Shown here: positions 1 to 63,451 of the stretch, one piece after another
Position numbering within the stretch: the stretch's first letter is position 1
Layout: every line of letters starts with the position of its first letter
IMG/VR virus record: IMGVR_UViG_3300007960_000021
Location: 1-63,451 of that record
Source of the DNA: a virus
Taxonomy: Duplodnaviria > Caudoviricetes
Direction: 5' to 3' (one strand)
Length of the DNA: 63,451 nucleotides
Program-made: the position numbers and the translations under genes
Notes under the pieces: generated by a model
Database searches by the model: none
What the model saw: only the letters and a program-made list of their open reading frames with translations
What the model was told of the DNA's origin: nothing

Positions 1-1
1 C

Positions 2-1645
2 ACGACGTCGGCTGGCTGGCGGCTGAGCACGTCTGTCGGTGGTCGTGGAACTGGCGAGCACCCTGACTTCATTGTCGTTGACGATCCGCACACTGCTGAC
101 GGCGCAAAGAGCGACACATCCCGTACGCACGTCTCTGCTTGGCACGACACGACGCTGTCAACACGCCGAGGCCGAAACCCAAGCTACGTCACTGTCATGC
201 AGCGGCTGCACGAAGATGATCTGTCTGGGCATCTGCTGCGGAAGAAGTCGTATGTCCATATCTGCCTGCCGATGGAGTACGAGCGCGATCATCCGACGAA
301 GATGAAGACGACTCCGCTTGGGTTCAATGATCCGCGAACCGAGGAGGGCGAACTGCTCTGGCCTGACTACTACCCGGCCGATGGGAGCGAGAGGTCGGTG
401 AGGTCACTGAAGTCTGACCTTGGCACGCCCTATGACATTGCCGGGCAACTGCAGCAGCGACCGTCCCCCGCGTCGGGTGACATATTTCAGGTTGAATGGT
501 TCCCTCGACTGCGGTCGCGTCCGTGCGGAGTCAGGTCGTCTGTCAGGTTCTGGGACATTGCCGCTACTGAGGGCGGCGGCGACGCTACGGCCGGTGGCAA
601 GCTGTCGCTGCTGTTCGATGGCAGGGTGATGATTGAGCACATTCATGCTGGCCACTGGGGCGTCGCAAGGCGAGACGCAAACATCAAGTCGGTGGCTGAG
701 CGAGACGGCAAGGGGACGCGAGTTGGCGTTGAGGAAGAAGGCGGTGGCTCTGGCAAGACGTTTGTCTATGGCATCAAGAAGATGCTGCCTGGATACTCAG
801 TGAAAGGCTACAAGCCACGCAAGTCAAAAGAGGTTCGCGCTGGCGCGTTTGCGACACAAGCCTCGATTGGCAACATTGTGATCCTTGGCGAGTCTGACGA
901 CGACGACGAATGGATCAAGGCACTGCTTGAGCAACTGGAGATGTTTCCGCACGGATCGCACGACGATTACGTTGACGCCATTGTCGGTGCGTACGAGATG
1001 CTGCTTGAGTGCGTTGGAGCACTTGTCAATCCGGCCGACATCCTTCGCCACATCACGGTCTCCGACAGGACGCTGCGTATCAATCTTGCTGATGGCAGTG
1101 TCAAGTCGGTTGACCTGTCACTTGCTCGGCCTTCCATGTTTGTGTATCCAGTCAGCGTTTCCGAGGGATCTGACGAGTTCGCTGGCGGATTCCCTTGCTC
1201 TGTGATTCAAGTATGGGTTGGCGGCCCGAACTTGCTGTCACTTGTTAGCGCTTGGAAGGAGCCGGGGACGTATGACGAGGTGCTGGCTGCGGCGCGAGAC
1301 ATGGCGACAAAGACGAAATGCAAGTCGATCAGGGTCATTGATTGCCCTGCTGCCGCCAAGATGTCGAAGGAACTCGGAAACGCGGGGGTAGTCCCGCCTC
1401 CGACTGACGCTGTATCTGGCTCGCTGATGCTGCAGACTATGGCAAGGGACAAGTCGCTGTCCATGCCTGACGAGCAATCGCAGTGGCGAGACGCATGGCT
1501 GGCTGACATTGCAAGCTACTCTGGCGGCAAGGGCGTTCCCGCGCACTATGTTGCATCTGCGGTGGCTGCTGGTCTAATGTCGGTCAAGGGGCAGACTTGG
1601 AGTCGTCTCATTACTGAGACGCCGATGGCGAGGAGGACTGTATGA
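2..1645 (+). CDS. terL: Terminase large subunit, 5'-truncated by window edge
   Basis: Frame is open from base 2 and reads STSVGGRGTGEHPDFIVVDDPH (Walker B), then VMQRLHEDDL, QLQQRP, an RNase H-like nuclease start (RFWDIAAT) and FPHGSHDDYVDA. It has an extra ~210 aa C-terminal extension. Confidence 0.93.
   Translation, partial: TTSAGWRLSTSVGGRGTGEHPDFIVVDDPHTADGAKSDTSRTHVSAWHDTTLSTRRGRNPSYVTVMQRLHEDDLSGHLLRKKSYVHICLPMEYERDHPTKMKTTPLGFNDPRTEEGELLWPDYYPADGSERSVRSLKSDLGTPYDIAGQLQQRPSPASGDIFQVEWFPRLRSRPCGVRSSVRFWDIAATEGGGDATAGGKLSLLFDGRVMIEHIHAGHWGVARRDANIKSVAERDGKGTRVGVEEEGGGSGKTFVYGIKKMLPGYSVKGYKPRKSKEVRAGAFATQASIGNIVILGESDDDDEWIKALLEQLEMFPHGSHDDYVDAIVGAYEMLLECVGALVNPADILRHITVSDRTLRINLADGSVKSVDLSLARPSMFVYPVSVSEGSDEFAGGFPCSVIQVWVGGPNLLSLVSAWKEPGTYDEVLAAARDMATKTKCKSIRVIDCPAAAKMSKELGNAGVVPPPTDAVSGSLMLQTMARDKSLSMPDEQSQWRDAWLADIASYSGGKGVPAHYVASAVAAGLMSVKGQTWSRLITETPMARRTV
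1605..1620 (+). repeat. 16-bp palindrome GTCTCATTACTGAGAC, perfect copy (in 3' end of terL)
   Basis: Exact match read from sequence. Confidence 0.95.
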
Positions 1646-1827
1646 GCGGAGACCGTCTGGTGAACCCACCAGAAGTTGCGAAGCGGCTTGACGTCTGTCC
1701 TAACACTGTACGCGCTTGGTGCAGGGCCGGACTGATAGCCCACGTTGTGATGCCGAGCGGGAGGATAAAAGTCCCCATTGAAGAGATCGAGCGTTTGTGT
1801 AAGACGATGGTCAAGGCGGGCAGTTGA
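1642..1827 (+). CDS. Excisionase/MerR-like HTH DNA-binding protein
   Basis: VNPPEVAKRLDVCPNTVRAWCRAGLI...GRIKVPIEEIERL fits an HTH_17/Xis-like pattern; ATGA overlap with terL. Confidence 0.75.
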   Translation: MSGDRLVNPPEVAKRLDVCPNTVRAWCRAGLIAHVVMPSGRIKVPIEEIERLCKTMVKAGS

Positions 1828-1836
1828 GGAATTGAA

Positions 1837-1959
1837 ATGCGACTCGTAAGAATACGGCAGATCAGGGCCGAGAAGGCAATTGCAAATGCCGTCTTGGCGA
1901 TTGGCATTGTGCTGGCGATTGCCTGCGTGGTTGCGGCAGCGGTATCCAGAATGGCATAG
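1837..1959 (+). CDS. Small single-TM peptide (40 aa, below ORF track cut-off)
   Basis: GAGGA RBS, then MRLVRIRQIRAEKAIANAVLAIGIVLAIACVVAAAVSRMA*. Confidence 0.55.
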   Translation: MRLVRIRQIRAEKAIANAVLAIGIVLAIACVVAAAVSRMA

Positions 1960-1969
1960 GAGCGATGGC

Positions 1970-2197
1970 ATGGCGACCTACATGGCGAAACCGGGCGTAA
2001 CGTCCATTCATTTTTCGCCGGTGAAGACGAGTGACGTTGTGGATTTCATTGAGTTCATGGACAGGCAGCTTGCTCCTGACGGGTATGCCTGGTGGACAGT
2101 TGCCTGGACGCCCGTCGCATACGAAGGCGGGCAGTCCGCGTTTATCGTGATCGAACGAAGCGGTAGTAACGCAGCTCTTGCTGCAGATAGGAATTGA
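1970..2197 (+). CDS. Hypothetical protein
   Basis: Fills the gap between neighbouring genes; AGGAG upstream. Confidence 0.5.
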   Translation: MATYMAKPGVTSIHFSPVKTSDVVDFIEFMDRQLAPDGYAWWTVAWTPVAYEGGQSAFIVIERSGSNAALAADRN

Positions 2198-2198
2198 A

Positions 2199-2549
2199 AT
2201 GCCAGACTTAGCAGGTGCCATAGTTGGGCATCTTGCAGGTGACTACCTGCTGCAGAACGACTTTCTTGCAATCGGAAAGAAGAACAGCAGCTTGATATGC
2301 GCGCTGCATTGTGCAATCTGGACGGCCGCCGTTGCCGCGCTTGGCGGGATGCCGTTGTGGACATGGCCAGTATTGTTCGTTACGCATTTTGTTCAGGATA
2401 GATGGCTGCTGATTCCGGCATGGATGAAGGCCATTGGGCAGGCTGGCTTTCGGGACGGGCCGTGCTCGCCGTGGGCTGCGATTGTAGTTGACAATGTCTG
2501 GCACATCCTGGCCATTTACGCGATGATCGCCATTGCAGGGAGACTTTAA
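2199..2549 (+). CDS. DUF3307-like membrane protein
   Basis: GHLAGDYLLQND...HCAIW...HFVQDR...VDNVWH His/Asp pattern with hydrophobic helices. Confidence 0.75.
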   Translation: MPDLAGAIVGHLAGDYLLQNDFLAIGKKNSSLICALHCAIWTAAVAALGGMPLWTWPVLFVTHFVQDRWLLIPAWMKAIGQAGFRDGPCSPWAAIVVDNVWHILAIYAMIAIAGRL

Positions 2550-4177
2550 TGACGATTGACTTTGCCGACTTCTTTGGTAAGGCGGGCAAGGCGTTCCACG
2601 CGCTTGACACGCTGAACACTGCGATGGGAACGACCATTGAAGATGAGGTCGAAGACTTCGTTCAGCAATTCGGGTCTGACACGATCCAAGAGATCAACAC
2701 GTTCAGCGGAGTCGCTGACGCGCTGGAGTCACTGCAGAGCGCTGGCACTGCCATGGCCTCTGAGGTTTCCGGTGCCCTGCAGAACCTGCTTGTCTATGTC
2801 GTTGAGCAGGACAATCCACAGTCGTCGCAGGACATTGAGGTTGCACTGATTGAGCTTGTACGACAGATGGAGATATCCCCGACGACTGTCTCGGCCTCTG
2901 CTGTTGGAGCAACGGTGTCCTATGACTCATCGAATGTGGGTGACGGCGTCATTGTCGTGTCCGTCAAGCGGCCGGACGGTCGGACAAACGAGCTTCTGCT
3001 TGCTGAGGACATCGTGTTTACGTGCGGTTCCGAGGGAGCTGAAGCGGGCGGCGAATCGTTCACCGCTGCCGGAGAAGAGTACGTGTCTCCGCTTGCGCAT
3101 GATTGGCCAAAGGGATCGGGTGCAAGCTTCTCTGCTGCGAGCACGACGGCGACAACTGGCAATGTGCTCTCGAATGGCACGTTTGAGGACGCGGACACAC
3201 TTGAGGCGGACTTGCCGGATGGATGGGTAGCTTCGGTAGCCACGTTCGGCACGACGCTGAAGCTGACTGACATTGAAGTGCAAACGGTCATTATCAGCGG
3301 ATCGCCCACTGGTGGTTGGTACTCGCTGACGTTCACGAACAGCGATGGGGACGCGCAGACGACGGCGCCTATTTCATGGGACGCTGGCGAGTCTGACGTC
3401 CAGTCTGCATTGAGACTGCTGACTGGCCTCAGTGCCATTACGGTCACGACGACGGGCACGTCTCCAAACTACACGCACACAATTGAGTTTGTGGGCGTCA
3501 AGAACCCTGGCCAACTGACGAGCACTGACGCAATGACTGGCGGTTCACCGGCCATTGCCCATGCGACAACGACTGCTGCCAGTGCCCACACCGCTCGCGG
3601 CGCGCGGGCCGTTGAGTTTGACGGCAACGGCTCTGAGCTTACTGCCATCCAGCAGCGAGTTGCACTGACGCCAAGAACCCAGTACGCATTCGCAATGTTC
3701 CTGAAACTTGACGTCGTGCCTGCCGCTGGCGTCATCACGGTCGATCTCGTAGATGGCATTGGCGGCACTGTCATTGCTGACGACGAAGCGACAAATAACA
3801 CGTTCACGATTGATTGCACTGCGGCATCTGGGAGCCTGGAGATTTACAGCGGAGTCTTTCGGACGCCCACGGAACTGCCTGCGGTCGTGTATCTGCGAAT
3901 CAGGCTGACCACTGCGATCACTGCTGGAAGCTCCGCGTTCATCGACGAAGCGCAATTGAAGCAGATGGACGAGGCGTACGACGGCGGGCCTTACATTGCG
4001 GTGTTCAGTGGCCTGACTGCTTGGGGGCAGGGCGACAGGGCAACGGTCGCCACGACCAATGATCGCGCTGGCTCGCTGCATGAATGGATGGACCGAGCGT
4101 ACGACTTGAAGGGCAAGGGGCTGCTCTTGCCAAGCACCGGGGGAGCACCTACAATCGCTGACAGTGTAATCGGTTAG
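2549..4177 (+). CDS. Putative virion structural protein, 542 aa
   Basis: Thr/Gly/Ala/Ser-rich and acidic; contains NVLSNGTFE (CBM-like start) and an EVQTVIISGSPTGGWYSLTF...QTTAPI...VQSALRLL module seen in phage tail proteins. Confidence 0.55.
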   Translation: MTIDFADFFGKAGKAFHALDTLNTAMGTTIEDEVEDFVQQFGSDTIQEINTFSGVADALESLQSAGTAMASEVSGALQNLLVYVVEQDNPQSSQDIEVALIELVRQMEISPTTVSASAVGATVSYDSSNVGDGVIVVSVKRPDGRTNELLLAEDIVFTCGSEGAEAGGESFTAAGEEYVSPLAHDWPKGSGASFSAASTTATTGNVLSNGTFEDADTLEADLPDGWVASVATFGTTLKLTDIEVQTVIISGSPTGGWYSLTFTNSDGDAQTTAPISWDAGESDVQSALRLLTGLSAITVTTTGTSPNYTHTIEFVGVKNPGQLTSTDAMTGGSPAIAHATTTAASAHTARGARAVEFDGNGSELTAIQQRVALTPRTQYAFAMFLKLDVVPAAGVITVDLVDGIGGTVIADDEATNNTFTIDCTAASGSLEIYSGVFRTPTELPAVVYLRIRLTTAITAGSSAFIDEAQLKQMDEAYDGGPYIAVFSGLTAWGQGDRATVATTNDRAGSLHEWMDRAYDLKGKGLLLPSTGGAPTIADSVIG

Positions 4178-4205
4178 CGGTACATTGTAATCGAGGGCGA
4201 TTGGC

Positions 4206-4547
4206 ATGGGGCTGAAAGACGTTGTTGCCATGCAATTCAAGATGCGGAAGGACTTGGGCGACGTAGCGTTTGTCTGTTATCCGCCAGGCATTGGAGCGAG
4301 CGAAAAGGCGGCCCTCAATGAGGCATGCCAGACGCTTGCGGAGGCGACTGGATGCCCTGTCTTCTGCTGTCAGAGCGAAGTGCGATCAGTCGTCGCTGGC
4401 GGCGTCAGATATGACGATACTTCGGACGAGCCGTTCTACTTCGACATCAACGGCATCAGGTTTGGGTACGATTCGCTTGAAGTTGCGAGGCGCGACCAGA
4501 AGTTGGCCGACATGGTCGTGCGGGCGGTGATTGGCAATGGAAAATAA
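4206..4547 (+). CDS. Hypothetical protein
   Basis: ORF in tightly packed + strand run. Confidence 0.5.
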   Translation: MGLKDVVAMQFKMRKDLGDVAFVCYPPGIGASEKAALNEACQTLAEATGCPVFCCQSEVRSVVAGGVRYDDTSDEPFYFDINGIRFGYDSLEVARRDQKLADMVVRAVIGNGK

Positions 4548-5112
4548 GGGTATTGACCGACTATCGGGCGGAGACTTCGAGAAGATCACTGCCGAGGCGC
4601 TTGCCATTGAGTCTGACTGCGGCAGCATTGACTGGGCCAGATACGGCGTGAAGATGTCGTTTCAGCAGGGCAAGTATCGCCCCATTCATTCGATGCCTGA
4701 CTTTGAAGGCGTCATTGCTCCTGGCGGACGCCAGTTTGTCTTTGACTGCAAGGTGTCGTCTGGCCCGTCTCTGAAGATGGACAAGGTGAAGTCGCACCAG
4801 ATGTCATTCATGCTTGGGAGAGAGGCTCGCGGTGCCATCTGCTTCCTGTTCGTCCATTTCAATGCCCGCGAATTGAAGACGAAGTCGGAGCCGCCAGAGA
4901 CGTACGCGATCCCTGTCGCGACGACTCTTGACCTGTGGTACGCATGGGCGCGAGGGGAATTTGACAGCATCAGCAGGTCTGCGGCTGAGGAACATGGCAT
5001 TGCCGTTCCGTGGGTCAAGGCGGAAGGGAAGAGGAAGTATCGCCCGAACATGCTTGAGGCGATCAATGGCTGCCGAGATGTCCTCGACGGTCGTTCAGGG
5101 TACGTTCTTTAG
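4537..5112 (+). CDS. RecU-like Holliday junction resolvase / PD-(D/E)XK nuclease
   Basis: GGDFEK...MPDFEG...FVFDCK...VKSHQ...GAICFLFVHF matches the RecU motif order. Confidence 0.7.
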   Translation: MENKGIDRLSGGDFEKITAEALAIESDCGSIDWARYGVKMSFQQGKYRPIHSMPDFEGVIAPGGRQFVFDCKVSSGPSLKMDKVKSHQMSFMLGREARGAICFLFVHFNARELKTKSEPPETYAIPVATTLDLWYAWARGEFDSISRSAAEEHGIAVPWVKAEGKRKYRPNMLEAINGCRDVLDGRSGYVL

Positions 5113-5115
5113 GAG

Positions 5116-5385
5116 ATGGCGATGATAATTGACGTGTTTGGCTGGATGGGAGTGATGGCGTTAATCGCGGGCATGGTCATTGGCGCCGCCGTGATGGTCG
5201 TTGTCGCTGTGAACGCTGCCTACCGAAACGGAGTCACTGACGGTTACGGATACTTGCGAGAGCCGGGCAATCCGGGCTATCGGAAGGCCGGGCGATATCT
5301 GCTGAAGCACATGTCGCATCGCTGGCCTGAACTCGACTGCGACTGCCCTGGCGAATGCGAAGATTGCAGCGGGGGCAAGCGATGA
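5116..5385 (+). CDS. Small membrane protein
   Basis: N-terminal hydrophobic helix, AGGAG RBS. Confidence 0.55.
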   Translation: MAMIIDVFGWMGVMALIAGMVIGAAVMVVVAVNAAYRNGVTDGYGYLREPGNPGYRKAGRYLLKHMSHRWPELDCDCPGECEDCSGGKR

Positions 5386-5972
5386 TAGTGTGCGATAAGC
5401 CAAGGATCGAGTCGATGCAACTGAGGCTGTTCGACGAGCCCCTGCGTGGTCATGGCCACGTTCGCGTTGTGAGCGGCAACATGGCTGAGACGATGACTGC
5501 CGCGTTCACTGGCGGAACCCGCATCTCCACCGACTCGCGAGCCGACTACTGCCCCGATGTCGTTGCTGAGATCGAAGGGCGAAAGGTCTTCATCGAGTGC
5601 AAGGCTGTGGGTCTCAGTAATGAGACGTTCGTTTACCATGGTCGGCTTGAGAAGGATCGGTTGTTTGCTGCCGAGCACAGTCTGATGTACGCGATCTGGC
5701 GACACAGAGCCGCGACAAAGAAGTGCTCGACCGTCCAGCAGTTGCAAGCTGCGTGGCTGACGAGCCTGGAAGCGGCGTACCTCGTTCCGTTCAAGGACTT
5801 CTTTGACATTGCGATTGGCAGTGGCATTGAGAAGCTGAACTCCGCGTACGGATCGAGCCGGACACAGCCAAAGATGTACGGTTCTGGCTACCGAGTGCGA
5901 CTTGCGAAGCTTGCTGCGTGGAAGGTGCTTGAGTTTGCGAATAATTCCAGAAAACCGCGAACAGCCTATTGA
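5382..5972 (+). CDS. PD-(D/E)XK-family nuclease-like protein
   Basis: GNMAE...CPDV...FIECK. Confidence 0.6.
   Translation: MIVCDKPRIESMQLRLFDEPLRGHGHVRVVSGNMAETMTAAFTGGTRISTDSRADYCPDVVAEIEGRKVFIECKAVGLSNETFVYHGRLEKDRLFAAEHSLMYAIWRHRAATKKCSTVQQLQAAWLTSLEAAYLVPFKDFFDIAIGSGIEKLNSAYGSSRTQPKMYGSGYRVRLAKLAAWKVLEFANNSRKPRTAY
5611..5626 (-). repeat. 16-bp palindrome, perfect copy, reverse orientation, inside CDS
   Basis: GTCTCAGTAATGAGAC on + strand. Confidence 0.95.
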
Positions 5973-5996
5973 CGGCGTTAGCGAATCTGGTAAACT
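5969..5996 (+). promoter_or_regulatory. Sigma70-type promoter
   Basis: TTGACG-N16-TAAACT with extended TG, directly upstream of the structured leader. Confidence 0.6.
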
Positions 5997-6000
5997 GAAG

Positions 6001-6128
6001 GAGCGATGGCAACGCGGCGTCGTAATGAGACATTCGGATGCAATGGTTGCCAGCCTTTGCAACCCCGGCCCTCCCTGAGTCACCACGTCAGCCGACTGCC
6101 ATCGCTGACCTGCAGGGAGGGCTTTTTT
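6001..6128 (+). ncRNA. Candidate C4/CI-like antisense or attenuator RNA ending in a terminator-like hairpin
   Basis: Outer stem 6068-6077/6113-6122 plus T6; inner stem 6087-6092/6104-6109; bulge and loop complementary to 6002-6011, 6149-6157 and 6324-6331. Confidence 0.55.
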
Positions 6129-6501
6129 CGTTTACTGGCTTGCCGCCTGATGGCAGTTGCATTGCAACGGTGGCCAGACAAGCTGACCGAGAAGTCGGCA
6201 AGATACGGCGTAGAATGGCTTGAGCCGTGCCCTGCGGGGCGAATCAGGCCGCAATGAGGCGAAAGCCTTCTGCTTGACGAGGATATTGCCGTTGAGCGGA
6301 AGGTCCTCTGCGTTCCCCAGGGAGTGGTGACAACGTACGGCCTTGGGTCAAGAGCATTGGCGTGGTGGGGTTGGTAGACCTGAGCGTGCCACGTAAAAGA
6401 AGTGCTCAGGCTGCGGGCATTTAGGCATCCAGCATTCCACCATCCACGGATGGGGTTGCTGCGCGCTGAGGGCGCCGTCTGGCGCTGGAAAGGGGTATCC
6501 A

Positions 6502-6972
6502 ATGACCTACGCTGCTGCTGGAGAGGACGCGATTGAGTATCGCGGATGGGTGCTTGAAAGCACTCCTGGGGTTGGGCTGGTTGTGAGTCGCGGCCATGAG
6601 GTAGGGGTCATGCCAAGCATCTCCCATGCCGTGCGGCAGATTGACCGCGTGATTGAGTTGGAGTCGGCTGAATCTGGTTTCACTGGAAAGGGAGTCAAGA
6701 TGAAGGAAATCGTTCTGATGCTCGCTGGCGCAGAAATCATCGCTGGTCTCATTGAGACTGTCGCTGTTGCCGCTGGCGACAAGGACCCGGAAATCGCCAA
6801 GGGCATGAAGACTGCGGCCCGATCCATACGGGTGAACGTGCGGAGCGCCATTGACGAGGCTCGAACCTACTGGAAGCCCGCCGCCGAGCCCGGCAAACAA
6901 TCACCGAGCCTTGACCAGTTTCAGTCGCCCGGCGAACCGGACGACGATCAGCACGAAGAGCATGGAGACTGA
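6502..6972 (+). CDS. Hypothetical protein
   Basis: AAGGGG RBS; possible internal start at MKEIV. Confidence 0.5.
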   Translation: MTYAAAGEDAIEYRGWVLESTPGVGLVVSRGHEVGVMPSISHAVRQIDRVIELESAESGFTGKGVKMKEIVLMLAGAEIIAGLIETVAVAAGDKDPEIAKGMKTAARSIRVNVRSAIDEARTYWKPAAEPGKQSPSLDQFQSPGEPDDDQHEEHGD

Positions 6973-6977
6973 TTGCG

Positions 6978-7244
6978 ATGGGAAGACTTGAAGCCGATGA
7001 CAAGAAGAAGAAGCCGGATAATCCGCTTGCCACCATCGTCGGTGACAACCTGCTGAGATGCAGACGCAAGACCAGGGAGACGATACGAGTCTTGTCGGAA
7101 AGGACTGGCCTGTCTCAGGCGCATCTGTGCGACATGGAAAACGCGAAGAGGAATCCGAGTCTCGCGACGGCTGTGATACTGTCGAAGCATTTCGGCGTCA
7201 GCCTTGACTACTGGACCGTTGACCGCAGGAAGAGAAAGGGGTAA
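6978..7244 (+). CDS. XRE-family HTH regulator
   Basis: LSERTGLSQAHLCDMENAKRNPSLATAVILSKHFGVSLDY. Confidence 0.85.
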   Translation: MGRLEADDKKKKPDNPLATIVGDNLLRCRRKTRETIRVLSERTGLSQAHLCDMENAKRNPSLATAVILSKHFGVSLDYWTVDRRKRKG

Positions 7245-7249
7245 TTGCC

Positions 7250-7606
7250 GTGTCTGAGCAGAGCCTGATTGACCACTCGAAGGCCATGTGCCGCGAGGTC
7301 GTTGTCTATGACATGGAGCATTACGTTGGCCGAGAGGACGAGTTTGAAGTCCAACTCAAGCTCGACACTGCTGCCATGACGAGGCGGATGGAGAACTCGA
7401 CGGTTGCTGCGGATGCTCTTGCGTGGTTCATTGAGTTTCGCGACGGCAAGCTGCACAGCGCTGTCATGCTCGACTGCACGCCGGAGCACTACAACCGGGT
7501 CATGGCGAAGTACAACGGAACGGTTCCCATTCCGGCGACCCCTGGACTCGGACTTGCCAAAAAGTTTCCGCCTGACGACGTTGACACGCTGATCGCGATG
7601 GCCTGA
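7250..7606 (+). CDS. Hypothetical protein
   Basis: ORF in + strand run. Confidence 0.55.
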   Translation: MSEQSLIDHSKAMCREVVVYDMEHYVGREDEFEVQLKLDTAAMTRRMENSTVAADALAWFIEFRDGKLHSAVMLDCTPEHYNRVMAKYNGTVPIPATPGLGLAKKFPPDDVDTLIAMA

Positions 7607-7608
7607 AC

Positions 7609-7624
7609 GTCTCATTACTGAGAC
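7609..7624 (+). repeat. 16-bp palindrome, perfect copy, intergenic
   Basis: Exact match just after a stop codon. Confidence 0.95.
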
Positions 7625-7642
7625 AGAACGGAGCGTCCTGCC

Positions 7643-7852
7643 ATGACTGATGTATTCTGCCCCAAGTGCAAGCTGATCGGAGAAGGCTGCATCTGCAAGG
7701 CCAAGCTGGAGCACGATCCTGACTGCAGGTTCCTGAGAGCGGCAAGCCTGTCTGTTGAAATTGCCTGCGATCATGGATTTCAGGCGTGCCCTGAGTGCGA
7801 CCCTTGCAAGTGCGAGGCATTTAAGGATTCTCCACCAAAAGGGATTCGGTGA
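7643..7852 (+). CDS. Small Cys-rich (Zn-binding) protein
   Basis: CPKC, CIC, HDPDC, CDHG, CPECDPCKC. Confidence 0.6.
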   Translation: MTDVFCPKCKLIGEGCICKAKLEHDPDCRFLRAASLSVEIACDHGFQACPECDPCKCEAFKDSPPKGIR

Positions 7853-8052
7853 TGTCAAGCATTCACGACATGAAGCTGTTTGTCAGGCAAGTTGCTGACA
7901 TGAGGCGCGCTCAGAAGGACTTGAGGGCGATGGAAGGCGAGCTTGGCGCGGGCCATCCAACTGTTCTTTTGGTGAGGCAATCTATCTTGCTGTTGGAGCA
8001 AGTGACTGACAGGATGCTATCGCGAATCGAGGGGAAAGAATGGTCCGGATAA
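7849..8052 (+). CDS. Hypothetical protein
   Basis: Overlapping stop/start; helical VADMRRAQK pattern. Confidence 0.5.
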   Translation: MMSSIHDMKLFVRQVADMRRAQKDLRAMEGELGAGHPTVLLVRQSILLLEQVTDRMLSRIEGKEWSG

Positions 8053-8162
8053 AGTTCAACGGCCACTGGGAAGGCACTGGCGTTGTCGATCGCGGACTGA
8101 GCGTATTGTTTTGTAAGTGTGGGTTCCTGAAATCAAACTGCAAATGCAAGGGGAGCGAAGGC

Positions 8163-8516
8163 ATGGACATGAAACAGTTCAGCGTTGAGAACAAGAAGCG
8201 GTGCGAGTCGCCGCTTGGCTTTGGCCACGACATCAATTCGTGGGGCGCATCCGACTGGTTCACTGCGACGATCGGCGAGTTCGGCGAGGCTGCAAACGTA
8301 GCAAAGAAGCTGAACAGGATTCGCAATGGCTTGAAGGGCAATGCCAAGGGCGAGACCGAAGAGTCGCTGAAGGCCAAGCTGAGGAAAGAGCTTGCCGACG
8401 CATTCATCTACCTCGACCTGCTCGCCACGTCCGAGGGAATTGATCTGGCGAGCGCTGTCGTTGACACGTTCAATGAGAAGTCGGCTGAAATTGGATATCC
8501 GGTCATTCTTACGTAA
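8163..8516 (+). CDS. MazG-like nucleotide pyrophosphohydrolase
   Basis: GEFGEAANVAKK...KELADAFIYLDLLA...GIDL...FNE. Confidence 0.85.
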   Translation: MDMKQFSVENKKRCESPLGFGHDINSWGASDWFTATIGEFGEAANVAKKLNRIRNGLKGNAKGETEESLKAKLRKELADAFIYLDLLATSEGIDLASAVVDTFNEKSAEIGYPVILT

Positions 8517-8530
8517 GTTGGATCGCGACA

Positions 8531-8749
8531 ATGAAAGAGAAATGCAAGTGCGGCCGAGCAGACTGCGACGAATGCTGGAACCGTGGACGAGAAGAGTCGT
8601 TTCGGAAGGATGACGAAGAAGCTGAACAGAGGATTCAAGGCAATCGCATGTCCGGCGAGAGCTGCCCTCAATGCGGCTCGCACAATTACGTCAGCGCGAC
8701 GAAGGCTGAGGAATGTTACGCCTGCGGTTACTCGCAGGGATATTGGTAG
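8531..8749 (+). CDS. Small Zn-ribbon protein
   Basis: CKC...CDEC and CPQCGS...CYACGY. Confidence 0.6.
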   Translation: MKEKCKCGRADCDECWNRGREESFRKDDEEAEQRIQGNRMSGESCPQCGSHNYVSATKAEECYACGYSQGYW

Positions 8750-8817
8750 CCGCCATCGAACGGGCGGAACGTGGGGCTGGAGCGGGTAACGCCGATGTTG
8801 CAAGTCCAGCCCCTCAC

Positions 8818-8848
8818 GCCGAGTCGGTGAAGCTCGGCATTGTTTTTT
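8818..8848 (+). terminator. Intrinsic terminator-like hairpin (last of three hairpins in 8750-8850)
   Basis: GCCGAG-loop-CTCGGC followed by ATTGTTTTTT. Confidence 0.55.
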
Positions 8849-8873
8849 CGGTTCTATTCAACAGGAGAGAGAC

Positions 8874-9317
8874 ATGCAGATTATCTGGCACAATGGCCAC
8901 CGCAAAGTAAAGGTATCCGACCGCGAGCGTTCGCGATGGGATACGAGCCTGAATGACATTGAGGCGTTGCTGCGATCGGTCGCCAATGACGGAGGCGTTG
9001 ACATCGTGATGGAGCTTCGCGGCATGATCGACGAAGCCTGCAAGGACTCGCTTCCTGGCAGCAAGGAGGCGAGTGACGAGCCGCCGCCTGCCGCTGGCAG
9101 GCTGTTCGATGAGGAAGGCGAGGCCGTTGCCAACAATCCTGACCCGCCGATTGGCGAATGCGACGGACGCCTGACAATGGAAGAGGCCCAGAAGATACTT
9201 GACGACGCGAGCGCTGTCCCTCCCGCGAGCTATGTTGCTCCGGTGAAGAAAGACATCGGTGAGATAGGCACTCCCGTCCCCAAGCCTTCGCGTTCTGGTA
9301 CTGCCGCGAAGAAGTAA
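8874..9317 (+). CDS. Hypothetical protein
   Basis: AGGAG RBS, 147 aa ORF. Confidence 0.55.
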   Translation: MQIIWHNGHRKVKVSDRERSRWDTSLNDIEALLRSVANDGGVDIVMELRGMIDEACKDSLPGSKEASDEPPPAAGRLFDEEGEAVANNPDPPIGECDGRLTMEEAQKILDDASAVPPASYVAPVKKDIGEIGTPVPKPSRSGTAAKK

Positions 9318-9345
9318 CTCAAACCGTAGCCACTGGAGCGATGCC

Positions 9346-9624
9346 GTGAGCAGAAAGAAAAGTAATCGCAATTTCATGTGCGACGCAAGGCTCAGGAATG
9401 AGCTTGCAAGGCTTGAGGCGACTGGCGAGTACAAGGACTTGAAGATCGTTGGCAGTGGGCCAAGCGGGATCATTCGGGGACGCGACAAGAAGAAGGGGTC
9501 GCCTCTGAAGCGACTGTACCCGAAGCCCAGCATGGTACACGAGAAGGTTGACTGCCCTGTCGTTTGGTATAACGGCAGGCGAATTGGCCGGGCACTGAGC
9601 GTTTCGATCAATGGTGGCGTCTGA
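9346..9624 (+). CDS. Hypothetical basic protein
   Basis: ORF with stop/start overlap to the next gene. Confidence 0.5.
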   Translation: MSRKKSNRNFMCDARLRNELARLEATGEYKDLKIVGSGPSGIIRGRDKKKGSPLKRLYPKPSMVHEKVDCPVVWYNGRRIGRALSVSINGGV

Positions 9625-10001
9625 TGGCTGAAGACAACAAGCCTGCGATCACCGCGCTTGCCGCTGCCCAGGAATTCCTTGAGGAGATCATCAGGGACTT
9701 CAACATGTCGCCTGAACTTGAGAAGCGGTTCTGGGTGGCGATGCACGTCCGCTGCGGTGACATGGCTGGCATCAGCGCGAAGGGGAAGGAGCCGACGAAC
9801 GAACTGCTTCCGATGTCTGACGCTGCTGCGAAGGGATTCGAGTGCAGGCGGATGCCATGGGGCAAGCACACTGGAGAGCAGATCAAGGATGTTCCGCTGT
9901 CGTACCTTGAGAAGCTATGCGACCACGATCCGTTCGTTGACGACCTGAAGCGATACCTTGAGTCGCCAAGGATTCGAGTTCAACGCAAGGCATTTGACTG
10001 A
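9624..10001 (+). CDS. DUF3820-like domain protein
   Basis: MPWGKHTGEQIKDVPLSYLEKL motif. Confidence 0.7.
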   Translation: MAEDNKPAITALAAAQEFLEEIIRDFNMSPELEKRFWVAMHVRCGDMAGISAKGKEPTNELLPMSDAAAKGFECRRMPWGKHTGEQIKDVPLSYLEKLCDHDPFVDDLKRYLESPRIRVQRKAFD

Positions 10002-10022
10002 CTGGCTGTCGTTGCGAAGCTG

Positions 10023-10053
10023 AAAGCCGCCGTACCACTACGGCGGCTTTTTT
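10023..10053 (+). terminator. Intrinsic terminator
   Basis: AAAGCCGCCGTA-CCAC-TACGGCGGCTTT followed by TTT. Confidence 0.85.
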
Positions 10054-10057
10054 CGTT

Positions 10058-10073
10058 GTCTCATTACTGAGAC
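10058..10073 (+). repeat. 16-bp palindrome, perfect copy, upstream of head operon
   Basis: Exact match between the terminator and the protease gene. Confidence 0.95.
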
Positions 10074-10193
10074 CCAGGTTTTTTTGCTCAGAATGCGCAG
10101 AATGCTCACCATATTGGTATGATCTGACGGAAGGCCATTGATTCCAGGTGGCCTGAGCGGTTTAGATTGGTCGTACCAGCAACGGAGACGCAG

Positions 10194-11915
10194 ATGTACT
10201 ACCGCAAGAACATTCTGAAGGTTGGAACGTATCACTCGCCGGATGATATTGTTCATGTGACGCCGCAGAGACTGTCTCAGTGGGCGAAGACCTTCAACCA
10301 GATGCGAAAGAACAAGCAGGTTGTTCCGATGCACTGGGATCACTCGGACGACATTGACGACTGCGTTCCACTGTCCATGTCCGAGTACGAGAAGCGCCGA
10401 ACCGCGAAGAACACCGTTGGCCGCATGTCGGCGTTTGAGCTATCGAAGGATGGCAAGTCTGCGGTAGTGACGACTGCGTTCAGCAGCAAAGCGGCTGCGA
10501 GAAAGGCGGCTGGCAATGACATCTTCGTGTCGCCTGTCATTCTGCCGAAGTTCCGCGATGGCTCTGGCAACGAGTACCAGGACGTCATTGGCGCACTTGA
10601 CCTTGTTAACTATCCGGTCGATTCAAGCCAGGGGCCGTTTGTCCCGGTGACGATGAGCGCGATGAAGAGTGGGATGCGGCCGTGCGTAGCGATTCGCATG
10701 GGCATTGAGCTTGCCGAGCCTGTCGTGTATCGGCTTGGCTGCGACGACGAACCTGCCAAGAAGAAAAGGGCGGTGAAGATGGCAAGTGACGACTACGAAG
10801 AAGATGACGACGAACTCGAAGATGAGGACGTCGATGACGACGACTACGAAGACGACGTCGAGGATGAAGAGGAAGGTCTCGACGACGAAGAGGAAGATGA
10901 CTACGAGGACGCTGGCGACGACGATCCCGAAGACGACATCGGTGACATCGGCGGCGATGATGTCGAAGATGAAGACTACGAGGATGAGGACATTGACGCT
11001 GACGACTCGGACATGGACGACGAGGACATGGAGTCCGAGATCGAAGGTGCCGTTGACGAGTACGCCGACGACTACGCGGACGATCCGGTCGTTGACGATG
11101 CCGATCTTGAGGACGATGACTACGACTCTGACGGCGACGGGCTTGACGACGAGCTTGGCGACCTTGACGAAGAGGACGAGCCGATCGAAATGTCGGACGA
11201 CGAGGCCATGGATGCCATGCTGAACGACGACGACGGCATGGGCATGGGTGGCGGCATGGGTGGCGGCATGGACAGTGGCCTTGAAGGCGGATTCGGTGCG
11301 ATCATCGGAGAGAACCTTGAGGCTGCCGGAATTGCGGCTCCGCTTGACTGCGATCCTGAGCAGAACCCGCGTGAGTACCTTTTGCAGCTTACTGCCGCAC
11401 TGCGGCAGAGGACGATGGACGACGGCGGCGGCGGTGTCGATGTTGGCGGCGCTGACGAAGAAGATGTGCCGTTCGACGACTATAACGAGGAGGACCTTGA
11501 AGTGAAGTCACCGGAAATGGCAACGCTTTCCTTGCGAACCAAGCAGGCCACGAAGCGGGCTGCTGCGGCCGAGAAGTACTTGATGGCCGGTGAGCGGAAG
11601 CGACTGAGCGCTCGCGTCAGCCGGATGTATCGCCTTGGCAAGCTGACTGGCCGCGAGGCACTGAATCTGCAGAAAAAGATTCGCGTCGTACAGCTCTCCC
11701 TTGGCGCGCGCGGCGTGAAGCTGACGAACGTGCATCGGTTCCTTGAGTCGCGAAAGACGGTGCCTGCCGGGACCTTCCTGACCGACGCCAAGCGTGCTCG
11801 CTTGTCCGTGATGCCTCAGCCGAAGCTGTCGGCCCAACGAGAAGTGACTGCGGAGCAAGCGGCTGCGGAGGCTGCAAAGCTGGCTGAAAAGAACCCGGCG
11901 ATGTACCGCAAGTAG
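10194..11915 (+). CDS. Prohead protease-scaffold (Mu gpI-like) with long acidic insert
   Basis: N-terminal VPMHWDH...FVSP...LVNYP pattern; position before decoration and capsid genes; ~150 aa D/E tract; helical scaffold-like C-terminus. Confidence 0.7.
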   Translation: MYYRKNILKVGTYHSPDDIVHVTPQRLSQWAKTFNQMRKNKQVVPMHWDHSDDIDDCVPLSMSEYEKRRTAKNTVGRMSAFELSKDGKSAVVTTAFSSKAAARKAAGNDIFVSPVILPKFRDGSGNEYQDVIGALDLVNYPVDSSQGPFVPVTMSAMKSGMRPCVAIRMGIELAEPVVYRLGCDDEPAKKKRAVKMASDDYEEDDDELEDEDVDDDDYEDDVEDEEEGLDDEEEDDYEDAGDDDPEDDIGDIGGDDVEDEDYEDEDIDADDSDMDDEDMESEIEGAVDEYADDYADDPVVDDADLEDDDYDSDGDGLDDELGDLDEEDEPIEMSDDEAMDAMLNDDDGMGMGGGMGGGMDSGLEGGFGAIIGENLEAAGIAAPLDCDPEQNPREYLLQLTAALRQRTMDDGGGGVDVGGADEEDVPFDDYNEEDLEVKSPEMATLSLRTKQATKRAAAAEKYLMAGERKRLSARVSRMYRLGKLTGREALNLQKKIRVVQLSLGARGVKLTNVHRFLESRKTVPAGTFLTDAKRARLSVMPQPKLSAQREVTAEQAAAEAAKLAEKNPAMYRK

Positions 11916-11970
11916 TTGCCGAGCGTTCGATTGCCTTGACGATGTTTAATTGCTGAACGGAGATTGCCAG

Positions 11971-12819
11971 ATGGCTTACGTGCCCAACCCGACCGTCGGA
12001 GCGAATCCTGGCATTGGCGCCAAGGTCGAGACGACGGAAAAGAAAGTATGGTATGGCCGTTACGAGCAACTGCTGATCGCTGGCAATGTCCAGATCGGTA
12101 GCTCGACGGTTGACGCAGGAAACAGCCCGACGACCGAGCTTCGCCCTGGACTGATCCTTGGCATGAAGACCTCGGACAGTAAGTTGTACCAGTGGAATCC
12201 TGATGCGACGGACGGAACCGAACGAGTGTTCGGCGTCCTGCTTGAAGGCTTGTCGATGCTCGACAACTACGGTACGGTCGAGGACAAGACTGCCCAGGTG
12301 ATTATCAAGGGCGGACTGGACGCGGCCTCCTTGCTGATCGAAGGCACGCTGTTCACGTCGAGCACTGCCGAGCACTTGGCTCGCTGCCAGATGGCCGACC
12401 GATTCTTGTTCAGTGACGACATTCAGAACGGTGCTGGCTTCCTTGGGCAGCCGATCCGCAACTTGAACGTAATCACCGATCAAGTCGTCACTGCGGCGCA
12501 CAACGGCACTCGCTTCATTGCGACGACTGCCGACTGCGACTTCACGCTGCCGACCATCGAGGCTGGCCTGGCGTTCGAGTTCCTGCGGGCGTCCGATCAT
12601 GAGATGGCTGTCATTTCGGCCGAGGGCGACAACATTATCGTCGGCAATGACCTGTCGGCCGACTCCGTGACGTTCACGACGGCCGGTCAGCAGATTGGCG
12701 CCCTGGTGCGGATTGAGGCGGTGTACGTCGGCAGCACGCTGAAGTGGCTGGCCACGCTGCCGAGTGTCCCGTTTGGCACTGGCTTGACTGGCGGATTCGC
12801 CTACGCCATCGCCACGTAG
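11971..12819 (+). CDS. Head decoration/cement protein with C-terminal extension
   Basis: TELRPGLILG...YQWNPDATDGTE...GVL resembles lambda-D-like decoration proteins; position before MCP. Confidence 0.7.
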   Translation: MAYVPNPTVGANPGIGAKVETTEKKVWYGRYEQLLIAGNVQIGSSTVDAGNSPTTELRPGLILGMKTSDSKLYQWNPDATDGTERVFGVLLEGLSMLDNYGTVEDKTAQVIIKGGLDAASLLIEGTLFTSSTAEHLARCQMADRFLFSDDIQNGAGFLGQPIRNLNVITDQVVTAAHNGTRFIATTADCDFTLPTIEAGLAFEFLRASDHEMAVISAEGDNIIVGNDLSADSVTFTTAGQQIGALVRIEAVYVGSTLKWLATLPSVPFGTGLTGGFAYAIAT

Positions 12820-12879
12820 TTCAGTTGACGCGGTGGCATGGGATTGCTCTTTCTCTTGATATGACAAAGGTCTGGTTGA

Positions 12880-13533
12880 ATGGCAAAGCAGCAGGATGTG
12901 AAACAGGAAGACAAGGCCCCTGCGAGTGAAGCAACTCCGCTTGACTCGAAGACGGCCGACATGTTTGCCCGCCTCGAAGAGATGCAGGCAAGCCTGGAAG
13001 CCCGCGAGCAGGAACTCATTGTGCAGCAGGAGTCGCTGCGAAACGAGGACTTGCAGCGGAAGATCGAATGGCAAGAGCAGATGAATGCTGTCATTGCCAA
13101 GCAGGAAATGATCGACCGTGCTGCAAGGGAAGCGGAGGCCAAGTCGCCGTCTGCCGACCAGGAAATCCTGCGGATGGCGAACATCCTGCGTACTGCCGTT
13201 CAGCCTGGCGTCACGCTGATCCCCGGCATTCCGGTGAGAGGCGACATTATCAAGGTGAAGCGGGGCGACGTCGTTGCGTACGACGCCGTCCGTCAGGGTC
13301 CGCCGCTTGGTGGATGGGTGAAAGCTGACGAGGACACGGTGTGCGGCCCGATGATGCCGATTATCGGCATTGCGTTGCACGACTTCAGCTATGACTCCGT
13401 TCGCGGTGCCCCGTACCATTCCGTCAAGTTCCAGAAATGGAAGAGGTTCTTCAAGGAGCGAGGCTCTGTCGTTGTCGGCAAGCGTGAGTTGCCGGATGCT
13501 CCGAGCCCTGAGGCTGGTTACGTCGTTTACTGA
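12880..13533 (+). CDS. Hypothetical protein with N-terminal coiled coil
   Basis: E/Q-rich helical N-terminal half; lies inside the head operon. Confidence 0.55.
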   Translation: MAKQQDVKQEDKAPASEATPLDSKTADMFARLEEMQASLEAREQELIVQQESLRNEDLQRKIEWQEQMNAVIAKQEMIDRAAREAEAKSPSADQEILRMANILRTAVQPGVTLIPGIPVRGDIIKVKRGDVVAYDAVRQGPPLGGWVKADEDTVCGPMMPIIGIALHDFSYDSVRGAPYHSVKFQKWKRFFKERGSVVVGKRELPDAPSPEAGYVVY

Positions 13534-13576
13534 TCCGGAGCGTTCCTGCCGGAAGCCACATTGAGGAGGAAGTCTA

Positions 13577-14677
13577 GTGCCTGTTCTGCCCACGTTTCTG
13601 CACCCGCAGATGGTCATGGCTCGTATCAGCCGACTGATTGTCATTAACACGACGCTGCAGGACCGATTTGGGACTGGCGCTGGCGGGAGCAATGTCCGCA
13701 AGACGCCGAGCCGAAGCGGTTCCTACGACGTGTTTGACGACACTCGTGAAGTTGCGACCGCGACCGTCCCCGGTGCCCCGGCTGTCCACATTGCCCGGCA
13801 GCCTGTCGGCAATGTTCCGTTCCGCATCCCGCGTTCGGCTGAGAAGCTGCCGATCCCGAAGGAGACCGTCAACCAGATTCGTCCGGTTGGTGGTCAGGTC
13901 AATGAGATTGACGAGCTTGGCCGTCAGTACATCCAAGACCAAGAGCAGATCGTCCGCCAGCGCAACACGAACCTGCGTGAGTTCCAGACCTCTGCGATGC
14001 TCCGTGGCTCGTACACGTTCACGCAGTCCGGCGTTGACATGTTCACCCATGCCTACAGCGGTGGCTCGATCACCGTTGACTACCAGATTCCGGCTGGCAA
14101 CAAGAGCCAGTTGGACATGACTGGCGACGGTGACATCATCGGCACTGCCTGGGACAACTCGGCCGCGCCGATCGTCCGCGACCTGCTGGCCATCAATGCG
14201 GCGTTCATCGAGAACGTGGGCATTGGCCTGCATGACGTGTTCGTGACGTCGGTCATGTGGGGCCACATCGTCGTGAACGCCGAGGTTCAGTCCTTGGCCG
14301 GATCGACGAATGATCCCGTGTTGGAGTTCAAGCGCGATGAAGTGAAGCAGGAGTTTACTGCGGTCCTTCGCGGTGCCCCCTGGGTCACGTTCCACATCGT
14401 TGACAACGGCTTGAACTTGAGCGGGACGTTCACGAAGCTGATCGCGGACACGGCTGGCGTGTTCACGACCGGCATCGACTCGCGAGTCGTACAGTTCTGG
14501 GAATGCCCTGAGCCGGTGATGAACCCGGTGACGCAGGCCGAGAGCAACGAGTACGGCGAGTACTACTACCACAAGCTGCTTGACGACCCGGTTAGCTACG
14601 AGTTCCATTCGCGGTACAACGGCCTGCCGGTGCTCTTGATTCCCGCTGCCATCTGTTACGCTACCCTGGACTTCTAA
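13577..14677 (+). CDS. Major capsid protein (HK97 fold, lambda gpE-like)
   Basis: 366 aa; VDYQIPAGNK...WDNSAAPIVRDL...SRYNGLPVLLIPAAI; strong GAGGAGG RBS; terminator follows. Confidence 0.85.
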   Translation: MPVLPTFLHPQMVMARISRLIVINTTLQDRFGTGAGGSNVRKTPSRSGSYDVFDDTREVATATVPGAPAVHIARQPVGNVPFRIPRSAEKLPIPKETVNQIRPVGGQVNEIDELGRQYIQDQEQIVRQRNTNLREFQTSAMLRGSYTFTQSGVDMFTHAYSGGSITVDYQIPAGNKSQLDMTGDGDIIGTAWDNSAAPIVRDLLAINAAFIENVGIGLHDVFVTSVMWGHIVVNAEVQSLAGSTNDPVLEFKRDEVKQEFTAVLRGAPWVTFHIVDNGLNLSGTFTKLIADTAGVFTTGIDSRVVQFWECPEPVMNPVTQAESNEYGEYYYHKLLDDPVSYEFHSRYNGLPVLLIPAAICYATLDF

Positions 14678-14728
14678 TCGAAGTCCATTAACTGTGAGCT
14701 GTCGCCACGCCATCGCGTCGCTGCAAAT

Positions 14729-14761
14729 AGCCGGGTCGGGTGCATTCCCGGCCCGGCTTTT
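14729..14761 (+). terminator. Intrinsic terminator after MCP
   Basis: AGCCGGGTCGGG-loop-CCCGGCCCGGCT followed by TTT. Confidence 0.75.
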
Positions 14762-14781
14762 GTCATTTGAAGGAGCAGAAC

Positions 14782-15285
14782 ATGGCGGTCTCATTGCTGC
14801 AACACGCCCTGTCGAGCGTCAGTGAACTTGAACGCAAGTTTGGCCCCAAGGCGATTCGCCTGTGGTCTGACCACGACCGAGACGGAGGCATCAACACTGA
14901 CGTAGTGAACGATGCCATCAACGCTGCGACCGAAGAGACTTGGGCATACACGGAGCCTGCTGGCTACGCGGCCGTTGACATCGTCAACAGCACGCTGCTT
15001 CGCCGTTGGTGTACGATCGCGGCTGGCCTGTTCCTGTCCACTGATCGCGGCAACTCTCCACCTGAATCGCTTGTGAAAGAGTTCGAGCGAATCTATGGAC
15101 CGCAGGGGCAGATGGTCAGCCTGGCGCGAAGCGGCCTGACACTGCCTGGCATCACGAAGTCGATCAACGTAATGCCAGCGCTGAGCAACCTGCGTCCTCA
15201 TCGCGGATACGCGAATGCAAAGGTTCGCGTCGTTACTGAGACAAGCTTTCCGCTGCCGTCAAAGACAAAGCAGTTCCGAGACTGA
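14782..15285 (+). CDS. Head-tail adaptor (Mu gp36/DUF1320-like)
   Basis: ELERKFG...DHDRDG.INTDVVNDAINAATEE...LLRRWCTIAA...L; position after MCP. Confidence 0.7.
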   Translation: MAVSLLQHALSSVSELERKFGPKAIRLWSDHDRDGGINTDVVNDAINAATEETWAYTEPAGYAAVDIVNSTLLRRWCTIAAGLFLSTDRGNSPPESLVKEFERIYGPQGQMVSLARSGLTLPGITKSINVMPALSNLRPHRGYANAKVRVVTETSFPLPSKTKQFRD

Positions 15286-15286
15286 C

Positions 15287-16099
15287 ATGGCGCTGAAGTA
15301 CGAAGGTGACGTTGACGAACTCATTGAAGAACTGTCTTCGATGCCGTTCGTCGTGTTTGGCACTGGAGCCAAGGAGGACTTCGGCAGAATCGTAATGACC
15401 GCGATAGGGTTCGCTGCCATATCGGACTTGCACAAATCGTTCGTCACGAAGTCTCGCGGCGGCACTGACGAGATGGGGGTGAAGTGGCCGAAGCTGTCGC
15501 CTGTAACGATTGCGAATAGAAAGGTCGGCAAGGACGACGTGTTCAGGGGGCGGTCTGCAAAAGGCGGTGCATTTGTTGGCGGAAGATACTATCATGGCGG
15601 ACAGTATTTACCGAAGAATACAATTCAGGAACGTGAGAAGATAAGGAAGGCTGAGTTCCGAAAGGCATTGAAGCGCCTGATGGTTTCGATGCCTGAAGCA
15701 GATGCGAGAGCAAGGGCCGAGAGGGTAGCGCAGCATAGGACGACGCAGCTCACTGGCCTGTCAAAGCTTCATGCCCTTGGTTCGCGTGACGTTGAGATAC
15801 TGAGGGACACAGGCGTCATGCTGTCAACCTTGACGCCTGGCGTTTTCCGGATGAGCAAGGACTCGGTGTCGTACGATCCTCCTGATGGACAGATTTTCAA
15901 TGTCAGCGCTGACAAGGTTGTGATTGCAAGCTCTGACCCGCGAGTAGCAATGCACGACAAGGGGAACCCGAAAAGGAATCTGCCGCGACGGCAGATTTTC
16001 CCAGGGGACGATGAGATACCGGAGGCGTGGCTGCAGAACTGGTGTGACGCTGGCGCTCAGGCAGTCCTTGTGATGATGAACCAGACGTACGGGAGGTAG
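15287..16099 (+). CDS. Virion morphogenesis / tail completion protein (Mu gpG-like)
   Basis: GVKWPKLSPVTIANRK...ILRDTGVM...MHDKG...LPRRQIFP. Confidence 0.75.
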   Translation: MALKYEGDVDELIEELSSMPFVVFGTGAKEDFGRIVMTAIGFAAISDLHKSFVTKSRGGTDEMGVKWPKLSPVTIANRKVGKDDVFRGRSAKGGAFVGGRYYHGGQYLPKNTIQEREKIRKAEFRKALKRLMVSMPEADARARAERVAQHRTTQLTGLSKLHALGSRDVEILRDTGVMLSTLTPGVFRMSKDSVSYDPPDGQIFNVSADKVVIASSDPRVAMHDKGNPKRNLPRRQIFPGDDEIPEAWLQNWCDAGAQAVLVMMNQTYGR

Positions 16100-16101
16100 C
16101 G

Positions 16102-16659
16102 ATGGCGAGGGACTACTTTGGCGAGCAGGCGCTGCTTGAGGCGACGCTCAAGATCGTTCGGGATGTCTGCGGGTACACAGAGGACGTGTGTCGCGTTGAG
16201 TACGATGAATTTGCCCCAGCCGAGGTTGGTCAGATTTACGTTGCAATCATGTCGAATGGCGTTCGCCCCGGCCGGACGCACTCGCCAAGCGGAACGGTGA
16301 TTGACGAGACCTACGGGATCGAGATAGCTGTCGTCATGCGGGTGGCCGATGTCCCCAAAGACTCGCTGTCGGACTTCTATTTGCACGGAGCCAACAGCCT
16401 GAACTCGGAGCTTGGCCGAATCCGAGATGCCGTTGACTTCAGCTATGACTTGATGAACGACTGCAACGAGCAACTGAAGAGGCTATCGAAGAACGTCTCC
16501 GCGCAGCCGTTCAGCCATCCGCTCGTATGGCAAGGGTACTCGGCGCGTCCAAGGATTGTTGGCTCTGAGTACTTCTCTGACATTGCAGGAGAGCAAAAGG
16601 CTGGCTTGGTGAGGAGCGTTCAGTTTGACGAAGCAAGGCGAATCCAAAACAGGTATTGA
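16102..16659 (+). CDS. Putative tail terminator/neck protein
   Basis: Size and synteny only. Confidence 0.4.
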   Translation: MARDYFGEQALLEATLKIVRDVCGYTEDVCRVEYDEFAPAEVGQIYVAIMSNGVRPGRTHSPSGTVIDETYGIEIAVVMRVADVPKDSLSDFYLHGANSLNSELGRIRDAVDFSYDLMNDCNEQLKRLSKNVSAQPFSHPLVWQGYSARPRIVGSEYFSDIAGEQKAGLVRSVQFDEARRIQNRY

Positions 16660-16662
16660 GCG

Positions 16663-17148
16663 ATGGCAAAGCAAAGCTACTACGATCTTGAGAAGGTTGA
16701 GCACAGAAGGGCAGTGGCGGCAAGGTCGTTTTCGGAGCTTGCCAACAGGAAGGGTCAGCTTGCGTATGACCAGCAGACGACAAAACAGCCGGTCTGGATG
16801 CGATGCCCGAATCCTGAATGCTGCGAAAAGGGCGAGCCGTACTTTGACTTTCAGTCGGATTACCCGAAGTGCCCGAAGTGCTCGCTTGGTCCGCCTGCTG
16901 TCGAGAAGCGGGCCTTGATGCACTTGCTTGTCAGGGACCCGAAAGGTCCGGTCGTCGGCCAGCTTGGACTGAGGTACGCCTTGGCCTGCGACAAGAAGCG
17001 TGACTACCTCGCGACATGGAGAAACGGAGAGGCGGCGACAGGGAGTCCCAAGGACGTGAATTGCCCTGGATGCAAGAAGAGCAAGGCGTACAAAGCTGGT
17101 ATATTGAGCGGCAGCCAAGAACTGTACATGAACGAGGTCGGCAAATGA
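16663..17148 (+). CDS. Cys-rich Zn-binding protein
   Basis: CPNPECC, CPKC, CPGCK. Confidence 0.55.
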   Translation: MAKQSYYDLEKVEHRRAVAARSFSELANRKGQLAYDQQTTKQPVWMRCPNPECCEKGEPYFDFQSDYPKCPKCSLGPPAVEKRALMHLLVRDPKGPVVGQLGLRYALACDKKRDYLATWRNGEAATGSPKDVNCPGCKKSKAYKAGILSGSQELYMNEVGK

Positions 17149-17579
17149 GCATCTACATCGTGCTGCAATCGAGAGACACTGAGTCGCCTGCCGACGGGGC
17201 GTTTGACGTCCGGCCGATTTCATGGAGACCTCCGCACATGAGCCACTACGGCCACCTGTCTGCGCTCCCTGTTCCTGTTGCTGGCGACGTCAAGTCATGC
17301 CTGCCGCTCAAGACGAGCGTTGCATTCACGCTTGAGGAAGTCGGCCTTGTGGCCGTTGGTTCGCCCCCGGTTCCCACTGAGTTTCAGATTGAGGCCGAGG
17401 ACAAGGATGACGCGGCGCGAATCGTCAGATCGACTGGCAAGCGGGACTCCGAAACGGGCCTCGTCCTTGAGTCTGCGAGAATGGCCTCGGTGAGCGGAAA
17501 GTGGAAGTGTTGGCTGCGCATGTTTCCTGCCCACGGAGACGTTGGGTCGTTTGATATCGAAGAACTTGGAGGACGGTGA
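17145..17579 (+). CDS. Hypothetical protein
   Basis: ATGA overlap with upstream gene. Confidence 0.5.
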   Translation: MSIYIVLQSRDTESPADGAFDVRPISWRPPHMSHYGHLSALPVPVAGDVKSCLPLKTSVAFTLEEVGLVAVGSPPVPTEFQIEAEDKDDAARIVRSTGKRDSETGLVLESARMASVSGKWKCWLRMFPAHGDVGSFDIEELGGR

Positions 17580-17962
17580 TGGACGGAGTAATGAGTCGTG
17601 GCATGTCCTTAGGCGGAACCGCACTCGCTCAGAGTGAAACGCTGACTGGGACGCTGTCCACATTGCTGTTCGAGGAGCAGGTGCCCGATTCGTCCACTGA
17701 CCTTGAAGTCGTCTTGGCGATTGACGTCAGCGCGGTGAAGGCAATCCATATTCAATCCGACCAAGACGTGACGATTGAGACCAACGATGGCACGACGCCT
17801 GACGACACGATCGCACTGAAGGCCAACAAGCCGTATCAGTGGTCAACGAACGACTACCATACGTTCGTGCTTGGCACTGACGTTACTTCGATCTTCGTGA
17901 CGAACGCGAGCGGTGCGACGGCAACTATTTCGATTATTGTCTTGACTGATCCCACGCCGTAA
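17576..17962 (+). CDS. Putative small virion beta-protein
   Basis: Thr-rich, acidic; ends SIFVTNASGATATISI. Confidence 0.5.
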   Translation: MMDGVMSRGMSLGGTALAQSETLTGTLSTLLFEEQVPDSSTDLEVVLAIDVSAVKAIHIQSDQDVTIETNDGTTPDDTIALKANKPYQWSTNDYHTFVLGTDVTSIFVTNASGATATISIIVLTDPTP

Positions 17963-17973
17963 GGAGTTCCCTG

Positions 17974-18444
17974 ATGTCGTTCATTGACGGTGCATACACC
18001 ATCACCTACAAGGCGTCGTCCGTTGGCCAATTGCAGGACGGTGCGAGACTGTCGCATCAACACTTCAAGCGGCTGATTACTGGCGACAACTTTGCGGAGT
18101 CCCCGCAAGACGCGATCTTTCGCGGCGGTGCCCAGTTCAGCGACTGGACGATGCTGGAGTACAACGCTGCCGCAGCGCTGTCGGCTTTCTATCCGTTTGG
18201 GTCGGCCTGGCTGACGATGGACGCTGTCATTGGCGTCCTCGATTCGAGCAAGTACGGCTCGCTGGTGCTCACTGCGGTCGCCGGGACTCCCGCTGCCGCA
18301 TCACCGGCCACTGTCACGCTGCCGAGGTCGATCATCATGGAAGGATTCGACGTTGCTTTGCTGATGGCACCGGACCTGAGGACGGTTCCGATGCGAATGC
18401 GGCACTACGTTGGGTCTGGTGGAGTCTTCGGCACTCTCACGTAG
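17974..18444 (+). CDS. Putative tail tube protein
   Basis: 156 aa, strong AAGGAG RBS, immediately before the tape-measure-like gene. Confidence 0.45.
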   Translation: MSFIDGAYTITYKASSVGQLQDGARLSHQHFKRLITGDNFAESPQDAIFRGGAQFSDWTMLEYNAAAALSAFYPFGSAWLTMDAVIGVLDSSKYGSLVLTAVAGTPAAASPATVTLPRSIIMEGFDVALLMAPDLRTVPMRMRHYVGSGGVFGTLT

Positions 18445-18449
18445 TCGGT

Positions 18450-18465
18450 GTCTCATTACTGAGAC
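18450..18465 (+). repeat. 16-bp palindrome, perfect copy, intergenic
   Basis: Exact match 6 nt before the ATG at 18472. Confidence 0.95.
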
Positions 18466-18471
18466 AATCCA

Positions 18472-20154
18472 ATGGCAAAAGCGCAGATTGAAATTCAGGT
18501 GGTCGCCCCGCGCCCGGTGTCGCAATCGTCGGCACCGGCGCGCAGTGGCGGTGCTGCGGCGTCTGCACCGCCATCTCCTGCCCCGTCGTCCTCTGGCGGA
18601 TCGTCTGCGTCTCCAGCCAGTGCGGCGGCTGCCGCTCCGAAGGCGGTCAATCAAGCTGCGGCGAGTCATGGCACTGACCAACTCGACAGTCGGCCGAGAC
18701 GTAGCTACAGCTACGAGGACGGCGGGCCGACTGTTGGCGATGCCCTTCGTGGCTTGACGGCTGCGGCTGGCACGCTTGCATCTGCTGGCCAAGGTCTTGC
18801 CGGGATCATTGATCCGGTCGCGGCGCAGGCCATTCAGTCGCTAAGTGCCATTGCCGGACAGGCGGTTACTGTCGTCAGGGCAGTCGGAGAGGCGGCCAAT
18901 GCTGCTCGCGGCAACACTGGCGTCAGGTATGACAGCAGAGGCAGGCGGACCACTTACAAGAGGACCCAACCGGCGTCGAGGTCAGTTGGCGTGTCAAATG
19001 GCCAGTCTAACACTGGACTTCCTGGTCGTCGTGCAGATTCGTCTGGCGACACGCCAACTGACTCCGGTTCCAGGCATGACGTGCTCTCTGCGTCGGCTGT
19101 CAAGGCGAGCGAATCGCTAGACCACCTTGCCGCAAGCGCTGGGAGTGCGTCTTCGGCAATCGCTGCGGGCTCACAGGCGGCTCCGACGGCCGATGCGAGC
19201 AAGATGCCGTCTGCGACCCCGTCCGCTGCTCCTGCGGCAAGCCAGGGGGCTCAGGCGACGCCTAAGGCGGCAACGGCTGCGTCTGCGGCGTCGAATAATG
19301 CGAGGACAGCCGCTGATATGACCCAGAAGATGGCTCCTGGGACTCGGTCGGTTGGAATTGCGTCTGGTGGCGTCAAGAAAGCTGCGGCGTCAACTGGAGC
19401 GACTGCCGGGACCGCAGTTGCGGCGAGGGCTGCTCCCGCCGCTGTTTCGGCGGCTGCCGGTGGGGCGACTGCCACTGCGGCCGGTTCGGCATCTGGCGGT
19501 GTTGCGGCTGGCCTTGGCGCCATCGCGGCCGTAGCGGCTCCTGCGGCTGTCGCGATTGCGGCGGTAGCTGGAGCGGCAACCGTGACCGCCATTGCCATTC
19601 ACCGTTTCGCGTCGGCGATGGAAAACGAAGCTCGCAATCTGTCTGACTTCGATGAGCGGCTGTCGCTGGCGGTGACACTGACGGACGTCGGTCGGGAGAT
19701 GCGAAGATTCCAGGCATCGCAGCGCATGAGCAAGGACTTGTCGGAGTTCGAGAAGTCCAGATTCAAAGTTGAAGACAAGATGGCTGGCATTGGCTTGGAG
19801 ATCAAGCTGCTGCTGGTCAGGATCGCCAATGCGGTCATGCCGATCGTCGAGCGAGGCTTGCCCTACATCGAGGCTGGCGTCATGCAGATTGGCGCGTTTA
19901 GCGACATGGTTCAGTCGCAAATTGAATGGTGGAAGGGCAACCAGGCTGAGTCTCTGCGACTGGCCGTCGAGTCGGTGAACAAGCAGGTCGAGATTGCACT
20001 TCTGCTGAAGAAGGCGCAGGAAGAGGACGATCCGCTGCAAGACCCGTTCACTGCCGACTTCCTGAACATTGGATGGGAAGCTGGGAAGGGTCGCGGATTC
20101 TTCCCAGGCTTGTTCCCGATCATGCAGATGGAGCCGATTGGCGGGGGATTCTAA
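18472..20154 (+). CDS. Tape-measure-like protein
   Basis: Very Ala/Ser/Gly-rich with a hydrophobic Ala stretch and helical C-terminus; position in tail module. Confidence 0.55.
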   Translation: MAKAQIEIQVVAPRPVSQSSAPARSGGAAASAPPSPAPSSSGGSSASPASAAAAAPKAVNQAAASHGTDQLDSRPRRSYSYEDGGPTVGDALRGLTAAAGTLASAGQGLAGIIDPVAAQAIQSLSAIAGQAVTVVRAVGEAANAARGNTGVRYDSRGRRTTYKRTQPASRSVGVSNGQSNTGLPGRRADSSGDTPTDSGSRHDVLSASAVKASESLDHLAASAGSASSAIAAGSQAAPTADASKMPSATPSAAPAASQGAQATPKAATAASAASNNARTAADMTQKMAPGTRSVGIASGGVKKAAASTGATAGTAVAARAAPAAVSAAAGGATATAAGSASGGVAAGLGAIAAVAAPAAVAIAAVAGAATVTAIAIHRFASAMENEARNLSDFDERLSLAVTLTDVGREMRRFQASQRMSKDLSEFEKSRFKVEDKMAGIGLEIKLLLVRIANAVMPIVERGLPYIEAGVMQIGAFSDMVQSQIEWWKGNQAESLRLAVESVNKQVEIALLLKKAQEEDDPLQDPFTADFLNIGWEAGKGRGFFPGLFPIMQMEPIGGGF

Positions 20155-21821
20155 TGCCTGGACTTCCGATTACTGGAACGCTGTCGTACAACGGCTACTC
20201 GTTTGACGGTGCGACTCATGTTCAGACGTCGCAGACGCCGGTTCGTGACGAGGCGAACAGAACTGTCATCTACGTTGAAATCGCCATCAACGTGACCGCG
20301 ATCATTGCCGTTCGCCCTACCGACGGCTCGCTTGAAAACATCCGAAAGCGACTGTCGCAGGACTCCGGTCCATTGATCTACTCGCACAAGGGGTTCAGTC
20401 AGAATCTTCGCGTCAATGTTGGCGGCGGCGTGACTGACGTCAAGTTCGGCCCGAAGACCGACGTTGTTCGGTTTACTCCCATCGGAGACAACAACGCTGC
20501 GGAAGTGTCAATGACGATCCGCACATGGATACCCGACTGTCCGTGGGGAACGCACCAGCGAGACAATGGCATCCTGGCGTTCAACTACGACGTAAACTAT
20601 TCGCGTGACGAAGGCGGATACGTGACGCGAACGATCAGCGGATACATTGAGATCGCGCTGAACAGAAAGGGTCGATTCATTCACCGAACCGCAGACCAGT
20701 ATGCCGAATGGTTCAAGGTGAGGCCCCCGAAGGGATTCAAGAGGACTCAGTCGAGGCATGTGTCGAAGGACAAGAGGCGGCTTGACTTCTCGATCACTGA
20801 CCAGCAGATAAAGACTCGCAATGCGTATCCGACAAAGACGATTGCGATAAGCGGCGGGCATCGACTGAGCTGGGGCCGCTCCAAAGGTGGATCAATGATT
20901 CACCGAAACTCCATCTCGATGAACATTGAGCCAGAGTTTGGTACGAACCCGTCGAACGCATGGGCATGGTTCGCGGCTGTCGTCACGCAGCGAATGCGGC
21001 ACACCATGAACAGAGGCAAGTGGGTGCTCCTCGACTCGTTGGAGGTAAGCGAAGACCTGTACGGGATGCCGGTGTCATTCAGCGCTGGGTATCGCTTCAT
21101 CGGCGCAATACGCGACTTCATTGGCGACAGTGGAATATGGAGGCCGTTGCCTGGCGACTGGGACCTGTGGCAAACTTCGCTGAGCGGCAGCATGTTTGCT
21201 CCGAGAGGACTGAGCGGACTGACGACGTATCCGGAGGAAGACTTCATTCTTGATCCATGCGGCCCTGACTCGCCGATCACTGTCGGGAAGCAGGCGAAGA
21301 CCCCGCCGCGTCCCGTGTACGCAAAGTACATCCTGCAAAACGAGCAGCCGCCGCCAGAGAAGAGTTGGATCAAGTACGACACTGTCTTGCGGCCAAGCAG
21401 GGTACACCCGACGGCAAGGCTGTCGTACATGCAGACGCCGCCGATTGACAGGCAGGACCCGCACCAGACGACTGGCGTATTTGCCATGTCCGACGACCAC
21501 CGGCAGAAGAATGACGAGATACAGAAGTCGGGGGCACCAAGGTACTCGATGTCTCTTGTTGGCCACGCAATGCGGGCTGGGCATGAGATTCCGAGGCCGA
21601 AGCTGCAGGCGAAAGGGCAGGTGCTTGAAGAGGAGTCTGACAGCCTGTTCGAGCTTCGGACTTTTGGTAATTTCCTTGGAGTGACTGTCTACAGTGCTCG
21701 CTGGGCGTTAAATTACATTCTCGACAGGCCCCCGGAAACCGTAAGTCCGGTTGGGCCAATTGGCAAGCCCGATGAGGGCATAGGTAGCAGTGGCGTCGCT
21801 GAGGCGCCGAGGAGCAAATGA
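20154..21821 (+). CDS. Putative tail/baseplate protein
   Basis: Follows tape measure; beta-rich (VTRTISGYIEI, LDFSITDQQ). Confidence 0.45.
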   Translation: MPGLPITGTLSYNGYSFDGATHVQTSQTPVRDEANRTVIYVEIAINVTAIIAVRPTDGSLENIRKRLSQDSGPLIYSHKGFSQNLRVNVGGGVTDVKFGPKTDVVRFTPIGDNNAAEVSMTIRTWIPDCPWGTHQRDNGILAFNYDVNYSRDEGGYVTRTISGYIEIALNRKGRFIHRTADQYAEWFKVRPPKGFKRTQSRHVSKDKRRLDFSITDQQIKTRNAYPTKTIAISGGHRLSWGRSKGGSMIHRNSISMNIEPEFGTNPSNAWAWFAAVVTQRMRHTMNRGKWVLLDSLEVSEDLYGMPVSFSAGYRFIGAIRDFIGDSGIWRPLPGDWDLWQTSLSGSMFAPRGLSGLTTYPEEDFILDPCGPDSPITVGKQAKTPPRPVYAKYILQNEQPPPEKSWIKYDTVLRPSRVHPTARLSYMQTPPIDRQDPHQTTGVFAMSDDHRQKNDEIQKSGAPRYSMSLVGHAMRAGHEIPRPKLQAKGQVLEEESDSLFELRTFGNFLGVTVYSARWALNYILDRPPETVSPVGPIGKPDEGIGSSGVAEAPRSK

Positions 21822-22318
21822 TGGCGAAGCGATCGGTAAAGCGGAATTCCAGGGTGCAAAAGCCGCGTGAGCTTGACACGTTCTCGGCGAACGCGGTCAT
21901 TGAGGCGGCGTACCTCAACAACGGGCGAGCCTACACCAAGGAACTTCTTGATGAGATTCAAAACGGGTGCAAGAGTCTCGGATCGACCATTAGCGGGCTG
22001 GAGGTAATCCAGCTATGCAACATGGTCTCGGACAAGCTGTACAGTCCGATCGACGAGTCTGATAATCCGGCGATTGTCGAAGTTCGCGGGAATGCAGTTT
22101 CGCTTGTCGAGTTGCTGCTTGAGATCGAGAAGCTTGAGCGGCATCACGAAATCGGCCGGTCGTCCGACCTGACTCGGCAGTTTGCACTTGACGTCCACTT
22201 GGCCGCGAAGAGGTTCGGCCTTGAGTTGGCTGACGAATTTGAAGCCGTGAGGGTGTGGCGTGACGTCGGCGAGAAGGTGCAGAACGCAAAAAAAAATTCA
22301 AGCATCGTTTTGACCTGA
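21818..22318 (+). CDS. Tail assembly chaperone (G-like)
   Basis: Ends ...NAKKNSSIVLT* across an A9 slippery run; the next ORF is in the -1 frame. Confidence 0.55.
   Translation: MMAKRSVKRNSRVQKPRELDTFSANAVIEAAYLNNGRAYTKELLDEIQNGCKSLGSTISGLEVIQLCNMVSDKLYSPIDESDNPAIVEVRGNAVSLVELLLEIEKLERHHEIGRSSDLTRQFALDVHLAAKRFGLELADEFEAVRVWRDVGEKVQNAKKNSSIVLT
22288..22297 (+). other. Predicted -1 programmed ribosomal frameshift site
   Basis: GCA AAA AAA AAT; the -1 frame reads KKFKHRFDL-MSHYG without a stop into ORF 22318-22578. Confidence 0.6.
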
Positions 22319-22578
22319 TGTCCCACTACGGTGTCGATACGATCGCATGGACTGACGAGCAGGTGCTCGGCGGAATTGCGAACATGGACAGGTCGAAGGC
22401 GAGGCGGCAGATTGAGAGCGGGGCGTGCCCTGACGAGGACTTCGAGTACATCTACCAGCTTTACATGCTTGCGTACGACGATCTGTCGAGAGCCGCAAGA
22501 GCCAGGGACGATGCTCGGCGTGAGTCAATGAAGAGAAAGACAGAAGCTGCCATGGCAGGGAGAACGAATGGCCACTAA
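22318..22578 (+). CDS. Tail assembly chaperone T-like frameshift extension
   Basis: Lies in the -1 frame of the upstream ORF, open back to the slippery site. Confidence 0.5.
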   Translation: MSHYGVDTIAWTDEQVLGGIANMDRSKARRQIESGACPDEDFEYIYQLYMLAYDDLSRAARARDDARRESMKRKTEAAMAGRTNGH

Positions 22579-25500
22579 TCGCCAGGTTCATAACGCACAG
22601 AAGAAGATGCTGTCTGGGAGGGCCAAGACTTCCGGATACACGCCAGTGTCTCCGTACGCATGGTTTTCACGCATCCGCGACCTGCCAGTCCTGACGTTTG
22701 AGTCGATCGAGATGATGCTTGTCGATCAGACGATACGGCTCGGCCTGTCGATGCGAGCGGCCCCGGTTCAATCTGCCGAGTTCGGATTCGAGAAGGACGG
22801 GCAGTTTGTTCAGGGCGTTCGCTGCCACCACAAAGGTGTTGCACAATGGGTCTCGGCTATGCTCAAAAAGCTTTGGGCGTACGAGATTCACAAGGTCCTT
22901 TCGTCGCAGATTTGGGGATGGTCTTGCGGCGAAGTCATGTGGAAGACTGGTCGAGTTGAAGGCAAGAAGCGAATCGTCGTCGATGAGCTGCTTGACCGGC
23001 ACGCAAGAGACTGTCAGGCCATCGACCTGGATGGACAGTTCTGGGGCGTTCAGTTTGGCGGGATACCAGATCGCGGAAACGTCCAGCTTCCGTCTGGAAA
23101 GTCGTACTGGCATTCGTTCGAGGCCGAGGGCGGAAGCTACTACGGCAAGAGCGTGATGAACGGCCCGCATTCTGCTTGGTACGACAAGTGGTGTCAGGGC
23201 GGCGCGTTGGACGTTCGCAGGCTGTTCATGCTGGCCAATGCGTTCAGCGGTCGAAAGGTCAGATACCCTGAGGGCGTACAGTCGATCGAGGGACTTGGCG
23301 AGAACATTCCGAACCGCGATATCGCAAGGATGCTTGTCGAGCAGATCATGTCCGGTGGCGTGCTGGCAATTCCGATTGCGTACGACGAGCAGGGCAGGGA
23401 GACGTGGAAAGTTGAGGAAGCGTCGTTTCCGTCTTCGCCTTCGCACATCCTTGAGTATCCTGAAAAGATCGACGTTGACATTCTGCATGGACTCGATATC
23501 CCTGACGACTTCATCACTGGCAACAGTGGTGGCGGTGCGTGGCAAGGGAAGATGGTTCCGATGCAGGCTTTCTACATGGGCCTGAACAGGTTTGGTCTGT
23601 CGGTGCTCAAGTCGATGATTCGGCAGGTTATTGAGCCGGGCGTGTTTGCGAACTTCGGGAAGGCGATCGACTTCGACGTCGAGATGAAGCGGCTCGACAA
23701 GCAGGCGATGGAGATGCAAAAGCCTGGCGGGCAAGAGGCTCCCGGCGTCCCTCCTGGCGGCGCTCCTGGTGGAATGCCCGGTGGTCTTCCTGGCGGTGCT
23801 CCCGGTGGTCCTCCTGGTGGCGGAATGATCGGCATGTCGGCGATGGAGCAGGACGGCGGGCATTACGTCACCGCTGACCAGTTGGCTTCGGCGGCAAGAA
23901 GGGCGATGCGACTCGCTCTTGACGGCGCACAGTGGAACGTCACCGGCGCCGGATCATTCATGCTTCGTCGAGGCGACAAGCGACGCCCGTACTCGTGCTT
24001 GATGCTCCCGCTGCCGAACGACCTTGCCGACGATGTTCGTCGTTACGCGGTGACGATGATCGACAAGGAAGACTTGGCCGAGAAGGGCATTGAGGCGGAC
24101 CCGCACGTTACTGTCGCCTACGGCCTTGAGACTGACGACGTTCGCCAGATAGAGCACATCGCTGCCCAGGAAGGCCCGGTCCCGCTGTGGATGATCGGCC
24201 TGAGTTTGTTCAGTTCGCCAGAGCATGACGTCCTCAAGATTGAAGTCCAGAGCGCGGCACTGAACAGGCTTCGCACTGCGGTCTTGTCTGCGATACCAAA
24301 CACGCAGACATACGACGAATACGTCCCGCACGTCACTGTCGCGTACCTGAAGCCTGGCACTGGAGAGAAGTACGTCAACGCCGACTCGCAGATAACCCGC
24401 GAGCCTGGGCATGTCGCTACGTGGCTGAAGTTCAGCGACAGGAACGGAGTCAAGACGGACATTTGCCTGCGAGGCATCGTTAGATTCTCCGCTGACGCTG
24501 GAGAGTTGAATCGCCGCGCGCAACAGGCAGAGGCGGAAGGCCGGAAGCGAGTAGCTTCCATGCTGCGAACTCTCGCGAAGAAGGCGGCTGACGTCCAGCC
24601 GCTTGAGGAGGCTCCGAAGCCTGTTGCTGCGCCAAAGCGTGAAGGCAAGCCGCGACGCCCTGGAAAGCCGACGCTGCGAGGGAGAGGCGAGAAGCGCGGC
24701 GCGACAGCAGGCCCTGACTTGACTCCGCCGACGCCAGTCGCTGGAGAAGTGCAGGGGCAGAAGACGCGACGCAAGGCTGACCGTGTGAGGACCGTGAAGG
24801 GCAATGCCGCAGCCAAAGCCGCATCGCAGTTCCTGAAGGAAGGCAAGCTTGAGGACGCGGTGCGAGAGATGAAGGCCGCTGAGGAATACGGCGTGCCTGG
24901 CGGCGACATCCTGAAGCTGCGAAAGCGAGTCGCGAAGCTTCGCAAGGAATACATTGCGAGGAACGCCGCAAAGCTCACTGAGGAGTTTGCGAGGGCTGCC
25001 GCACACCGAGCCAAGGAAGAGGCTGACAAGTTCATCAAGGCAAGGACCGGGACGTACAAGGACGTTCTGAAAAAGCTGACGTTTGCGAATGGAGGCTCGA
25101 TTGCCGTCGGCAACGACAGGTCTATCAAGGCCCCTCCCGCAACGTGGAAGCTGTACCTGAAGAACGAAAAGGGCAAGCCCGTCTTGGATGAAGACGGAAA
25201 GAAGATTTACATTGGCGACGCAAAGTTTTCGGGCGGGACGGTTGTCGGCACTGTGAGGATGATCTGGAAGCCGAAGCTGCTTGACGCCAACTGGCATCAG
25301 GCTGACATTCGGTACGAGATGCAGGGGTTTGATAAGGACGGAACGCTGCACAAGCAACGGAAGACGATCACCATTGACATCGTTGGCGACAACATCCTCG
25401 GCGCTGTCACGCCAGTCAACCGTCCTCAGAAAACCAGAAGCGCGTCCAAGCCGGGCGACCGTGACGCTCAAAAGATGGTATGGGAGGCCAAGCACGACAG

Positions 25501-27049
25501 GCCGCGTCTCAATACTGAGACAGACGACGACGAAGGCGGCGCCACCGAGATGAGCCTTATCAAACTCGGAATGGACGCAACGGAACTCCTGCGACGGTCA
25601 GCGGAAGCTGCCGCTGCCGGAAAGAAACGAGTTGCGTCCGGCCTGGCAACGAGAGCAAAGAGAGCCGGGGCCAGTGACGCGCAGATCAAGCGTGCCATGT
25701 CCGGCAAGATGCCTGCTGGCGCGAAGGCCGCAAGGAAGCCTGCTGTCGCGAAAGGGAGAAAGGCAGGCGGGAAGTCTCGCCCAATGACAGAGGCGGATGC
25801 AAATGACGCAGAGTTGTTTCACAGGGCATTCTCGGCGATATTCACGTCAGCGCCAGCGGCAAAAGCGATTAAAGCAGAAGATGTCCCTGATCGCCTCACT
25901 GGCAAAAATGCCACAAAGATAGCAGAGAAGAGTGCCAAGAAAATCAAGGCAAGCATTGCTTCGCATTACGGTGCTATCCTTAACAAGGGCGTCTCGAAAG
26001 ATGACCTAAAAAAAGCATCTGCGATGCTGAGCAGAGAAGACTACGACGACTACGAAGACTACGGAGACTACTCAGGTGATTACGCTGAGTACACTCCTCG
26101 TGACCGCAGCAAGCTCAGCCTTGGCGAGAGTGTCGTTGCTGACATCGTTGACGGATGGGCGGGGACAAGTGCAGATCACAGCGCGATTGCGATTGCCGTT
26201 CAAGAATTGATTGGAGAAAGATTTAAGATAAAGGCCGCGTATGATCCAGGCCAGCAAATGCGACGCCGTGGAAAGGGAGCAGCGATAGACAAAGCGAAGG
26301 AAGCGATGAGGGTGGCCGTGTTTGCGTTTGCGGATCATGTCTACGCCGAGACGCAAGAGGCATACAAAAAGGCTGGCGTTACTCACGTACCACTGTGGCG
26401 CGGAATGGATACCAAGCAGAAGCTGGCGAACGCGGGCCACGACGGAGGTCGGTATGACGCGAATGCAGACATTGCACTTCAGCCTCTGTCTTCGTTCTCG
26501 ATGGACCGGGGGACGGCTGACGGATTTGGCGACACGCTCATTGCATCGTTAGTCCCGGTCGAAAACATATTTTGCACATTCGGAACAGGGCTTGGATGCG
26601 CAGGAGAAAGCGAGGTTGTTGTTTTCGGAAGGCCGCTAAAGGCTGCCGCCGTAACTGGCGGAGACGATTTCTTTGAATATCTAAAGCCGGAGCGTCACGA
26701 AGAGGCGGCCAAGAACAAGAAAAAAGTTCCTGTTAAAAAGCTTGCAGAGTCATACGCATCCATAGCGAGCCATCCAAACATCAAGTCGAATAAGACAGTG
26801 CATTCGGCAGTAAAACAAATTGCCAAGTTCGCCTCAGGAAAAATGAAGGATTTGAACAGTGGCAACAAAGGCAAGCTGCCTAGCTCTCAGGTGTTTGACA
26901 TTGCCAAAAAGCTCAAGGCCGCTGGCGTTATTAGCAGCGGCACTGCAGACAAGATGATTGTCTCGGCATATCCGTGGGGCGAGGGCAATCCAGGGAAGTA
27001 TTTGGCAGATGTTCTTGCGAAAATCAAGTTGAAATACAAGGTCAAGTAG
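22568..27049 (+). CDS. Portal protein (Mu gp29/DUF935-like) fused to 2H phosphoesterase (Acb1-like), unknown module and ADP-ribosyltransferase
   Basis: N-terminal ~380 aa portal-like (WGWSCGEVMW, SYYGKSVM..PHSAWYDK); Gly/Pro linker; two HVTV motifs (24104, 24329); C-terminal LWRG...LSSFS...ESEVVV. Confidence 0.8.
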   Translation: MATNRQVHNAQKKMLSGRAKTSGYTPVSPYAWFSRIRDLPVLTFESIEMMLVDQTIRLGLSMRAAPVQSAEFGFEKDGQFVQGVRCHHKGVAQWVSAMLKKLWAYEIHKVLSSQIWGWSCGEVMWKTGRVEGKKRIVVDELLDRHARDCQAIDLDGQFWGVQFGGIPDRGNVQLPSGKSYWHSFEAEGGSYYGKSVMNGPHSAWYDKWCQGGALDVRRLFMLANAFSGRKVRYPEGVQSIEGLGENIPNRDIARMLVEQIMSGGVLAIPIAYDEQGRETWKVEEASFPSSPSHILEYPEKIDVDILHGLDIPDDFITGNSGGGAWQGKMVPMQAFYMGLNRFGLSVLKSMIRQVIEPGVFANFGKAIDFDVEMKRLDKQAMEMQKPGGQEAPGVPPGGAPGGMPGGLPGGAPGGPPGGGMIGMSAMEQDGGHYVTADQLASAARRAMRLALDGAQWNVTGAGSFMLRRGDKRRPYSCLMLPLPNDLADDVRRYAVTMIDKEDLAEKGIEADPHVTVAYGLETDDVRQIEHIAAQEGPVPLWMIGLSLFSSPEHDVLKIEVQSAALNRLRTAVLSAIPNTQTYDEYVPHVTVAYLKPGTGEKYVNADSQITREPGHVATWLKFSDRNGVKTDICLRGIVRFSADAGELNRRAQQAEAEGRKRVASMLRTLAKKAADVQPLEEAPKPVAAPKREGKPRRPGKPTLRGRGEKRGATAGPDLTPPTPVAGEVQGQKTRRKADRVRTVKGNAAAKAASQFLKEGKLEDAVREMKAAEEYGVPGGDILKLRKRVAKLRKEYIARNAAKLTEEFARAAAHRAKEEADKFIKARTGTYKDVLKKLTFANGGSIAVGNDRSIKAPPATWKLYLKNEKGKPVLDEDGKKIYIGDAKFSGGTVVGTVRMIWKPKLLDANWHQADIRYEMQGFDKDGTLHKQRKTITIDIVGDNILGAVTPVNRPQKTRSASKPGDRDAQKMVWEAKHDRPRLNTETDDDEGGATEMSLIKLGMDATELLRRSAEAAAAGKKRVASGLATRAKRAGASDAQIKRAMSGKMPAGAKAARKPAVAKGRKAGGKSRPMTEADANDAELFHRAFSAIFTSAPAAKAIKAEDVPDRLTGKNATKIAEKSAKKIKASIASHYGAILNKGVSKDDLKKASAMLSREDYDDYEDYGDYSGDYAEYTPRDRSKLSLGESVVADIVDGWAGTSADHSAIAIAVQELIGERFKIKAAYDPGQQMRRRGKGAAIDKAKEAMRVAVFAFADHVYAETQEAYKKAGVTHVPLWRGMDTKQKLANAGHDGGRYDANADIALQPLSSFSMDRGTADGFGDTLIASLVPVENIFCTFGTGLGCAGESEVVVFGRPLKAAAVTGGDDFFEYLKPERHEEAAKNKKKVPVKKLAESYASIASHPNIKSNKTVHSAVKQIAKFASGKMKDLNSGNKGKLPSSQVFDIAKKLKAAGVISSGTADKMIVSAYPWGEGNPGKYLADVLAKIKLKYKVK
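25506..25521 (+). repeat. 16-bp palindrome, 1-mismatch copy inside portal CDS
   Basis: GTCTCAATACTGAGAC. Confidence 0.85.
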
Positions 27050-27050
27050 C

Positions 27051-29225
27051 ATGCCTTTGCCTGCCGCAATTCGCTTTGCTGAGTCTGGGTGGATTCCCTA
27101 CAAGGGACCGAAGGGTGGCGTTGGCTGGCAGAACCAGTCAACGGGCAAGGTCGTGTACCAAGAGAAGCAGCCTGGAGCCAGCACCAAGCCGAAAAAGATT
27201 GACTACGAGGGATTGCTGCTGGAAGACGAAAAGGAGAGCGAGTACGGCAAGAAGACCTACATTGAGAGCCACAAGGAACTCGACGGCCTGGTCAAGCAGA
27301 TGAAGAAGGTCGTTTCCGGCATGGGCCACTCAGGGATGCTCAAGGGATACGAGGTAGCAGAGTTTAACCTTGGAACTGGAGAGCTTGACGTAAAGAAGAC
27401 CCTGGAGGGGATATCCTACGTTGCCATGAAGGCCGTTAGCAAGCTCGCATCTGCATCGGGCATGAACGATCAGGTTCTCGCCTCGGACGTTCTTCGCACT
27501 GTCATTGGCGCATTCGATTCTGCTGGAATTTCGTACGGTGTTCTTGGGAAGTACGAAGCGGGGCAGATCAAGGATGCTCTGAGCGACTCCGTGAACAAGA
27601 GCGTCATTGACCACTACCGATCGACGTTTGCTGCAGCGGCGTTTTCGTATTCCATGTCGCTCAGGAAGGACGTCGGCGAGTACATTGGCCTTGACAACGA
27701 AGAGCTTGAAAGCAGCGAGCACGCAGGTAAGTCCATGGAGATGCTTGTCGATTCGCTCGCGGACGATATGGCGAGTAATCATCACGCAATTCGCGCGAAA
27801 GCCATGGAGCTGACGAAGCGGCTGGCGACGACGATCGTGCTTAGCGGAACAGCGCTTCCAGAGGTAATGCCGCTTGCGAGCGTGAGTGATCTCGTGAAGG
27901 CATACAGCTTGGCCGCTTACGAAACCGGATACGGCAAGGACCTCGATGCGGCGGTGAAGGAGTCAATCGACAACGACTATGAAGGCGACCCTGACTATGA
28001 CGACGACGCCCCGCCGATAGGCGACGACTACGAGGACATTGACAGCCTCGACGATCTTCTGCCTGACGTTGACGACATTGGCGACGACGATGTGGCCATC
28101 CCGCCGCCGATTCCAACGAGACCGCCTCTCATTAAAAGGTACGCTGGCGGGCCGACTGACGACACTTTGTCGCAACCTCTGTCGAGCCCTGAGGACTCGG
28201 AGACCGGGAGGGCAATTGTCTGGCACTTCGCGAACGTGATTCAAAAGGGGCTGATCGACAAAGTCCCTCTTGCGTCTGACGAATTCAAGGAGAAGCTCAA
28301 GCACAATTCAGTGTTCCTTGAGCACCAAACAATCAAAGCGTCGCCAGAAGTTACCGTTGCCATGAAGCACGCCATTGCCGTAGATTGCGGCAAGGGGATA
28401 GATGACAGGGTCTCCCCTGAAAGAGTCAAGGCATTCAGTGAGTTCGTCAGGAAGCGAGGCGCAAGGAGTTACTCGAATCTGAAGGGGAGGTTGACTGACG
28501 GAGAGGTAGCGGCGGCGGAACTTGTCACGACCTGGGCGCACAGTTCGGACGGGTCTAGCGACCTAAGCTGGGCGCTGCAGCACGCCGCCGAGGAAATGTT
28601 TGGACTCAAGGACCCGTACAGAACGACAAGAGCGTCTACGCCCTATGCCACAAAGGGGAAGGAGATTCTTGAGGAGTATGGCGACGTTATCGGCGCATTC
28701 ATGGAGCACACTTACGAGCAAACGCAGGCCATGCTTGCCGACGCTGGTATCAAGCACGTCACCCTGTACCGTGGAATCACCATGAGCACCGCGCAGAAAA
28801 ACCGACTGAATCTTGACACGGTCGCGATCAAGTCATTCAGCGGAAGCACGACCATTCGCAGGTCTGGACGCGACGGAGAGGACGTGTCCATGCAGCCGCT
28901 TTCGTCGTTCTCAACATCCCCTGGCACGGCTGCGGAGTTTGGTGAAGTTATGATTGCGGCGGTGGTTCCTGCGGAGGCGATATTCTCGTCGGCGTTTACT
29001 GGGACTGGGTGCCTGAACGAATCGGAGCTTGTCGTCCTGTCCCACAAGATGAACGCTACGGTTCTTGACTTCGGTGACTCAGACTCAGATGCGTACACCG
29101 CAAAAAAGTACTGGGAACTCGCAAGCGGAGAGCTTGACCACGAGAATCAGTCGTCGGTTGCAGGAAAGTCCTCGCCAGACGATGATTACCTCAATGGGCT
29201 TGACGACCTATTTGACGACCTATGA
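27051..29225 (+). CDS. ADP-ribosyltransferase-domain protein with N-terminal tag B
   Basis: TLYRGI...QPLSSFS...NESELVVL (R-S-ExE); N-terminal GWxxYxGPxGGVGWxNxxTGKVVYQ tag. Confidence 0.75.
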   Translation: MPLPAAIRFAESGWIPYKGPKGGVGWQNQSTGKVVYQEKQPGASTKPKKIDYEGLLLEDEKESEYGKKTYIESHKELDGLVKQMKKVVSGMGHSGMLKGYEVAEFNLGTGELDVKKTLEGISYVAMKAVSKLASASGMNDQVLASDVLRTVIGAFDSAGISYGVLGKYEAGQIKDALSDSVNKSVIDHYRSTFAAAAFSYSMSLRKDVGEYIGLDNEELESSEHAGKSMEMLVDSLADDMASNHHAIRAKAMELTKRLATTIVLSGTALPEVMPLASVSDLVKAYSLAAYETGYGKDLDAAVKESIDNDYEGDPDYDDDAPPIGDDYEDIDSLDDLLPDVDDIGDDDVAIPPPIPTRPPLIKRYAGGPTDDTLSQPLSSPEDSETGRAIVWHFANVIQKGLIDKVPLASDEFKEKLKHNSVFLEHQTIKASPEVTVAMKHAIAVDCGKGIDDRVSPERVKAFSEFVRKRGARSYSNLKGRLTDGEVAAAELVTTWAHSSDGSSDLSWALQHAAEEMFGLKDPYRTTRASTPYATKGKEILEEYGDVIGAFMEHTYEQTQAMLADAGIKHVTLYRGITMSTAQKNRLNLDTVAIKSFSGSTTIRRSGRDGEDVSMQPLSSFSTSPGTAAEFGEVMIAAVVPAEAIFSSAFTGTGCLNESELVVLSHKMNATVLDFGDSDSDAYTAKKYWELASGELDHENQSSVAGKSSPDDDYLNGLDDLFDDL

Positions 29226-29238
29226 GAAGGAGAGCTGA

Positions 29239-30453
29239 ATGACGATCTACCCTGACCGGGATATCCGAAACGCCGACTGGACAAAGAAGACGAAGGATGT
29301 TCGGATTGGCAGGCGGCGAAGGCGAGCAAGACCAAAAGGACGAGCGGCCATTGATGACAGGAGCGCATTGTCGCTGGCTGTTATTCGCTTCGCCGCGAAG
29401 AAGTCGGCGGCTGAACTCATAAAGTCGGCCGAAGAGGCCATGGCTGCCGGTCGCGTCCGCGTGGCCAATCGTTTGATGACACTGGCGAAGCGGGCCGGTG
29501 CAAGCGACTCTGCGGCAACGAAGGCCGTTGGTCGAGCGCTGCCTGAAAGAACGAGCACCAAGACGCGGCGAGGCAAGGCCAAGGCCGACACGTCGTCATT
29601 TGTTGGTGCCAAGCTGAAGACTGTCACGGTAACGCTGAAGAGCGGCAAGAAAAAGAAGAAACAGCAGTACGTGCAAGCCAATGGGAAGCCGCTGCCGCCG
29701 CACATTCCGCCGATCCCGCCAAACTGGAAAGATGTCAAGTGGAACCCAGACCCGAAGGGCGACAGACTTGTCGTTGCTCGTGACGAGGCTGGCCGCGTCC
29801 AGTCGAAGTACAGCGAGAAGTTCAGCGGCGGAAACGCTGGAAAGAAATTCTCGCGAGTCGGCGAACTGGCACAGAAGCGAGAAGACGTTGCCCGCCAAAA
29901 CGCTGGGAACATGCGGCACAAGAACCCCAAGATTCGCGAGGCGGCGCAGGTGCTCGCGCTTATCTTGGCGACTGGCATTCGGGTTGGCTCTGGCCGTGAA
30001 ACAAATGCAAAGGTTCAGTCGTACGGAGCGACGACGCTGCTGGGCAGGCACGTTGTCGTCAAGGGCGGCAAGGTGTCTCTGCAATACACAGGAAAGAAGG
30101 GCATCCAGAGAAACGTGCCTATCAACGACCCGCGAATTGCTGCCGAGCTGAAGAAGCGAAAGCGGGCGTCAGGCCCCGACGGCAAGCTGTTCAAGGTGGC
30201 GGCTACCTCGATGCGCAAGTACACTGACTCACTTGACGGCGGCGCGTTCACGCCGCACGACTTCCGAACCATGATGGGAACGAACATCGCGGCGGCGGAA
30301 GTTGCCAAGCTGCCGAAGGCCAAGAACGAGGCCGAGTTCAAACAGATCAGCATGGGCATTGCCAAGAAGGTTGCTGCTCAGCTTGGTAACACGCCGACCG
30401 TTGCTTTGCAGTCGTACATTGACCCTACCGTATGGGCCAAGATCAAGCCGTAG
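29239..30453 (+). CDS. DNA topoisomerase IB (bacterial/poxviral type) with N-terminal tag A
   Basis: IPPNWKDV, DEAGRVQSKY, GIRVG, SYGATTL, GKKG, DFRT, LGNTPTVALQSYIDP (catalytic Tyr). Confidence 0.92.
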   Translation: MTIYPDRDIRNADWTKKTKDVRIGRRRRRARPKGRAAIDDRSALSLAVIRFAAKKSAAELIKSAEEAMAAGRVRVANRLMTLAKRAGASDSAATKAVGRALPERTSTKTRRGKAKADTSSFVGAKLKTVTVTLKSGKKKKKQQYVQANGKPLPPHIPPIPPNWKDVKWNPDPKGDRLVVARDEAGRVQSKYSEKFSGGNAGKKFSRVGELAQKREDVARQNAGNMRHKNPKIREAAQVLALILATGIRVGSGRETNAKVQSYGATTLLGRHVVVKGGKVSLQYTGKKGIQRNVPINDPRIAAELKKRKRASGPDGKLFKVAATSMRKYTDSLDGGAFTPHDFRTMMGTNIAAAEVAKLPKAKNEAEFKQISMGIAKKVAAQLGNTPTVALQSYIDPTVWAKIKP

Positions 30454-30460
30454 TTTCACC

Positions 30461-30476
30461 GTCTCATTACTGAGAC
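30461..30476 (+). repeat. 16-bp palindrome, perfect copy, intergenic
   Basis: Exact match. Confidence 0.95.
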
Positions 30477-30491
30477 ACAGCGGAGGAAGAA

Positions 30492-30665
30492 ATGAAAGGT
30501 CCAAGGACATTCGCGGAGCCATCCGCGCCTGACGCTGACACCGACAGCACTCAGACTTCCGTGCAGGTCGGCGACATTTGGGTCGATACATCGACCAACG
30601 ACGTTTACATCTGTGCCGCATCGACTCCCGGCGCGGCTGTCTGGAAGAAGGTCAACAACGCATAA
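30492..30665 (+). CDS. Small protein (57 aa) with tail-fibre-like GDIWVDT..YIC...AVW motif
   Basis: GGAGG RBS; hand-translated MKGPRTFAEPSAP...VGDIWVDTSTNDVYICAASTPGAAVWKKVNNA*. Confidence 0.65.
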   Translation: MKGPRTFAEPSAPDADTDSTQTSVQVGDIWVDTSTNDVYICAASTPGAAVWKKVNNA

Positions 30666-30675
30666 GGGCGGTCAG

Positions 30676-31011
30676 ATGAAAAACTCAGCAGGGGCCGCAG
30701 GCTCCGACAATCTGTCTGGATTCGAGGGCGGGAAGAATGCCAGCAAGACCGATCCGTTCGGCTGCGGGTGCGACACGCACTTGACGAATCCGGTGGACTG
30801 GCGGGCCAATCGCGGCCCGGAGGATGAATTCGACCCTGACGACGAGGAACTTCGGGAGACGCCTCCTGAGGTCATTGAGGCGCTTGGGTTCGATCCGAAG
30901 TCGTCCGAAAGCGAGCCTGCCGCGTCTCGGCTTGGCAAAAAGCGTATGCGGCCGGTTCGCGATCGCGGTGACTATGAGGGGCTTAGCCACATTCGAGCGG
31001 AGGACTACTGA
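30676..31011 (+). CDS. Small acidic hypothetical protein
   Basis: Contains DPDDEELRETPPEVIEALGFDP; stop overlaps the next start. Confidence 0.55.
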   Translation: MKNSAGAAGSDNLSGFEGGKNASKTDPFGCGCDTHLTNPVDWRANRGPEDEFDPDDEELRETPPEVIEALGFDPKSSESEPAASRLGKKRMRPVRDRGDYEGLSHIRAEDY

Positions 31012-32000
31012 TGATCGACTTGGTCCGGATGGCGTCAAGGGGGTGGAAGCGATATCAGGGTCCTCGCGGCGGCGTCGGCTGGGTCAATTCGATTACAGGC
31101 AAGGTAGTGTACCAAGACGAACGCCCTGGCGACGGCGAGCCTGCAAAGAAGAAGTCGCCTGCCAAGCGGAAAGGGAGGGCCGCAAAGCCTGCCGCAAAGC
31201 CTGCCGCAAGGCCATCTGCAAGGGCTGCGAAAAAGCCTGCGAAAAAGCCTGCGAAAAAGCCTGCGAAGAAAGCTGCCAAGCCCGTCCGCGTGACAGAGAG
31301 GTTCACTGGGGACGCAGAGGGAAGTCTTGCTGAACTCAGGAAGTATGGCGGCGGAAGTCTCCCGAAGGGATTGAAGAATGCGGGCGAACTTGCAAGTCTT
31401 GGCGGTGCCTCGGAAGGCGACGAAAGCGCCAACATAATGGAGATGGAGCCCGGCAGGTGGGACATTTCGTTTGGCAGCAAAGGCACGTTTGGCCATACGA
31501 CTGTTGACATGAGGGACAAGTCTGTCCGCATTGAACTTTGCATGGTCAGCAAGGAGAAGCGAGGGACGGGGTTCGCCACGGACATGCTGCGGAACATCGT
31601 CAGTAACGCCCAGCGGCTCGGCCTGAAGAAAATCACGCTGCAGGCAGTAGAGGATGGGCCTGCGGTTTGGCCGAAGTTCGGGTTTAGTGCGAATCTCGGC
31701 GAGGAAGAGCTTGTCGGCGCCCCGAAGGGCGCTAAAGAAGTCAGCGATCTCATGCTGACGCCTGAAGGGAGGGAGCATTACAAGACGATACAGTGGAACT
31801 ACGATGACGTTGATTTTGAAATGTCACTGAAGCCGGGAAGCACGGACCTCAAGGTGTTCAATGAGTACATGAAGTCAAAGAGCCCCAAAAGCAAGAGTTG
31901 GCGCAAGCCGCTGTTCCCGAACGCGAAGCCGACTAGCGGCAGCAGGTATGACGATAGCGGCGACGATTACGACGATTATGACGACGACGATGACTATTGA
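31011..32000 (+). CDS. GNAT acetyltransferase-like protein with tag B, PAKK repeats and DY tail
   Basis: VSKEKRGTGFATDML (acetyl-CoA motif A)...ITLQA...VWPKFGF. Confidence 0.75.
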   Translation: MIDLVRMASRGWKRYQGPRGGVGWVNSITGKVVYQDERPGDGEPAKKKSPAKRKGRAAKPAAKPAARPSARAAKKPAKKPAKKPAKKAAKPVRVTERFTGDAEGSLAELRKYGGGSLPKGLKNAGELASLGGASEGDESANIMEMEPGRWDISFGSKGTFGHTTVDMRDKSVRIELCMVSKEKRGTGFATDMLRNIVSNAQRLGLKKITLQAVEDGPAVWPKFGFSANLGEEELVGAPKGAKEVSDLMLTPEGREHYKTIQWNYDDVDFEMSLKPGSTDLKVFNEYMKSKSPKSKSWRKPLFPNAKPTSGSRYDDSGDDYDDYDDDDDY

Positions 32001-32647
32001 TCCACGCGAAGCTTAGGAGCAAGAAAATGCGACAGTCGAAGACCATCGAAAACTGCGGCTCTCCGATTGAGCTTGTGAAGTGCGGGCTCGCGCTGACTCG
32101 AAACGGAGAGCGGCTGAAGCCTCGTCTCGTGGCTGAGGCTGTACGCATGGGAGCGTCGTCGTTCGGCATCGTCGGCGACAAACGAAAGCTGATCCGCGAC
32201 GGAGAAACGTGGCACATCACAAGGATGGCCAGTTCGCCGGAAGAGCTTGAAAAGAAGGCCGCTGAGGCGGAAGCGGCTGGAAGCAAGCGAGTGGCGTCGC
32301 GTCTTCGCACGCTGGCGAAGAAGGCCGGTGGTGGCGGCAAGCCACCTGGCCCTGCCGACTACGACGACTACGACTACGACGACTCCGAGGTTCCGTTGGC
32401 GCGTGCCGACAGGGGTGTATCGCCGGAAACCCAGGCCATGTTGATCGCGTCCGGTGCGGACAGGGGTCAGCCTGACGACTACGACGACTACGACTACGAC
32501 GACTCCGAGGTTCCGTTGGCGCGTGCCGACAGAGGCGCGGCCGAGGCCAAAAAGCCACTCGGCCCTGCCGACTACGATGAGTACGGCGACTACGAGGAGC
32601 CGGAAGATGACGACGAAGATTACGACTACGGCGACGATGACTATTGA
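31997..32647 (+). CDS. Tag A protein with Asp-Tyr repeats
   Basis: RMASSPEELEKKAAEAEAAGSKRVASRLRTLAKKAG followed by DYDDYDYDD repeats. Confidence 0.7.
   Translation: MIHAKLRSKKMRQSKTIENCGSPIELVKCGLALTRNGERLKPRLVAEAVRMGASSFGIVGDKRKLIRDGETWHITRMASSPEELEKKAAEAEAAGSKRVASRLRTLAKKAGGGGKPPGPADYDDYDYDDSEVPLARADRGVSPETQAMLIASGADRGQPDDYDDYDYDDSEVPLARADRGAAEAKKPLGPADYDEYGDYEEPEDDDEDYDYGDDDY
32351..32532 (+). repeat. 62-bp direct repeat (32351-32412 and 32471-32532), 120-bp period
   Basis: One mismatch; encodes DYDDYDYDDSEVPLARADR twice. Confidence 0.9.
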
Positions 32648-32666
32648 TACCTGAAAGGGCGACGCG

Positions 32667-33566
32667 ATGGCAAACGGCAGTACGATCTTGGTTTCATTCG
32701 AGGGGAGCGGTCTCAACTGGTGTCGATGGGTTCTTGAAAAGTGCTGCAAGATCAGGACTCCAGGCGGGCACCTGACTGGCATGGGCAACGAGGGGCGATA
32801 TGCGTTCTATCGCACCCACAACGTCAACTGCAGAAAGATTGCGGTTCGCCATGGGTGGCGTCCGTACTACGGCAACGACGGCAAGGCTTGTCACGACAGG
32901 GCGATACTGCTGGTCCGGCATTACCTTGAGTCGTACGCCAGGGAGATGCGTGGATACGGCGCAATGAGTCGCGTTGGCGTGTATTGCGAAAACGTGAAAG
33001 CCTTTGACGAGTTCGAGGGCGAGAAGATCGTTGTCAGGTATGAGGACCTGTTAAGCAAGGAACTGATCGGGCAGAGACAGATCGCGGAGTTCCTTGGGGC
33101 GGAATTTGACGACTCGAACTTTGATGTTGAAAGGGAGTCCGCCGTCTCTGTTGAGTGGTACAATCGGCTGAAGCGAACGAACGGCGGCGCTCGAACGAAG
33201 GACTACGGCGACCTTACTTGCAACACCGCTGGAGTGCCTGAGGTCGAGAAGAGGATCGTCAAGCGAGTTGTCCGAAGGTCACTGTCGAGCGTCCAGATCG
33301 CAAGGTACATGACACAGGACATACGCGCCATTGCGGCCGACGGAGACATAAGCGTGTGCGGCGCGCCATTGTCGGTCGAGGAGGCGAACATTGCAGCGAG
33401 AGTCGGGCAGTACGAGTTCGACGTGATGATTGATGGCGAATGGCAGCACGTAGTAAGCGACTGCGGCGAGTGGGTCGAGGTAGGCCACGGATGGGTAGCT
33501 GAAGATTGTAGGCCGAGCGGGTGTCGGTACATAACTCCCTCTGGGCGTTCCATACGAGTTTACTGA
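32667..33566 (+). CDS. Sulfotransferase-fold protein
   Basis: VSFEGSGLNW (degenerate 5'-PSB loop), ILLVRHYLES (3'-PB-like), IVVRYEDLL...IAEFLG. Confidence 0.6.
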   Translation: MANGSTILVSFEGSGLNWCRWVLEKCCKIRTPGGHLTGMGNEGRYAFYRTHNVNCRKIAVRHGWRPYYGNDGKACHDRAILLVRHYLESYAREMRGYGAMSRVGVYCENVKAFDEFEGEKIVVRYEDLLSKELIGQRQIAEFLGAEFDDSNFDVERESAVSVEWYNRLKRTNGGARTKDYGDLTCNTAGVPEVEKRIVKRVVRRSLSSVQIARYMTQDIRAIAADGDISVCGAPLSVEEANIAARVGQYEFDVMIDGEWQHVVSDCGEWVEVGHGWVAEDCRPSGCRYITPSGRSIRVY

Positions 33567-33573
33567 GGAGCAT

Positions 33574-34854
33574 GTGATGTTCAACAAAGCAGACGTGCAG
33601 TTCGCCAGGCTTGCGAAGGATGCCGCGTACTTTCTTGAGGCGGCTGCTGCCGCAAAGGCTGCTGGCAAAAAGCGAGTCGCTTCTCGCATGTTGACGTTGG
33701 CCAAGCGAGCCGGGGCGTCGCAGGCGAAGATCAACAAGATTGACAAGCAGCCGTTTGGCGAGAAGGCGGCGAGGCCGGGCGCTGCAGCCAAGAAGACGGC
33801 AAAAAAGCCTGCCGCAAAGAAGCCTGCTGCGAAGAAGCCTGCGCGTGCAACGAAGAAGGCTTCAACGCCCGCAGAACAGTTGCACATGGACGCAATCTCG
33901 TCGCTAAAGTCTGCCGGGCTGAACGCGCGGAAGCACATGCAAGACGGCAGGGCGCAACTGAGGATCACCGGAGACGACAATGCCGCCGAGAAGAAGCTCA
34001 AGAAAGCTGGGTGGAAGACCAACAGCACCAATGTTCCGTATGGTGGCATGTCAAGCTCCACGATGATGACGTCACCCGACGGAAAAATGCAGGTGAACAT
34101 CCGCAACAAGGGGAGCAATAAGTACTCGACAGTCAGTGTGAAAAAGCTTGCGGGAGGATCGTCCGGCTCTGGCGAGTCGAGCGGCGGAATGACTCCGCAG
34201 CAGACAAAGAAGATTGCGACCTCAATCGTACCCGGTGGCGCAAGCAGGCACGTAGGCACCGATGGTGTAGTGTCGTGGACAAAGAAGGGCGGCTACGCAC
34301 ACAATCAGTTAAAGAGAATGCACGCCGCCTTGAAGGCCAACGGATTTGAGCACGAGAAGTCCAATATGTTCGGCACTCCTGACGGATCGACGGTTGGCGA
34401 CGACACGTACTACAAAGACAAACACGGAAACAAGGTGCAAGTCAGTTCGTCCCTCGGTGCGACGAGTAGCTACAATCGCTACAGTGTCACGTTCACGCCT
34501 GCCGGACACAAGAATTCTGGCCGCACGAAGTCGGCTGGCGACACGACGATATCCAGCAAGGCGCCGAGCGGTAGCATTCTTCGCAAGATGAACTACTCGG
34601 ATCGGGCTGACGTGCAGGACGCGCTCTATGAGGCGAGCGAAGCGACGATGCTTGGCGGTGGATCGTCAACGGGGTACAAGGAAGGCGTGTCGCAGGCCAG
34701 GTCAGCGCTTCAGGCGGCTGCACAGAAGATGATCGACACAGGGCTCGACGCAGAGTCCGTCAATGAGTACCTGTACAATGAGATGTCCAAGGACTACAAG
34801 GACAAAGAGCTTGAGCCGTTCAGGAAGATGCTTTCCGAGGTAACGGGAAGGTAG
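33574..34854 (+). CDS. Tag A protein, basic, unknown cargo domains
   Basis: RLAKDAAYFLEAAAAAKAAGKKRVASRMLTLAKRAGAS plus KKPAA repeats. Confidence 0.7.
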   Translation: MMFNKADVQFARLAKDAAYFLEAAAAAKAAGKKRVASRMLTLAKRAGASQAKINKIDKQPFGEKAARPGAAAKKTAKKPAAKKPAAKKPARATKKASTPAEQLHMDAISSLKSAGLNARKHMQDGRAQLRITGDDNAAEKKLKKAGWKTNSTNVPYGGMSSSTMMTSPDGKMQVNIRNKGSNKYSTVSVKKLAGGSSGSGESSGGMTPQQTKKIATSIVPGGASRHVGTDGVVSWTKKGGYAHNQLKRMHAALKANGFEHEKSNMFGTPDGSTVGDDTYYKDKHGNKVQVSSSLGATSSYNRYSVTFTPAGHKNSGRTKSAGDTTISSKAPSGSILRKMNYSDRADVQDALYEASEATMLGGGSSTGYKEGVSQARSALQAAAQKMIDTGLDAESVNEYLYNEMSKDYKDKELEPFRKMLSEVTGR

Positions 34855-34863
34855 GATGCCTAC

Positions 34864-37407
34864 ATGCCGTCGCTGGTTGATTCAATACTGAAGGTCGGGC
34901 TTGTCGCTGGCCAGACTTTTGTTGACGAATTGCGGGGGAGGCTGCTGTCTCAGGTTGGTCTTCTAAATGCCGGTGTTCCGATTGAAACGGTGATCCGAGC
35001 CGCCCGCGAGATCATGTCTGAGACAGCACCTCTTATCGCATCGCTGGCGTCGGATATTCAGATAGCCGGTTGGGTTGCCGGGCTTGACGAGACGGCAAGG
35101 TCGCTGCCGAAGAACGTCCAGAGGGCAATCGCTGAACTCGATGATCCTCTTGGCCTGAAGGCCCCGAAGCTCTACCTGCCGTCTGACCCGGTTCCGCCAT
35201 CGGAAGTGAAGTTCTCGCCGGTCGTCGAGTTTCCATGGATGGACGAAGCGATCAATCGCCTGATTCACCGAAACGTGATGACGCGAGACGAGTTCGACGA
35301 GGCTTCTGACGACCTGAAGTCTCAGGCGTTCACCATCGCGAACATTGACAGCGAAGAGACGATCGGAACGATAAGGGACCTGCTCGCAGAGCACATGGCT
35401 GACCGCGACGCGAAGAACACTCCCAGGGAGTTCTACAATCGTGTCGTTGACAAGCTTGGTTCGTCGCCGATAGGGATGCCGCATCTTGAGACGGTGTTTC
35501 GCACGAACACCACGATGGCATACTCCGCGTCGCGCGAGGCGATGCACAGCAGTCCGGTTGTCCAGGCGGTGTTTCCGTACGCTGCGTACTGGTCGATTCG
35601 GGACGGAAGGGCAAGGCAGAATCACCGGGCACTTGAGAAGCTCGGCCTGAACGGAACGAACGTCTATCGCGCAGACGATCCCATGTGGAAGCTGTTCACT
35701 CCACCGTGGGACTTCAACTGCCGCTGCAGCAAGACGTACATGACGATCCGACAAGCAGCACAGGCTGGCGTCGAGGAGGCGCAGGACTGGTTGAACTCAG
35801 GCGTTCCCCCGTCGTCGCCAGAGTGGCGGATTGACGACATTCCGTTCCGCAAGCAGAACGACTTCGTTGGCGTCAGGCTTTCGACGACAGTTAGGATGAT
35901 GCGGTTCGGACTGTCGGCGTCCGAGTTGCTGAAGCGATCCGCAGAGGCCGCCGCTGCTGGCAAAAAGCGAATTGCATCCGGTCTCGCCACGCGAGCAAAA
36001 AAGGCCGGTGCCACTGACGCGCAGATTGCCAGGGCAATGAAGGGCGGCGGCAAGGCCAAGCCTGCAGCAAAAAGACAGGCCAAGAAGTCAGCAAGCACTG
36101 GCTCGCGGCCTATGACAAAAGAGGAATGGAAAGACCCGGCCTTGTTCAAGTCGGCGGTCACTGCAATTTTCAGCACTGGCCTTGCATCGAAGGCTGTCCC
36201 CAAAAGCAGGCTCAAGGGCGCCTCTAGCTGGAGGAAGGTCAGCGAAGTTGGCATGGCGTACGCCCCGAAGATGAAGGCCAATATAGCCAAGCACTACGGA
36301 GCCATGCTAGAGAAGTCGCTTCCGGCGAGCCACCTGAAAAAGGTCGTGACTGAGCTGCTAGGTGATGACGACGACGATTACAGCTACTATGGCTACGCTC
36401 ACGGCGAGCGGCTAAAGGAGGCCGAGGATGCGAAGGGCGACGGCGAGAAGCTCGTCGCATTCATTGTTGATAGCTGGGCGGAAACCAGCGCTGACCACGA
36501 CGCTCACGCGATTGCGATACAGGAGATTGTCGGTGAGACGCTAGGAGTGAAACCTAAATGGAGTTCAACCGACCGAATGGACAGGGGCGAGGTCCTCGGA
36601 GTCAAGAGGCTGCTCAAGAAGGTCGTTGGCGAATTTGCCAAGAGGGTGTATGCCGATACTCAAGCCTCATTTAAGAAGGCAGGGGTGACGCACCTGCCGC
36701 TGTGGCGAGGAATGCACTCGGATCACAAGCTGAAAGAGGGATTCAATGACACTGAATACTCCCCCGAAGTAGACGTTGCCCTGCAGCAACTGTCGTCATT
36801 CTCGCTGGAGCAAGAGACGGCAAAGACATTTGGCGACACGCTGATCGCGGCAACGGTCCCCGTCAAGGACGTATTCTGCGTGTTCGGGAACGGACTCGGA
36901 TGCGCCAGTGAGACTGAGGTTGTCGTTCTCGGTAGGCCGATGAAGGCGGCAGTCGTGAAGGGCATGTCTGGAGACGACTTCTTCGAGGAACTGAATCCTG
37001 AGTTTCACAGAAAGGCGATCGAGGACAAAAAGGCTGCGGACGCGAGAAACAGAGAGAGTGCTGCCAGCCTGAAGGCGGCTGACTCAAAGGCTGGCAAGCC
37101 CTACGCGCTGCCGCCGAAGCTTGCAGAGAAGTCGGGCGACGTGCTCAAGCTGCTCAAGTCTAAGGCCAAGAGCGCGGCGGGCAAGAAGAAGCTTGCGGCG
37201 TTCAACAGGTACATGAAGTACATGACGAGCGGGAATTTGAAGATAGGGTCGAAGAAGATGACTGAGGTGTCCCACGGAATGAAGGAGGCTGGCCTGATCG
37301 ACTGGGGATTGCACATTAGGATCGTAAATGCTTCAGTGGCAGGAGTTGACCTTGACCCAAGAATTGTCATGGAGGCAGTCTTGAAGCACATCATCAAGGA
37401 GTCGTAG
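34864..37407 (+). CDS. MuF / SPP1 gp7-like minor head protein fused to tag A and ADP-ribosyltransferase
   Basis: HLETVFRTN...YWSIRDGRARQNH...PPWDFNCRC; C-terminal LWRG...LSSFS...SETEVVV. Confidence 0.88.
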   Translation: MPSLVDSILKVGLVAGQTFVDELRGRLLSQVGLLNAGVPIETVIRAAREIMSETAPLIASLASDIQIAGWVAGLDETARSLPKNVQRAIAELDDPLGLKAPKLYLPSDPVPPSEVKFSPVVEFPWMDEAINRLIHRNVMTRDEFDEASDDLKSQAFTIANIDSEETIGTIRDLLAEHMADRDAKNTPREFYNRVVDKLGSSPIGMPHLETVFRTNTTMAYSASREAMHSSPVVQAVFPYAAYWSIRDGRARQNHRALEKLGLNGTNVYRADDPMWKLFTPPWDFNCRCSKTYMTIRQAAQAGVEEAQDWLNSGVPPSSPEWRIDDIPFRKQNDFVGVRLSTTVRMMRFGLSASELLKRSAEAAAAGKKRIASGLATRAKKAGATDAQIARAMKGGGKAKPAAKRQAKKSASTGSRPMTKEEWKDPALFKSAVTAIFSTGLASKAVPKSRLKGASSWRKVSEVGMAYAPKMKANIAKHYGAMLEKSLPASHLKKVVTELLGDDDDDYSYYGYAHGERLKEAEDAKGDGEKLVAFIVDSWAETSADHDAHAIAIQEIVGETLGVKPKWSSTDRMDRGEVLGVKRLLKKVVGEFAKRVYADTQASFKKAGVTHLPLWRGMHSDHKLKEGFNDTEYSPEVDVALQQLSSFSLEQETAKTFGDTLIAATVPVKDVFCVFGNGLGCASETEVVVLGRPMKAAVVKGMSGDDFFEELNPEFHRKAIEDKKAADARNRESAASLKAADSKAGKPYALPPKLAEKSGDVLKLLKSKAKSAAGKKKLAAFNRYMKYMTSGNLKIGSKKMTEVSHGMKEAGLIDWGLHIRIVNASVAGVDLDPRIVMEAVLKHIIKES

Positions 37408-37409
37408 CC

Positions 37410-40010
37410 ATGCCGGTAGTAGACGTAGGCGTACACCTTGACGACACGTACGCCTGCCTGCACCCAGACGCACTGATTGAAACGACAGTTGCATCCGAGT
37501 GGCCTCAGCACTACTGGCGGCGAGCAAACTCGTACACATGCCAGAGAGGGTTCGCTCCTGGCGTCGCGTACCTGCTCATGGCCAAGCGTGACGTTGATGC
37601 GATCGACAAAAATGCCGCCCACACGATCACGTTCTCTGCCGGTGCGGAGTACGTCCGCCTGGTGAAGATGTACTTCGTCAAGGCGACGTGCATGTCGGGT
37701 CTCATTAGTGAGACAAGCCCATACCTTGTCGAACTGAGGGACTGTCGGGTGCTGTGCGAGATGACCTCGTACAACAAGCGGATCAACGTGAGGCAGTCTC
37801 TCGCGCCAATTGGGTCCGAGACGACGCCCGACCTGTACTACTCGGAGAGCTTGAACAGCGGGGCGCTGTGGACATGGAACACCCTCGTCGCGAACATCTG
37901 GACGACAATGCCATCGGGCGTGACGGCAACCGCTCCGACGTTCCCGGTGACGCCAGAGGGGAGTCCTGAGAATCTTCGCTTTGACGGCTACTCGGCGTGG
38001 GAGGCGCTGAAGGTCGTTCTTCGCGTGAACCAAATGACGCTGGCGTACGATCCGTCAAGCGGTGAGTTTTCGATCGTCAAGCCGGACGACCAGAACGGCG
38101 AAGAGCTTGGCTTGCTTGTCGATGTCCACGGCAGGAGGGTGTATGACTTCGAGCCCATTGAGGGCGACGCCGCCAAGGAGGTAGAGAAGGTTGACGTCGT
38201 GTTTCGCGTCGTTGACAAGTACACCGGCCAGGGGTGGGATCAGTCGAGAGACGATAGATCGTTTGAAGGCGACGTTCACATTGAAACGGTCGCCACTGGA
38301 ATCGCCGGGGCAGTCGTCGGGACACGTCGCATTGTCAGGGACTCGATGCTCGCGATCAAGCTTGAGAACGGGTCGATTGACAATACGAGCGAGCTGTCGT
38401 CGCGGGCAACGCAGTTGGCAGGCGCACTGTACGCAACGCACACGAAGATCAACCGGTACTACGGCCTTGTCACTTCAATCGTGCCCGGCGCTGGCATCGG
38501 CATGGTCCGCTGGCGACAGTACAGCACGCGAAGCCAGCCGAGCGGCGGTGTTGAAGTTGGCGGGATGATAACTGAAATCTCAACTGGCGGCAACGACATT
38601 GCCGCAGAGTTTGGTCGCGACGAACTGCCTCAGGCGAGATGGCCTGACTACCAGCTAGAGACTTATCTCGGCAAGCTGGACGATAACATTGAAGCAATGA
38701 GTGACTCCGACGAGCCTGGCGTCGGAACGGTGAGCATCTACGGCATCGACAAAGACTCGCCGCAGGTCGTGCAGGACATGGGCTGGAACGTAGAGGCGAT
38801 GAATCCGCTTGACATAGACAGAGGGTCCACTGAGTTCTCGCTTCTGCATCGCGATCCGTACAGCAGGCAGTTCATGCTTGGCGCGCCAGGCATGGGAGAC
38901 ATCGACGTCATCTGGTGCAAGCCGTACTCAGGAACATGGGGGAAGGGCCAGCTTGTCTTTCCGTACGAGGAGGTCAGTTCGCCGTACTCGACGACGCTCA
39001 ACGGGCTGCAGTTGACCCAGAGAAAGAACAGGAGATTTAACGCATATCGGTTTGACGAAGTCTGGGCGCAGCACGTAGACGCGAACGGCAATCCATGCAG
39101 GCACCTTCCTGGGATGGCGGGAGTCGCATTGCAGACGGCTGGCAACACGACGGACTACTGGCCGGTTGCGATCGGCGGGGTTGTTCCTGCGATCATCGCG
39201 ACCGAAGACATGGCGATTGCTGGCGTCCGGCCTGAGTGGGCGTACGTTTTTCCTCAGGATCAGGGCGACGTCACTGGGAAGACGACAAGGCCGCCATACC
39301 TGTACGGCTCGCAGTGTCGAGAGTGGTGGAACACTCCGCACTTGAACATCAATGACGGAGCCAACTACCCGATCGACGACAGTTGGTACTTTTCGCAGAC
39401 GCCAAGGGCCAGGATATTGTCTTGGAACAACTGGGACAACGCAACGAACAACCTTGCGACGAGCGTCGATCAGTACAACTGGGCATGGGTTCAGCTTATT
39501 CCTCCGCGAACGAAGTACGGAGTAGAGGTTGCGGTCAATGCGACCAATCAGGACCCGTCGGGATTCACCTACGGCGCTGACCTTGGCGCGAAATACTACG
39601 ACAGTCCTGATGCGATGTTCACGATTGACGGAGACGGGTTCCTTGAGGCGCTTGGCACGTTCCGGGTGAGGCTCAGGTGTGCGATAGACTTGACGTGGAC
39701 TCCAGGCTCCGCCACTGCGAACCAGATCAACATTTACTGGGTCAGGAACAATGCGACAATCTCGGCGATAACAAGCAGCAATCTGATATACGCAAGCAAG
39801 GTCCGCGACGTTGTTACGAGCACCGGGAGCGGCACGTTTTACCTGACGTACCACATGGAACTTGAGCTGTACGTCACGATTGGCGACACGATAACGGTCT
39901 ATCCAACTGACGGCAGTGACATCGAGATAGACTACTTGATCGTTCAGGCCGAGCACGTAGACGAGCTTGTGACGCCTGGGTGTACGCAGATTTGGCTCAA
40001 TCCTCCGTAG
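37410..40010 (+). CDS. Putative tail tip/baseplate hub protein
   Basis: 866 aa; YLVELRDCR and PENLRFDGYSAWEALKVVL...LAYDP hub-like N-terminus; beta-rich C-terminus. Confidence 0.5.
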   Translation: MPVVDVGVHLDDTYACLHPDALIETTVASEWPQHYWRRANSYTCQRGFAPGVAYLLMAKRDVDAIDKNAAHTITFSAGAEYVRLVKMYFVKATCMSGLISETSPYLVELRDCRVLCEMTSYNKRINVRQSLAPIGSETTPDLYYSESLNSGALWTWNTLVANIWTTMPSGVTATAPTFPVTPEGSPENLRFDGYSAWEALKVVLRVNQMTLAYDPSSGEFSIVKPDDQNGEELGLLVDVHGRRVYDFEPIEGDAAKEVEKVDVVFRVVDKYTGQGWDQSRDDRSFEGDVHIETVATGIAGAVVGTRRIVRDSMLAIKLENGSIDNTSELSSRATQLAGALYATHTKINRYYGLVTSIVPGAGIGMVRWRQYSTRSQPSGGVEVGGMITEISTGGNDIAAEFGRDELPQARWPDYQLETYLGKLDDNIEAMSDSDEPGVGTVSIYGIDKDSPQVVQDMGWNVEAMNPLDIDRGSTEFSLLHRDPYSRQFMLGAPGMGDIDVIWCKPYSGTWGKGQLVFPYEEVSSPYSTTLNGLQLTQRKNRRFNAYRFDEVWAQHVDANGNPCRHLPGMAGVALQTAGNTTDYWPVAIGGVVPAIIATEDMAIAGVRPEWAYVFPQDQGDVTGKTTRPPYLYGSQCREWWNTPHLNINDGANYPIDDSWYFSQTPRARILSWNNWDNATNNLATSVDQYNWAWVQLIPPRTKYGVEVAVNATNQDPSGFTYGADLGAKYYDSPDAMFTIDGDGFLEALGTFRVRLRCAIDLTWTPGSATANQINIYWVRNNATISAITSSNLIYASKVRDVVTSTGSGTFYLTYHMELELYVTIGDTITVYPTDGSDIEIDYLIVQAEHVDELVTPGCTQIWLNPP
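37699..37714 (+). repeat. 16-bp palindrome, 1-mismatch copy inside CDS
   Basis: GTCTCATTAGTGAGAC. Confidence 0.85.
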
Positions 40011-40076
40011 TTGACACTGCGGCAGCAATCAATGATTATTACGTTGTAAGTACCCCATCCTTTTTCGGAGAGTGAC

Positions 40077-40430
40077 ATGAGCGATCGAAAAGAGGTTGTC
40101 GAGAGTATTGTGCTTGGAGTCGCGCATGGACGTGCAAGCGCGCTTCCCAACAAGAAGTTCAGCTTCGCCGAACTGCTTGGCGTTCTTCGGTCGGTGCTGG
40201 AGGACGGGCGGATTGACCAGGGGGACAAGCCGGTCCTGACAAAGGCCATGCAGTCCGCATTTGACAAGTACGTCCGCGACTACGACATCCCGTTCATTCC
40301 GAACGTGATCGAGCCGTGGGTTGACGACGCGCTGTACGCGGCGATTCCGGCGATCGTTGGGGCGGCTCTGAATAGCATCTTGCCTCAGGCTGTCGAGGCG
40401 CCGAAGGGATTTCCGCCGATGGGAAGCTGA
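40077..40430 (+). CDS. Hypothetical protein (possible lysis-cassette member)
   Basis: GGAG RBS; DIPFIPNVIEPWVD motif; hydrophobic C-terminus. Confidence 0.55.
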   Translation: MSDRKEVVESIVLGVAHGRASALPNKKFSFAELLGVLRSVLEDGRIDQGDKPVLTKAMQSAFDKYVRDYDIPFIPNVIEPWVDDALYAAIPAIVGAALNSILPQAVEAPKGFPPMGS

Positions 40431-40467
40431 GCAACGCAGCCAACCGCCACCTGACGAGGGCAGAAGC

Positions 40468-41289
40468 ATGAGCCAGTTGATTTGCGGAGTCACCCCGGCA
40501 CAGTCCCGCATGGCAGCGCAGCAGCGGTGCCAGTGGGATCGGGGGTACGAGATTAAGTGGGCCGTTGAGTCGTACGTACCTGGGTTAGACCAGGACGAGC
40601 AAGAGCGGCTGCATACCGAGTCGTACGAAGAGTGGATGAGCGTCTGCGGCGTGTTGTTCAAGCGGGTCCGAATGCAGGACCGGCCGAACATCATTATTCG
40701 CCATCGCAAGATTGACGGACCTCAGGGCGTCCTGGCGCAGCACTACATGCCGTGCGGAAAGCCGAATCCTGAGACGGTCTTGCCTCACGAGATCGACGAA
40801 AGCGAAAGCTGGAGCACGCAGAAGAGTCCTCCTCGCGGTCAAATTTCATTCTACCATGTCGTGAGGCACGAGACTGGGCACGGGCTTGGTTCTCCGCACA
40901 TCGAGGACCCCGAAGTCGTCGCTGTGATGAACCCGTACTACAACGTGGCTCTGGCGGTCTTGCAACCGGGCGACATTCAAGAAGGCTTGATTCGGTACGG
41001 AGAGGCAAAGGTCGCTCCTGACGAGCCGGGCACGGACGATGCCGCCTGCGAGTTGACCAAGTGCCTGAAGTCGCTTGGCATCGTTGATTCGCGATCTGAG
41101 CGGGCAATCGGTATTGCAAGGCAGCGAATCACGGAAGAGTGCGTCAAGCTGATATTCGGCTCGCTGTTCCCGAAGAGCGTTGGAGTTCGCATTCCACCTG
41201 CGGTTGTCGAGGCAGTGCAGGACCTGTCGAATCCGGTGAACGCGGCACTTGTCCGCGAGTTCATCGAGCATCCGGAGGCTTATCAATGA
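40468..41289 (+). CDS. Matrixin/M10-like zinc metallopeptidase
   Basis: DGPQGVLAQH, HETGHGLGSPH (HExxHxxGxxH), Met-turn VMNPYY. Confidence 0.88.
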   Translation: MSQLICGVTPAQSRMAAQQRCQWDRGYEIKWAVESYVPGLDQDEQERLHTESYEEWMSVCGVLFKRVRMQDRPNIIIRHRKIDGPQGVLAQHYMPCGKPNPETVLPHEIDESESWSTQKSPPRGQISFYHVVRHETGHGLGSPHIEDPEVVAVMNPYYNVALAVLQPGDIQEGLIRYGEAKVAPDEPGTDDAACELTKCLKSLGIVDSRSERAIGIARQRITEECVKLIFGSLFPKSVGVRIPPAVVEAVQDLSNPVNAALVREFIEHPEAYQ

Positions 41290-43103
41290 CAGCGTATGCG
41301 ATGGCGTGGCTCCTGTTGTCGAGTGTCCAAAATCCATTGCTCCTTGCGTGCGTTCCGGCTCCGCATATCGCGGACTCTGTTCCTGTCGTTCTCGCCGACA
41401 CTGAGCAGCAGGGGGCGACGTTCTTTCGGTACGTCTGGATTCCGATTGATCCCGATCCGGCAAAGGCGACTCGGCAGATATCCGCCGCCGCCATGGCTGG
41501 GCATCAAATACTCAATCATTCAGGAACGGAGCAGTCTGGCACGTATCTTGGAAACGGTGTCTATCGCTATGACCTTGCAGTCATGGCTGGCGGGGACCCT
41601 GACGTGCTCTCGGACCTTGTGGCGACATGGAACAGGTTTGGCGGCGTCGGTGTCGGCAAGGACGATCACGAGCCGTTCACCTTGACGAATGCCCAGCAGG
41701 TCGGCGAGGGCACTGGCGTCGTAAAGGTGATTGCGGCACCGCTTGTGTGGGCCGTCGGCCTTGACGAGAAGGATGCCAAAGTCACGCTGTCAAGCGGAAC
41801 GAGGCAGATCAGGCTTGTCACTGGAACGACGGTCAGTCTGGCCAAGCCGTGGGATTCATTCAAGGACGCATGTGCGATCGTTATTGACGGGCAGCTTGCA
41901 ATGGTCCCGAAAACCGCACTTGTCGCACTGACGACTCCGTCGGCGGTAAGGGTGCCAGCTCCGTACATGGGCGCAGAGTACGGCGTCATCATGGAGAGGA
42001 CCGCTTGTGCCGCACCGATTGTCCACTTCGGCGAGTTCGTCTCTCGCGGCGTCAGCCAGACTGACGGTCTTGGCTTGTGGTATGCGTTCAGGAGGATCAA
42101 GAAGTCGCCTGACCCGAAGGTGACGGACTTCGACTACATCCTGTCGCAGCTTTCAGGGACGACTCTCGATGAAGTTCGCCGTCGCCGAAAGGTCCAGCTT
42201 GCAATTGTCACGCCGTCAAAGGTTGTTCTCAATGAGGGTGAGCGGGCGGTCTGGCTTTACAGCGGTCTCGCTGTGCCTGGGAGGAATCAGGGCCTCGTCG
42301 GGATCACCGGAGACGCCCGCGTTGGCAGGCCGAACCACGAACTGCCAGTTGCCACGCTTGACGAGTTCAAGCCTGACGCGATGGAGGTATTCGTTGAGGG
42401 AGTGACTCTTGTTACTTTGCTGTTCAGCGGGTACGACAAAAACACTGGCGAGTTCCTCGGAGAACTGCAGGACTTCGCTCCTGACAACATTGCAGCGGAT
42501 CACTCGGCGCCTCTCTCTTACGATCGTCGCATAGACGGGTGGCTTGACTGTGTCGGCTGCCACTGCATTCACAACGATCAGCCTGGCCCATGGTTAGAGT
42601 TGACAAGCTCGATCGGCGACATGCTCAGGAACGGAGAGACGAACCTGACGACCGTCGCCGGACTGAAGGACCCCAAGCTGCTCGATAGGCTCAATGGCGA
42701 ACTGACTCCGAGGTACGCCAAGCCGCTTAGGCGAGCCAATGACGACTTCAACGAAAGTCTGCATTTGCTCACTGGAGACCCTGGCGTGCTTGAAGAGGGG
42801 GAGACGACTGCGAAGCGTCATATCGGCCAGCTTCTGCAGATGTGGAATTACCATTCCAGAAGCACTGTCGATGCGAGGAAGGCACTGCTTCACGCTGGGA
42901 TCGACGCGCCAAAGGAGATTGCCCCATCGGTCGTCGCGTCCCTGTTTGCGCAAGTCCCTGGTCAGGTGCGATACATAGACGCGCTGGCATCTGGCCGCTC
43001 GATTCCGGCGACTGCGTTCAAGGCAATAGCTGTTGATTTCCTGTCACAGACCTACGAGGCTAGGTCGGCCATGCTTAGTGTTCCACAAGGAGTTGAAAAA
43101 TGA
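41286..43103 (+). CDS. Exported protein with CxxCH putative heme-binding motif
   Basis: Hydrophobic N-terminus; LDCVGCH; ATGA-coupled to the peptidase. Confidence 0.6.
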   Translation: MTAYAMAWLLLSSVQNPLLLACVPAPHIADSVPVVLADTEQQGATFFRYVWIPIDPDPAKATRQISAAAMAGHQILNHSGTEQSGTYLGNGVYRYDLAVMAGGDPDVLSDLVATWNRFGGVGVGKDDHEPFTLTNAQQVGEGTGVVKVIAAPLVWAVGLDEKDAKVTLSSGTRQIRLVTGTTVSLAKPWDSFKDACAIVIDGQLAMVPKTALVALTTPSAVRVPAPYMGAEYGVIMERTACAAPIVHFGEFVSRGVSQTDGLGLWYAFRRIKKSPDPKVTDFDYILSQLSGTTLDEVRRRRKVQLAIVTPSKVVLNEGERAVWLYSGLAVPGRNQGLVGITGDARVGRPNHELPVATLDEFKPDAMEVFVEGVTLVTLLFSGYDKNTGEFLGELQDFAPDNIAADHSAPLSYDRRIDGWLDCVGCHCIHNDQPGPWLELTSSIGDMLRNGETNLTTVAGLKDPKLLDRLNGELTPRYAKPLRRANDDFNESLHLLTGDPGVLEEGETTAKRHIGQLLQMWNYHSRSTVDARKALLHAGIDAPKEIAPSVVASLFAQVPGQVRYIDALASGRSIPATAFKAIAVDFLSQTYEARSAMLSVPQGVEK

Positions 43104-44212
43104 AGGGCAGACTGGCGATTGTCATTGTGGCGTGCGCGCTGAGTCAGACGTGCGATCCGCATGTCCTACCGGCATCGGAACCGTACACGCTCGTTGACGC
43201 AAGTATCAATCTTTGGCAGGGTGCCGACGGCAACTACTACTCGAAGGAGAAGTACAAGGTTGCGATTCGGCGATGCTCGTACGGTTGCCGATACAGTTGC
43301 AGTCACTGCTACACGACGTACGAGTGGAGGTATCGCTGGACGAAGGTTGACACGGCACCGTCGTACTCGTCGTACAAAAAGCCGGTGGCATCCTCGTACA
43401 CATGGAAGGATCGGTTCATTGACGCCGAGGCGGCTGCGGAAGAGACGAGGGCGTTCTCTTCGCTGATGGCCCGAAAGATGGAGCGCGACGGCCTGCAGTA
43501 CGGGCAGCAGGGCTACGCACAGCAGGGCTACCAGCAGCAATTTGGCTATGCGTCGAATGCGATCACGACGCAGAGCATTTACGGATTTCCGCCGACTGCG
43601 GGAACGTACGCTGGAGTCTACTCGCGGCCGGGATTGCAAGCCCAGGTTGACATGCAGACGGCGGCTCGCTTGGCGACCCAAGCGGGAGAGGTACACAAGT
43701 CGGCCGTATCCGATGTAATGGGCGTCCTGGCGTTGATTGCGCAGTACAACGGAGAGACCAATCGCCAACTGTCGATCAATGAGAGAGACCTTGGCATTGC
43801 GGCGTTGCTGTCGCAGGGGCTGGCGCAGATCGCGACGAGACCTGAGTCTCATACGAGCCAGACAGTCCAGCAGACTGCCCCTACGCAGCAAACGGCACCG
43901 ACCGGGCCGTCGCCGCAGGTGAGTCAGCCTGACGGGATGCTGAACGCAAGTCAGCAGGCGACTCTCAATGCCGCGTCAGCTATAGTGTCGCAGAATTGCG
44001 CAGGATGCCACAGTGGAACCGACGCGCCGAAGGGGCTGCTTCTTACCGACTGGAGCGCACTGTCGCTCGACCAGAAGCGGAAGTGCCTCATTGCGGTGAA
44101 GTCGGGAGCAATGCCGATCGACGCCAGCACAAAAGAGCCTGCGCCACTGACAGACGCCGATATTAGGACGCTCGAAAATGCCACCTTGATATCCGCCGCA
44201 TTTGGTGGTTAA
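43100..44212 (+). CDS. Exported protein with C-terminal c-type cytochrome-like domain
   Basis: Signal-like MKGRLAIVIVACAL; NCAGCHSG...PKGL...SGAMP (possible distal Met)...LTDADIRTL. Confidence 0.7.
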   Translation: MKGRLAIVIVACALSQTCDPHVLPASEPYTLVDASINLWQGADGNYYSKEKYKVAIRRCSYGCRYSCSHCYTTYEWRYRWTKVDTAPSYSSYKKPVASSYTWKDRFIDAEAAAEETRAFSSLMARKMERDGLQYGQQGYAQQGYQQQFGYASNAITTQSIYGFPPTAGTYAGVYSRPGLQAQVDMQTAARLATQAGEVHKSAVSDVMGVLALIAQYNGETNRQLSINERDLGIAALLSQGLAQIATRPESHTSQTVQQTAPTQQTAPTGPSPQVSQPDGMLNASQQATLNAASAIVSQNCAGCHSGTDAPKGLLLTDWSALSLDQKRKCLIAVKSGAMPIDASTKEPAPLTDADIRTLENATLISAAFGG

Positions 44213-44277
44213 ATAGTAGTCGAATCGCCCCACGCGAACGCAGATTGTTTCAGGCACTTTCACACAAGGAGACTTCC

Positions 44278-44589
44278 ATGAAACCGAAGCATCGCATCAT
44301 GCTCATTGCCCTTGCTGTCATTGGGCTGCTCGCGTTCCTGCCGATTGGGTCGGCCGACGCATGTCCGTATGGCTCGGCCGGTCTCGCCTTCGGGTATGGG
44401 TACTCGCCTCCGGCTCAGCAGTTCGGGTTTGTTGCCCCCGCTGGCTTCGCCTACGCCCCTCCGGTCGCCCAGTTTCAATTCAGGGCGCAGCCTATCCACC
44501 ACGCTCCGCGAGTGCAGTTCAACTTTGCTCCGCAACCGCGAGAGATCGTGTTTGGCCCCTTTGGGCGTGTTCGTCGAATCCGAAACTAA
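44278..44589 (+). CDS. Small exported Pro/Phe/Gln-rich protein
   Basis: AAGGAG RBS; signal peptide ending ADA-C. Confidence 0.65.
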   Translation: MKPKHRIMLIALAVIGLLAFLPIGSADACPYGSAGLAFGYGYSPPAQQFGFVAPAGFAYAPPVAQFQFRAQPIHHAPRVQFNFAPQPREIVFGPFGRVRRIRN

Positions 44590-44592
44590 GTC

Positions 44593-44608
44593 GTCTCATT
44601 ACTGAGAC
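44593..44608 (+). repeat. 16-bp palindrome, perfect copy, intergenic
   Basis: Exact match. Confidence 0.95.
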
Positions 44609-44659
44609 GCTGTCGCAAAACCTTTAGACGATGCGAAGTTTTGTTTGAGGCTGGAGATG

Positions 44660-44695
44660 AGCCGCCGATCGGGAAACCGGTCGGCGGCTTTTTTT
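44660..44695 (+). terminator. Intrinsic terminator ending the late block
   Basis: AGCCGCCGATCGG-GAAA-CCGGTCGGCGGCT plus T-tract. Confidence 0.88.
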
Positions 44696-44706
44696 ATTTT
44701 CCCCTG

Positions 44707-44735
44707 TTGACAGGAAATTAAACGCCTGGTTTAAT
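44707..44735 (+). promoter_or_regulatory. Sigma70 promoter with overlapping operator-like inverted repeat
   Basis: TTGACA-N17-TTTAAT with extended TG; ATTAAAC-GCCTG-GTTTAAT at 44717-44735. Confidence 0.75.
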
Positions 44736-44773
44736 AGCTGTAGGTAGTCGCGGGTAGCTCGGAGGTAACGACA

Positions 44774-44980
44774 ATGGGGGAAGCGAATGCGAAGTCTATG
44801 GCGGCGAAAATCGTGGCGGCTATGAGGCGGTCGAAGGTCAGGCCGGGGGAGCTTGCTGACAGGATTGGCGTGACTCCGCAATACGTCTCTTACTTGAGGT
44901 CTGGAAAGCGTAGGCCGTCTCTTGAAATGCTCGGCAAGATCGCAAAGGAACTTGGCGTGGAAATGGGGGAATTGCTGTGA
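44774..44980 (+). CDS. Cro/CI-like XRE HTH regulator
   Basis: ELADRIGVTPQYVSYLRSGKRRPSLEMLGKIAKELGV; GGAGGT RBS. Confidence 0.88.
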   Translation: MGEANAKSMAAKIVAAMRRSKVRPGELADRIGVTPQYVSYLRSGKRRPSLEMLGKIAKELGVEMGELL

Positions 44981-45918
44981 TAGGTATGCGTGTAGGCGAA
45001 GAGCTTCCGGAAGACGGAATCCGCGAGGGGTTCGCGTGGGACGAATACAGGAAGTTGAACGCGATGAACGCGACGACTCTCCTGTGGGGGCTGAACTCGA
45101 TGCAGCACTTGAAGGCTGCAATCGACGGGACGCTAGATAGAAAGGAGACGCCCGCGCTGGCGTTCGGGAAGGCTCTGCATTGCAGGCTTCTGGAGCCGTC
45201 TCTGTACAAGACTCTCTATACCGTCGCGGAGCCGTGCTCGGCTCGGTTGAAGTCGGGGAGGCGGGCTGGCGAGCCATGCGGAGCATCGGGGTCATATACT
45301 GACGGGTCACGGTGGTACTGCGGGACGCACAAGACGCTGTCGTCTTACGAGCCGACTGACGTCATATCTGCAACGGACTCGGCCTCGATTGAGGCGATCT
45401 ACCGCGCAGTGAGGAATCACAAGGTAGTGAACCTCATTCGGCAGCACGGAGGCTACGAGGTCACTGCGGTCGCCGCAATGCGCGGAGTCAAGTTCAAGAT
45501 TCGGCTCGACAAGCTGATACTTGACGGAAACTGTCCGCCAAGCATCGTCGATCTAAAAAAGACGACGGTGGGCGGTGCGGCCATCCAGAAGTTCGAGCGA
45601 TCTGTTGACAAGTACAACTACGACGTTCGGGCGGCGATGTACGTTGACGTAATAAAAGCGCTGACCGGAAAGCTGTGTCATTTCATTTGGGTCGTCGTAG
45701 AAGATGGATTCCCGCACGGCATCAACGTGATCCATGCAGACCTTGACACCATTCGAGTAGGGAGGGCGAAGTATCGCGGGCTGACTGACGACTTCCTGCG
45801 GTGTGTAGAGGCGGACGATTGGCCGGGGTACACGAACGACATCATCCCTGGCGGTCTCAGCAAGTGGGGGCGAAGAGAGTATGGCGAAATGTTGGCTGGC
45901 AGCGAGTTCCTAGAATAG
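44977..45918 (+). CDS. RecE/ExoVIII-like PD-(D/E)XK exonuclease
   Basis: TPALAFGKALHCRLLEP...KIRLDKL...IVDLKKT...YNYDVRAAMY; adjacent to RecT. Confidence 0.85.
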   Translation: MIGMRVGEELPEDGIREGFAWDEYRKLNAMNATTLLWGLNSMQHLKAAIDGTLDRKETPALAFGKALHCRLLEPSLYKTLYTVAEPCSARLKSGRRAGEPCGASGSYTDGSRWYCGTHKTLSSYEPTDVISATDSASIEAIYRAVRNHKVVNLIRQHGGYEVTAVAAMRGVKFKIRLDKLILDGNCPPSIVDLKKTTVGGAAIQKFERSVDKYNYDVRAAMYVDVIKALTGKLCHFIWVVVEDGFPHGINVIHADLDTIRVGRAKYRGLTDDFLRCVEADDWPGYTNDIIPGGLSKWGRREYGEMLAGSEFLE

Positions 45919-45928
45919 GGGTAGTGCG

Positions 45929-46726
45929 ATGGCAAAGAAAAAGCTGGACCTTCCAGCTTGCAAGAGCGACCTAGCAGAATTCGTCGCTGTGAATATCAGC
46001 AAGATTCTGCAGTTCCTTGATCCGCGAATAGACCAGGGCGTCTTCGCCGGGTCATTGATCGTCGCGGTGAACGAACTGAGAGGCTCGCGGGACACGATCG
46101 ACGAGGCGTCGGTTATGAGGTCGGCCGCGAACGCCGCGAGGCTTGGCCTTCCGCCTGGAGGCTCAGCCGGTCTGTGCTTCCTTATCGCAAGGAGAAACAG
46201 GGAGTTTCCGAAGAAGGTCTGCACTCTTGAGATAGGCTACAAGGGCTATCTCGACATTGCGTTCACGAACGACTACCTAAAGTTCGTTTACGCAGATGTG
46301 GTGTTTGAAGGGGAGGAGTTCGAGCGGTGGGTCGATGAAACAGGCCCGAAGATTCGGCACAAGCCTAATCTTGACCGCGACGACCTGAACCCCGCGCAGG
46401 TCCGCAAGCTGTATCGCGGTGCGTATTGCATCTGGGAGACGACGCTAGGCGGGCACTGCAATGAGTGGGTCAATCGAAAGCGGATCGAGGCCGTAGATAC
46501 CCACGAAAATGTCTGGAAGTCTGATCCCTACTCGATGATACGGAAGACTCCCGTCAGGCGGGCGTCGAAGTTCTGGAAGATGACGGACAGGCTCGCCCTG
46601 GCGTTGCGAATCGACGGGGAGAATGACGAGTTTAGCGATGGCGCGGCCCCTCTCGACGCTCCTGTCGATGATGGGCCTGGTTTTTCACTTAACGACCTGG
46701 AGGCTGGCGAAGATGAAAATGACTGA
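45929..46726 (+). CDS. recT: RecT-family recombinase (single-strand annealing)
   Basis: AARLGLPP...CFLI...LEIGYKGYL...VVFEGEEF...MIRKTPVRRASK. Confidence 0.85.
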   Translation: MAKKKLDLPACKSDLAEFVAVNISKILQFLDPRIDQGVFAGSLIVAVNELRGSRDTIDEASVMRSAANAARLGLPPGGSAGLCFLIARRNREFPKKVCTLEIGYKGYLDIAFTNDYLKFVYADVVFEGEEFERWVDETGPKIRHKPNLDRDDLNPAQVRKLYRGAYCIWETTLGGHCNEWVNRKRIEAVDTHENVWKSDPYSMIRKTPVRRASKFWKMTDRLALALRIDGENDEFSDGAAPLDAPVDDGPGFSLNDLEAGEDEND

Positions 46727-48155
46727 AGTTGAAGTCCGGAACGTGATGAAGGTCTCTTACGCGCACATCCGTCCACTTGGCACGGCGACGGTGATCGGCG
46801 GTCGCAACGACCAAGGAAAGACGTCCTTCCTTGACGCGATTGCCATGGCGCTCGGAGGCGCGGTCATGTGCCCCGAAGAGCCGCTGAAGCGCGGAGAAGA
46901 CGAGGGGTCGGTGACGGTGGCGCTGGAGGGCGAGCCGACTCGACACTTGCCGCCGATGCGGGTGACGCGGCGGTTCTGGAGGACCGACGAAGGCGAGCAC
47001 AAGAGCGCCCTGACTGTCGTTTCCGACGACGCCTTCAGGTCGGCCCCTGGCGAGCAGCAAAGGCTGCTGTCGTCGCTGGTGTCGTTCGTCACGTTCGACC
47101 CCATGAAGTTCATGTCGGCGAAGCCGAAGGATCAGTTCGAGAAGCTGACGCAGCTTGCCGGTCTCAATCTCGATGCGGAAGACGCGGCGATCGCAAGGGA
47201 GATGGAGAGCCGCAAGGACTTGAAGAAGGACCTTGCCCGCGTCAAGTCTGAGGGAGAGACCCTCCGCGACGAGCTGACGGTTCCGTACGAGAAGGTGCCG
47301 GATGAAGAGGTCTCGCCCGACGAGATCGTCGAGCGGCTCAATGCTGCCAACGCGCACAACGCGGAAGTTGCCAATGCTGAAAGTTCGATCTACAGCTTGG
47401 TTTCTCAGGTCGAGGCGGCAACTCTGAGCGTAACGAAGGCCGAGAAGGACGAGGCCAGCGCTGCCGCCGAAGTCCAGCGCCTGACGAAGGCGCTGGCGGA
47501 GGCAAAGGCTGAGAAGAAGGCAGTCAGCGCGTCCGTAAAGGAAGCGAAGAAGGTGCTCGACACGAAGAAGTCGCTTCACCAGTCGCAGGTGGAGAAGGTC
47601 GGGAAGATGGAGCGACGAGACACGGAGCCGATCCTGTCTGAGCTTAACAAAGTCTCCGAGACAAACGCTGCTGTCTCATTAAAGAGACGAATCAATGCGA
47701 AGCGGGACGAGTACCGGGCCGTCGCCGGTCTTGTTGAGCGGGCGGACAAGAAGATTGAGACGCTCCGCGAGAAGAAGCTGAAGAAGATCGCGGAAGCGAA
47801 GTGGCCGATCGAAGGTCTGTCGGTTAACACGGAGGACAAGGTCGTGCTGTACAACGGATTCCCGCTGTCCAGCCAGACCAGCGTAAGCAGTCAGATGAAG
47901 GTTGGGATTGCGATTGGAGCGGCGCTCAATCCAAACCTGAAGCTGATTATCGTCAGGGACGCTTCGCTGCTGGACGAAGAGTCGCTGCAAGAGGTCGTGC
48001 TGTACGCGGCCGAGAGGGGATTCCAGCTATTCGTTGAGCGTGTTGGAAGCGGGGCCGAGTGCCATATCGTAATGAAGGATGGCGTGGCCGAGGTTATCGA
48101 AGAGGCTTGCCGACCGTCGGGAGCCTGCGAGCAAGCAATCGAAGGTGAGGAGTAA
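46713..48155 (+). CDS. SMC/Rad50-like AAA ATPase with coiled coil
   Basis: Walker A GRNDQGKTS, long coiled coil, degenerate signature and IIVRDASLLD. Confidence 0.8.
   Translation: MKMTEVEVRNVMKVSYAHIRPLGTATVIGGRNDQGKTSFLDAIAMALGGAVMCPEEPLKRGEDEGSVTVALEGEPTRHLPPMRVTRRFWRTDEGEHKSALTVVSDDAFRSAPGEQQRLLSSLVSFVTFDPMKFMSAKPKDQFEKLTQLAGLNLDAEDAAIAREMESRKDLKKDLARVKSEGETLRDELTVPYEKVPDEEVSPDEIVERLNAANAHNAEVANAESSIYSLVSQVEAATLSVTKAEKDEASAAAEVQRLTKALAEAKAEKKAVSASVKEAKKVLDTKKSLHQSQVEKVGKMERRDTEPILSELNKVSETNAAVSLKRRINAKRDEYRAVAGLVERADKKIETLREKKLKKIAEAKWPIEGLSVNTEDKVVLYNGFPLSSQTSVSSQMKVGIAIGAALNPNLKLIIVRDASLLDEESLQEVVLYAAERGFQLFVERVGSGAECHIVMKDGVAEVIEEACRPSGACEQAIEGEE
47673..47688 (+). repeat. 16-bp palindrome, 2-mismatch copy inside CDS
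   Basis: GTCTCATTAAAGAGAC. Confidence 0.6.
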
Positions 48156-48159
48156 GACA

Positions 48160-49152
48160 ATGAGCAGTTTGATTACACTGGACCTGAGCGAATTCGACAA
48201 AGACACTCAGGGCAAGCTGAACTACTTCGCGAAAGCCATCGGCAAGGCGCTTGCCACTGGCTGCGCAAGCTTCATCGAAGTTGGAGAGCAGCTTTACGAG
48301 GCTCGCGAGCTTCTGGTGGAGCAGGGCCGTGAGTCGTCCTTTGAAGCGTACGTCGAGTCGTACACGGCACTCAGCCGTGCCACTGCGTACAGGTACATTG
48401 GGATTTACGAGGCGTTCGGCGACACGCCGGACTGCCTGCAGTACATCGACCAACCGGCACTCACGCTGCTGTCCAAGGCGTCTACGCCTGAAGCGGCGCT
48501 GCGGGAGGCGATTCGAGTGGCGACCAAGAAGACCTACGTGCGGGCCGACGACGCGAAGACCATCATTGCCAAGCACACGCTTGAGGGAGAGGCGGCGAAG
48601 GCGGTGCGGTCGCCGTCGTTCGGCAAGCTGAGCGCCGAGGCCAAGACTGCCATCGTCTCCGGAAAGGTGGACGTCACTCCGGACAACGTCAAGCAGATGT
48701 CAAAGTTGACGAAAATGGAGCAGCGAAACGTCGTCAAAAAGGCTGTCGCCGGGGTGCCGATCGAACAGGCGATCGAGACCGCCGTCGATGCTGCTGAACT
48801 CAAGGAGGAGGCAGCAGAGGCCGAGGATGACAGCGGCTCAAAGGACGACGCCGTTGTCGTCGCGCCAGCACACGTCAGGTCGGCGTTCGCGATGGAAATG
48901 TGGAAGCAATTTCCAAGCGACTTGAAAGCGATGCTGAGGCAGATCAAAAAGACTGCCGGTCGCACTTCGGGAAGCTGGTTTGATCTCGCCGTCGTGACCG
49001 AGAAGTTCGAGGCGGCGATTGACGCGATCGAGAAGGCCGCGCCGTACATCGTCTGTCCTGCCTGCGAGGGCAAGAAGTGTAACGAGTGCCGAAATTCCGG
49101 ATTCATGCCCAAGGAGGAGTACGACGCTTATGTTGCCCGCACTGGAGATTGA
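48160..49152 (+). CDS. DUF3102-like DNA-binding protein with C-terminal Zn finger
   Basis: IEVGEQLYEARE...FEAYV...LSRATAYRYI; CPACEGKKCNECRNSG. Confidence 0.6.
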   Translation: MSSLITLDLSEFDKDTQGKLNYFAKAIGKALATGCASFIEVGEQLYEARELLVEQGRESSFEAYVESYTALSRATAYRYIGIYEAFGDTPDCLQYIDQPALTLLSKASTPEAALREAIRVATKKTYVRADDAKTIIAKHTLEGEAAKAVRSPSFGKLSAEAKTAIVSGKVDVTPDNVKQMSKLTKMEQRNVVKKAVAGVPIEQAIETAVDAAELKEEAAEAEDDSGSKDDAVVVAPAHVRSAFAMEMWKQFPSDLKAMLRQIKKTAGRTSGSWFDLAVVTEKFEAAIDAIEKAAPYIVCPACEGKKCNECRNSGFMPKEEYDAYVARTGD

Positions 49153-50674
49153 TCTAGGCGGCAAGCAACCAAGAGGCTACCAGCTTGCGGCGGTCGAGCG
49201 TGCTCGCTCGGCCGTCGCGGCCGGTTGCCGCAACTTGGTGATCGTCGGGCCGACAGGCAGCGGCAAGACGGTTATGGCTTGCATGTTAATCAAGCTGGCC
49301 GAAGAGAAGGGCAAGCGAGCCCTTGTCATCGCCCCTCGTCGAGAGCTGGTGACTCAGCTATCGACGCATCTTTACGACTGCGACGTTGAGCACGGCATCA
49401 TCATGGCCAACAGTCGCGGAGGCGAGAATCACTACGCCAGCGTTCAGGTTGGCACGAAGGGCACGATCGGCTCCCGCGCAGTTCGCGCCAAGAGCATGAT
49501 AATGGCGAAGTTCGATCTTGTTATCGTAGATGAGTGTCACGACGCGACGGCAAGCGAGTGGCTGAAGATTTACGAGATGCTGCAGAAGGCTGGCAATCCC
49601 GTATTCATTGGCCTGACGGCAACTCCGAGCAAGGGGAACGGTGCGTCGATCGGCCCGTTCTGGAAGCAGCTAGTGCCGACTGCGACGTATGGCGACCTGC
49701 AGGACGCCGGGCACTTGGTAAAGGTGACGGCATACGCCCCTGAGACGCCGGACATGAACGGATGCGGCATAGCGGCGGGCGACTGGAAGAACGACGAAGT
49801 TGACAAGCGAATCAATAGGCCAAAGCTTGTAGGCGACGTCGTTGAGCACTGGAAGAGGTACGGCGGCGACAGGCAGACCGTACTGTTTGCCTGCAACGTG
49901 CGGCATTCAATGCACTGCCGGGACGCATTCAAGAGGGCCGGGATCAATGCGGCTCACATTGATGCGACGACGGACCTCGCTGACCGGGAGGATATCCTTG
50001 CCGACTACAATGCCGGGGAGATTCAGGTAATAACCAACTGCGATATCTTGACGTATGGTTGGGATTCTCCGCAGACAGGGACGATCATCCTGGCTGCTCC
50101 GTCGCGAAGCATCGTGAAGTATCGTCAAAGGTCTGGCCGCGCTCTGCGGCCGTTTCCTGGCAAAGAGGACTGCATCATCATCGACCATTCCGGCGCAATC
50201 TTCATGCACGGATTCCCCGACGAGGACATGGAGTGGTCGCTCGACGCCGGATCGAATGTCGTGAAGGAGAGCCTGACGAAGCGATCCAAGCCAGAGAAGG
50301 AGCCGTCGCAGATTTGCTGCACGAACTGCACTTGCATCTACTCAGGCAGGCCGGACTGTCCACGATGCGGCCATCGCGGCGGAAAGAGCGGCCAGAAGAT
50401 TGCTTTCCAGAAGGGGCTATTGAAGGAGGTGTCGCGAGAGAAGGCGAAGGCTGGCGGTGCCGACACGCCAGAGGAGAAGATCAAGCACTGGCACTACTGC
50501 CTTGCGGTGTCGGCAAACAAGGGACTCAAAGCCAGCGCCGCTGCCGGAATGTACAAAGGAAAGTTCAAGGTCGCTCCATGGGAGGAGGGGTTCCTGCCAA
50601 ACATGCCGGAGGGATACGAATGGAAGAAGCTGACGGCGGACCTGTACCCGCAGTACGTGCAGAGAAAGAAGTGA
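49130..50674 (+). CDS. SF2 DEAD/DEAH helicase with Zn ribbon
   Basis: PTGSGKT, DECH, GLTATP, QRSGRALR, CTNC...CPRCG. Confidence 0.92.
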   Translation: MLPALEIDLGGKQPRGYQLAAVERARSAVAAGCRNLVIVGPTGSGKTVMACMLIKLAEEKGKRALVIAPRRELVTQLSTHLYDCDVEHGIIMANSRGGENHYASVQVGTKGTIGSRAVRAKSMIMAKFDLVIVDECHDATASEWLKIYEMLQKAGNPVFIGLTATPSKGNGASIGPFWKQLVPTATYGDLQDAGHLVKVTAYAPETPDMNGCGIAAGDWKNDEVDKRINRPKLVGDVVEHWKRYGGDRQTVLFACNVRHSMHCRDAFKRAGINAAHIDATTDLADREDILADYNAGEIQVITNCDILTYGWDSPQTGTIILAAPSRSIVKYRQRSGRALRPFPGKEDCIIIDHSGAIFMHGFPDEDMEWSLDAGSNVVKESLTKRSKPEKEPSQICCTNCTCIYSGRPDCPRCGHRGGKSGQKIAFQKGLLKEVSREKAKAGGADTPEEKIKHWHYCLAVSANKGLKASAAAGMYKGKFKVAPWEEGFLPNMPEGYEWKKLTADLYPQYVQRKK

Positions 50675-50898
50675 GACGCGAGTGCGTTCGCGCTGCGGTT
50701 GGTATCGTAGAGGCCCTGATAAAGACAAGTGAGACCGAGGCTCAGCTTGAGTCGCTTGCCAGGCTTGTAAATGCCGGAATCAACTGCGGAGACATAACCG
50801 AGAGGCAGCGTAGATGGCTGAAAATGACGTACGCAACGAGACTCAAGGAGATTCGCGATGGCAAAGCTAAAGTCGGCAGACAAGAAGATGTACGATGA
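50671..50898 (+). CDS. Small hypothetical protein
   Basis: GTGA overlap with the helicase stop. Confidence 0.45.
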   Translation: MRRECVRAAVGIVEALIKTSETEAQLESLARLVNAGINCGDITERQRRWLKMTYATRLKEIRDGKAKVGRQEDVR

Positions 50899-51268
50899 GT
50901 TTGCGAGACTCTTCGACTTCTGCTTTACGTGCGGCTGGCGACCAAATGAAGGTCTCTGGCGAAACTGGATGATTGGAAGGCTTGAAATGTCGCACATCGT
51001 AGGCGGCAGCGGGCGAAGGCATGACAGGCGAGCGATCGTTAGGCAATGCAGTGGATGCCATCGACTATTCCACGGCGACAGGGTGCGTATTGGCGGGTCG
51101 CTAATGCCGACGCTGACCAAGTCAAACCTGCTGTGGGCAAAGCAGAAGTTTGACCCTGACTACTACGACGTCGAGTACCTTAACTCGCTTTCGATTGCAA
51201 GGCTTGCTGAACCAAAGGAACCAGCCGAATGGTTTATGAGCGAACTGCGAGCAAATGGGTTAGGGTAA
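50858..51268 (+). CDS. HNH-like / Zn-binding nuclease
   Basis: CFTCG...EMSHIVGG...CSGCHRLFH. Confidence 0.6.
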   Translation: MAKLKSADKKMYDEFARLFDFCFTCGWRPNEGLWRNWMIGRLEMSHIVGGSGRRHDRRAIVRQCSGCHRLFHGDRVRIGGSLMPTLTKSNLLWAKQKFDPDYYDVEYLNSLSIARLAEPKEPAEWFMSELRANGLG

Positions 51269-52215
51269 GCGCGTCCGAGCCGTGCTCGATATGCGGACAG
51301 AAGCGATACTGTACGCGGACTGCCGACGGAACGGCAGCAAAGTGCATGAAGGTCGAGTCTGGCACTTCCGTCAAGACGGGCGGCTGGGTGCATAAGCTTG
51401 ACGATCCGCTTCCTGAGCGCGTCGCACCACCGCCGAGAAAGATTGACTATGAGCTATGGAGGAATCGCTGTGCGGAGGCGTACCGGCACAAGCTTGCAGG
51501 AAAGGTTAGGGCCGAGGAAGCGGAAAGGCTTGGCCTGTCGCCTGGGATACTTGATCGCCTGTACGTCGGAGCCGGTGTTGACGCGAAGCATGGCGTTTAT
51601 TCGACATGGCCGCAGAGGGACGGAAAGGCGAGGTTCGTTGGATACTGCCGCCGATTCAGTGACGGAACGAAGATGTCCGAGAAGGGAGGCAAGCAGGGGC
51701 TGTTCTATCTCCTTCATTGGTATCTGTCGGCAGGGCCGTTGTTTGTCGTTGAGGGTGGCAGCGACGTTGCGGCACTCGCCGGAATCGGCGCAGTCACGAT
51801 CGGCAGGTTCAGCAATGTAGGCGGCGCTGACATGATAGCCACGGCATGGAACGGCCTGACGAAGAAGCCGCAGATAGTCGTCGTCGGCGAAATGGACGAA
51901 AAGCCTCACAAGAGAGGGACGTTGAAATCGTGCAAGCTCGACTGCCCAGGGTGCTCAAACTGCTGGCCTGGAAAGTACGGGGCGATTCATACCGCAGTTC
52001 AGTTGTCGAGCGCTCTTGGCGTTGACGTTCGGTGGGCGATGTGTCCAGACGGATGCAAGGACGCCAGGGAGTGGGCCTCAAAGAACAGAGGGGCGTCGGT
52101 GATCGACTGGATTGAAGACATGAAAGGTGGCGTCAATGTCAAGGTTTCGCAAGCCAGGCAATTGCTTATGTCAGGGACGATGGAGTCAGAAGTTAGAGCA
52201 CTGGGGGGTCCTTGA
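51229..52215 (+). CDS. Primase-like protein (Zn finger + TOPRIM)
   Basis: PCSICGQKRYC; FVVEGGSDVAAL; VVGEMD; KDAREW. Confidence 0.8.
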   Translation: MVYERTASKWVRVSASEPCSICGQKRYCTRTADGTAAKCMKVESGTSVKTGGWVHKLDDPLPERVAPPPRKIDYELWRNRCAEAYRHKLAGKVRAEEAERLGLSPGILDRLYVGAGVDAKHGVYSTWPQRDGKARFVGYCRRFSDGTKMSEKGGKQGLFYLLHWYLSAGPLFVVEGGSDVAALAGIGAVTIGRFSNVGGADMIATAWNGLTKKPQIVVVGEMDEKPHKRGTLKSCKLDCPGCSNCWPGKYGAIHTAVQLSSALGVDVRWAMCPDGCKDAREWASKNRGASVIDWIEDMKGGVNVKVSQARQLLMSGTMESEVRALGGP

Positions 52216-52675
52216 GAGAGGCCCGGTGAGCAAGCTCAAGTGCCTGAAATGCGGGTGGTACTGGGATTCGTCTCGACAGTACGTTGATCGCATACGGGAC
52301 TGGACAGAGCGGTCCCGAAAGGGGCTGACCGATGAGGACATCCTTGCTCGCTTAATCGAAGGGACTCTCTCGGTTGACATCGTCAAGGCTGAGGTCTACT
52401 CAGGTGACAGGAAGCTCAGCGTCAGGGAGGCTGATCGCGGCAGTCGCGGGCGATATCGCTTTGTCGAGATATGCCGCAACGGCAAGAAGAAGGCGATTGC
52501 GTTGCACAGGATCGTGTGGATGGCAGTCACGAAGAGGCTTATTCCTGACGACAAGGACATTGACCATATCAGGGGATCTGTCGCTGGGGATGGCATCAGC
52601 AATCTTCGCTGCATCCCATCGTCGATGAACCGCTCGCGGTCAAAGATGGCACTCGCAGACCAGTCTCATTACTGA
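52136..52675 (+). CDS. HNH endonuclease
   Basis: LHRIVWM...DIDHI...NLRCI...NRS. Confidence 0.75.
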   Translation: MSRFRKPGNCLCQGRWSQKLEHWGVLERGPVSKLKCLKCGWYWDSSRQYVDRIRDWTERSRKGLTDEDILARLIEGTLSVDIVKAEVYSGDRKLSVREADRGSRGRYRFVEICRNGKKKAIALHRIVWMAVTKRLIPDDKDIDHIRGSVAGDGISNLRCIPSSMNRSRSKMALADQSHY

Positions 52676-52678
52676 GAC
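52663..52678 (+). repeat. 16-bp palindrome, perfect copy, overlapping a stop codon and upstream of a promoter
   Basis: Exact match. Confidence 0.95.
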
Positions 52679-52691
52679 AAGGCAAACAGGC

Positions 52692-52720
52692 TTGCAACCT
52701 TGGCTGAATGGTTGGATAAT
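52692..52720 (+). promoter_or_regulatory. Sigma70-like promoter
   Basis: TTGCAA-N17-GATAAT upstream of the tail fibre block. Confidence 0.5.
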
Positions 52721-52756
52721 CGCCACTGGTAGTGTCTCGTTCACCAGGAGGTACAC

Positions 52757-53185
52757 ATGGCGAGCAATTTCAAGATTTCGACTGCCGCGAGAAACGCCGC
52801 GTGCGACGCGCTGGTCGATCTATTCGATGGCGGGACCCCGCCTGCAACAATTGCCATCAGAACGGGAACGCCGCCGACCAACGTCAGCGATGCAAGCAGC
52901 GGTACATTGCTTGGGACGCCGACGTTCGGGAATCCGGCGTTCGGCTCCGCGTCTTCTGGCGTTGCGACTGCGAACTCAATCACGAGCGATTCGAGCGCGG
53001 ATGCGTCTGGTGATGCCGGTCACTTCCGCTGCTACCAGGGGGCGGCTGGCGACACGGCGGCTCTGTGCCAGGGGACCGCTGGAGAGGCGGCTGACTCTCC
53101 GGACTTGACGTTCGACAACAAGACGATCGTTGCCGGTGGCGTCATTGCGATATCGTCCATCACCATCACCGTGCCGATTCAGTAA
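52757..53185 (+). CDS. Virion structural protein (tail-fibre associated)
   Basis: AGGAGG RBS; STAARNAACDA...ADASGDAGHFR...IVAGGVIAISSITITVP, a pattern common in phage structural proteins. Confidence 0.65.
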   Translation: MASNFKISTAARNAACDALVDLFDGGTPPATIAIRTGTPPTNVSDASSGTLLGTPTFGNPAFGSASSGVATANSITSDSSADASGDAGHFRCYQGAAGDTAALCQGTAGEAADSPDLTFDNKTIVAGGVIAISSITITVPIQ

Positions 53186-53196
53186 GGAACGATCGA

Positions 53197-53628
53197 ATGT
53201 CTGAGGTCAAGCAGGTCATTGTTGGCGGATCGTTCGCGCCGAAACTCACGGCGGGAGAGGTTCATGCCATGAGTCCGCTCTTTAGTGAATGCGATGCGGA
53301 AGTGAAGGATGTCGTCGGAATCCTGAGCCGGTGCGTTCTGACGTTCCTTGAGACGCCGGAATCGCGGCTTCCTGGGATGCCGCATCCGTCAGGCGTGGCA
53401 TCCGTCGTTCCTCTTGAAGAGGACGAGAAGCGGCGGATATTCGATGTCGTACCGTGGTCATGGGAATGTGACACGTACGGCAGGGTGCTCGACCGCCTCC
53501 CGCTTGGCAATGCTCGAAACGCGGCCTATCACCTTCTGTGGTACGCTCGCGAACTCACGGTTGACAGGGAGCCGATCACCGTCGATCGGATTGTACGAGA
53601 AGTCACTGACAAGGTCCGGAGGTCGTAA
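53197..53628 (+). CDS. Hypothetical protein
   Basis: ORF with AAGGA RBS. Confidence 0.55.
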   Translation: MSEVKQVIVGGSFAPKLTAGEVHAMSPLFSECDAEVKDVVGILSRCVLTFLETPESRLPGMPHPSGVASVVPLEEDEKRRIFDVVPWSWECDTYGRVLDRLPLGNARNAAYHLLWYARELTVDREPITVDRIVREVTDKVRRS

Positions 53629-53918
53629 TGGCCGATAACTTGATTGATCTGTCGAAGCGGGCCGCGACTGGCGACAACGTCAGGACAGTGGCGGCCAAGC
53701 TCGCCGCGATTTCGAGAAGAATGGCAGAGGTAGCTGCAGAGGCGGCGGTCGTCAGGAATGAGATCGCAGCCGATCCTGGGGTGTTCACGGCAGCAGATCG
53801 AGCTGTGGCAAAAGCCGCCGTTGAGGCAGCCTACACGGACGTCCTGGTTAGCGTTTACCAGAACAGCCTGTTGACTGGAGTGCTTGTGATAACGGTTGAC
53901 GGCACTCCGGTCGCGTAG
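53628..53918 (+). CDS. Hypothetical Ala-rich protein
   Basis: TAATG overlap. Confidence 0.55.
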   Translation: MADNLIDLSKRAATGDNVRTVAAKLAAISRRMAEVAAEAAVVRNEIAADPGVFTAADRAVAKAAVEAAYTDVLVSVYQNSLLTGVLVITVDGTPVA

Positions 53919-53938
53919 GCACGATCGGGGACGACTGA

Positions 53939-55930
53939 ATGCCAACCTTCTTTGATGATCCAGTTGACGTTACGCCTACGGCGACGGCGACGGCGACGTA
54001 CCACGACATTGACCTGACCAGTCACGTAGGCTCTGACGCCGGAAGCCTCGCGATTGCCCTGTTCCTCGTCGAAGGCGACTCGACGTTTCGCGGCGTTGAG
54101 ATGCGAGGAAACGGGCAATCCTGGGACCCGTACTCCTTGTCTAACTCGCGGTCGCTTGGCCGCTTTGGTTACAGGATCTACGCTGTCAAGCCTGACGGCG
54201 ACGACATTGTTGAAATAGCCTGGACGAACAAGCCAGTGCTCGTCAACTTCCTTGGCTACTTCACGACCGACGAGGCGGTTGGTCATAGCGAGCCAGTTTC
54301 CCGCGCCCCGTCAACGAACAGCACCTACTCCACCTTCACTGTTTCCGGTTCTCCTTCGGATTGCGTGGGCGTCGTGCTGGTACACTTCAACAATACCACT
54401 GCTCAGTACAGGACGGCAGCCAGGGCGTACGGAGACTCGGACGACCGATTTCTCGACTCGCAGTGCTGCTCCATCTCAGGCGTTGATGGAAGCTACCAGT
54501 ACGAAGTGAAGGAGGAGGTGGTCGCGTCGCAGGAATGTTACGAGATTGGCTACTTGAAGTCTGATTCCGGTTTTCAATGGAAGGGCGACAGCGAAGAATC
54601 GTTGACGGTGTCCGCGTCAGAAGACGACATGTGGACCAACAAGACGCCAAGCACGTTGCGAACGGGAGCGACCCACGTGCTGGTCGCATGCACGAACTCC
54701 GTATCCTCTGGGTACGATTGTGTCGCTCGAAGCGGTGACTCGACATGGTCGCTTCAGACCATCACGTATGGTGGACCCGGTTCGGGAATGGCGAAGGACT
54801 GCTATGTCGTGAAGCTCGGATCGAGCGACGACGTTGACGTCTACATCGACCAGTACAACTTTGAAGCGGTTATGATCCTCGGCGACTTCGTGCCGCCGAC
54901 GAGCACGTACACCGGATCGGCCGCTCTTGGGGCTGGCGGCGTCACGTTCTCAGGCTCAGCGGGATTCACTGCCCCGACCTACAGCGGTTCGGCAGCCATA
55001 GAGATTGGTGGTGTCACGTTCGCGGGGTCTGCCACTTCGGCCGACCCTACGTTTACTGCAACGGCAGGTCTTGGCGTCGGTCCAGTTGAGTTCGCGGGGT
55101 CCGGCACGTTTACGGAGCCGACGTACGCTGGTGAGGCAACGCTGTCTATTGCTGGCATTGTCTTTGAGGGCACTGGAACGACGACGGTCCCAGAGTTTGC
55201 CGCGACGGCCGCACTTGAAGTGGCGGGCCTGCTGTTCGCCGGAGACGCGACGTTTGACTCAGGTACGTTCACCGCGTCGGCCGATCTGTCCGTTGGCGGC
55301 ATTGCATTCGACGGCGAGGCCAGCTTTGAGTCGCCCACGTTTACTGCGTCGGCTGCCGTTACGATAGGCCCGGTTGAGTTTGTCGGCAGCGGGACGTCGG
55401 CCGATCCGACAATGACAGCATCGGCTGACGTGTCGATCGGCGCAGTCGAGTTCCAGGGCGAGGCCACGTTTGACTCAGGTACGTTCACGGCGACGGCCTC
55501 GTTGACGACAGGCGGGATTGAGTTTGCGGGCGAAGGGACGTTCGATGCAGGCACGTTCACGGCATCAGCCTCTCTCGTTGCTGGAGCGGTTTCCTTTGAC
55601 GGGTCGGCGCTGTATGTCGAGGCGGTTACGGCGACGGCTTCGCTCACTTCGGGCGCGGTGGTGTTTGTCGGGTCGGCGTCGTATTCAGCGGGCACGTTCA
55701 CGGCGTCGGCCGAGCTGACGGTAGGAGCGATTGAGTTTGCGTCGGCAGGCACGTTCGTTTTCCTGTTTGATCCGAGCGGGCTTTGGGTGTCTCTCAATGC
55801 CGGGCGGTACGCGGCCGGGCGGGCGCCGGGCAGAGTTCACGTCAGCAAGGAATGTGGTAGACTTGCCAAGTCGAATGCGGTTGGTCGCGTGAGCACTTCC
55901 AGGCCGATAGGTCGGCTATACCGAGGGTGA
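53939..55930 (+). CDS. Tail fibre/spike-like protein with ~23-aa tandem repeats
   Basis: C-terminal half is a repeated TFTA[ST]AxLxxGxxxFxGxATF unit. Confidence 0.65.
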   Translation: MPTFFDDPVDVTPTATATATYHDIDLTSHVGSDAGSLAIALFLVEGDSTFRGVEMRGNGQSWDPYSLSNSRSLGRFGYRIYAVKPDGDDIVEIAWTNKPVLVNFLGYFTTDEAVGHSEPVSRAPSTNSTYSTFTVSGSPSDCVGVVLVHFNNTTAQYRTAARAYGDSDDRFLDSQCCSISGVDGSYQYEVKEEVVASQECYEIGYLKSDSGFQWKGDSEESLTVSASEDDMWTNKTPSTLRTGATHVLVACTNSVSSGYDCVARSGDSTWSLQTITYGGPGSGMAKDCYVVKLGSSDDVDVYIDQYNFEAVMILGDFVPPTSTYTGSAALGAGGVTFSGSAGFTAPTYSGSAAIEIGGVTFAGSATSADPTFTATAGLGVGPVEFAGSGTFTEPTYAGEATLSIAGIVFEGTGTTTVPEFAATAALEVAGLLFAGDATFDSGTFTASADLSVGGIAFDGEASFESPTFTASAAVTIGPVEFVGSGTSADPTMTASADVSIGAVEFQGEATFDSGTFTATASLTTGGIEFAGEGTFDAGTFTASASLVAGAVSFDGSALYVEAVTATASLTSGAVVFVGSASYSAGTFTASAELTVGAIEFASAGTFVFLFDPSGLWVSLNAGRYAAGRAPGRVHVSKECGRLAKSNAVGRVSTSRPIGRLYRG

Positions 55931-55934
55931 TTGA

Positions 55935-56315
55935 ATGTCTGAGCAGAACAGCGTGCTTGCCCGCGAGACGAACGACAAGGCGGCAACCGAGCAGATCAAT
56001 TACCTTTGCGACTTTGGCGACCGACTTGCCGCAGGGGACACGATCGCGACAGTCACCGGAAACGATGCCAATGGCAACGCACTCGGCGCAATCGACAGCA
56101 CCGGCGACTTGACGATAAGCTCTGTGGCAGCCAACGGCTCCCAGGTGACGGTAGACGGAGTCGCAGTTGCCGCGAATGAAGGGTTGCAGTACACGGTCTA
56201 CGGCGGGACCGCAGGCGACCTCTACACGATCGTTTGCCGAGTCGTCACGACGAACGGCGAGACGCTTGAGGTACGATGCCGACTCCGGATCGTACCGGAC
56301 GCCAATGCCCTATAG
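55935..56315 (+). CDS. Fibre-tail adaptor-like protein
   Basis: KAATEQINYLCDFGDRLAAGDTI...GGTAGDLYTIVCRVVTTNGETLE. Confidence 0.6.
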   Translation: MSEQNSVLARETNDKAATEQINYLCDFGDRLAAGDTIATVTGNDANGNALGAIDSTGDLTISSVAANGSQVTVDGVAVAANEGLQYTVYGGTAGDLYTIVCRVVTTNGETLEVRCRLRIVPDANAL

Positions 56316-56441
56316 CCTCGCCACGCGAGCGTAATGGCCCCTCTCGCACGCTTTGTGCCATCCGGACGCCTTCCGAGCCGGATTCCCTTTCTGCGTGCTC
56401 TACGCGGCCGTCAGGCGGTCGGTACGCGCGGCAATCCGGCC

Positions 56442-56457
56442 GTCTCAGTAATGAGAC
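56442..56457 (-). repeat. 16-bp palindrome, perfect copy, reverse orientation
   Basis: GTCTCAGTAATGAGAC. Confidence 0.95.
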
Positions 56458-56949
56458 TCGCGTAACAGCACGCCGGATATGAAAATCCCGCGTTTTCAAG
56501 CTTCCGCGTATGGAATGAGTTTAGGGGCGGATCGGCCGAATCCGAAAGCTACGCCGACCGGCCGGAATTCCGCACCACCCATCCAGGGGGGAGGCCCCCA
56601 TACCCCCCGCCAGGTAGGGGTACATCCGTACACGTATTTACAAGCGACTACTTTAAGGGTAGAATCGGGGTTCAACCCGATTCGCTCTTTCTTAATCCGA
56701 GACGTCACCAGCCGACAACGGGCGCGGCGCAAACGGCGCCCCCGCGCGGGGTTCTCCCCGCGCGCCTATCTCGCAGCATTCAAGCTACCGGCACCCCGCA
56801 GTGCGTGACGTTTCGCATCGTAGCAAGCTTCCCCGCATTCCGCAGGAAGCGCGTAAACCGATACCGAAACGGCCGCACATGTGTGCAGTTAGTGCGATAT
56901 AAGTCGCGGGCTAGCCAACCGCAGACACGACCCGTTGCAAAAGCCTTTG

Positions 56950-57610
56950 AAGAGCGGGGATTACCCTTTCGGGTATGAAAGCAATTCCAGGGCAGGCAGA
57001 GCCGAGCGTACCTATCACCACTTGATCCGGAACGAATCAAGCACCGATAAGCGCAGGCCAAAGATGACCGGACCAAGTTGTCCTAGTAGTCGAGGTGACG
57101 TTCACAAAGCTAGTAGACCTACTCTTCAATGAGTTGAGTTCAGCCAACGTCCCATCGGGACGGGCAACATGGCAAGAGGGTATGAAAAGCGCCGACTTCC
57201 ACAGGAAAGAAACGGACCCCAACGATCCACCGGATCGCCATAACGCCCAAAAGAACTTGACGACGACTTGAACGATATGACAGCGCGGTAGGCCGGGAAA
57301 GCAGTCCACGTAGACAAGACAGGGCATTCGCAACATCGCATGAGATACGCGGTGTCCGATATGCGTGACGTTTCCTGGTTGGGCAAAGCGGTCGAAACTC
57401 AAGTCGCATCATTACGGCAGGGGATGTTCGGAAAAACGACAAGGAAGTGCGTGCAGTTCGCGGAAACGAACGAATCGCGATAGTCGCCAGCATTCACCGT
57501 CAAGACGAAACTCATTGAGGCCACTTGTGAGGCGTAGGTTAGAGGTTATCCGAACGCGCTACGGCGCGCGGGACCGATAGCATACTAGCGAAGAATCGAA
57601 CTTAAAATCG
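56950..57610 (+). ncRNA. Candidate large structured non-coding RNA (~650 nt; ends approximate)
   Basis: No credible ORF; six nested long-range helices with G-U pairs favouring the + strand, plus local hairpins. Confidence 0.65.
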
Positions 57611-57720
57611 AATTGCCCGCCATGCGTGACGTATCGCGGGTAATGCAACCGTTTGGCATCGGTTGCCTGATGATGACAGCCAAAGTTCAGTTTCCAGTTT
57701 CTTTGCGAGGAGTTTCAGTT

Positions 57721-58047
57721 ATGTCCAGCAGCAACAGCAGCAACCGCGTCGTCGTCGAATTCGTCAGCATCCCGGTCAGCGAAGTGCGTGTCGTTTCGCC
57801 GGAGATGGTTGAAGTTACGGATCGACAGAAAAACGTCCGCCTCTCGCTTCGTACGATCGGCGGCAACATCAAGCACCTCTATGCGAGGAGTTACAAGACG
57901 GACGGGGAGTTCGCAGTAGTCGTAACCGAGGATGCGTGTCGTTACCGGCGTGCTCGGATCATCGACGCGAAGGAAAGGGCAGACGGAGTAATCGTCCGCA
58001 CGCTTCGCATTCCGGCCGACGGAATCGTCAAGGTCGTCAGTGCGTGA
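57721..58047 (+). CDS. Hypothetical protein, paralogous to C-terminus of next gene
   Basis: GAGGAG RBS; RTIGGN...RRAR.ID...LRIPAD.IV.V. Confidence 0.7.
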   Translation: MSSSNSSNRVVVEFVSIPVSEVRVVSPEMVEVTDRQKNVRLSLRTIGGNIKHLYARSYKTDGEFAVVVTEDACRYRRARIIDAKERADGVIVRTLRIPADGIVKVVSA

Positions 58048-58072
58048 AGTTCCGGAGGCTTTGTTTGAGTTC

Positions 58073-58110
58073 AGCGACGCGGGGCGTTATCCCCGCGTCG
58101 CTTCGTTTTT
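58073..58110 (+). terminator. Intrinsic terminator-like hairpin
   Basis: AGCGACGCGGGG-loop-CCCCGCGTCGCT followed by TCGTTTTT. Confidence 0.65.
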
Positions 58111-58143
58111 AGTTTTCAGTTTTCTATGCGAGGAATTACAGCG

Positions 58144-59301
58144 ATGGCAAAGGCAACCAAGAGCAGCAGCGGCACCGTCAATGCGATGAATCTCACCGTC
58201 AAGGCGGTCAAGGTAAACAAACGGCTCAGCCGCGAGACTGATTGCTTCAGTGCGAGCATTTACCTCGACGGCAAGAAGGTCGGGACGGTTATCAACGAAG
58301 GATCGGGCGGCCCGAACTTCTATGAGTGGAGTTCGCAATCGCAAGGCCGCGACATTGAAGCATTTGCAAAGTCGATCGGCAAGTTTCAATTCGGCGAGGG
58401 AGAGGACGCCTTTGAGTTGAGTTACGACCTCGACCTCCTGATTGAAGACATCATCTGTGGCGAGACGGCGCAGCAAGTCGTCGATAAAGTCGCGCAGTAC
58501 AACGCCAGCAAGAGCAAGAGCAAGAAGTCCGAAGTGAGTGAAGTTTCCGTTTCCAAGTCCAAGTCCAAGAAGGGGAATGAGATGAGTTCCAAGTCCAAGT
58601 CGTCCGCTACCGTTACCGTTTCCGAGTCCAAGAGCAAGAAGGAAGACAAGATGACCAAGACTGAGACCGCAGTGAGTGTCGTTTCCGCCCGCGATGGCAT
58701 CATCGAACGGCTCGCCGCAGAGTTCGCGCCGCATGAATTCCACTTGTCCAGCAATCCGGAATCGCGACGCGCCAAGAAGATCGACGACGTCGGCCCCGTC
58801 TACTTGTGGGACGACAATGCCGCAGTGCGTGACGTTATGGGCCAATTGACGATCGACGGCACGGTCACGAAGCCGCAGATCACGGATGAACTCACGGAAG
58901 AGGCGTTCACGACGTACAAGAAGTGCGTGAAGTACTTCCTCGCTTGCCGCGAGGAACTCGTCGGAGAGGACGCCGACACAGTCGGAGAGTACGTAGCGGC
59001 GGATGATGATGCTGCTGCTGCTGAGCACTCCCCTCGGCACACCTACCGAGTTCCCGAACCGGAACTGGGTGAAGTTAGCCGAGAGAAGGCCGACGTCACG
59101 GTTACGATTCGCACGATCGGCGGGAACACCAAGAACTTCCGTGCGATGAGTTTCGTCCAAGGTGAGGAGGTTTGCGTAGTCGAAACGAAGGACACGGAGT
59201 TCAAGTTCCGCCGGGCGCGCACGATCGACGTGCGTGACGTTAAGGGCGAGAAGGTCCGCCGTCTCCGCATTCCGGCCGACGCAATCGTCCGCGTCGGCTA
59301 G
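58144..59301 (+). CDS. Multidomain early protein
   Basis: N-terminal SRETDCFSASIYLDGKKVG...NEGSGG domain; SKSKSKK linkers; C-terminal RTIGGN paralog domain. Confidence 0.7.
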   Translation: MAKATKSSSGTVNAMNLTVKAVKVNKRLSRETDCFSASIYLDGKKVGTVINEGSGGPNFYEWSSQSQGRDIEAFAKSIGKFQFGEGEDAFELSYDLDLLIEDIICGETAQQVVDKVAQYNASKSKSKKSEVSEVSVSKSKSKKGNEMSSKSKSSATVTVSESKSKKEDKMTKTETAVSVVSARDGIIERLAAEFAPHEFHLSSNPESRRAKKIDDVGPVYLWDDNAAVRDVMGQLTIDGTVTKPQITDELTEEAFTTYKKCVKYFLACREELVGEDADTVGEYVAADDDAAAAEHSPRHTYRVPEPELGEVSREKADVTVTIRTIGGNTKNFRAMSFVQGEEVCVVETKDTEFKFRRARTIDVRDVKGEKVRRLRIPADAIVRVG

Positions 59302-59335
59302 TGCGTGTCGTTCGGCAGGGTTAGTTAGTTCGGTT

Positions 59336-59375
59336 AAGCGGCGGTCGGGTTTTCCCGGCCGCCGCTTTCGTTTTA
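59336..59375 (+). terminator. Intrinsic terminator-like hairpin
   Basis: AAGCGGCGGTCGGG-TTTT-CCCGGCCGCCGCTT followed by TCGTTTT. Confidence 0.7.
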
Positions 59376-59425
59376 GCCCGACGGCAATGCGTGCAGTTGG
59401 GCGGTTTATGACAAGGGGATATGAC

Positions 59426-59887
59426 ATGCTGGCAATCGGCGAGAAAACAAGGGTTCGGGGAAGCGCTGGCAACCGATATGAAATCCGACGGGTCGAGAAG
59501 CATACGAGTCCGAGCGGATTTATGTGCTCCTGCCTTGCGTGGCGTTTCAATCCCGAACGGATGTGCAAGCACATCCAGCGATTCCGCAGCGGAGTCGAGA
59601 CCGCGAGCATGAAGGGCGTTGCGGACGAGATGCGAGATGCGGTCGGCAAGAGCGGCCGCGCGTTTCGCGTACAAGAGTCGTTCGCGGTTGACTACATGAA
59701 GGAACATGAAATCGACCGCAAGCAGTTTCCGGCCAAGGATGGCGACTTTGTGGGCGTCGTTATCGGCAAGCGGGAGTTCATCTTCTACCGATGGATGAAT
59801 GACGGCCGATGGTATCTGTTGAAGGCAGGCCGCGAGATGTACGGATATGACTCGGCGGAATCGGCCTTCAAGTACGGTCGCCGGTAG
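59426..59887 (+). CDS. SWIM zinc-finger protein
   Basis: GSAGNRYEI...CSCLAWRF....CKHI. Confidence 0.75.
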   Translation: MLAIGEKTRVRGSAGNRYEIRRVEKHTSPSGFMCSCLAWRFNPERMCKHIQRFRSGVETASMKGVADEMRDAVGKSGRAFRVQESFAVDYMKEHEIDRKQFPAKDGDFVGVVIGKREFIFYRWMNDGRWYLLKAGREMYGYDSAESAFKYGRR

Positions 59888-59945
59888 CAGTCCGCCAGTG
59901 CGTGTCGTTCGGTTTCAGTTTCACCGTTATCTAGGGAGTTTTCAA

Positions 59946-60377
59946 ATGTTAAATCAGAATCACTTGTTCCGCCTGTTTAAGGATGGCGTCGTCAAGGCAA
60001 CCGACAATCCTTGCGAGCAATGGGAAGCGGATGAGCTTACCGAAGCGGATGCCGTCGAAGAGTTTCGCAAGCATTGGCACTTCAACTGCGGCGGGTCGTC
60101 TCGGTTTGCGGGCATCAACGACGTCTCGTATGCCGATCTGGTTGCAGCGCTCGGCAGTCCGGAAGATGGATCGAAGCGTTCGAGTGACGGCAAGGTCACG
60201 TTCTGGTGGCACATCATCTTTGCGGACGACGATGAGGAGTATGCGATCCTCACGATTCGCAACTACAAGAGCACGAAGCGAGACAACTTCTTCAGCGTTG
60301 CATTGAACTATGGCAGCGCTGAGACCGGCTTGAGGGCTTTGCATTCGATCTTCGGCAAGAAGCGAGTCACCAGCTAG
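59946..60377 (+). CDS. Hypothetical early protein
   Basis: GGGAG RBS; SYADLVAALGSP...DGKVTFWW...TIRNYK. Confidence 0.6.
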   Translation: MLNQNHLFRLFKDGVVKATDNPCEQWEADELTEADAVEEFRKHWHFNCGGSSRFAGINDVSYADLVAALGSPEDGSKRSSDGKVTFWWHIIFADDDEEYAILTIRNYKSTKRDNFFSVALNYGSAETGLRALHSIFGKKRVTS

Positions 60378-60443
60378 GGGCGTCAGTGCGTGTCGTTACG
60401 GTTCGTTTTGTTTGTTTCACAGCTTAGACAGAGAGATTTAGCG

Positions 60444-60659
60444 ATGGCGAAGAAAGCAGTAAAGAAGGCGACGACGAAGAAGAAGCTGGTCGGCGTCACG
60501 ATGTCCGAATGGAACGGCAAGCCGATGATGATACTTGGTGATCCGGAGTCGCGGTTTCCGTTTCAATTCCAGAAGCACAAGGCGCAGTTGATCCTCGATG
60601 CCATCGAGAAGAACGGAGTCGAAGCGTTCAAGGATGCGCTACGCAAGGTCATTGGCTGA
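60444..60659 (+). CDS. Small hypothetical protein
   Basis: EWNGKPM...RFPFQF...KAQLIL. Confidence 0.6.
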   Translation: MAKKAVKKATTKKKLVGVTMSEWNGKPMMILGDPESRFPFQFQKHKAQLILDAIEKNGVEAFKDALRKVIG

Positions 60660-60679
60660 TCTGGCGTGCGTGACGTTAC

Positions 60680-60716
60680 AGGGGCGGTCGGCAGTCCGGC
60701 CGCCCCTTTTTGTTTT
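60680..60716 (+). terminator. Intrinsic terminator-like hairpin
   Basis: GGGGCGGTCGG-CAGT-CCGGCCGCCCC followed by TTTTTGTTTT. Confidence 0.7.
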
Positions 60717-60743
60717 GACATCAGTTTCCGCAGGAGAGTACAG

Positions 60744-61172
60744 ATGAACGTGACGATTAACGGCTTCGAGTTGAAGGGCGTATTGAAGAACGACTTGATA
60801 TTCCCTCAGCCGAATGCGAAGGACCCGATCGCAAGGGACTCGAAAGGGCACATGCTGATGTTCGACCTCTACTACACAAAGCGGTTTGGCTGGTGCGTGA
60901 AGACTCTCGGAATCAGCCGGGGAAAGGCGGGGCGGGAAGACCGCACCTACGGATGGTCGCTGAAAGACAACGGCTTGGTGACGATGGGCAACGGGCCGCA
61001 CGTACTCGCGAAGGCGACGGTTTATGTCCGAGAGAGTCGGCGGGAGAAGTTGGCGTTTCTGCTTGAGGCGTTTGAGACCGGCATGGTTGCGGCGTGCGAA
61101 TACCGCGACAGGCTAAGCACGAATCGAGCGCGGGGCCGGGCGCGTCGCGCGTCATGGCCGTCGTGGATGTAG
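60744..61172 (+). CDS. Hypothetical early protein
   Basis: AGGAG RBS. Confidence 0.6.
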   Translation: MNVTINGFELKGVLKNDLIFPQPNAKDPIARDSKGHMLMFDLYYTKRFGWCVKTLGISRGKAGREDRTYGWSLKDNGLVTMGNGPHVLAKATVYVRESRREKLAFLLEAFETGMVAACEYRDRLSTNRARGRARRASWPSWM

Positions 61173-61173
61173 C

Positions 61174-61189
61174 GTCTCAGTAATGAGAC
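61174..61189 (-). repeat. 16-bp palindrome, perfect copy, reverse orientation, intergenic
   Basis: GTCTCAGTAATGAGAC just after a stop codon. Confidence 0.95.
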
Positions 61190-61229
61190 AGGCGTAGTTT
61201 TGTTTCCAGCGTGCAGTTAGGGGTTCAAG

Positions 61230-62687
61230 ATGGCACACATCACAATTGGTCCGGAGTTCTTTGCAAAGGCGAAGAACGACTACGGATGCTGGCAATGGGC
61301 GATCGTCCGAGAGTTCATGCAGAACTGCATGGACGCGCCAAGGACTTCGTCTATCGAGGTCGGCATTGAAGAGAAGGTCATTGACGGACATGACAAGACC
61401 GTATTGACCGTCGCCAACAACGGGGAGCCGATGTCGCGTGACGTTCTCGTCGATAAGCTGCTGGCACTCGGCGGAAGCGCCAAGGCGGCCGGTTCGGTTG
61501 GCGGATTTGGCAAGGCAAAAGAGATTTTGTACTTTTGCCACGACTCGTACCAGATCGAGACGGGCACGTTTGCCGTACTCGGAAGAGGCGCGGAGTACGA
61601 GATTGACGAAATTCCGATGCTCAAGGGGACGAGGAGTACCGTCGTCATTGACGGCGCGGTGAAGGCGAGTCTGATTGCGATGTTCGACAGGTTCGCAGAC
61701 GAATGCTACTGGCAAGGCTCATTGACGGTCGATGGAACTCGCCTCCATTGCAAGAGGGACGTCGGCGAGAACGTCAGGACTTATGATTGGGGCGAGGTCT
61801 TCGCCGCAGACATGGAGTCCCCGGAGGATGACGGTCGGCTGCTAGTCAGGATTGACGGGAAGCCGATGTTTCGCCGCTCGATCAGGGCAGCGAAGGACGT
61901 CATTGTCGAGTTGAGCCAGGACTCCGTAATCGTACTCCAGTCGTCGCGGGACTCGATGAAGTATCAATACCAGCAAGAACTCAATTGTTTCATTGAGGAG
62001 ATTGCGATTGACACTTCGTCGTCTCTTCGCCGGAAGGACCCAGAGGTTACGGTTTATGCTGGCGACAAGCTTGGGCTCACCATCCCCGACGGCGTTGACG
62101 CAAGGGCGGAAATGGCGTTCCTGATTGAGCATTTGCCGAAGGCGGACTTCCGCAGGCAGGTTGCGATTGCTGCGAGCAGTTCTCAGCAAGTCAAGGCCAC
62201 GGCTGTCAGGGTCTCTTCGCTTGGACATGAGTTCATCCTCAAAAACTCGTTCAAAGGCGCGACTCCGATGGGATACGCGCCGGATGAATTCAACCGTTAC
62301 GCTCGGAGCGTCGCGTTAAGTTGGACTCGCATCATGCTCCTTATCTGGAAGCTGTTCGACGAGCAGCTTGACTTCTCGGTTGGGTTCATCTTTGATCCAG
62401 ACCGAGTCGCAGAGTACGACAGGGATGCTGTCAATGGCCGCGTGTTCTATATCAATCCGTTTGAGACGGGAGAGGAGGGATACGAGAAGAGGATTTCCAG
62501 ATGGTCGCTAACGACTCGGCATAAATGGGAGATGCTGGCGACGGCAGGGCACGAGTATTGCCATTATGCCGGGTTTGACTATCACGACGAATCGTTCACC
62601 AGCTACTACACGTTGAAGGTCGAGCCGGTACTTCACCATCACTCGGCAGAGTTTGCGAAGTGTTTTAAGAATCCGCGTTCCAAGTAG
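61230..62687 (+). CDS. GHKL (HATPase_c) ATPase fused to HExxH metallopeptidase-like domain
   Basis: REFMQNCMDA, NNGEPM, GGSAK, VGGFGKAK, GT; C-terminal GHEYCH....HDESF. Confidence 0.8.
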   Translation: MAHITIGPEFFAKAKNDYGCWQWAIVREFMQNCMDAPRTSSIEVGIEEKVIDGHDKTVLTVANNGEPMSRDVLVDKLLALGGSAKAAGSVGGFGKAKEILYFCHDSYQIETGTFAVLGRGAEYEIDEIPMLKGTRSTVVIDGAVKASLIAMFDRFADECYWQGSLTVDGTRLHCKRDVGENVRTYDWGEVFAADMESPEDDGRLLVRIDGKPMFRRSIRAAKDVIVELSQDSVIVLQSSRDSMKYQYQQELNCFIEEIAIDTSSSLRRKDPEVTVYAGDKLGLTIPDGVDARAEMAFLIEHLPKADFRRQVAIAASSSQQVKATAVRVSSLGHEFILKNSFKGATPMGYAPDEFNRYARSVALSWTRIMLLIWKLFDEQLDFSVGFIFDPDRVAEYDRDAVNGRVFYINPFETGEEGYEKRISRWSLTTRHKWEMLATAGHEYCHYAGFDYHDESFTSYYTLKVEPVLHHHSAEFAKCFKNPRSK

Positions 62688-62701
62688 TTTCAGTTTTGGA
62701 G

Positions 62702-63379
62702 ATGGACATGAAGACGATCGAGAAGCGACAACTCACGAATCCCCGCGACGGCAAGGTCATTTTGACCGACATGGACGACGTAGCGGCGATTACCGAACTG
62801 CGTGCAGTTCCAGGGGAGTTCCCGAAGAGTTTGATTACGTCCTTCGACACAAAGGGCAGGCTCTCGGAGTCTCAATGGTTCTGGGCGCACAAGCTTGTCC
62901 TCGACAACCGCCGCAAGGCGTCAAGCGTTTCGTCTGGCGGCGATATGCTCAAGCCGGGGTCGCACGCCAGAATCTCGCAGCTCTTTGACACGGCGGCGGA
63001 AGGCGGACTGAAGCGTCCCCGCATCACCATTCGGCACAACGAGCATGAGCTTCTGTTTACCATTGCCGGATCGGGGTCGAAGTTTCCCGGCGCCGTCAAC
63101 GTCATGTCGCCGGGAGCGTTTGGAGAGCGGACTTGGTTCGGGCGGCTTCTTGACAGCGACTTGCTCCACCGGAGCGCGGATTGCACGGACGCAATCGCAG
63201 GGATCGTCGCGGAGTTCGCGGATGACCCGATTGAGTTCGCGGCGACGCACGGAAGGCGATCGGGGTTCTGCTGCTTTTGCGGCAGAGAGTTGACGACCGA
63301 CGAGAGCACTTCGGTCGGATATGGCCCGGTATGCGCCGAGCGATGGGGGCTTCCTTGGGGGAGCAAGACGGCGAGCTAG
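62702..63379 (+). CDS. DUF6011-like Zn-finger protein
   Basis: CCFCGRELTTDESTSVGYGPVCAERWG. Confidence 0.7.
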   Translation: MDMKTIEKRQLTNPRDGKVILTDMDDVAAITELRAVPGEFPKSLITSFDTKGRLSESQWFWAHKLVLDNRRKASSVSSGGDMLKPGSHARISQLFDTAAEGGLKRPRITIRHNEHELLFTIAGSGSKFPGAVNVMSPGAFGERTWFGRLLDSDLLHRSADCTDAIAGIVAEFADDPIEFAATHGRRSGFCCFCGRELTTDESTSVGYGPVCAERWGLPWGSKTAS

Positions 63380-63433
63380 TTGGTACAATTACTTGGTTTC
63401 GTTTCGCGTGTTCTTTAGCAAAAGGGGTTAGCG

Positions 63434-63451
63434 ATGGCAGTTGGCGAGAAG
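63434..63451 (+). CDS. Start of a 3'-truncated gene (MAVGEK...)
   Basis: AAGGGG RBS and ATG at the window edge. Confidence 0.45.

Follow-up and report, generated by a model that had tools for sequence, protein, structure and literature searches.

A repeated, predicted helical-hairpin leader of candidate injected effectors in the portal-to-MuF island of an uncultured freshwater phage

A module of 36 to 42 amino acids, referred to here as Tag A, occurs in exactly six copies in five proteins of an uncultured freshwater phage: the portal, which has two, a type IB topoisomerase (TopIB), two ORFans, and the MuF protein. All copies fall within a 15-kb cargo island that starts with the portal gene and ends with the MuF gene in the 63,451-nucleotide stretch of DNA that was analyzed, hereafter the window. 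Tag A is most likely a docking label that would load cargo into the procapsid, in analogy to the capsid targeting sequence (CTS) of phage T4, a reading to which we assign a probability of about one half. At equivalent positions, a sister phage has another leader, Tag B, so that Tag A counts among several interchangeable leaders that head effector cassettes in this island.

An earlier note on this DNA had reported six copies in five proteins, and all six peptides were found where it had placed them. The leading R-F/M/L motif has its R or K at positions 24482, 25562, 29386, 32222, 33607, and 35902, and the following 42-residue windows were taken for analysis.

24473 to 24598, + strand: Tag A copy 1, portal residues ~636 to 677, immediately past the 2H phosphoesterase domain
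25553 to 25678, + strand: Tag A copy 2, portal residues ~996 to 1037, opening the linker-ART cassette
29383 to 29508, + strand: Tag A copy 3, TopIB residues ~49 to 90, followed by a basic linker and then the topoisomerase IB core
32213 to 32338, + strand: Tag A copy 4, within ORF 31997-32647, followed by acidic D/Y repeats
33598 to 33723, + strand: Tag A copy 5, residues ~8 to 49 of ORF 33574-34854
35893 to 36018, + strand: Tag A copy 6, MuF protein residues ~344 to 385, with the MuF domain before it and an ART cassette after it

Three copies are close to the N-terminus (residues 8 to 49, 49 to 90, and 66 to 101), and three are internal. The domain layout bears out the earlier description of Tag A as heading cargo modules. 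The Lys/Ala/Pro linker said to follow the tag holds for five of the six copies and fails for the one in ORF 31997; the net charge of the 40 residues downstream is likewise +6 to +10 in five of the six. Portal copy 2 and the MuF copy are parts of a paralogous cassette of ~400 residues with 48% identity, so the independent contexts of Tag A number five, not six.

The genes of the island and the relevant head genes are as follows.

10167 to 11915, + strand: candidate protease/scaffold protein, encoded ahead of the D-like and E-like head genes
13577 to 14677, + strand: lambda E-like major capsid protein (MCP), with 67% identity to that of the sister phage
22568 to 27049, + strand: portal polyprotein, 1493 aa, supported by Pfam and by 43 portal homologues
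27051 to 29225, + strand: ART protein, 724 aa, with an N-terminal Tag B at 27060-27194
29239 to 30453, + strand: topoisomerase IB with a Tag A leader; the sister orthologue has Tag B
31011 to 32000, + strand: GNAT-like protein with an N-terminal Tag B at 31014-31148 and a K/A/P-rich linker
31997 to 32647, + strand: ORFan bearing Tag A and, after it, acidic D/Y repeats, likely ATG at 32027
33574 to 34854, + strand: ORFan, 426 aa, ATG at 33577, with an N-terminal Tag A and a KPAAKK-type linker
34864 to 37407, + strand: MuF-Tag A-ART fusion (Phage_Mu_F and ART)

Tag A or Tag B is present in seven of the nine ORFs from the portal to MuF and in no other frame of the window; ORFs 30613 and 32667 of the island are without a tag. 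The portal polyprotein consists of a Mu-type core (Portal_Mu), a P/G-rich linker, a diverged portal C-terminal module, 2H, Tag A, and a domain of unknown function; the second Tag A is followed by a DRAT-like ART and a C-terminal region. The MCP, TerL, and decoration protein are all encoded in the window. As in polyvalent proteins (Iyer et al. 2017, 2022), head-anchoring domains (Portal_Mu or Phage_Mu_F) are fused to effector domains in a late-gene context, with portal-2H-ART and MuF-ART arrangements beside a neighboring ART, a GNAT, and other effectors. According to the accounts in PMC5512222 and PMC9503650, fusion of portal or MuF to 2H and ART is a signature of head-packaged, injected effectors. 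A repeated leader for each cassette is not described in these accounts, although the domain lists in the supplement of PMC5512222 may name Tag B. Based on the portal and MuF fusions and on gene position, the tagged proteins are probably internal to the head.

The repeat stands well clear of chance. A regular expression run over six frames of the window recovered all six copies and no other match, and an HMM of the six scored them at 65 to 74 bits, with the next frame in the window at 9.9 bits. In leave-one-out profiles, for which the two paralogous copies were omitted jointly, the omitted copy scored 38 to 50 bits, versus 7 to 11 bits for the best other frame. The earlier note had allowed that the alignment might not exceed composition-matched shuffles, but 1000 composition-preserving shuffles per copy reached a maximum of only 8 to 13 bits, far below the 46 to 56 bits of the real copies. 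Pairs of copies share 17 to 30 identical residues, 10 to 19 of them with different codons, at a DNA identity of 40 to 67%, and nine columns are invariant over all six copies, whose flanking sequences are unrelated. When the paralogous portal and MuF cassettes are compared, synonymous sites are saturated throughout (pS of 0.72 to 0.78 in the tag, linker, and ART segments), whereas pN is lowest in the tag (0.17, at 73% amino acid identity) and higher in both the linker (0.46, at 47%) and the ART module (0.36, at 46%). Tag A is the most constrained segment of this cassette, and the codon comparison and low pN back the earlier proposal that protein conservation with divergent codons reflects selection. 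At the population level, four runs from four studies carried essentially identical phage sequence.

The AlphaFold2 model of Tag A (pLDDT, 84.6) consists of a helix at residues 9 to 21, a turn, and a helix at residues 25 to 41. Fold searches with the model (Foldseek, VIA) returned antiparallel helical hairpins alone, and generic ones, in agreement with the hairpin first suggested from the letters. Helix 1 is neutral to acidic, the turn falls at the invariant Gly, and helix 2 has a net charge of +5 or +6 in all six copies, with a conserved polar stripe (R26, S29, T33, and K36) besides a hydrophobic one. The net charge of every tag is +4 to +7.

Searches beyond this phage indicate that Tag A is private to it, being absent from 1.84 billion representative proteins, 43 related loci, and the sister phage. 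Of the four profile matches among these representatives, one was a spurious repeat protein, and the other three came from the phage itself or were a near-identical fragment. Scanning the six copies against Pfam at an E value of ≤10 produced four chance-level families, none of them DNA binding, and PDB sequence profiles returned designed helical repeats and nothing else. With the TopIB tag region as the query, a word-indexed search covered 5.8 billion clusters, and none of its 174 candidates passed; none of the 157 stretches matched in a pattern scan of IMG/VR was confirmed, and a metagenome scan with ORF 33574 as the query gave no confirmed match. The portal core and MuF, each used as a single-protein query against IMG/VR, gave no match; among GenBank phages, the portal matched through its 2H or ART pieces and never through the portal core. 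A distant MuF-ART homologue (P0005) is without Tag A. We also considered the C-terminal module of the clade's Mu-type portals as a relative of Tag A, but the HMM gave no hit and hhalign a probability of 3%; the two have in common just the leading R-hydrophobic-small motif and a helix-Gly-helix layout.

The sister phage, G001, has a conserved gene order and bears Tag B in 10 copies in seven ORFs, compared with two copies in the window. In G001, Tag B occupies the TopIB N-terminus, the junction past portal-2H, and the front of an ART-family cassette, and one ORF of 1623 residues has four leaders. The TopIB orthologue is 46% identical over 273 residues and has Tag B in place of Tag A, while the portal is colinear through the core, linker, and 2H up to an R-F/M-S/A junction, after which Tag B stands opposite Tag A. 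Orthologous cargo with a different leader strengthens the reading of Tag A as a cargo-cassette leader or address label, although it names no partner. The G001 MuF protein is 338 residues long and without a tag, stopping just before the tag position, and the portal and MuF copies of Tag A have the appearance of cargo cassettes fused to the anchor proteins, not of integral pieces of them.

Tag B had no match in Pfam and was not found in GenBank phages. Its model is a three-stranded sheet (pLDDT, 70), and a comparison to 48,161 chains gave 14 with a Z score of at least 2, of which 13 were WW or WW-containing domains; the best match had a Z score of just 3.1 and an rmsd of 1.5 Å over 30 residues. 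As WW domains are peptide-docking modules, this predicted likeness makes it plausible that Tag A, the positional equivalent of Tag B, is a docking module too. In L054, an unrelated phage with a different portal family, four ORFs beside TerL and the portal start with Tag B, which supports the cargo-leader reading, and one more ORF of the cluster, in which no Tag B was detected, has a Zeta-toxin domain. A third leader type is found in L011. An [RK]-[MFL]-[AS] motif opens Tag A, Tag B, the L011 leader, and the portal C-terminal module of relatives, which have no detectable homology among them.

The effector cassettes consist of a leader, a linker that is usually basic, and then an enzyme. If Tag A is an address label, it would dock this cargo into the procapsid while the head assembles. 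TopIB, the ADP-ribosyltransferases, and the proteins of unknown function would ride in the virion and enter the host along with the DNA. The portal and MuF copies, as cargo cassettes fused to head-anchored proteins, would need to be cut free by a head protease, as has been suggested for C-terminal material of the Mu portal. The repeat, its selection, the predicted hairpin, the confinement to the island, and the positional equivalence with the structurally different Tag B are what the sequences and models show, whereas we infer that the cargo is packaged in the virion, that it docks on a partner, and that it may be cleaved. The portal core belongs to the same Pfam family (Portal_Mu) as Mu gp29. 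The structure of the Mu virion lacks the last 124 residues of gp29, a loss that its authors ascribe to protease I cleavage (PMC11915804). The Mu C-terminal region differs in holding no enzymes.

Several known systems bear comparison. Encapsulin cargo-loading peptides and microcompartment encapsulation peptides are short tags with flexible linkers that bring diverse enzymes into a protein shell; the shells and sequences are different, and the comparison is an analogy only. The T4 CTS is a strictly N-terminal sequence of ~10 residues that is removed by gp21. The likeness lies in a short conserved leader on otherwise unrelated injected anti-defense proteins, and the six Tag A copies are likewise a conserved leader before unrelated domains; however, Tag A is predicted to fold into a 40-residue hairpin, occurs inside polyproteins as well, is not known to be cleaved, and is without detectable relatives. 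According to the account in PMC3012670, the conserved CTS is the sole part shared by the T4 internal proteins and takes them into the scaffolding core. The coat-binding domain of the P22 scaffolding protein is described as a small basic helix-turn-helix that docks inside the procapsid (bioRxiv 10.1101/2022.12.13.520362), and the AlphaFold2 model of Tag A has a basic helix-turn-helix fold. Sequence and fold searches with Tag A listed generic hairpins only and gave no specific match to this domain, and the P22 domain is at the scaffold C-terminus, whereas Tag A sits before enzymes. The scaffold candidate of this phage, ORF 10167, has a conserved N-domain, a 173-residue tract with a net charge of −92, and a basic helical C-terminus. 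That C-terminus (AGERKRLSARV) resembled Tag A by eye but scored negatively with the HMM and does not match. The N-domain had no Pfam hit, and ORF 10167 showed no similarity to Mu protease I. It is possible that this protein is an electrostatic partner of the basic leaders.

The restriction of Tag A to the head-cargo island, in which portal and MuF are head proteins, supports a packaging label. Other observations argue against one. There is one leader for each cargo domain (two in the portal and four in the 1623-residue G001 ORF), where pure targeting would need one per polypeptide, an arrangement that better suits processing or a function exercised domain by domain. Conservation of the tag is highest in proteins already anchored to the head, where a signal for targeting alone ought to be redundant; two ORFs of the island lack a tag; repeated leaders are missing from the majority of the long portal fusions in related loci; and the basic amphipathic helix could equally bind DNA.

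The leading alternative, which we regard as unlikely, is a processing module, in which the leader or the R/K-hydrophobic-small motif at its front marks cuts by the head maturation protease and the hairpin is an exosite or handle; these cuts would split polyproteins into single effectors and trim free cargo. The one-leader-per-domain layout of the polyproteins, the reported processing of the Mu portal, the shared motif at the start of the different leaders, and the exact break of the G001 portal alignment at this motif favor such a role, and portal-fused cargo would be injectable only after release. However, proteases usually need a short extended site rather than a conserved 40-residue hairpin, the L054 copies of Tag B have a different motif ahead of them, and no protease domain was identified in searches. 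As a general site, the junction motif is not enriched either, with 10 hits versus 3.9 expected, of which six are the design sites and four are extra.

A function after injection, in which the basic hairpin and linker tie the effector to nucleic acid or a host target, or the cargo to packaged DNA, is more doubtful still. The charge and polar stripe of helix 2, the basic residues that follow in five of six copies, and the presence of a DNA enzyme among the cargo speak for it; against it, no DNA-binding family (e.g., helix-hairpin-helix or SAP-type) was matched in the Pfam scan, Tag B looks in its model like a peptide-binding WW fold and not a nucleic acid binder, and one tagged protein is strongly acidic past the tag. 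Self-association seems improbable; in this reading, the tags would pair as bundles of helices, and free cargo would either collect on the portal dodecamer, which has 24 tags, or build a cargo body. Tag A is common to anchors (portal and MuF) and free cargo, and the model suggests that the Ala-rich core of an isolated 40-residue hairpin is too small for stability alone; however, every tag is positively charged, the G001 MuF protein is untagged, and this phage has no Tag B-bearing anchor for its Tag B cargo in the 79% of the genome covered. A complex prediction for two Tag A copies scored 0.01 and, run without controls, weighs neither way on binding. Lastly, the view that Tag A is functionally inert, a structured spacer or a remnant of the cassette duplication, is scarcely credible and already disfavored, since although two copies do sit in one duplicated cassette, the tag has the lowest pN there despite saturated synonymous sites, and the nine invariant columns persist among unrelated flanks.

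A broader form of the address-label reading, speculative and rather improbable as a whole, is a clade-wide zip-code system for loading injected effectors. Small, swappable, structurally unrelated docking domains (Tag A, Tag B, and the L011 type) would head every effector cassette, and each type would have a docking site of its own, either within the flexible C-terminal appendage of the portal or on the polyacidic scaffold; the cassettes would be freed by the head protease at the R-hydrophobic-Ala/Ser junction. The Pro/Gly-rich linker of the portal, for instance, might be the site for the WW-like Tag B.

If Tag A is an address label, it marks the proteins that this phage injects, among them a type IB topoisomerase, a GNAT, three ADP-ribosyltransferases, and several functionally uncharacterized domains, and a private repeated leader in the portal-MuF island would become a search rule for injected effectors in uncultured phages. 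Should it be a processing or DNA-binding element instead, Tag A would nonetheless be a compact module under strong selection that had not been named before. The different leader on orthologous cargo in the sister phage suggests that loading signals are swappable, which bears on cargo recruitment and engineered protein delivery. If the zip-code reading is true, the tags would be handles with which to discover injected effectors and tools with which to package foreign proteins.

All six peptides that the earlier note had read as copies of one helical module (Tag A, 36 to 42 aa) are present, at 24482 and 25562 in the portal, 29386 in the type IB topoisomerase (TopIB), 32222 in ORF 31997, 33607 in ORF 33574, and 35902 in the MuF protein. 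A Tag A regular expression run over all six frames hits exactly these six sites, and nine columns of the alignment are invariant. The six-copy profile scores the copies at 65 to 74 bits versus 9.9 bits for the next best frame; leave-one-out profiles, with the two paralogous copies (second portal copy and MuF) withheld at once, recover the omitted copy at 38 to 50 bits versus 7 to 11 bits. The repeat is likewise significant against composition: in 1,000 shuffles per copy that preserved the Ala/Lys-rich makeup, the maximum was 8 to 13 bits, versus 46 to 56 bits for the real copies.

The predicted helix-Gly-turn-helix hairpin is supported by AlphaFold2 on the six-row alignment, which places helices at residues 9 to 21 and 25 to 41, joined by a turn of three residues where the invariant Gly lies (mean pLDDT, 84.6). 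Fold searches with this model returned antiparallel helical hairpins only, taken from bundles or TPR-like repeats (top matches: Foldseek TM 0.76, E>1; VIA Z 6.3), so the modeled structure indicates a hairpin and no more specific fold. Helix 1 carries a net charge of -3 to 0 and helix 2 of +5 or +6 across the copies. The basic linker expected after the tag holds for five copies (+6 to +10 over the next 40 residues) but fails for ORF 31997 (-6).

The record is a linear IMG/VR virus sequence of 63,451 bp (completeness estimate, 79%), with positive GC skew along its entire length and long ORFs on the + strand. Replication genes lie downstream of the head genes, and the tagged proteins belong to a nine-ORF cargo island at 22568-37407:

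197-1645, + strand: large-terminase nuclease half
10167-11915, + strand: candidate protease/scaffold protein of 582 aa (ORF 10167)
11950-12819, + strand: lambda D-like decoration protein
13577-14677, + strand: lambda E-like major capsid protein
Island: portal, 1493 aa; Portal_Mu, then 2H phosphoesterase, then DRAT-like ADP-ribosyltransferase (ART)
Island: ART protein, 724 aa, with the second leader type (Tag B) at its N terminus, 27060-27194, + strand
Island, 29239-30453: TopIB with a Tag A leader
Island: ORF of 132 aa
Island: GNAT-like protein with Tag B at its N terminus, 31014-31148, + strand
Island: three ORFans
Island: MuF-ART fusion, 847 aa

Passages of two papers (PMC5512222, PMC9503650) describe 2H and ART domains fused to portal or MuF as the signature of head-packaged, injected effectors. 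The terminase ORF aligns with large-terminase profiles only over their C-terminal nuclease region; it lacks the ATPase half, which may sit past the contig start or at the opposite end. For the ORF that follows, 2549-4177, the match is a "tail tip cage" protein of solved structure (9d93 chain Ma, E 6e-9) and not a portal, and the sole portal-like gene, at 22568, is distant from the terminase. Outside the island, neighboring + frame ORFs 57589-58050 and 58069-59300 have an 89-aa segment in common (45% identity).

Tag A is private to this phage. Profile searching against 1.84 billion representative proteins returned four matches, two of them from the window itself (portal and ORF 31997) and the third a 189-aa piece of ORF 33574 with one substitution. 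The fourth, at 39.6 bits (E 3.8e-5), was rejected as a spurious repeat protein; since it was reported, copies diverged to the degree seen within this genome (38 to 50 bits) would have shown up. There was no match in a word-indexed search, IMG/VR, Pfam, or PDB sequences. The portal core has 43 homologues (36 to 50% identity, the majority with PF06074), and Tag A is absent at E<=0.1 from all 43 IMG/VR loci found through them. It is also absent from the entire record (G001) that holds the closest locus, L008; applied to the window, the same search method recovered all six copies.

G001 represents a true sister phage, with a major capsid protein 67% and a decoration protein 51% identical to those of the window, and both genomes run from scaffold candidate to portal, cargo genes, MuF, and the next large ORF. 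It carries ten full Tag B copies over seven ORFs. Its TopIB orthologue (46% identity over 273 aa) has Tag B in place of Tag A, and its member of the window's ART family also has Tag B in front. The two portals are colinear over the core, linker, and 2H domain as far as a common R-F/M-S/A junction, past which the window continues into Tag A and G001 into Tag B and then ART. The 338-aa G001 MuF ends where the window MuF goes on into Tag A and ART. On these matching positions, the leaders are part of the cargo cassettes (leader, linker, and enzyme) and not of portal or MuF, and Tags A and B are mutually replaceable. A virion-carried topoisomerase is suggested by TopIB 29239-30453, given its island position, its leader, and its conservation in the sister phage with another leader.

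Tag B (~40 aa; invariant W, GP.GG, W.N, TG, Q, and PG) heads many cargo modules in L008, L035, L054, and L056. It is modeled as a sheet of three strands (pLDDT 70), and 13 of the 14 chains with Z>=2 among 48,161 are WW or WW-containing domains; the best match (Z 3.1, rmsd 1.5 A over 30 residues) is low in absolute terms. This predicted resemblance provides a lead toward a peptide-docking module. In L054, which has another portal family, four adjacent ORFs beside the terminase and portal begin with Tag B; one more ORF of the cluster has a Zeta-toxin domain and gave no match to the Tag B profile. A third repeated leader occurs in L011 (four copies in three ORFs, two with ART-PolyVal domains). 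Repeated leaders turned up in 3 of the 44 phages compared in this way (the window, L008, and L011) and also in L054, and most long portal fusions of the clade have none at E<1e-4. Two sister-phage Tag B proteins (L008 19122-20297 and L052 618-1544) contain HExxH and are possible metallopeptidases, and two further ones have an RMF-like segment directly before Tag B (Pfam E ~2e-7). In L018, another relative, residues 1099-1180 of the portal ORF are duplicated at the N terminus of the ORF that comes next (82 aa, 90% identity).

Four leader or module types with no detectable homology among them open with the motif [RK]-[MFL]-[AS]: Tags A and B, the third leader of L011, and a portal C-terminal module conserved among relatives. 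In the window it lies at the six Tag A sites and at 27072 and 31026, and it is exactly where the window and G001 portals cease to align. The portal module of relatives is helix-GxG-helix after a Q/G/P-rich linker, with a single copy per portal at 28 of the 43 loci (~residues 385-520 of homologues P0007-P0047; a diverged copy at ~23830-23930 in the window). The motif could be a cut site or docking strand. It shows no enrichment beyond the sites used to derive it and is too short to prove anything.

Across 7 studies, 17 public runs have contigs that include at least part of 29239-37407, and 6 of these runs include half or more; one of the 17 is possibly the source sample. Labels are freshwater metagenome (2017) and oyster metagenome (2025), with some 2025 runs unlabeled. 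Four runs compared, from four studies, are near-identical, differing by one base and by a skip of 87 bases in a repeat. At 31045, two runs belonging to separate studies have contigs with G>T, which turns the GNAT protein's first invariant Tag B Trp into Leu. The skip (32385-32473, one contig of run X2) falls inside an acidic D/Y repeat of ORF 31997-32647 and looks like copy-number variation; ORFs 27051 and 31011 end in similar D/Y-rich tails.

Codons diverge beneath the conserved protein, as had been proposed: 10 to 19 of 17 to 30 identical residues differ in codon between copies. The second portal copy and the MuF copy are parts of one duplicated cassette (~400 aa, 48% identity) in which synonymous sites are saturated throughout (pS 0.72 to 0.78). 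Because pN is nevertheless lowest in the tag (0.17, versus 0.46 in the linker and 0.36 in the ART module), Tag A is the most constrained cassette segment, even within an already head-anchored protein.

We favor, at about even odds, the reading that Tag A acts as an address or docking label by which cargo is loaded into the procapsid. Tags occur on 7 of the 9 ORFs of the portal-MuF island and nowhere else in the window, Tag A is independent of cargo identity and swaps with a probable docking domain, and T4 offers a precedent in which, per a passage of PMC3012670, diverse internal proteins have nothing but a targeting sequence in common. Two observations speak against pure targeting, namely that polyproteins have one leader for each cargo domain and that tags are best conserved in anchored proteins; they keep a processing role viable, albeit unlikely. 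DNA or host binding is somewhat less probable still. Self-association of the tags is doubtful, and an inert spacer is very improbable.

Effector fusions packaged in heads are already known, as are capsid targeting sequences; Tag A is a new family, and the published passages covered do not describe a leader that is folded, swappable, and placed before every cassette, those inside the portal polyprotein included. As a loading label, Tag A would dock its cargo and bring the cassette enzymes into the procapsid, and portal-fused cargo would have to be released. In Mu, the final 124 portal residues are absent from the virion, which the authors credit to protease I (PMC11915804). ORF 10167, encoded upstream of the decoration and capsid genes, combines an N-domain conserved in the sister phage (49% identity) with a stretch of 173 aa that contains 95 Asp/Glu residues (net -92) and a basic helical C terminus; it matches no family. 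From the charge of its acidic stretch, this protein may be an electrostatic partner of the strongly basic leaders and linkers.

Follow-up and report, generated by a model that had tools for sequence, protein, structure and literature searches.

To our knowledge, control of phage genes in trans has been established for few phage RNAs, almost all of them from model phages of enteric bacteria. The c4 RNA is said to cover a ribosome-binding site, and the target of P1 c4 reportedly lies just downstream of it in the same operon. Bacterial sRNAs of the DapZ and MicL type reportedly share the terminator of an mRNA, start at a promoter of their own near the 3′ end of the upstream gene, and use a seed that lies 5′ of the terminator hairpin. 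In the description available for P1 and P7, c4 (immI), a small RNA, uses short stretches of complementarity to act in trans on a phage mRNA and blocks icd/ant expression (PMC8198154). The CI RNA of P4 is described as pairing with two sequences, seqA and seqC, which lie upstream and downstream of the CI RNA (PMC4825925). A further account presents P22 sar as a block to initiation of ant translation, and VpdS of VP882 and PreS of lambda as stand-alone phage sRNA genes whose products pair in trans, VpdS affecting phage as well as host mRNAs (PMC12197685). Terminator loops of sRNAs have been reported in the control of fepA, in the words of that report 'likely without base-pairing' (PMC11979758). 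At the level of sequence motifs, the SAS of Cluster K phages is described as a short asymmetric motif found at many start codons, nearly always in the same orientation, each K1 genome having just one copy in reverse (PMC3203893); its role is called unknown in the accounts that we cite (PMC3203893, PMC11373665, PMC12699233).

Here we analyse a virus record of 63,451 nt, the whole of which we call the window, in which a predicted hairpin near 6.1 kb is complementary over 21 nt to a translation initiation region at 63.4 kb. Antisense and trans-acting phage RNAs are already known (c4, CI, sar, OOP, VpdS), and the candidate would be a new, unrelated member of this group; its unusual feature would be a pairing region placed at the tip of an enlarged terminator.

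The likeness to c4, a small phage RNA that pairs with a phage mRNA in trans, is for the candidate only predicted, and there are clear differences: the candidate target is 57 kb away in the record as cut, the antisense sequence is a single block of 21 nt placed in the tip of a terminator hairpin, and the Rfam C4 model gives no match. With P4 CI the candidate shares a sense-antisense-sense (A-B-C) layout at 6002-6011, 6091-6111 and 6148-6159, that is, an antisense segment with a sense copy on either side. However, P4 uses premature transcription termination and an RNA cut from a longer transcript, whereas the strongest partner of the candidate is a distant initiation region, and Rfam detects neither sequence nor structure homology between them. 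Like sar, lambda OOP and aQ, phage RNAs described as pairing with, and so repressing, a phage gene (PMC12197685), the candidate would act on a gene of its own phage; those RNAs are cis-encoded on the opposite strand and fully complementary, while the candidate lies on the same strand as its target and is encoded elsewhere. VpdS and PreS differ in being Hfq-dependent and in using short imperfect seeds, the PreS target being a host gene, whereas here the match is long and the target belongs to the phage. The arrangement resembles that of DapZ and MicL in that the candidate promoter overlaps the end of the upstream coding region and the RNA would end at the operon terminator, but the seed would be the tip of the terminator hairpin itself.

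Materials and methods

The window is the complete IMG/VR record IMGVR_UViG_3300007960_000021 (linear class; CheckV completeness 79%; 57.8% G+C). Genes were placed with a simple codon-usage gene caller of our own. RNA-RNA interactions were scored with a self-written, helix-only model, in which the stacking energy of the duplex is added to the cost of opening both RNAs, obtained from ViennaRNA unpaired probabilities. Unlimited-length duplex folding produced long, loop-rich duplexes; it was dropped for ranking and the helix model was used instead. In the helix model the fixed query was 6001-6128 (128 nt). An alignment of 21 nuclease-like proteins served as the query for related loci.

Gene content of the record

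The caller placed 73 genes, all on the + strand, and left 6.8% of the window non-coding. Recognisable products are a RecU-like resolvase, a small HTH_3 protein, a DUF6011 protein, a major head protein, a helicase, RecT and a DUF3799 nuclease. No tRNA was found in the window and no lysogeny gene among the 50 proteins scanned (of the 73 called). The 5′ end of the record is cut inside the gene for the terminase large subunit (2-1645). Because the record starts inside this gene, the gene at 63434 should precede the missing stretch that runs into it. A contig on record, 93,938 nt long and so above the ∼80 kb implied by the CheckV value, carries both the full-length terminase (707 aa) and the protein encoded at 6502-6972. 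The features discussed below are collected in Table 1.

Table 1. Positions of the features discussed, numbered from the first nucleotide of the window
Feature	Position	Strand	Description
Nuclease-like gene	5415-5972	+	Upstream of the sRNA candidate
Sigma-70-like promoter	5969-5996	+	TTGACG, 16 nt, TAAACT; TG before the −10 hexamer (extended −10)
Upstream sense copy AGCGATGGCA	6002-6011	+	Exact complement of 6097-6106 (10-nt inverted repeat, 100%)
Candidate small RNA, ∼125 nt	6003-6128	+	Predicted start to T-run
Predicted intrinsic terminator	6067-6128	+	10-11 bp G+C-rich outer stem, 35-nt insert, T6 at 6123-6128
Antisense segment	6091-6111	+	Apical loop CUGCCA, 3′ strand of inner stem, 2 further nt
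Downstream sense copy TGATGGCAGTTG	6148-6159	+	Pairs with 6093-6104: 9 Watson-Crick, 12 with G-U
HTH_3 regulator gene	6978-7244	+	In the unit downstream of the terminator, after 6502-6972
Distant target site	63425-63445	+	3 G of the Shine-Dalgarno, spacer, ATG, codons 2-4
Putative gene start, MAVGEK...	63434-63451	+	ORF ends with the record after 6 codons
Shorter match CAGCGATGGCA	58139-58149	+	
Shorter match TTAGCGATGGCG	60438-60449, also 46632-46643	+	
Shorter match AGCGATGGCA	1961, 16659, 6002	+	
AGCGATGGC copies	58139-58149; others begin 1961, 6002, 16098, 16659, 46634, 60440, 63430	+	
Other terminators	10026-10047, 44661-44688, 60681-60706	+	Plain 9-12 bp stems, 4-nt loops
Palindrome sites, 16 nt each	1605, 5611, 7609, 10058, 18450, 25506, 30461, 37699, 44593, 47673, 52663, 56442, 61174		

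A candidate small RNA at 6.1 kb

The 529 nt that separate the nuclease-like gene from the gene at 6502 are without coding signal in any frame, and across 6000-6480 a coding signal is absent from all six frames. An ORF at 6006-6257 was considered as a gene or leader peptide and rejected; it scores −0.14 per codon, where the minimum for called genes is 0.04, and its GGAG lies only 2 nt before the ATG. The promoter-like site in front of the element matches at 9 of 12 positions and is the sole such site in 5300-7300, a match to the consensus only. It overlaps the TGA stop of the upstream gene and gives a predicted transcription start at ∼6002-6004. On the + strand, 12 sites of this kind occur in the window, four of them within the non-coding fraction, and this enrichment suggests that promoters of this type are in use.

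The predicted terminator hairpin begins ∼65 nt 3′ of the predicted transcript start. Its outer stem pairs 6068-6077 with 6113-6122 (10 bp, perfect), and the hairpin energy is −29.7 kcal/mol. The stem is directly followed by a T-run on the + strand, as in an intrinsic terminator, and by none on the − strand. Four convincing + strand terminators are present in the window, and only this one carries a 35-nt insert. The insert holds an inner hairpin (6087-6092 with 6104-6109) and, by structure prediction, displays the antisense segment at the hairpin tip, the apical loop (6096-6101) having a predicted unpaired probability of ∼0.9. For the candidate RNA as a whole the minimum free energy (MFE) is −55.1 kcal/mol (z = −3.55), a value equalled by none of 200 shuffles. 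The 370 nt 3′ of the terminator are likewise non-coding and structured.

A scan of the whole window with Rfam 15 gave no match at the gathering score, the C4 and IsrK/SeqA-type models included, and when E values up to 5 were allowed for 5900-6560 only SAM_alpha appeared, at 17.2 bits against a gathering score of 36. With a promoter-like site of its own, a terminator and no coding capacity, 6003-6128 has these features of a stand-alone sRNA gene. The first-pass annotation of this DNA had suggested an sRNA here, and the predicted anatomy of the 6.0-6.13 kb element (promoter-like site, terminator, fold, lack of coding signal) does fit a small non-coding transcript.

Predicted pairing with a distant initiation region

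The segment GCCGACTGCCATCGCTGACCT at 6091-6111 pairs antiparallel with GGGTTAGCGATGGCAGTTGGC at 63425-63445. The 21-nt contiguous pairing reported by the first-pass annotation was confirmed on recounting, with 18 Watson-Crick and 3 G-U pairs at 21 of 21 positions. Along the duplex there are 3 Watson-Crick pairs, a G-U, 12 Watson-Crick pairs, a G-U, 3 Watson-Crick pairs and a final G-U, giving an exact Watson-Crick core of 12 nt, and all three non-Watson-Crick positions are G-U in the sense of + RNA to + RNA. The complementarity ends sharply, the adjoining position being mismatched on both sides and only 1 of 7 tested positions per side being able to pair.

The target has a GGGG Shine-Dalgarno at 63424-63427 and an ATG at 63434-63436, separated by a 6-nt spacer. 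We take 63434 as a gene start because of this Shine-Dalgarno spacing and because it carries the recurrent start motif described below. The duplex would cover 3 of the 4 G of the Shine-Dalgarno, the entire spacer, the ATG and 9 further bases (codons 2-4), with the CAT at 6100-6102 opposite the target ATG. It does therefore extend over part of the Shine-Dalgarno and over the start codon, as had been claimed for it.

Two shorter sense copies of the target sequence flank the hairpin. The upstream copy coincides with the 5′ end predicted for the transcript; in the MFE structure it pairs with 6046-6060. The downstream copy contains GATGGCAGT at 6149-6157, which makes 9 exact pairs with the loop, and 11 of its bases are identical to the distant target (63433-63443). 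From the genome's own frequency of such complements, the chance of finding both flanking copies is ∼4.7 × 10−4, and they are a second coincidence, independent of the distant match. The upstream copy falls within the 12-mer GGAGCGATGGCA, which occurs twice in the window: at 1959 it forms the Shine-Dalgarno and spacer for the start at 1970, and at 6000 it has no gene behind it.

Rarity and energetics of the match

In the helix model, the 63434 site scores −21.6 kcal/mol (hybrid −41.3; opening 11.8 and 7.8). With the same query, the next of 74 start regions scores −7.9 kcal/mol and the next of 2104 genome tiles −9.3 kcal/mol, the 1% quantile of the tiles being −7.8 kcal/mol. Dinucleotide-shuffled queries did not reach −21.6 kcal/mol in any of 300 cases (mean −9.4, sd 1.9, minimum −16.0), and neither did real 128-nt segments of the same genome (0 of 189 on the + strand, 0 of 187 on the − strand; minimum −15.7). 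No control, among 300 shuffles and 376 real segments, came within 5 kcal/mol of the 63434 site. A pairing energy that did not stand out among start regions had been named in advance as counting against the proposal; in the helix model the energy at 63434 is instead extreme among the 74 starts, the 2104 tiles and all shuffled and real controls. The second-longest + strand run for the query 6001-6128 is 15 nt, and when the target 21-mer was searched with up to 3 mismatches the hairpin was the only match, 100 shuffles averaging 0.00 matches.

The length of the match is not, on its own, unique in the window. When all + RNA was compared with all + RNA, there were 6 contiguous G-U-tolerant runs of at least 21 nt, of which 2 come from a palindromic repeat family and 3 are coding-region coincidences (17, 12 and 10 Watson-Crick pairs), so that at least three of the six arise by plain chance. 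What is rare is the combination of an sRNA-like hairpin as one partner with a start region as the other. Our own arithmetic from the run counts gives p values from ∼0.001, for the module 6001-6128 against any start region, to ∼0.04, when any non-coding stretch may serve as the query. Taking the shared 10-mer as given, the probability of its extension to 21 nt is ∼10−3 (again our own arithmetic, 12 × 0.378^11 per site, 5 sites). If the match were nevertheless due to chance, the lesson would be that 21-nt G-U-tolerant matches are not rare in 63 kb, with 6 here, and that a query-specific test is needed.

A nested cofold model, which cannot hold the outer stem while the loop pairs, gave ΔΔG = −9.5 for 63434, not an outlier; ten other starts had values from −9.8 to −13.0, and the 21-bp duplex was unused. 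To judge from this result, a hairpin of high stability competes with formation of the full duplex. The 21-mer is for the most part buried, and 11.8 kcal/mol are needed to open all of it (rank 42 of 108), against 1.0 kcal/mol for the 7-nt window 6095-6101. Formation of two helical turns within the closed loop would, we infer, require breathing of the outer stem.

A sequence motif at phage start codons

The core of the target belongs to a recurrent motif. AGCGATGGC has 9 matches on the two strands against 0.92 expected; 8 are on the + strand, and the sole − strand copy is the hairpin. Five of the copies are on scanned starts, four of them starts of called genes (16102, 16663, 58144 and 60444) and the fifth that at 63434. 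The remaining copies are at an in-frame ATG (46638), in the Shine-Dalgarno and spacer of the start at 1970, and at the non-genic position 6002. The caution in the first-pass annotation that the shared sequence may partly reflect start-context bias was well placed, as AGCGATGGC is over-represented at starts. The + strand carries 5 copies of GATGGCAG and the − strand 4.

The shorter matches at other starts that the annotation listed are all present in the window. However, these starts share only 9-12 nt with the hairpin, their scores of ∼−6 kcal/mol are within background, and after opening costs the other motif starts bind through the 7-nt loop only in the helix model. The original proposal was an sRNA that silences one or several phage genes; its single-target form, directed at 63434, is retained as a prediction on the strength of the energy outlier and the sRNA-like anatomy, and its several-target form is not upheld by these background-level scores.

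The distribution of AGCGATGGC, with 8 forward copies and 1 reverse, resembles that of SAS. It differs from SAS in sequence, in spanning the ATG and in its smaller number of copies, and it does not conform to the 13-bp SAS consensus, which is placed just upstream of starts in the account given in PMC3203893. The comparison is an analogy only. Mycobacteriophage Adephagia has 16 forward SAS copies and 1 reverse copy, the latter in the apical loop of a ∼20 bp hairpin within the 430-nt non-coding gap between gp92 and gp93 (record ∼58661-58711), a gap in which late transcription is reported to start (PMC11373665). In the sequence that we examined (L005) this hairpin is at 33662-33712 on the transcribed strand, and its loop is the SAS complement including the AGGAG core. 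A general 'anti-SAS hairpin' in Cluster K was considered and rejected, since it was found in Adephagia only, Pixie and TM4 being without a comparable reverse copy. Both of these phages do have SAS, so SAS as a class does not depend on a reverse copy.

By analogy, the Adephagia hairpin is a hint towards a wider role for the hairpin tip, as an 'anti-start-motif' RNA. The AGCGATGGC-marked starts would then be titrated as a group, with 63434 as the high-affinity member and decoys beside the RNA's own gene. The marked set would comprise 16102, 16663, 58144, 60444 and 63434, and possibly the in-frame ATG at 46638. We regard this as quite improbable. Were it true, start-associated sequence motifs in phages would for the first time have a mechanism.

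A proposed regulatory RNA and its alternatives

We consider it plausible, if slightly short of an even chance, that a trans-acting antisense RNA of ∼125 nt represses the gene at 63434. We infer that such an RNA would be transcribed from its own promoter at the end of the upstream nuclease-like gene, whose stop codon that promoter overlaps, and that it would end at the terminator of the upstream transcription unit. This terminator, enlarged by the 35-nt insert, would display CUGCCAU at its tip, and in vivo the loop would nucleate on the AUGGCAG at the 63434 start codon. From there the duplex would grow to 21 bp, taking in the Shine-Dalgarno and codons 1-4, and would block 30S binding, resulting in translational repression and possibly then in mRNA decay. 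The flanking copies at 6002-6011 and 6148-6159 might act as internal partners or decoys that set the level of free loop, or as sites of autoregulation. sRNAs block initiation at initiation regions, and the 63434 target site is positioned exactly there. For pairing with initiation regions or leaders of phage genes, the RNAs sar, c4 and P4 CI are precedents.

If correct, this would be an example of a terminator hairpin enlarged to carry a pairing region, and control of this kind in an uncultivated freshwater phage without known relatives would show that it is widespread. It would also tie a start-codon-associated motif to an RNA regulator, a matter that has been open for mycobacteriophage SAS since 2011 according to the sources cited here (PMC3203893, PMC11373665).

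The main competing account is chance: an ordinary terminator whose loop holds the reverse complement of a frequent start context, one start among several extending the match. Three of the six runs of at least 21 nt in the window are indeed plain coding coincidences, the exact Watson-Crick core is only 12 nt, its 9-mer occurs 8 times on the + strand, the core 9-10 nt being a common start context of the phage, and the nested cofold model has no outlier. Yet none of the 300 shuffles or 376 real segments comes within 5 kcal/mol when the hairpin is the fixed query, extension of the shared 10-mer to 21 nt has p ∼10−3, the insert is unique among the four terminators, and the two local sense copies are an independent coincidence at ∼5 × 10−4. 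On balance we think chance a rather unlikely explanation, though one that deserves weight. The same local copies, carried by the same transcript or a sister one, could instead be the real partners of the loop, in a switch of the P4 CI kind to which the 63.4 kb site would be extra or incidental. On this view, pairing would decide between termination and read-through at 6123-6128 and in this way control expression of the genes that follow (6502-6972, the HTH gene at 6978-7244 and further genes to ∼10000). Complements of the loop both upstream (10 nt exact) and downstream (9 Watson-Crick, 12 with G-U), at the joint chance given above, are what such a switch would have, and the downstream unit contains an HTH_3 regulator gene behind 370 nt of non-coding, structured sequence. 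However, the local matches fall far short of the distant one in length, and neither copy touches the outer stem that abuts the T-run, so that pairing with them alone would not prevent terminator formation. The lack of any Rfam match, whether to C4, to IsrK/SeqA-type models or to another family, and of lysogeny genes among the 50 scanned proteins also speaks against a local switch, which we judge unlikely.

An account without RNA function would take the antisense segment as what remains of an inverted duplication that involved the 63434 initiation region, or would take both 21-mers as DNA sites for one protein able to bind in either orientation. At the DNA level the two sites form an inverted repeat of 21 bp in which 3 positions are mismatched, and the presence of GATGGCAG on both strands (5 + and 4 −) would be in keeping with protein binding. 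But all three differences are transitions that keep G-U in the + to + sense, for which we calculate a chance of 1 in 8, and the copy is at a hairpin tip and not in a promoter. The motif is, moreover, strand-biased 8 to 1 and tied to the ATG, which argues for a meaning at the level of RNA or translation. We hold an account of this kind, without RNA function, to be highly improbable.

Relatives and sequence variation

Scans of viral contigs with the single proteins encoded at 6502-6972, 62708-63379 and 4537-5112 found no relatives, and nor did a scan of metagenome contigs with 62708-63379. Exact scans of viral contigs with a 23-mer of the hairpin and a 22-mer of the target gave no match, as did blastn of two stretches of the window against a phage collection. 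For the protein of 6502-6972, the only homologue on record is itself; the next relative of the terminase is at most 46% identical, and the nuclease-like protein (5415-5972) has 22 homologues, all at 51% identity or less. This protein is without a Pfam or PHROG match, and its homologues have invariant D, E and K residues in a PD-(D/E)xK nuclease-like pattern (YCPD...ExK).

The alignment of nuclease-like proteins located 3 viral loci, in which the regions downstream are unrelated to the window, and retrieved nothing from genome contigs. The sRNA element is absent from these three nearest viral contigs. A 41-nt match of 76% identity (E = 0.03) to the sRNA DNA in the whole records of the 3 loci was rejected, since it is inside an ORF and without the hairpin.

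The region 5400-6700 was recovered in 13 contig pieces from 4 other metagenome runs (four studies) with no differences, cover of the hairpin being partial in three of the runs. Runs with the identical region include a freshwater metagenome (2017), an oyster metagenome (2025) and an unlabelled 2025 study. Among the runs listed with this sequence there was no RNA run. Either the phage is strikingly clonal across studies or the sequence is a shared contaminant.

Other features of the window

A stretch of ∼1.4 kb at 56316-57720 is without called genes. It contains a promoter-like site (56637-56665), a copy of the palindrome described below (56442) and a 22-nt direct repeat present three times (56795, 57355 and 57616), and no Rfam family reaches threshold there. 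This stretch may serve as an origin or in regulation.

A 16-bp near-palindrome, GTCTCA-GTAA-TGAGAC, is present at 13 sites in the window, in both orientations. Allowing up to 2 mismatches gives 26 strand matches where 0.05 are expected; of the 10 perfect copies, 8 lie within intergenic gaps or at their edges. The palindrome probably serves as an operator or as a hairpin signal in RNA. A shortened copy, GTAATGAGAC, is found within the sRNA candidate at 6022-6031.
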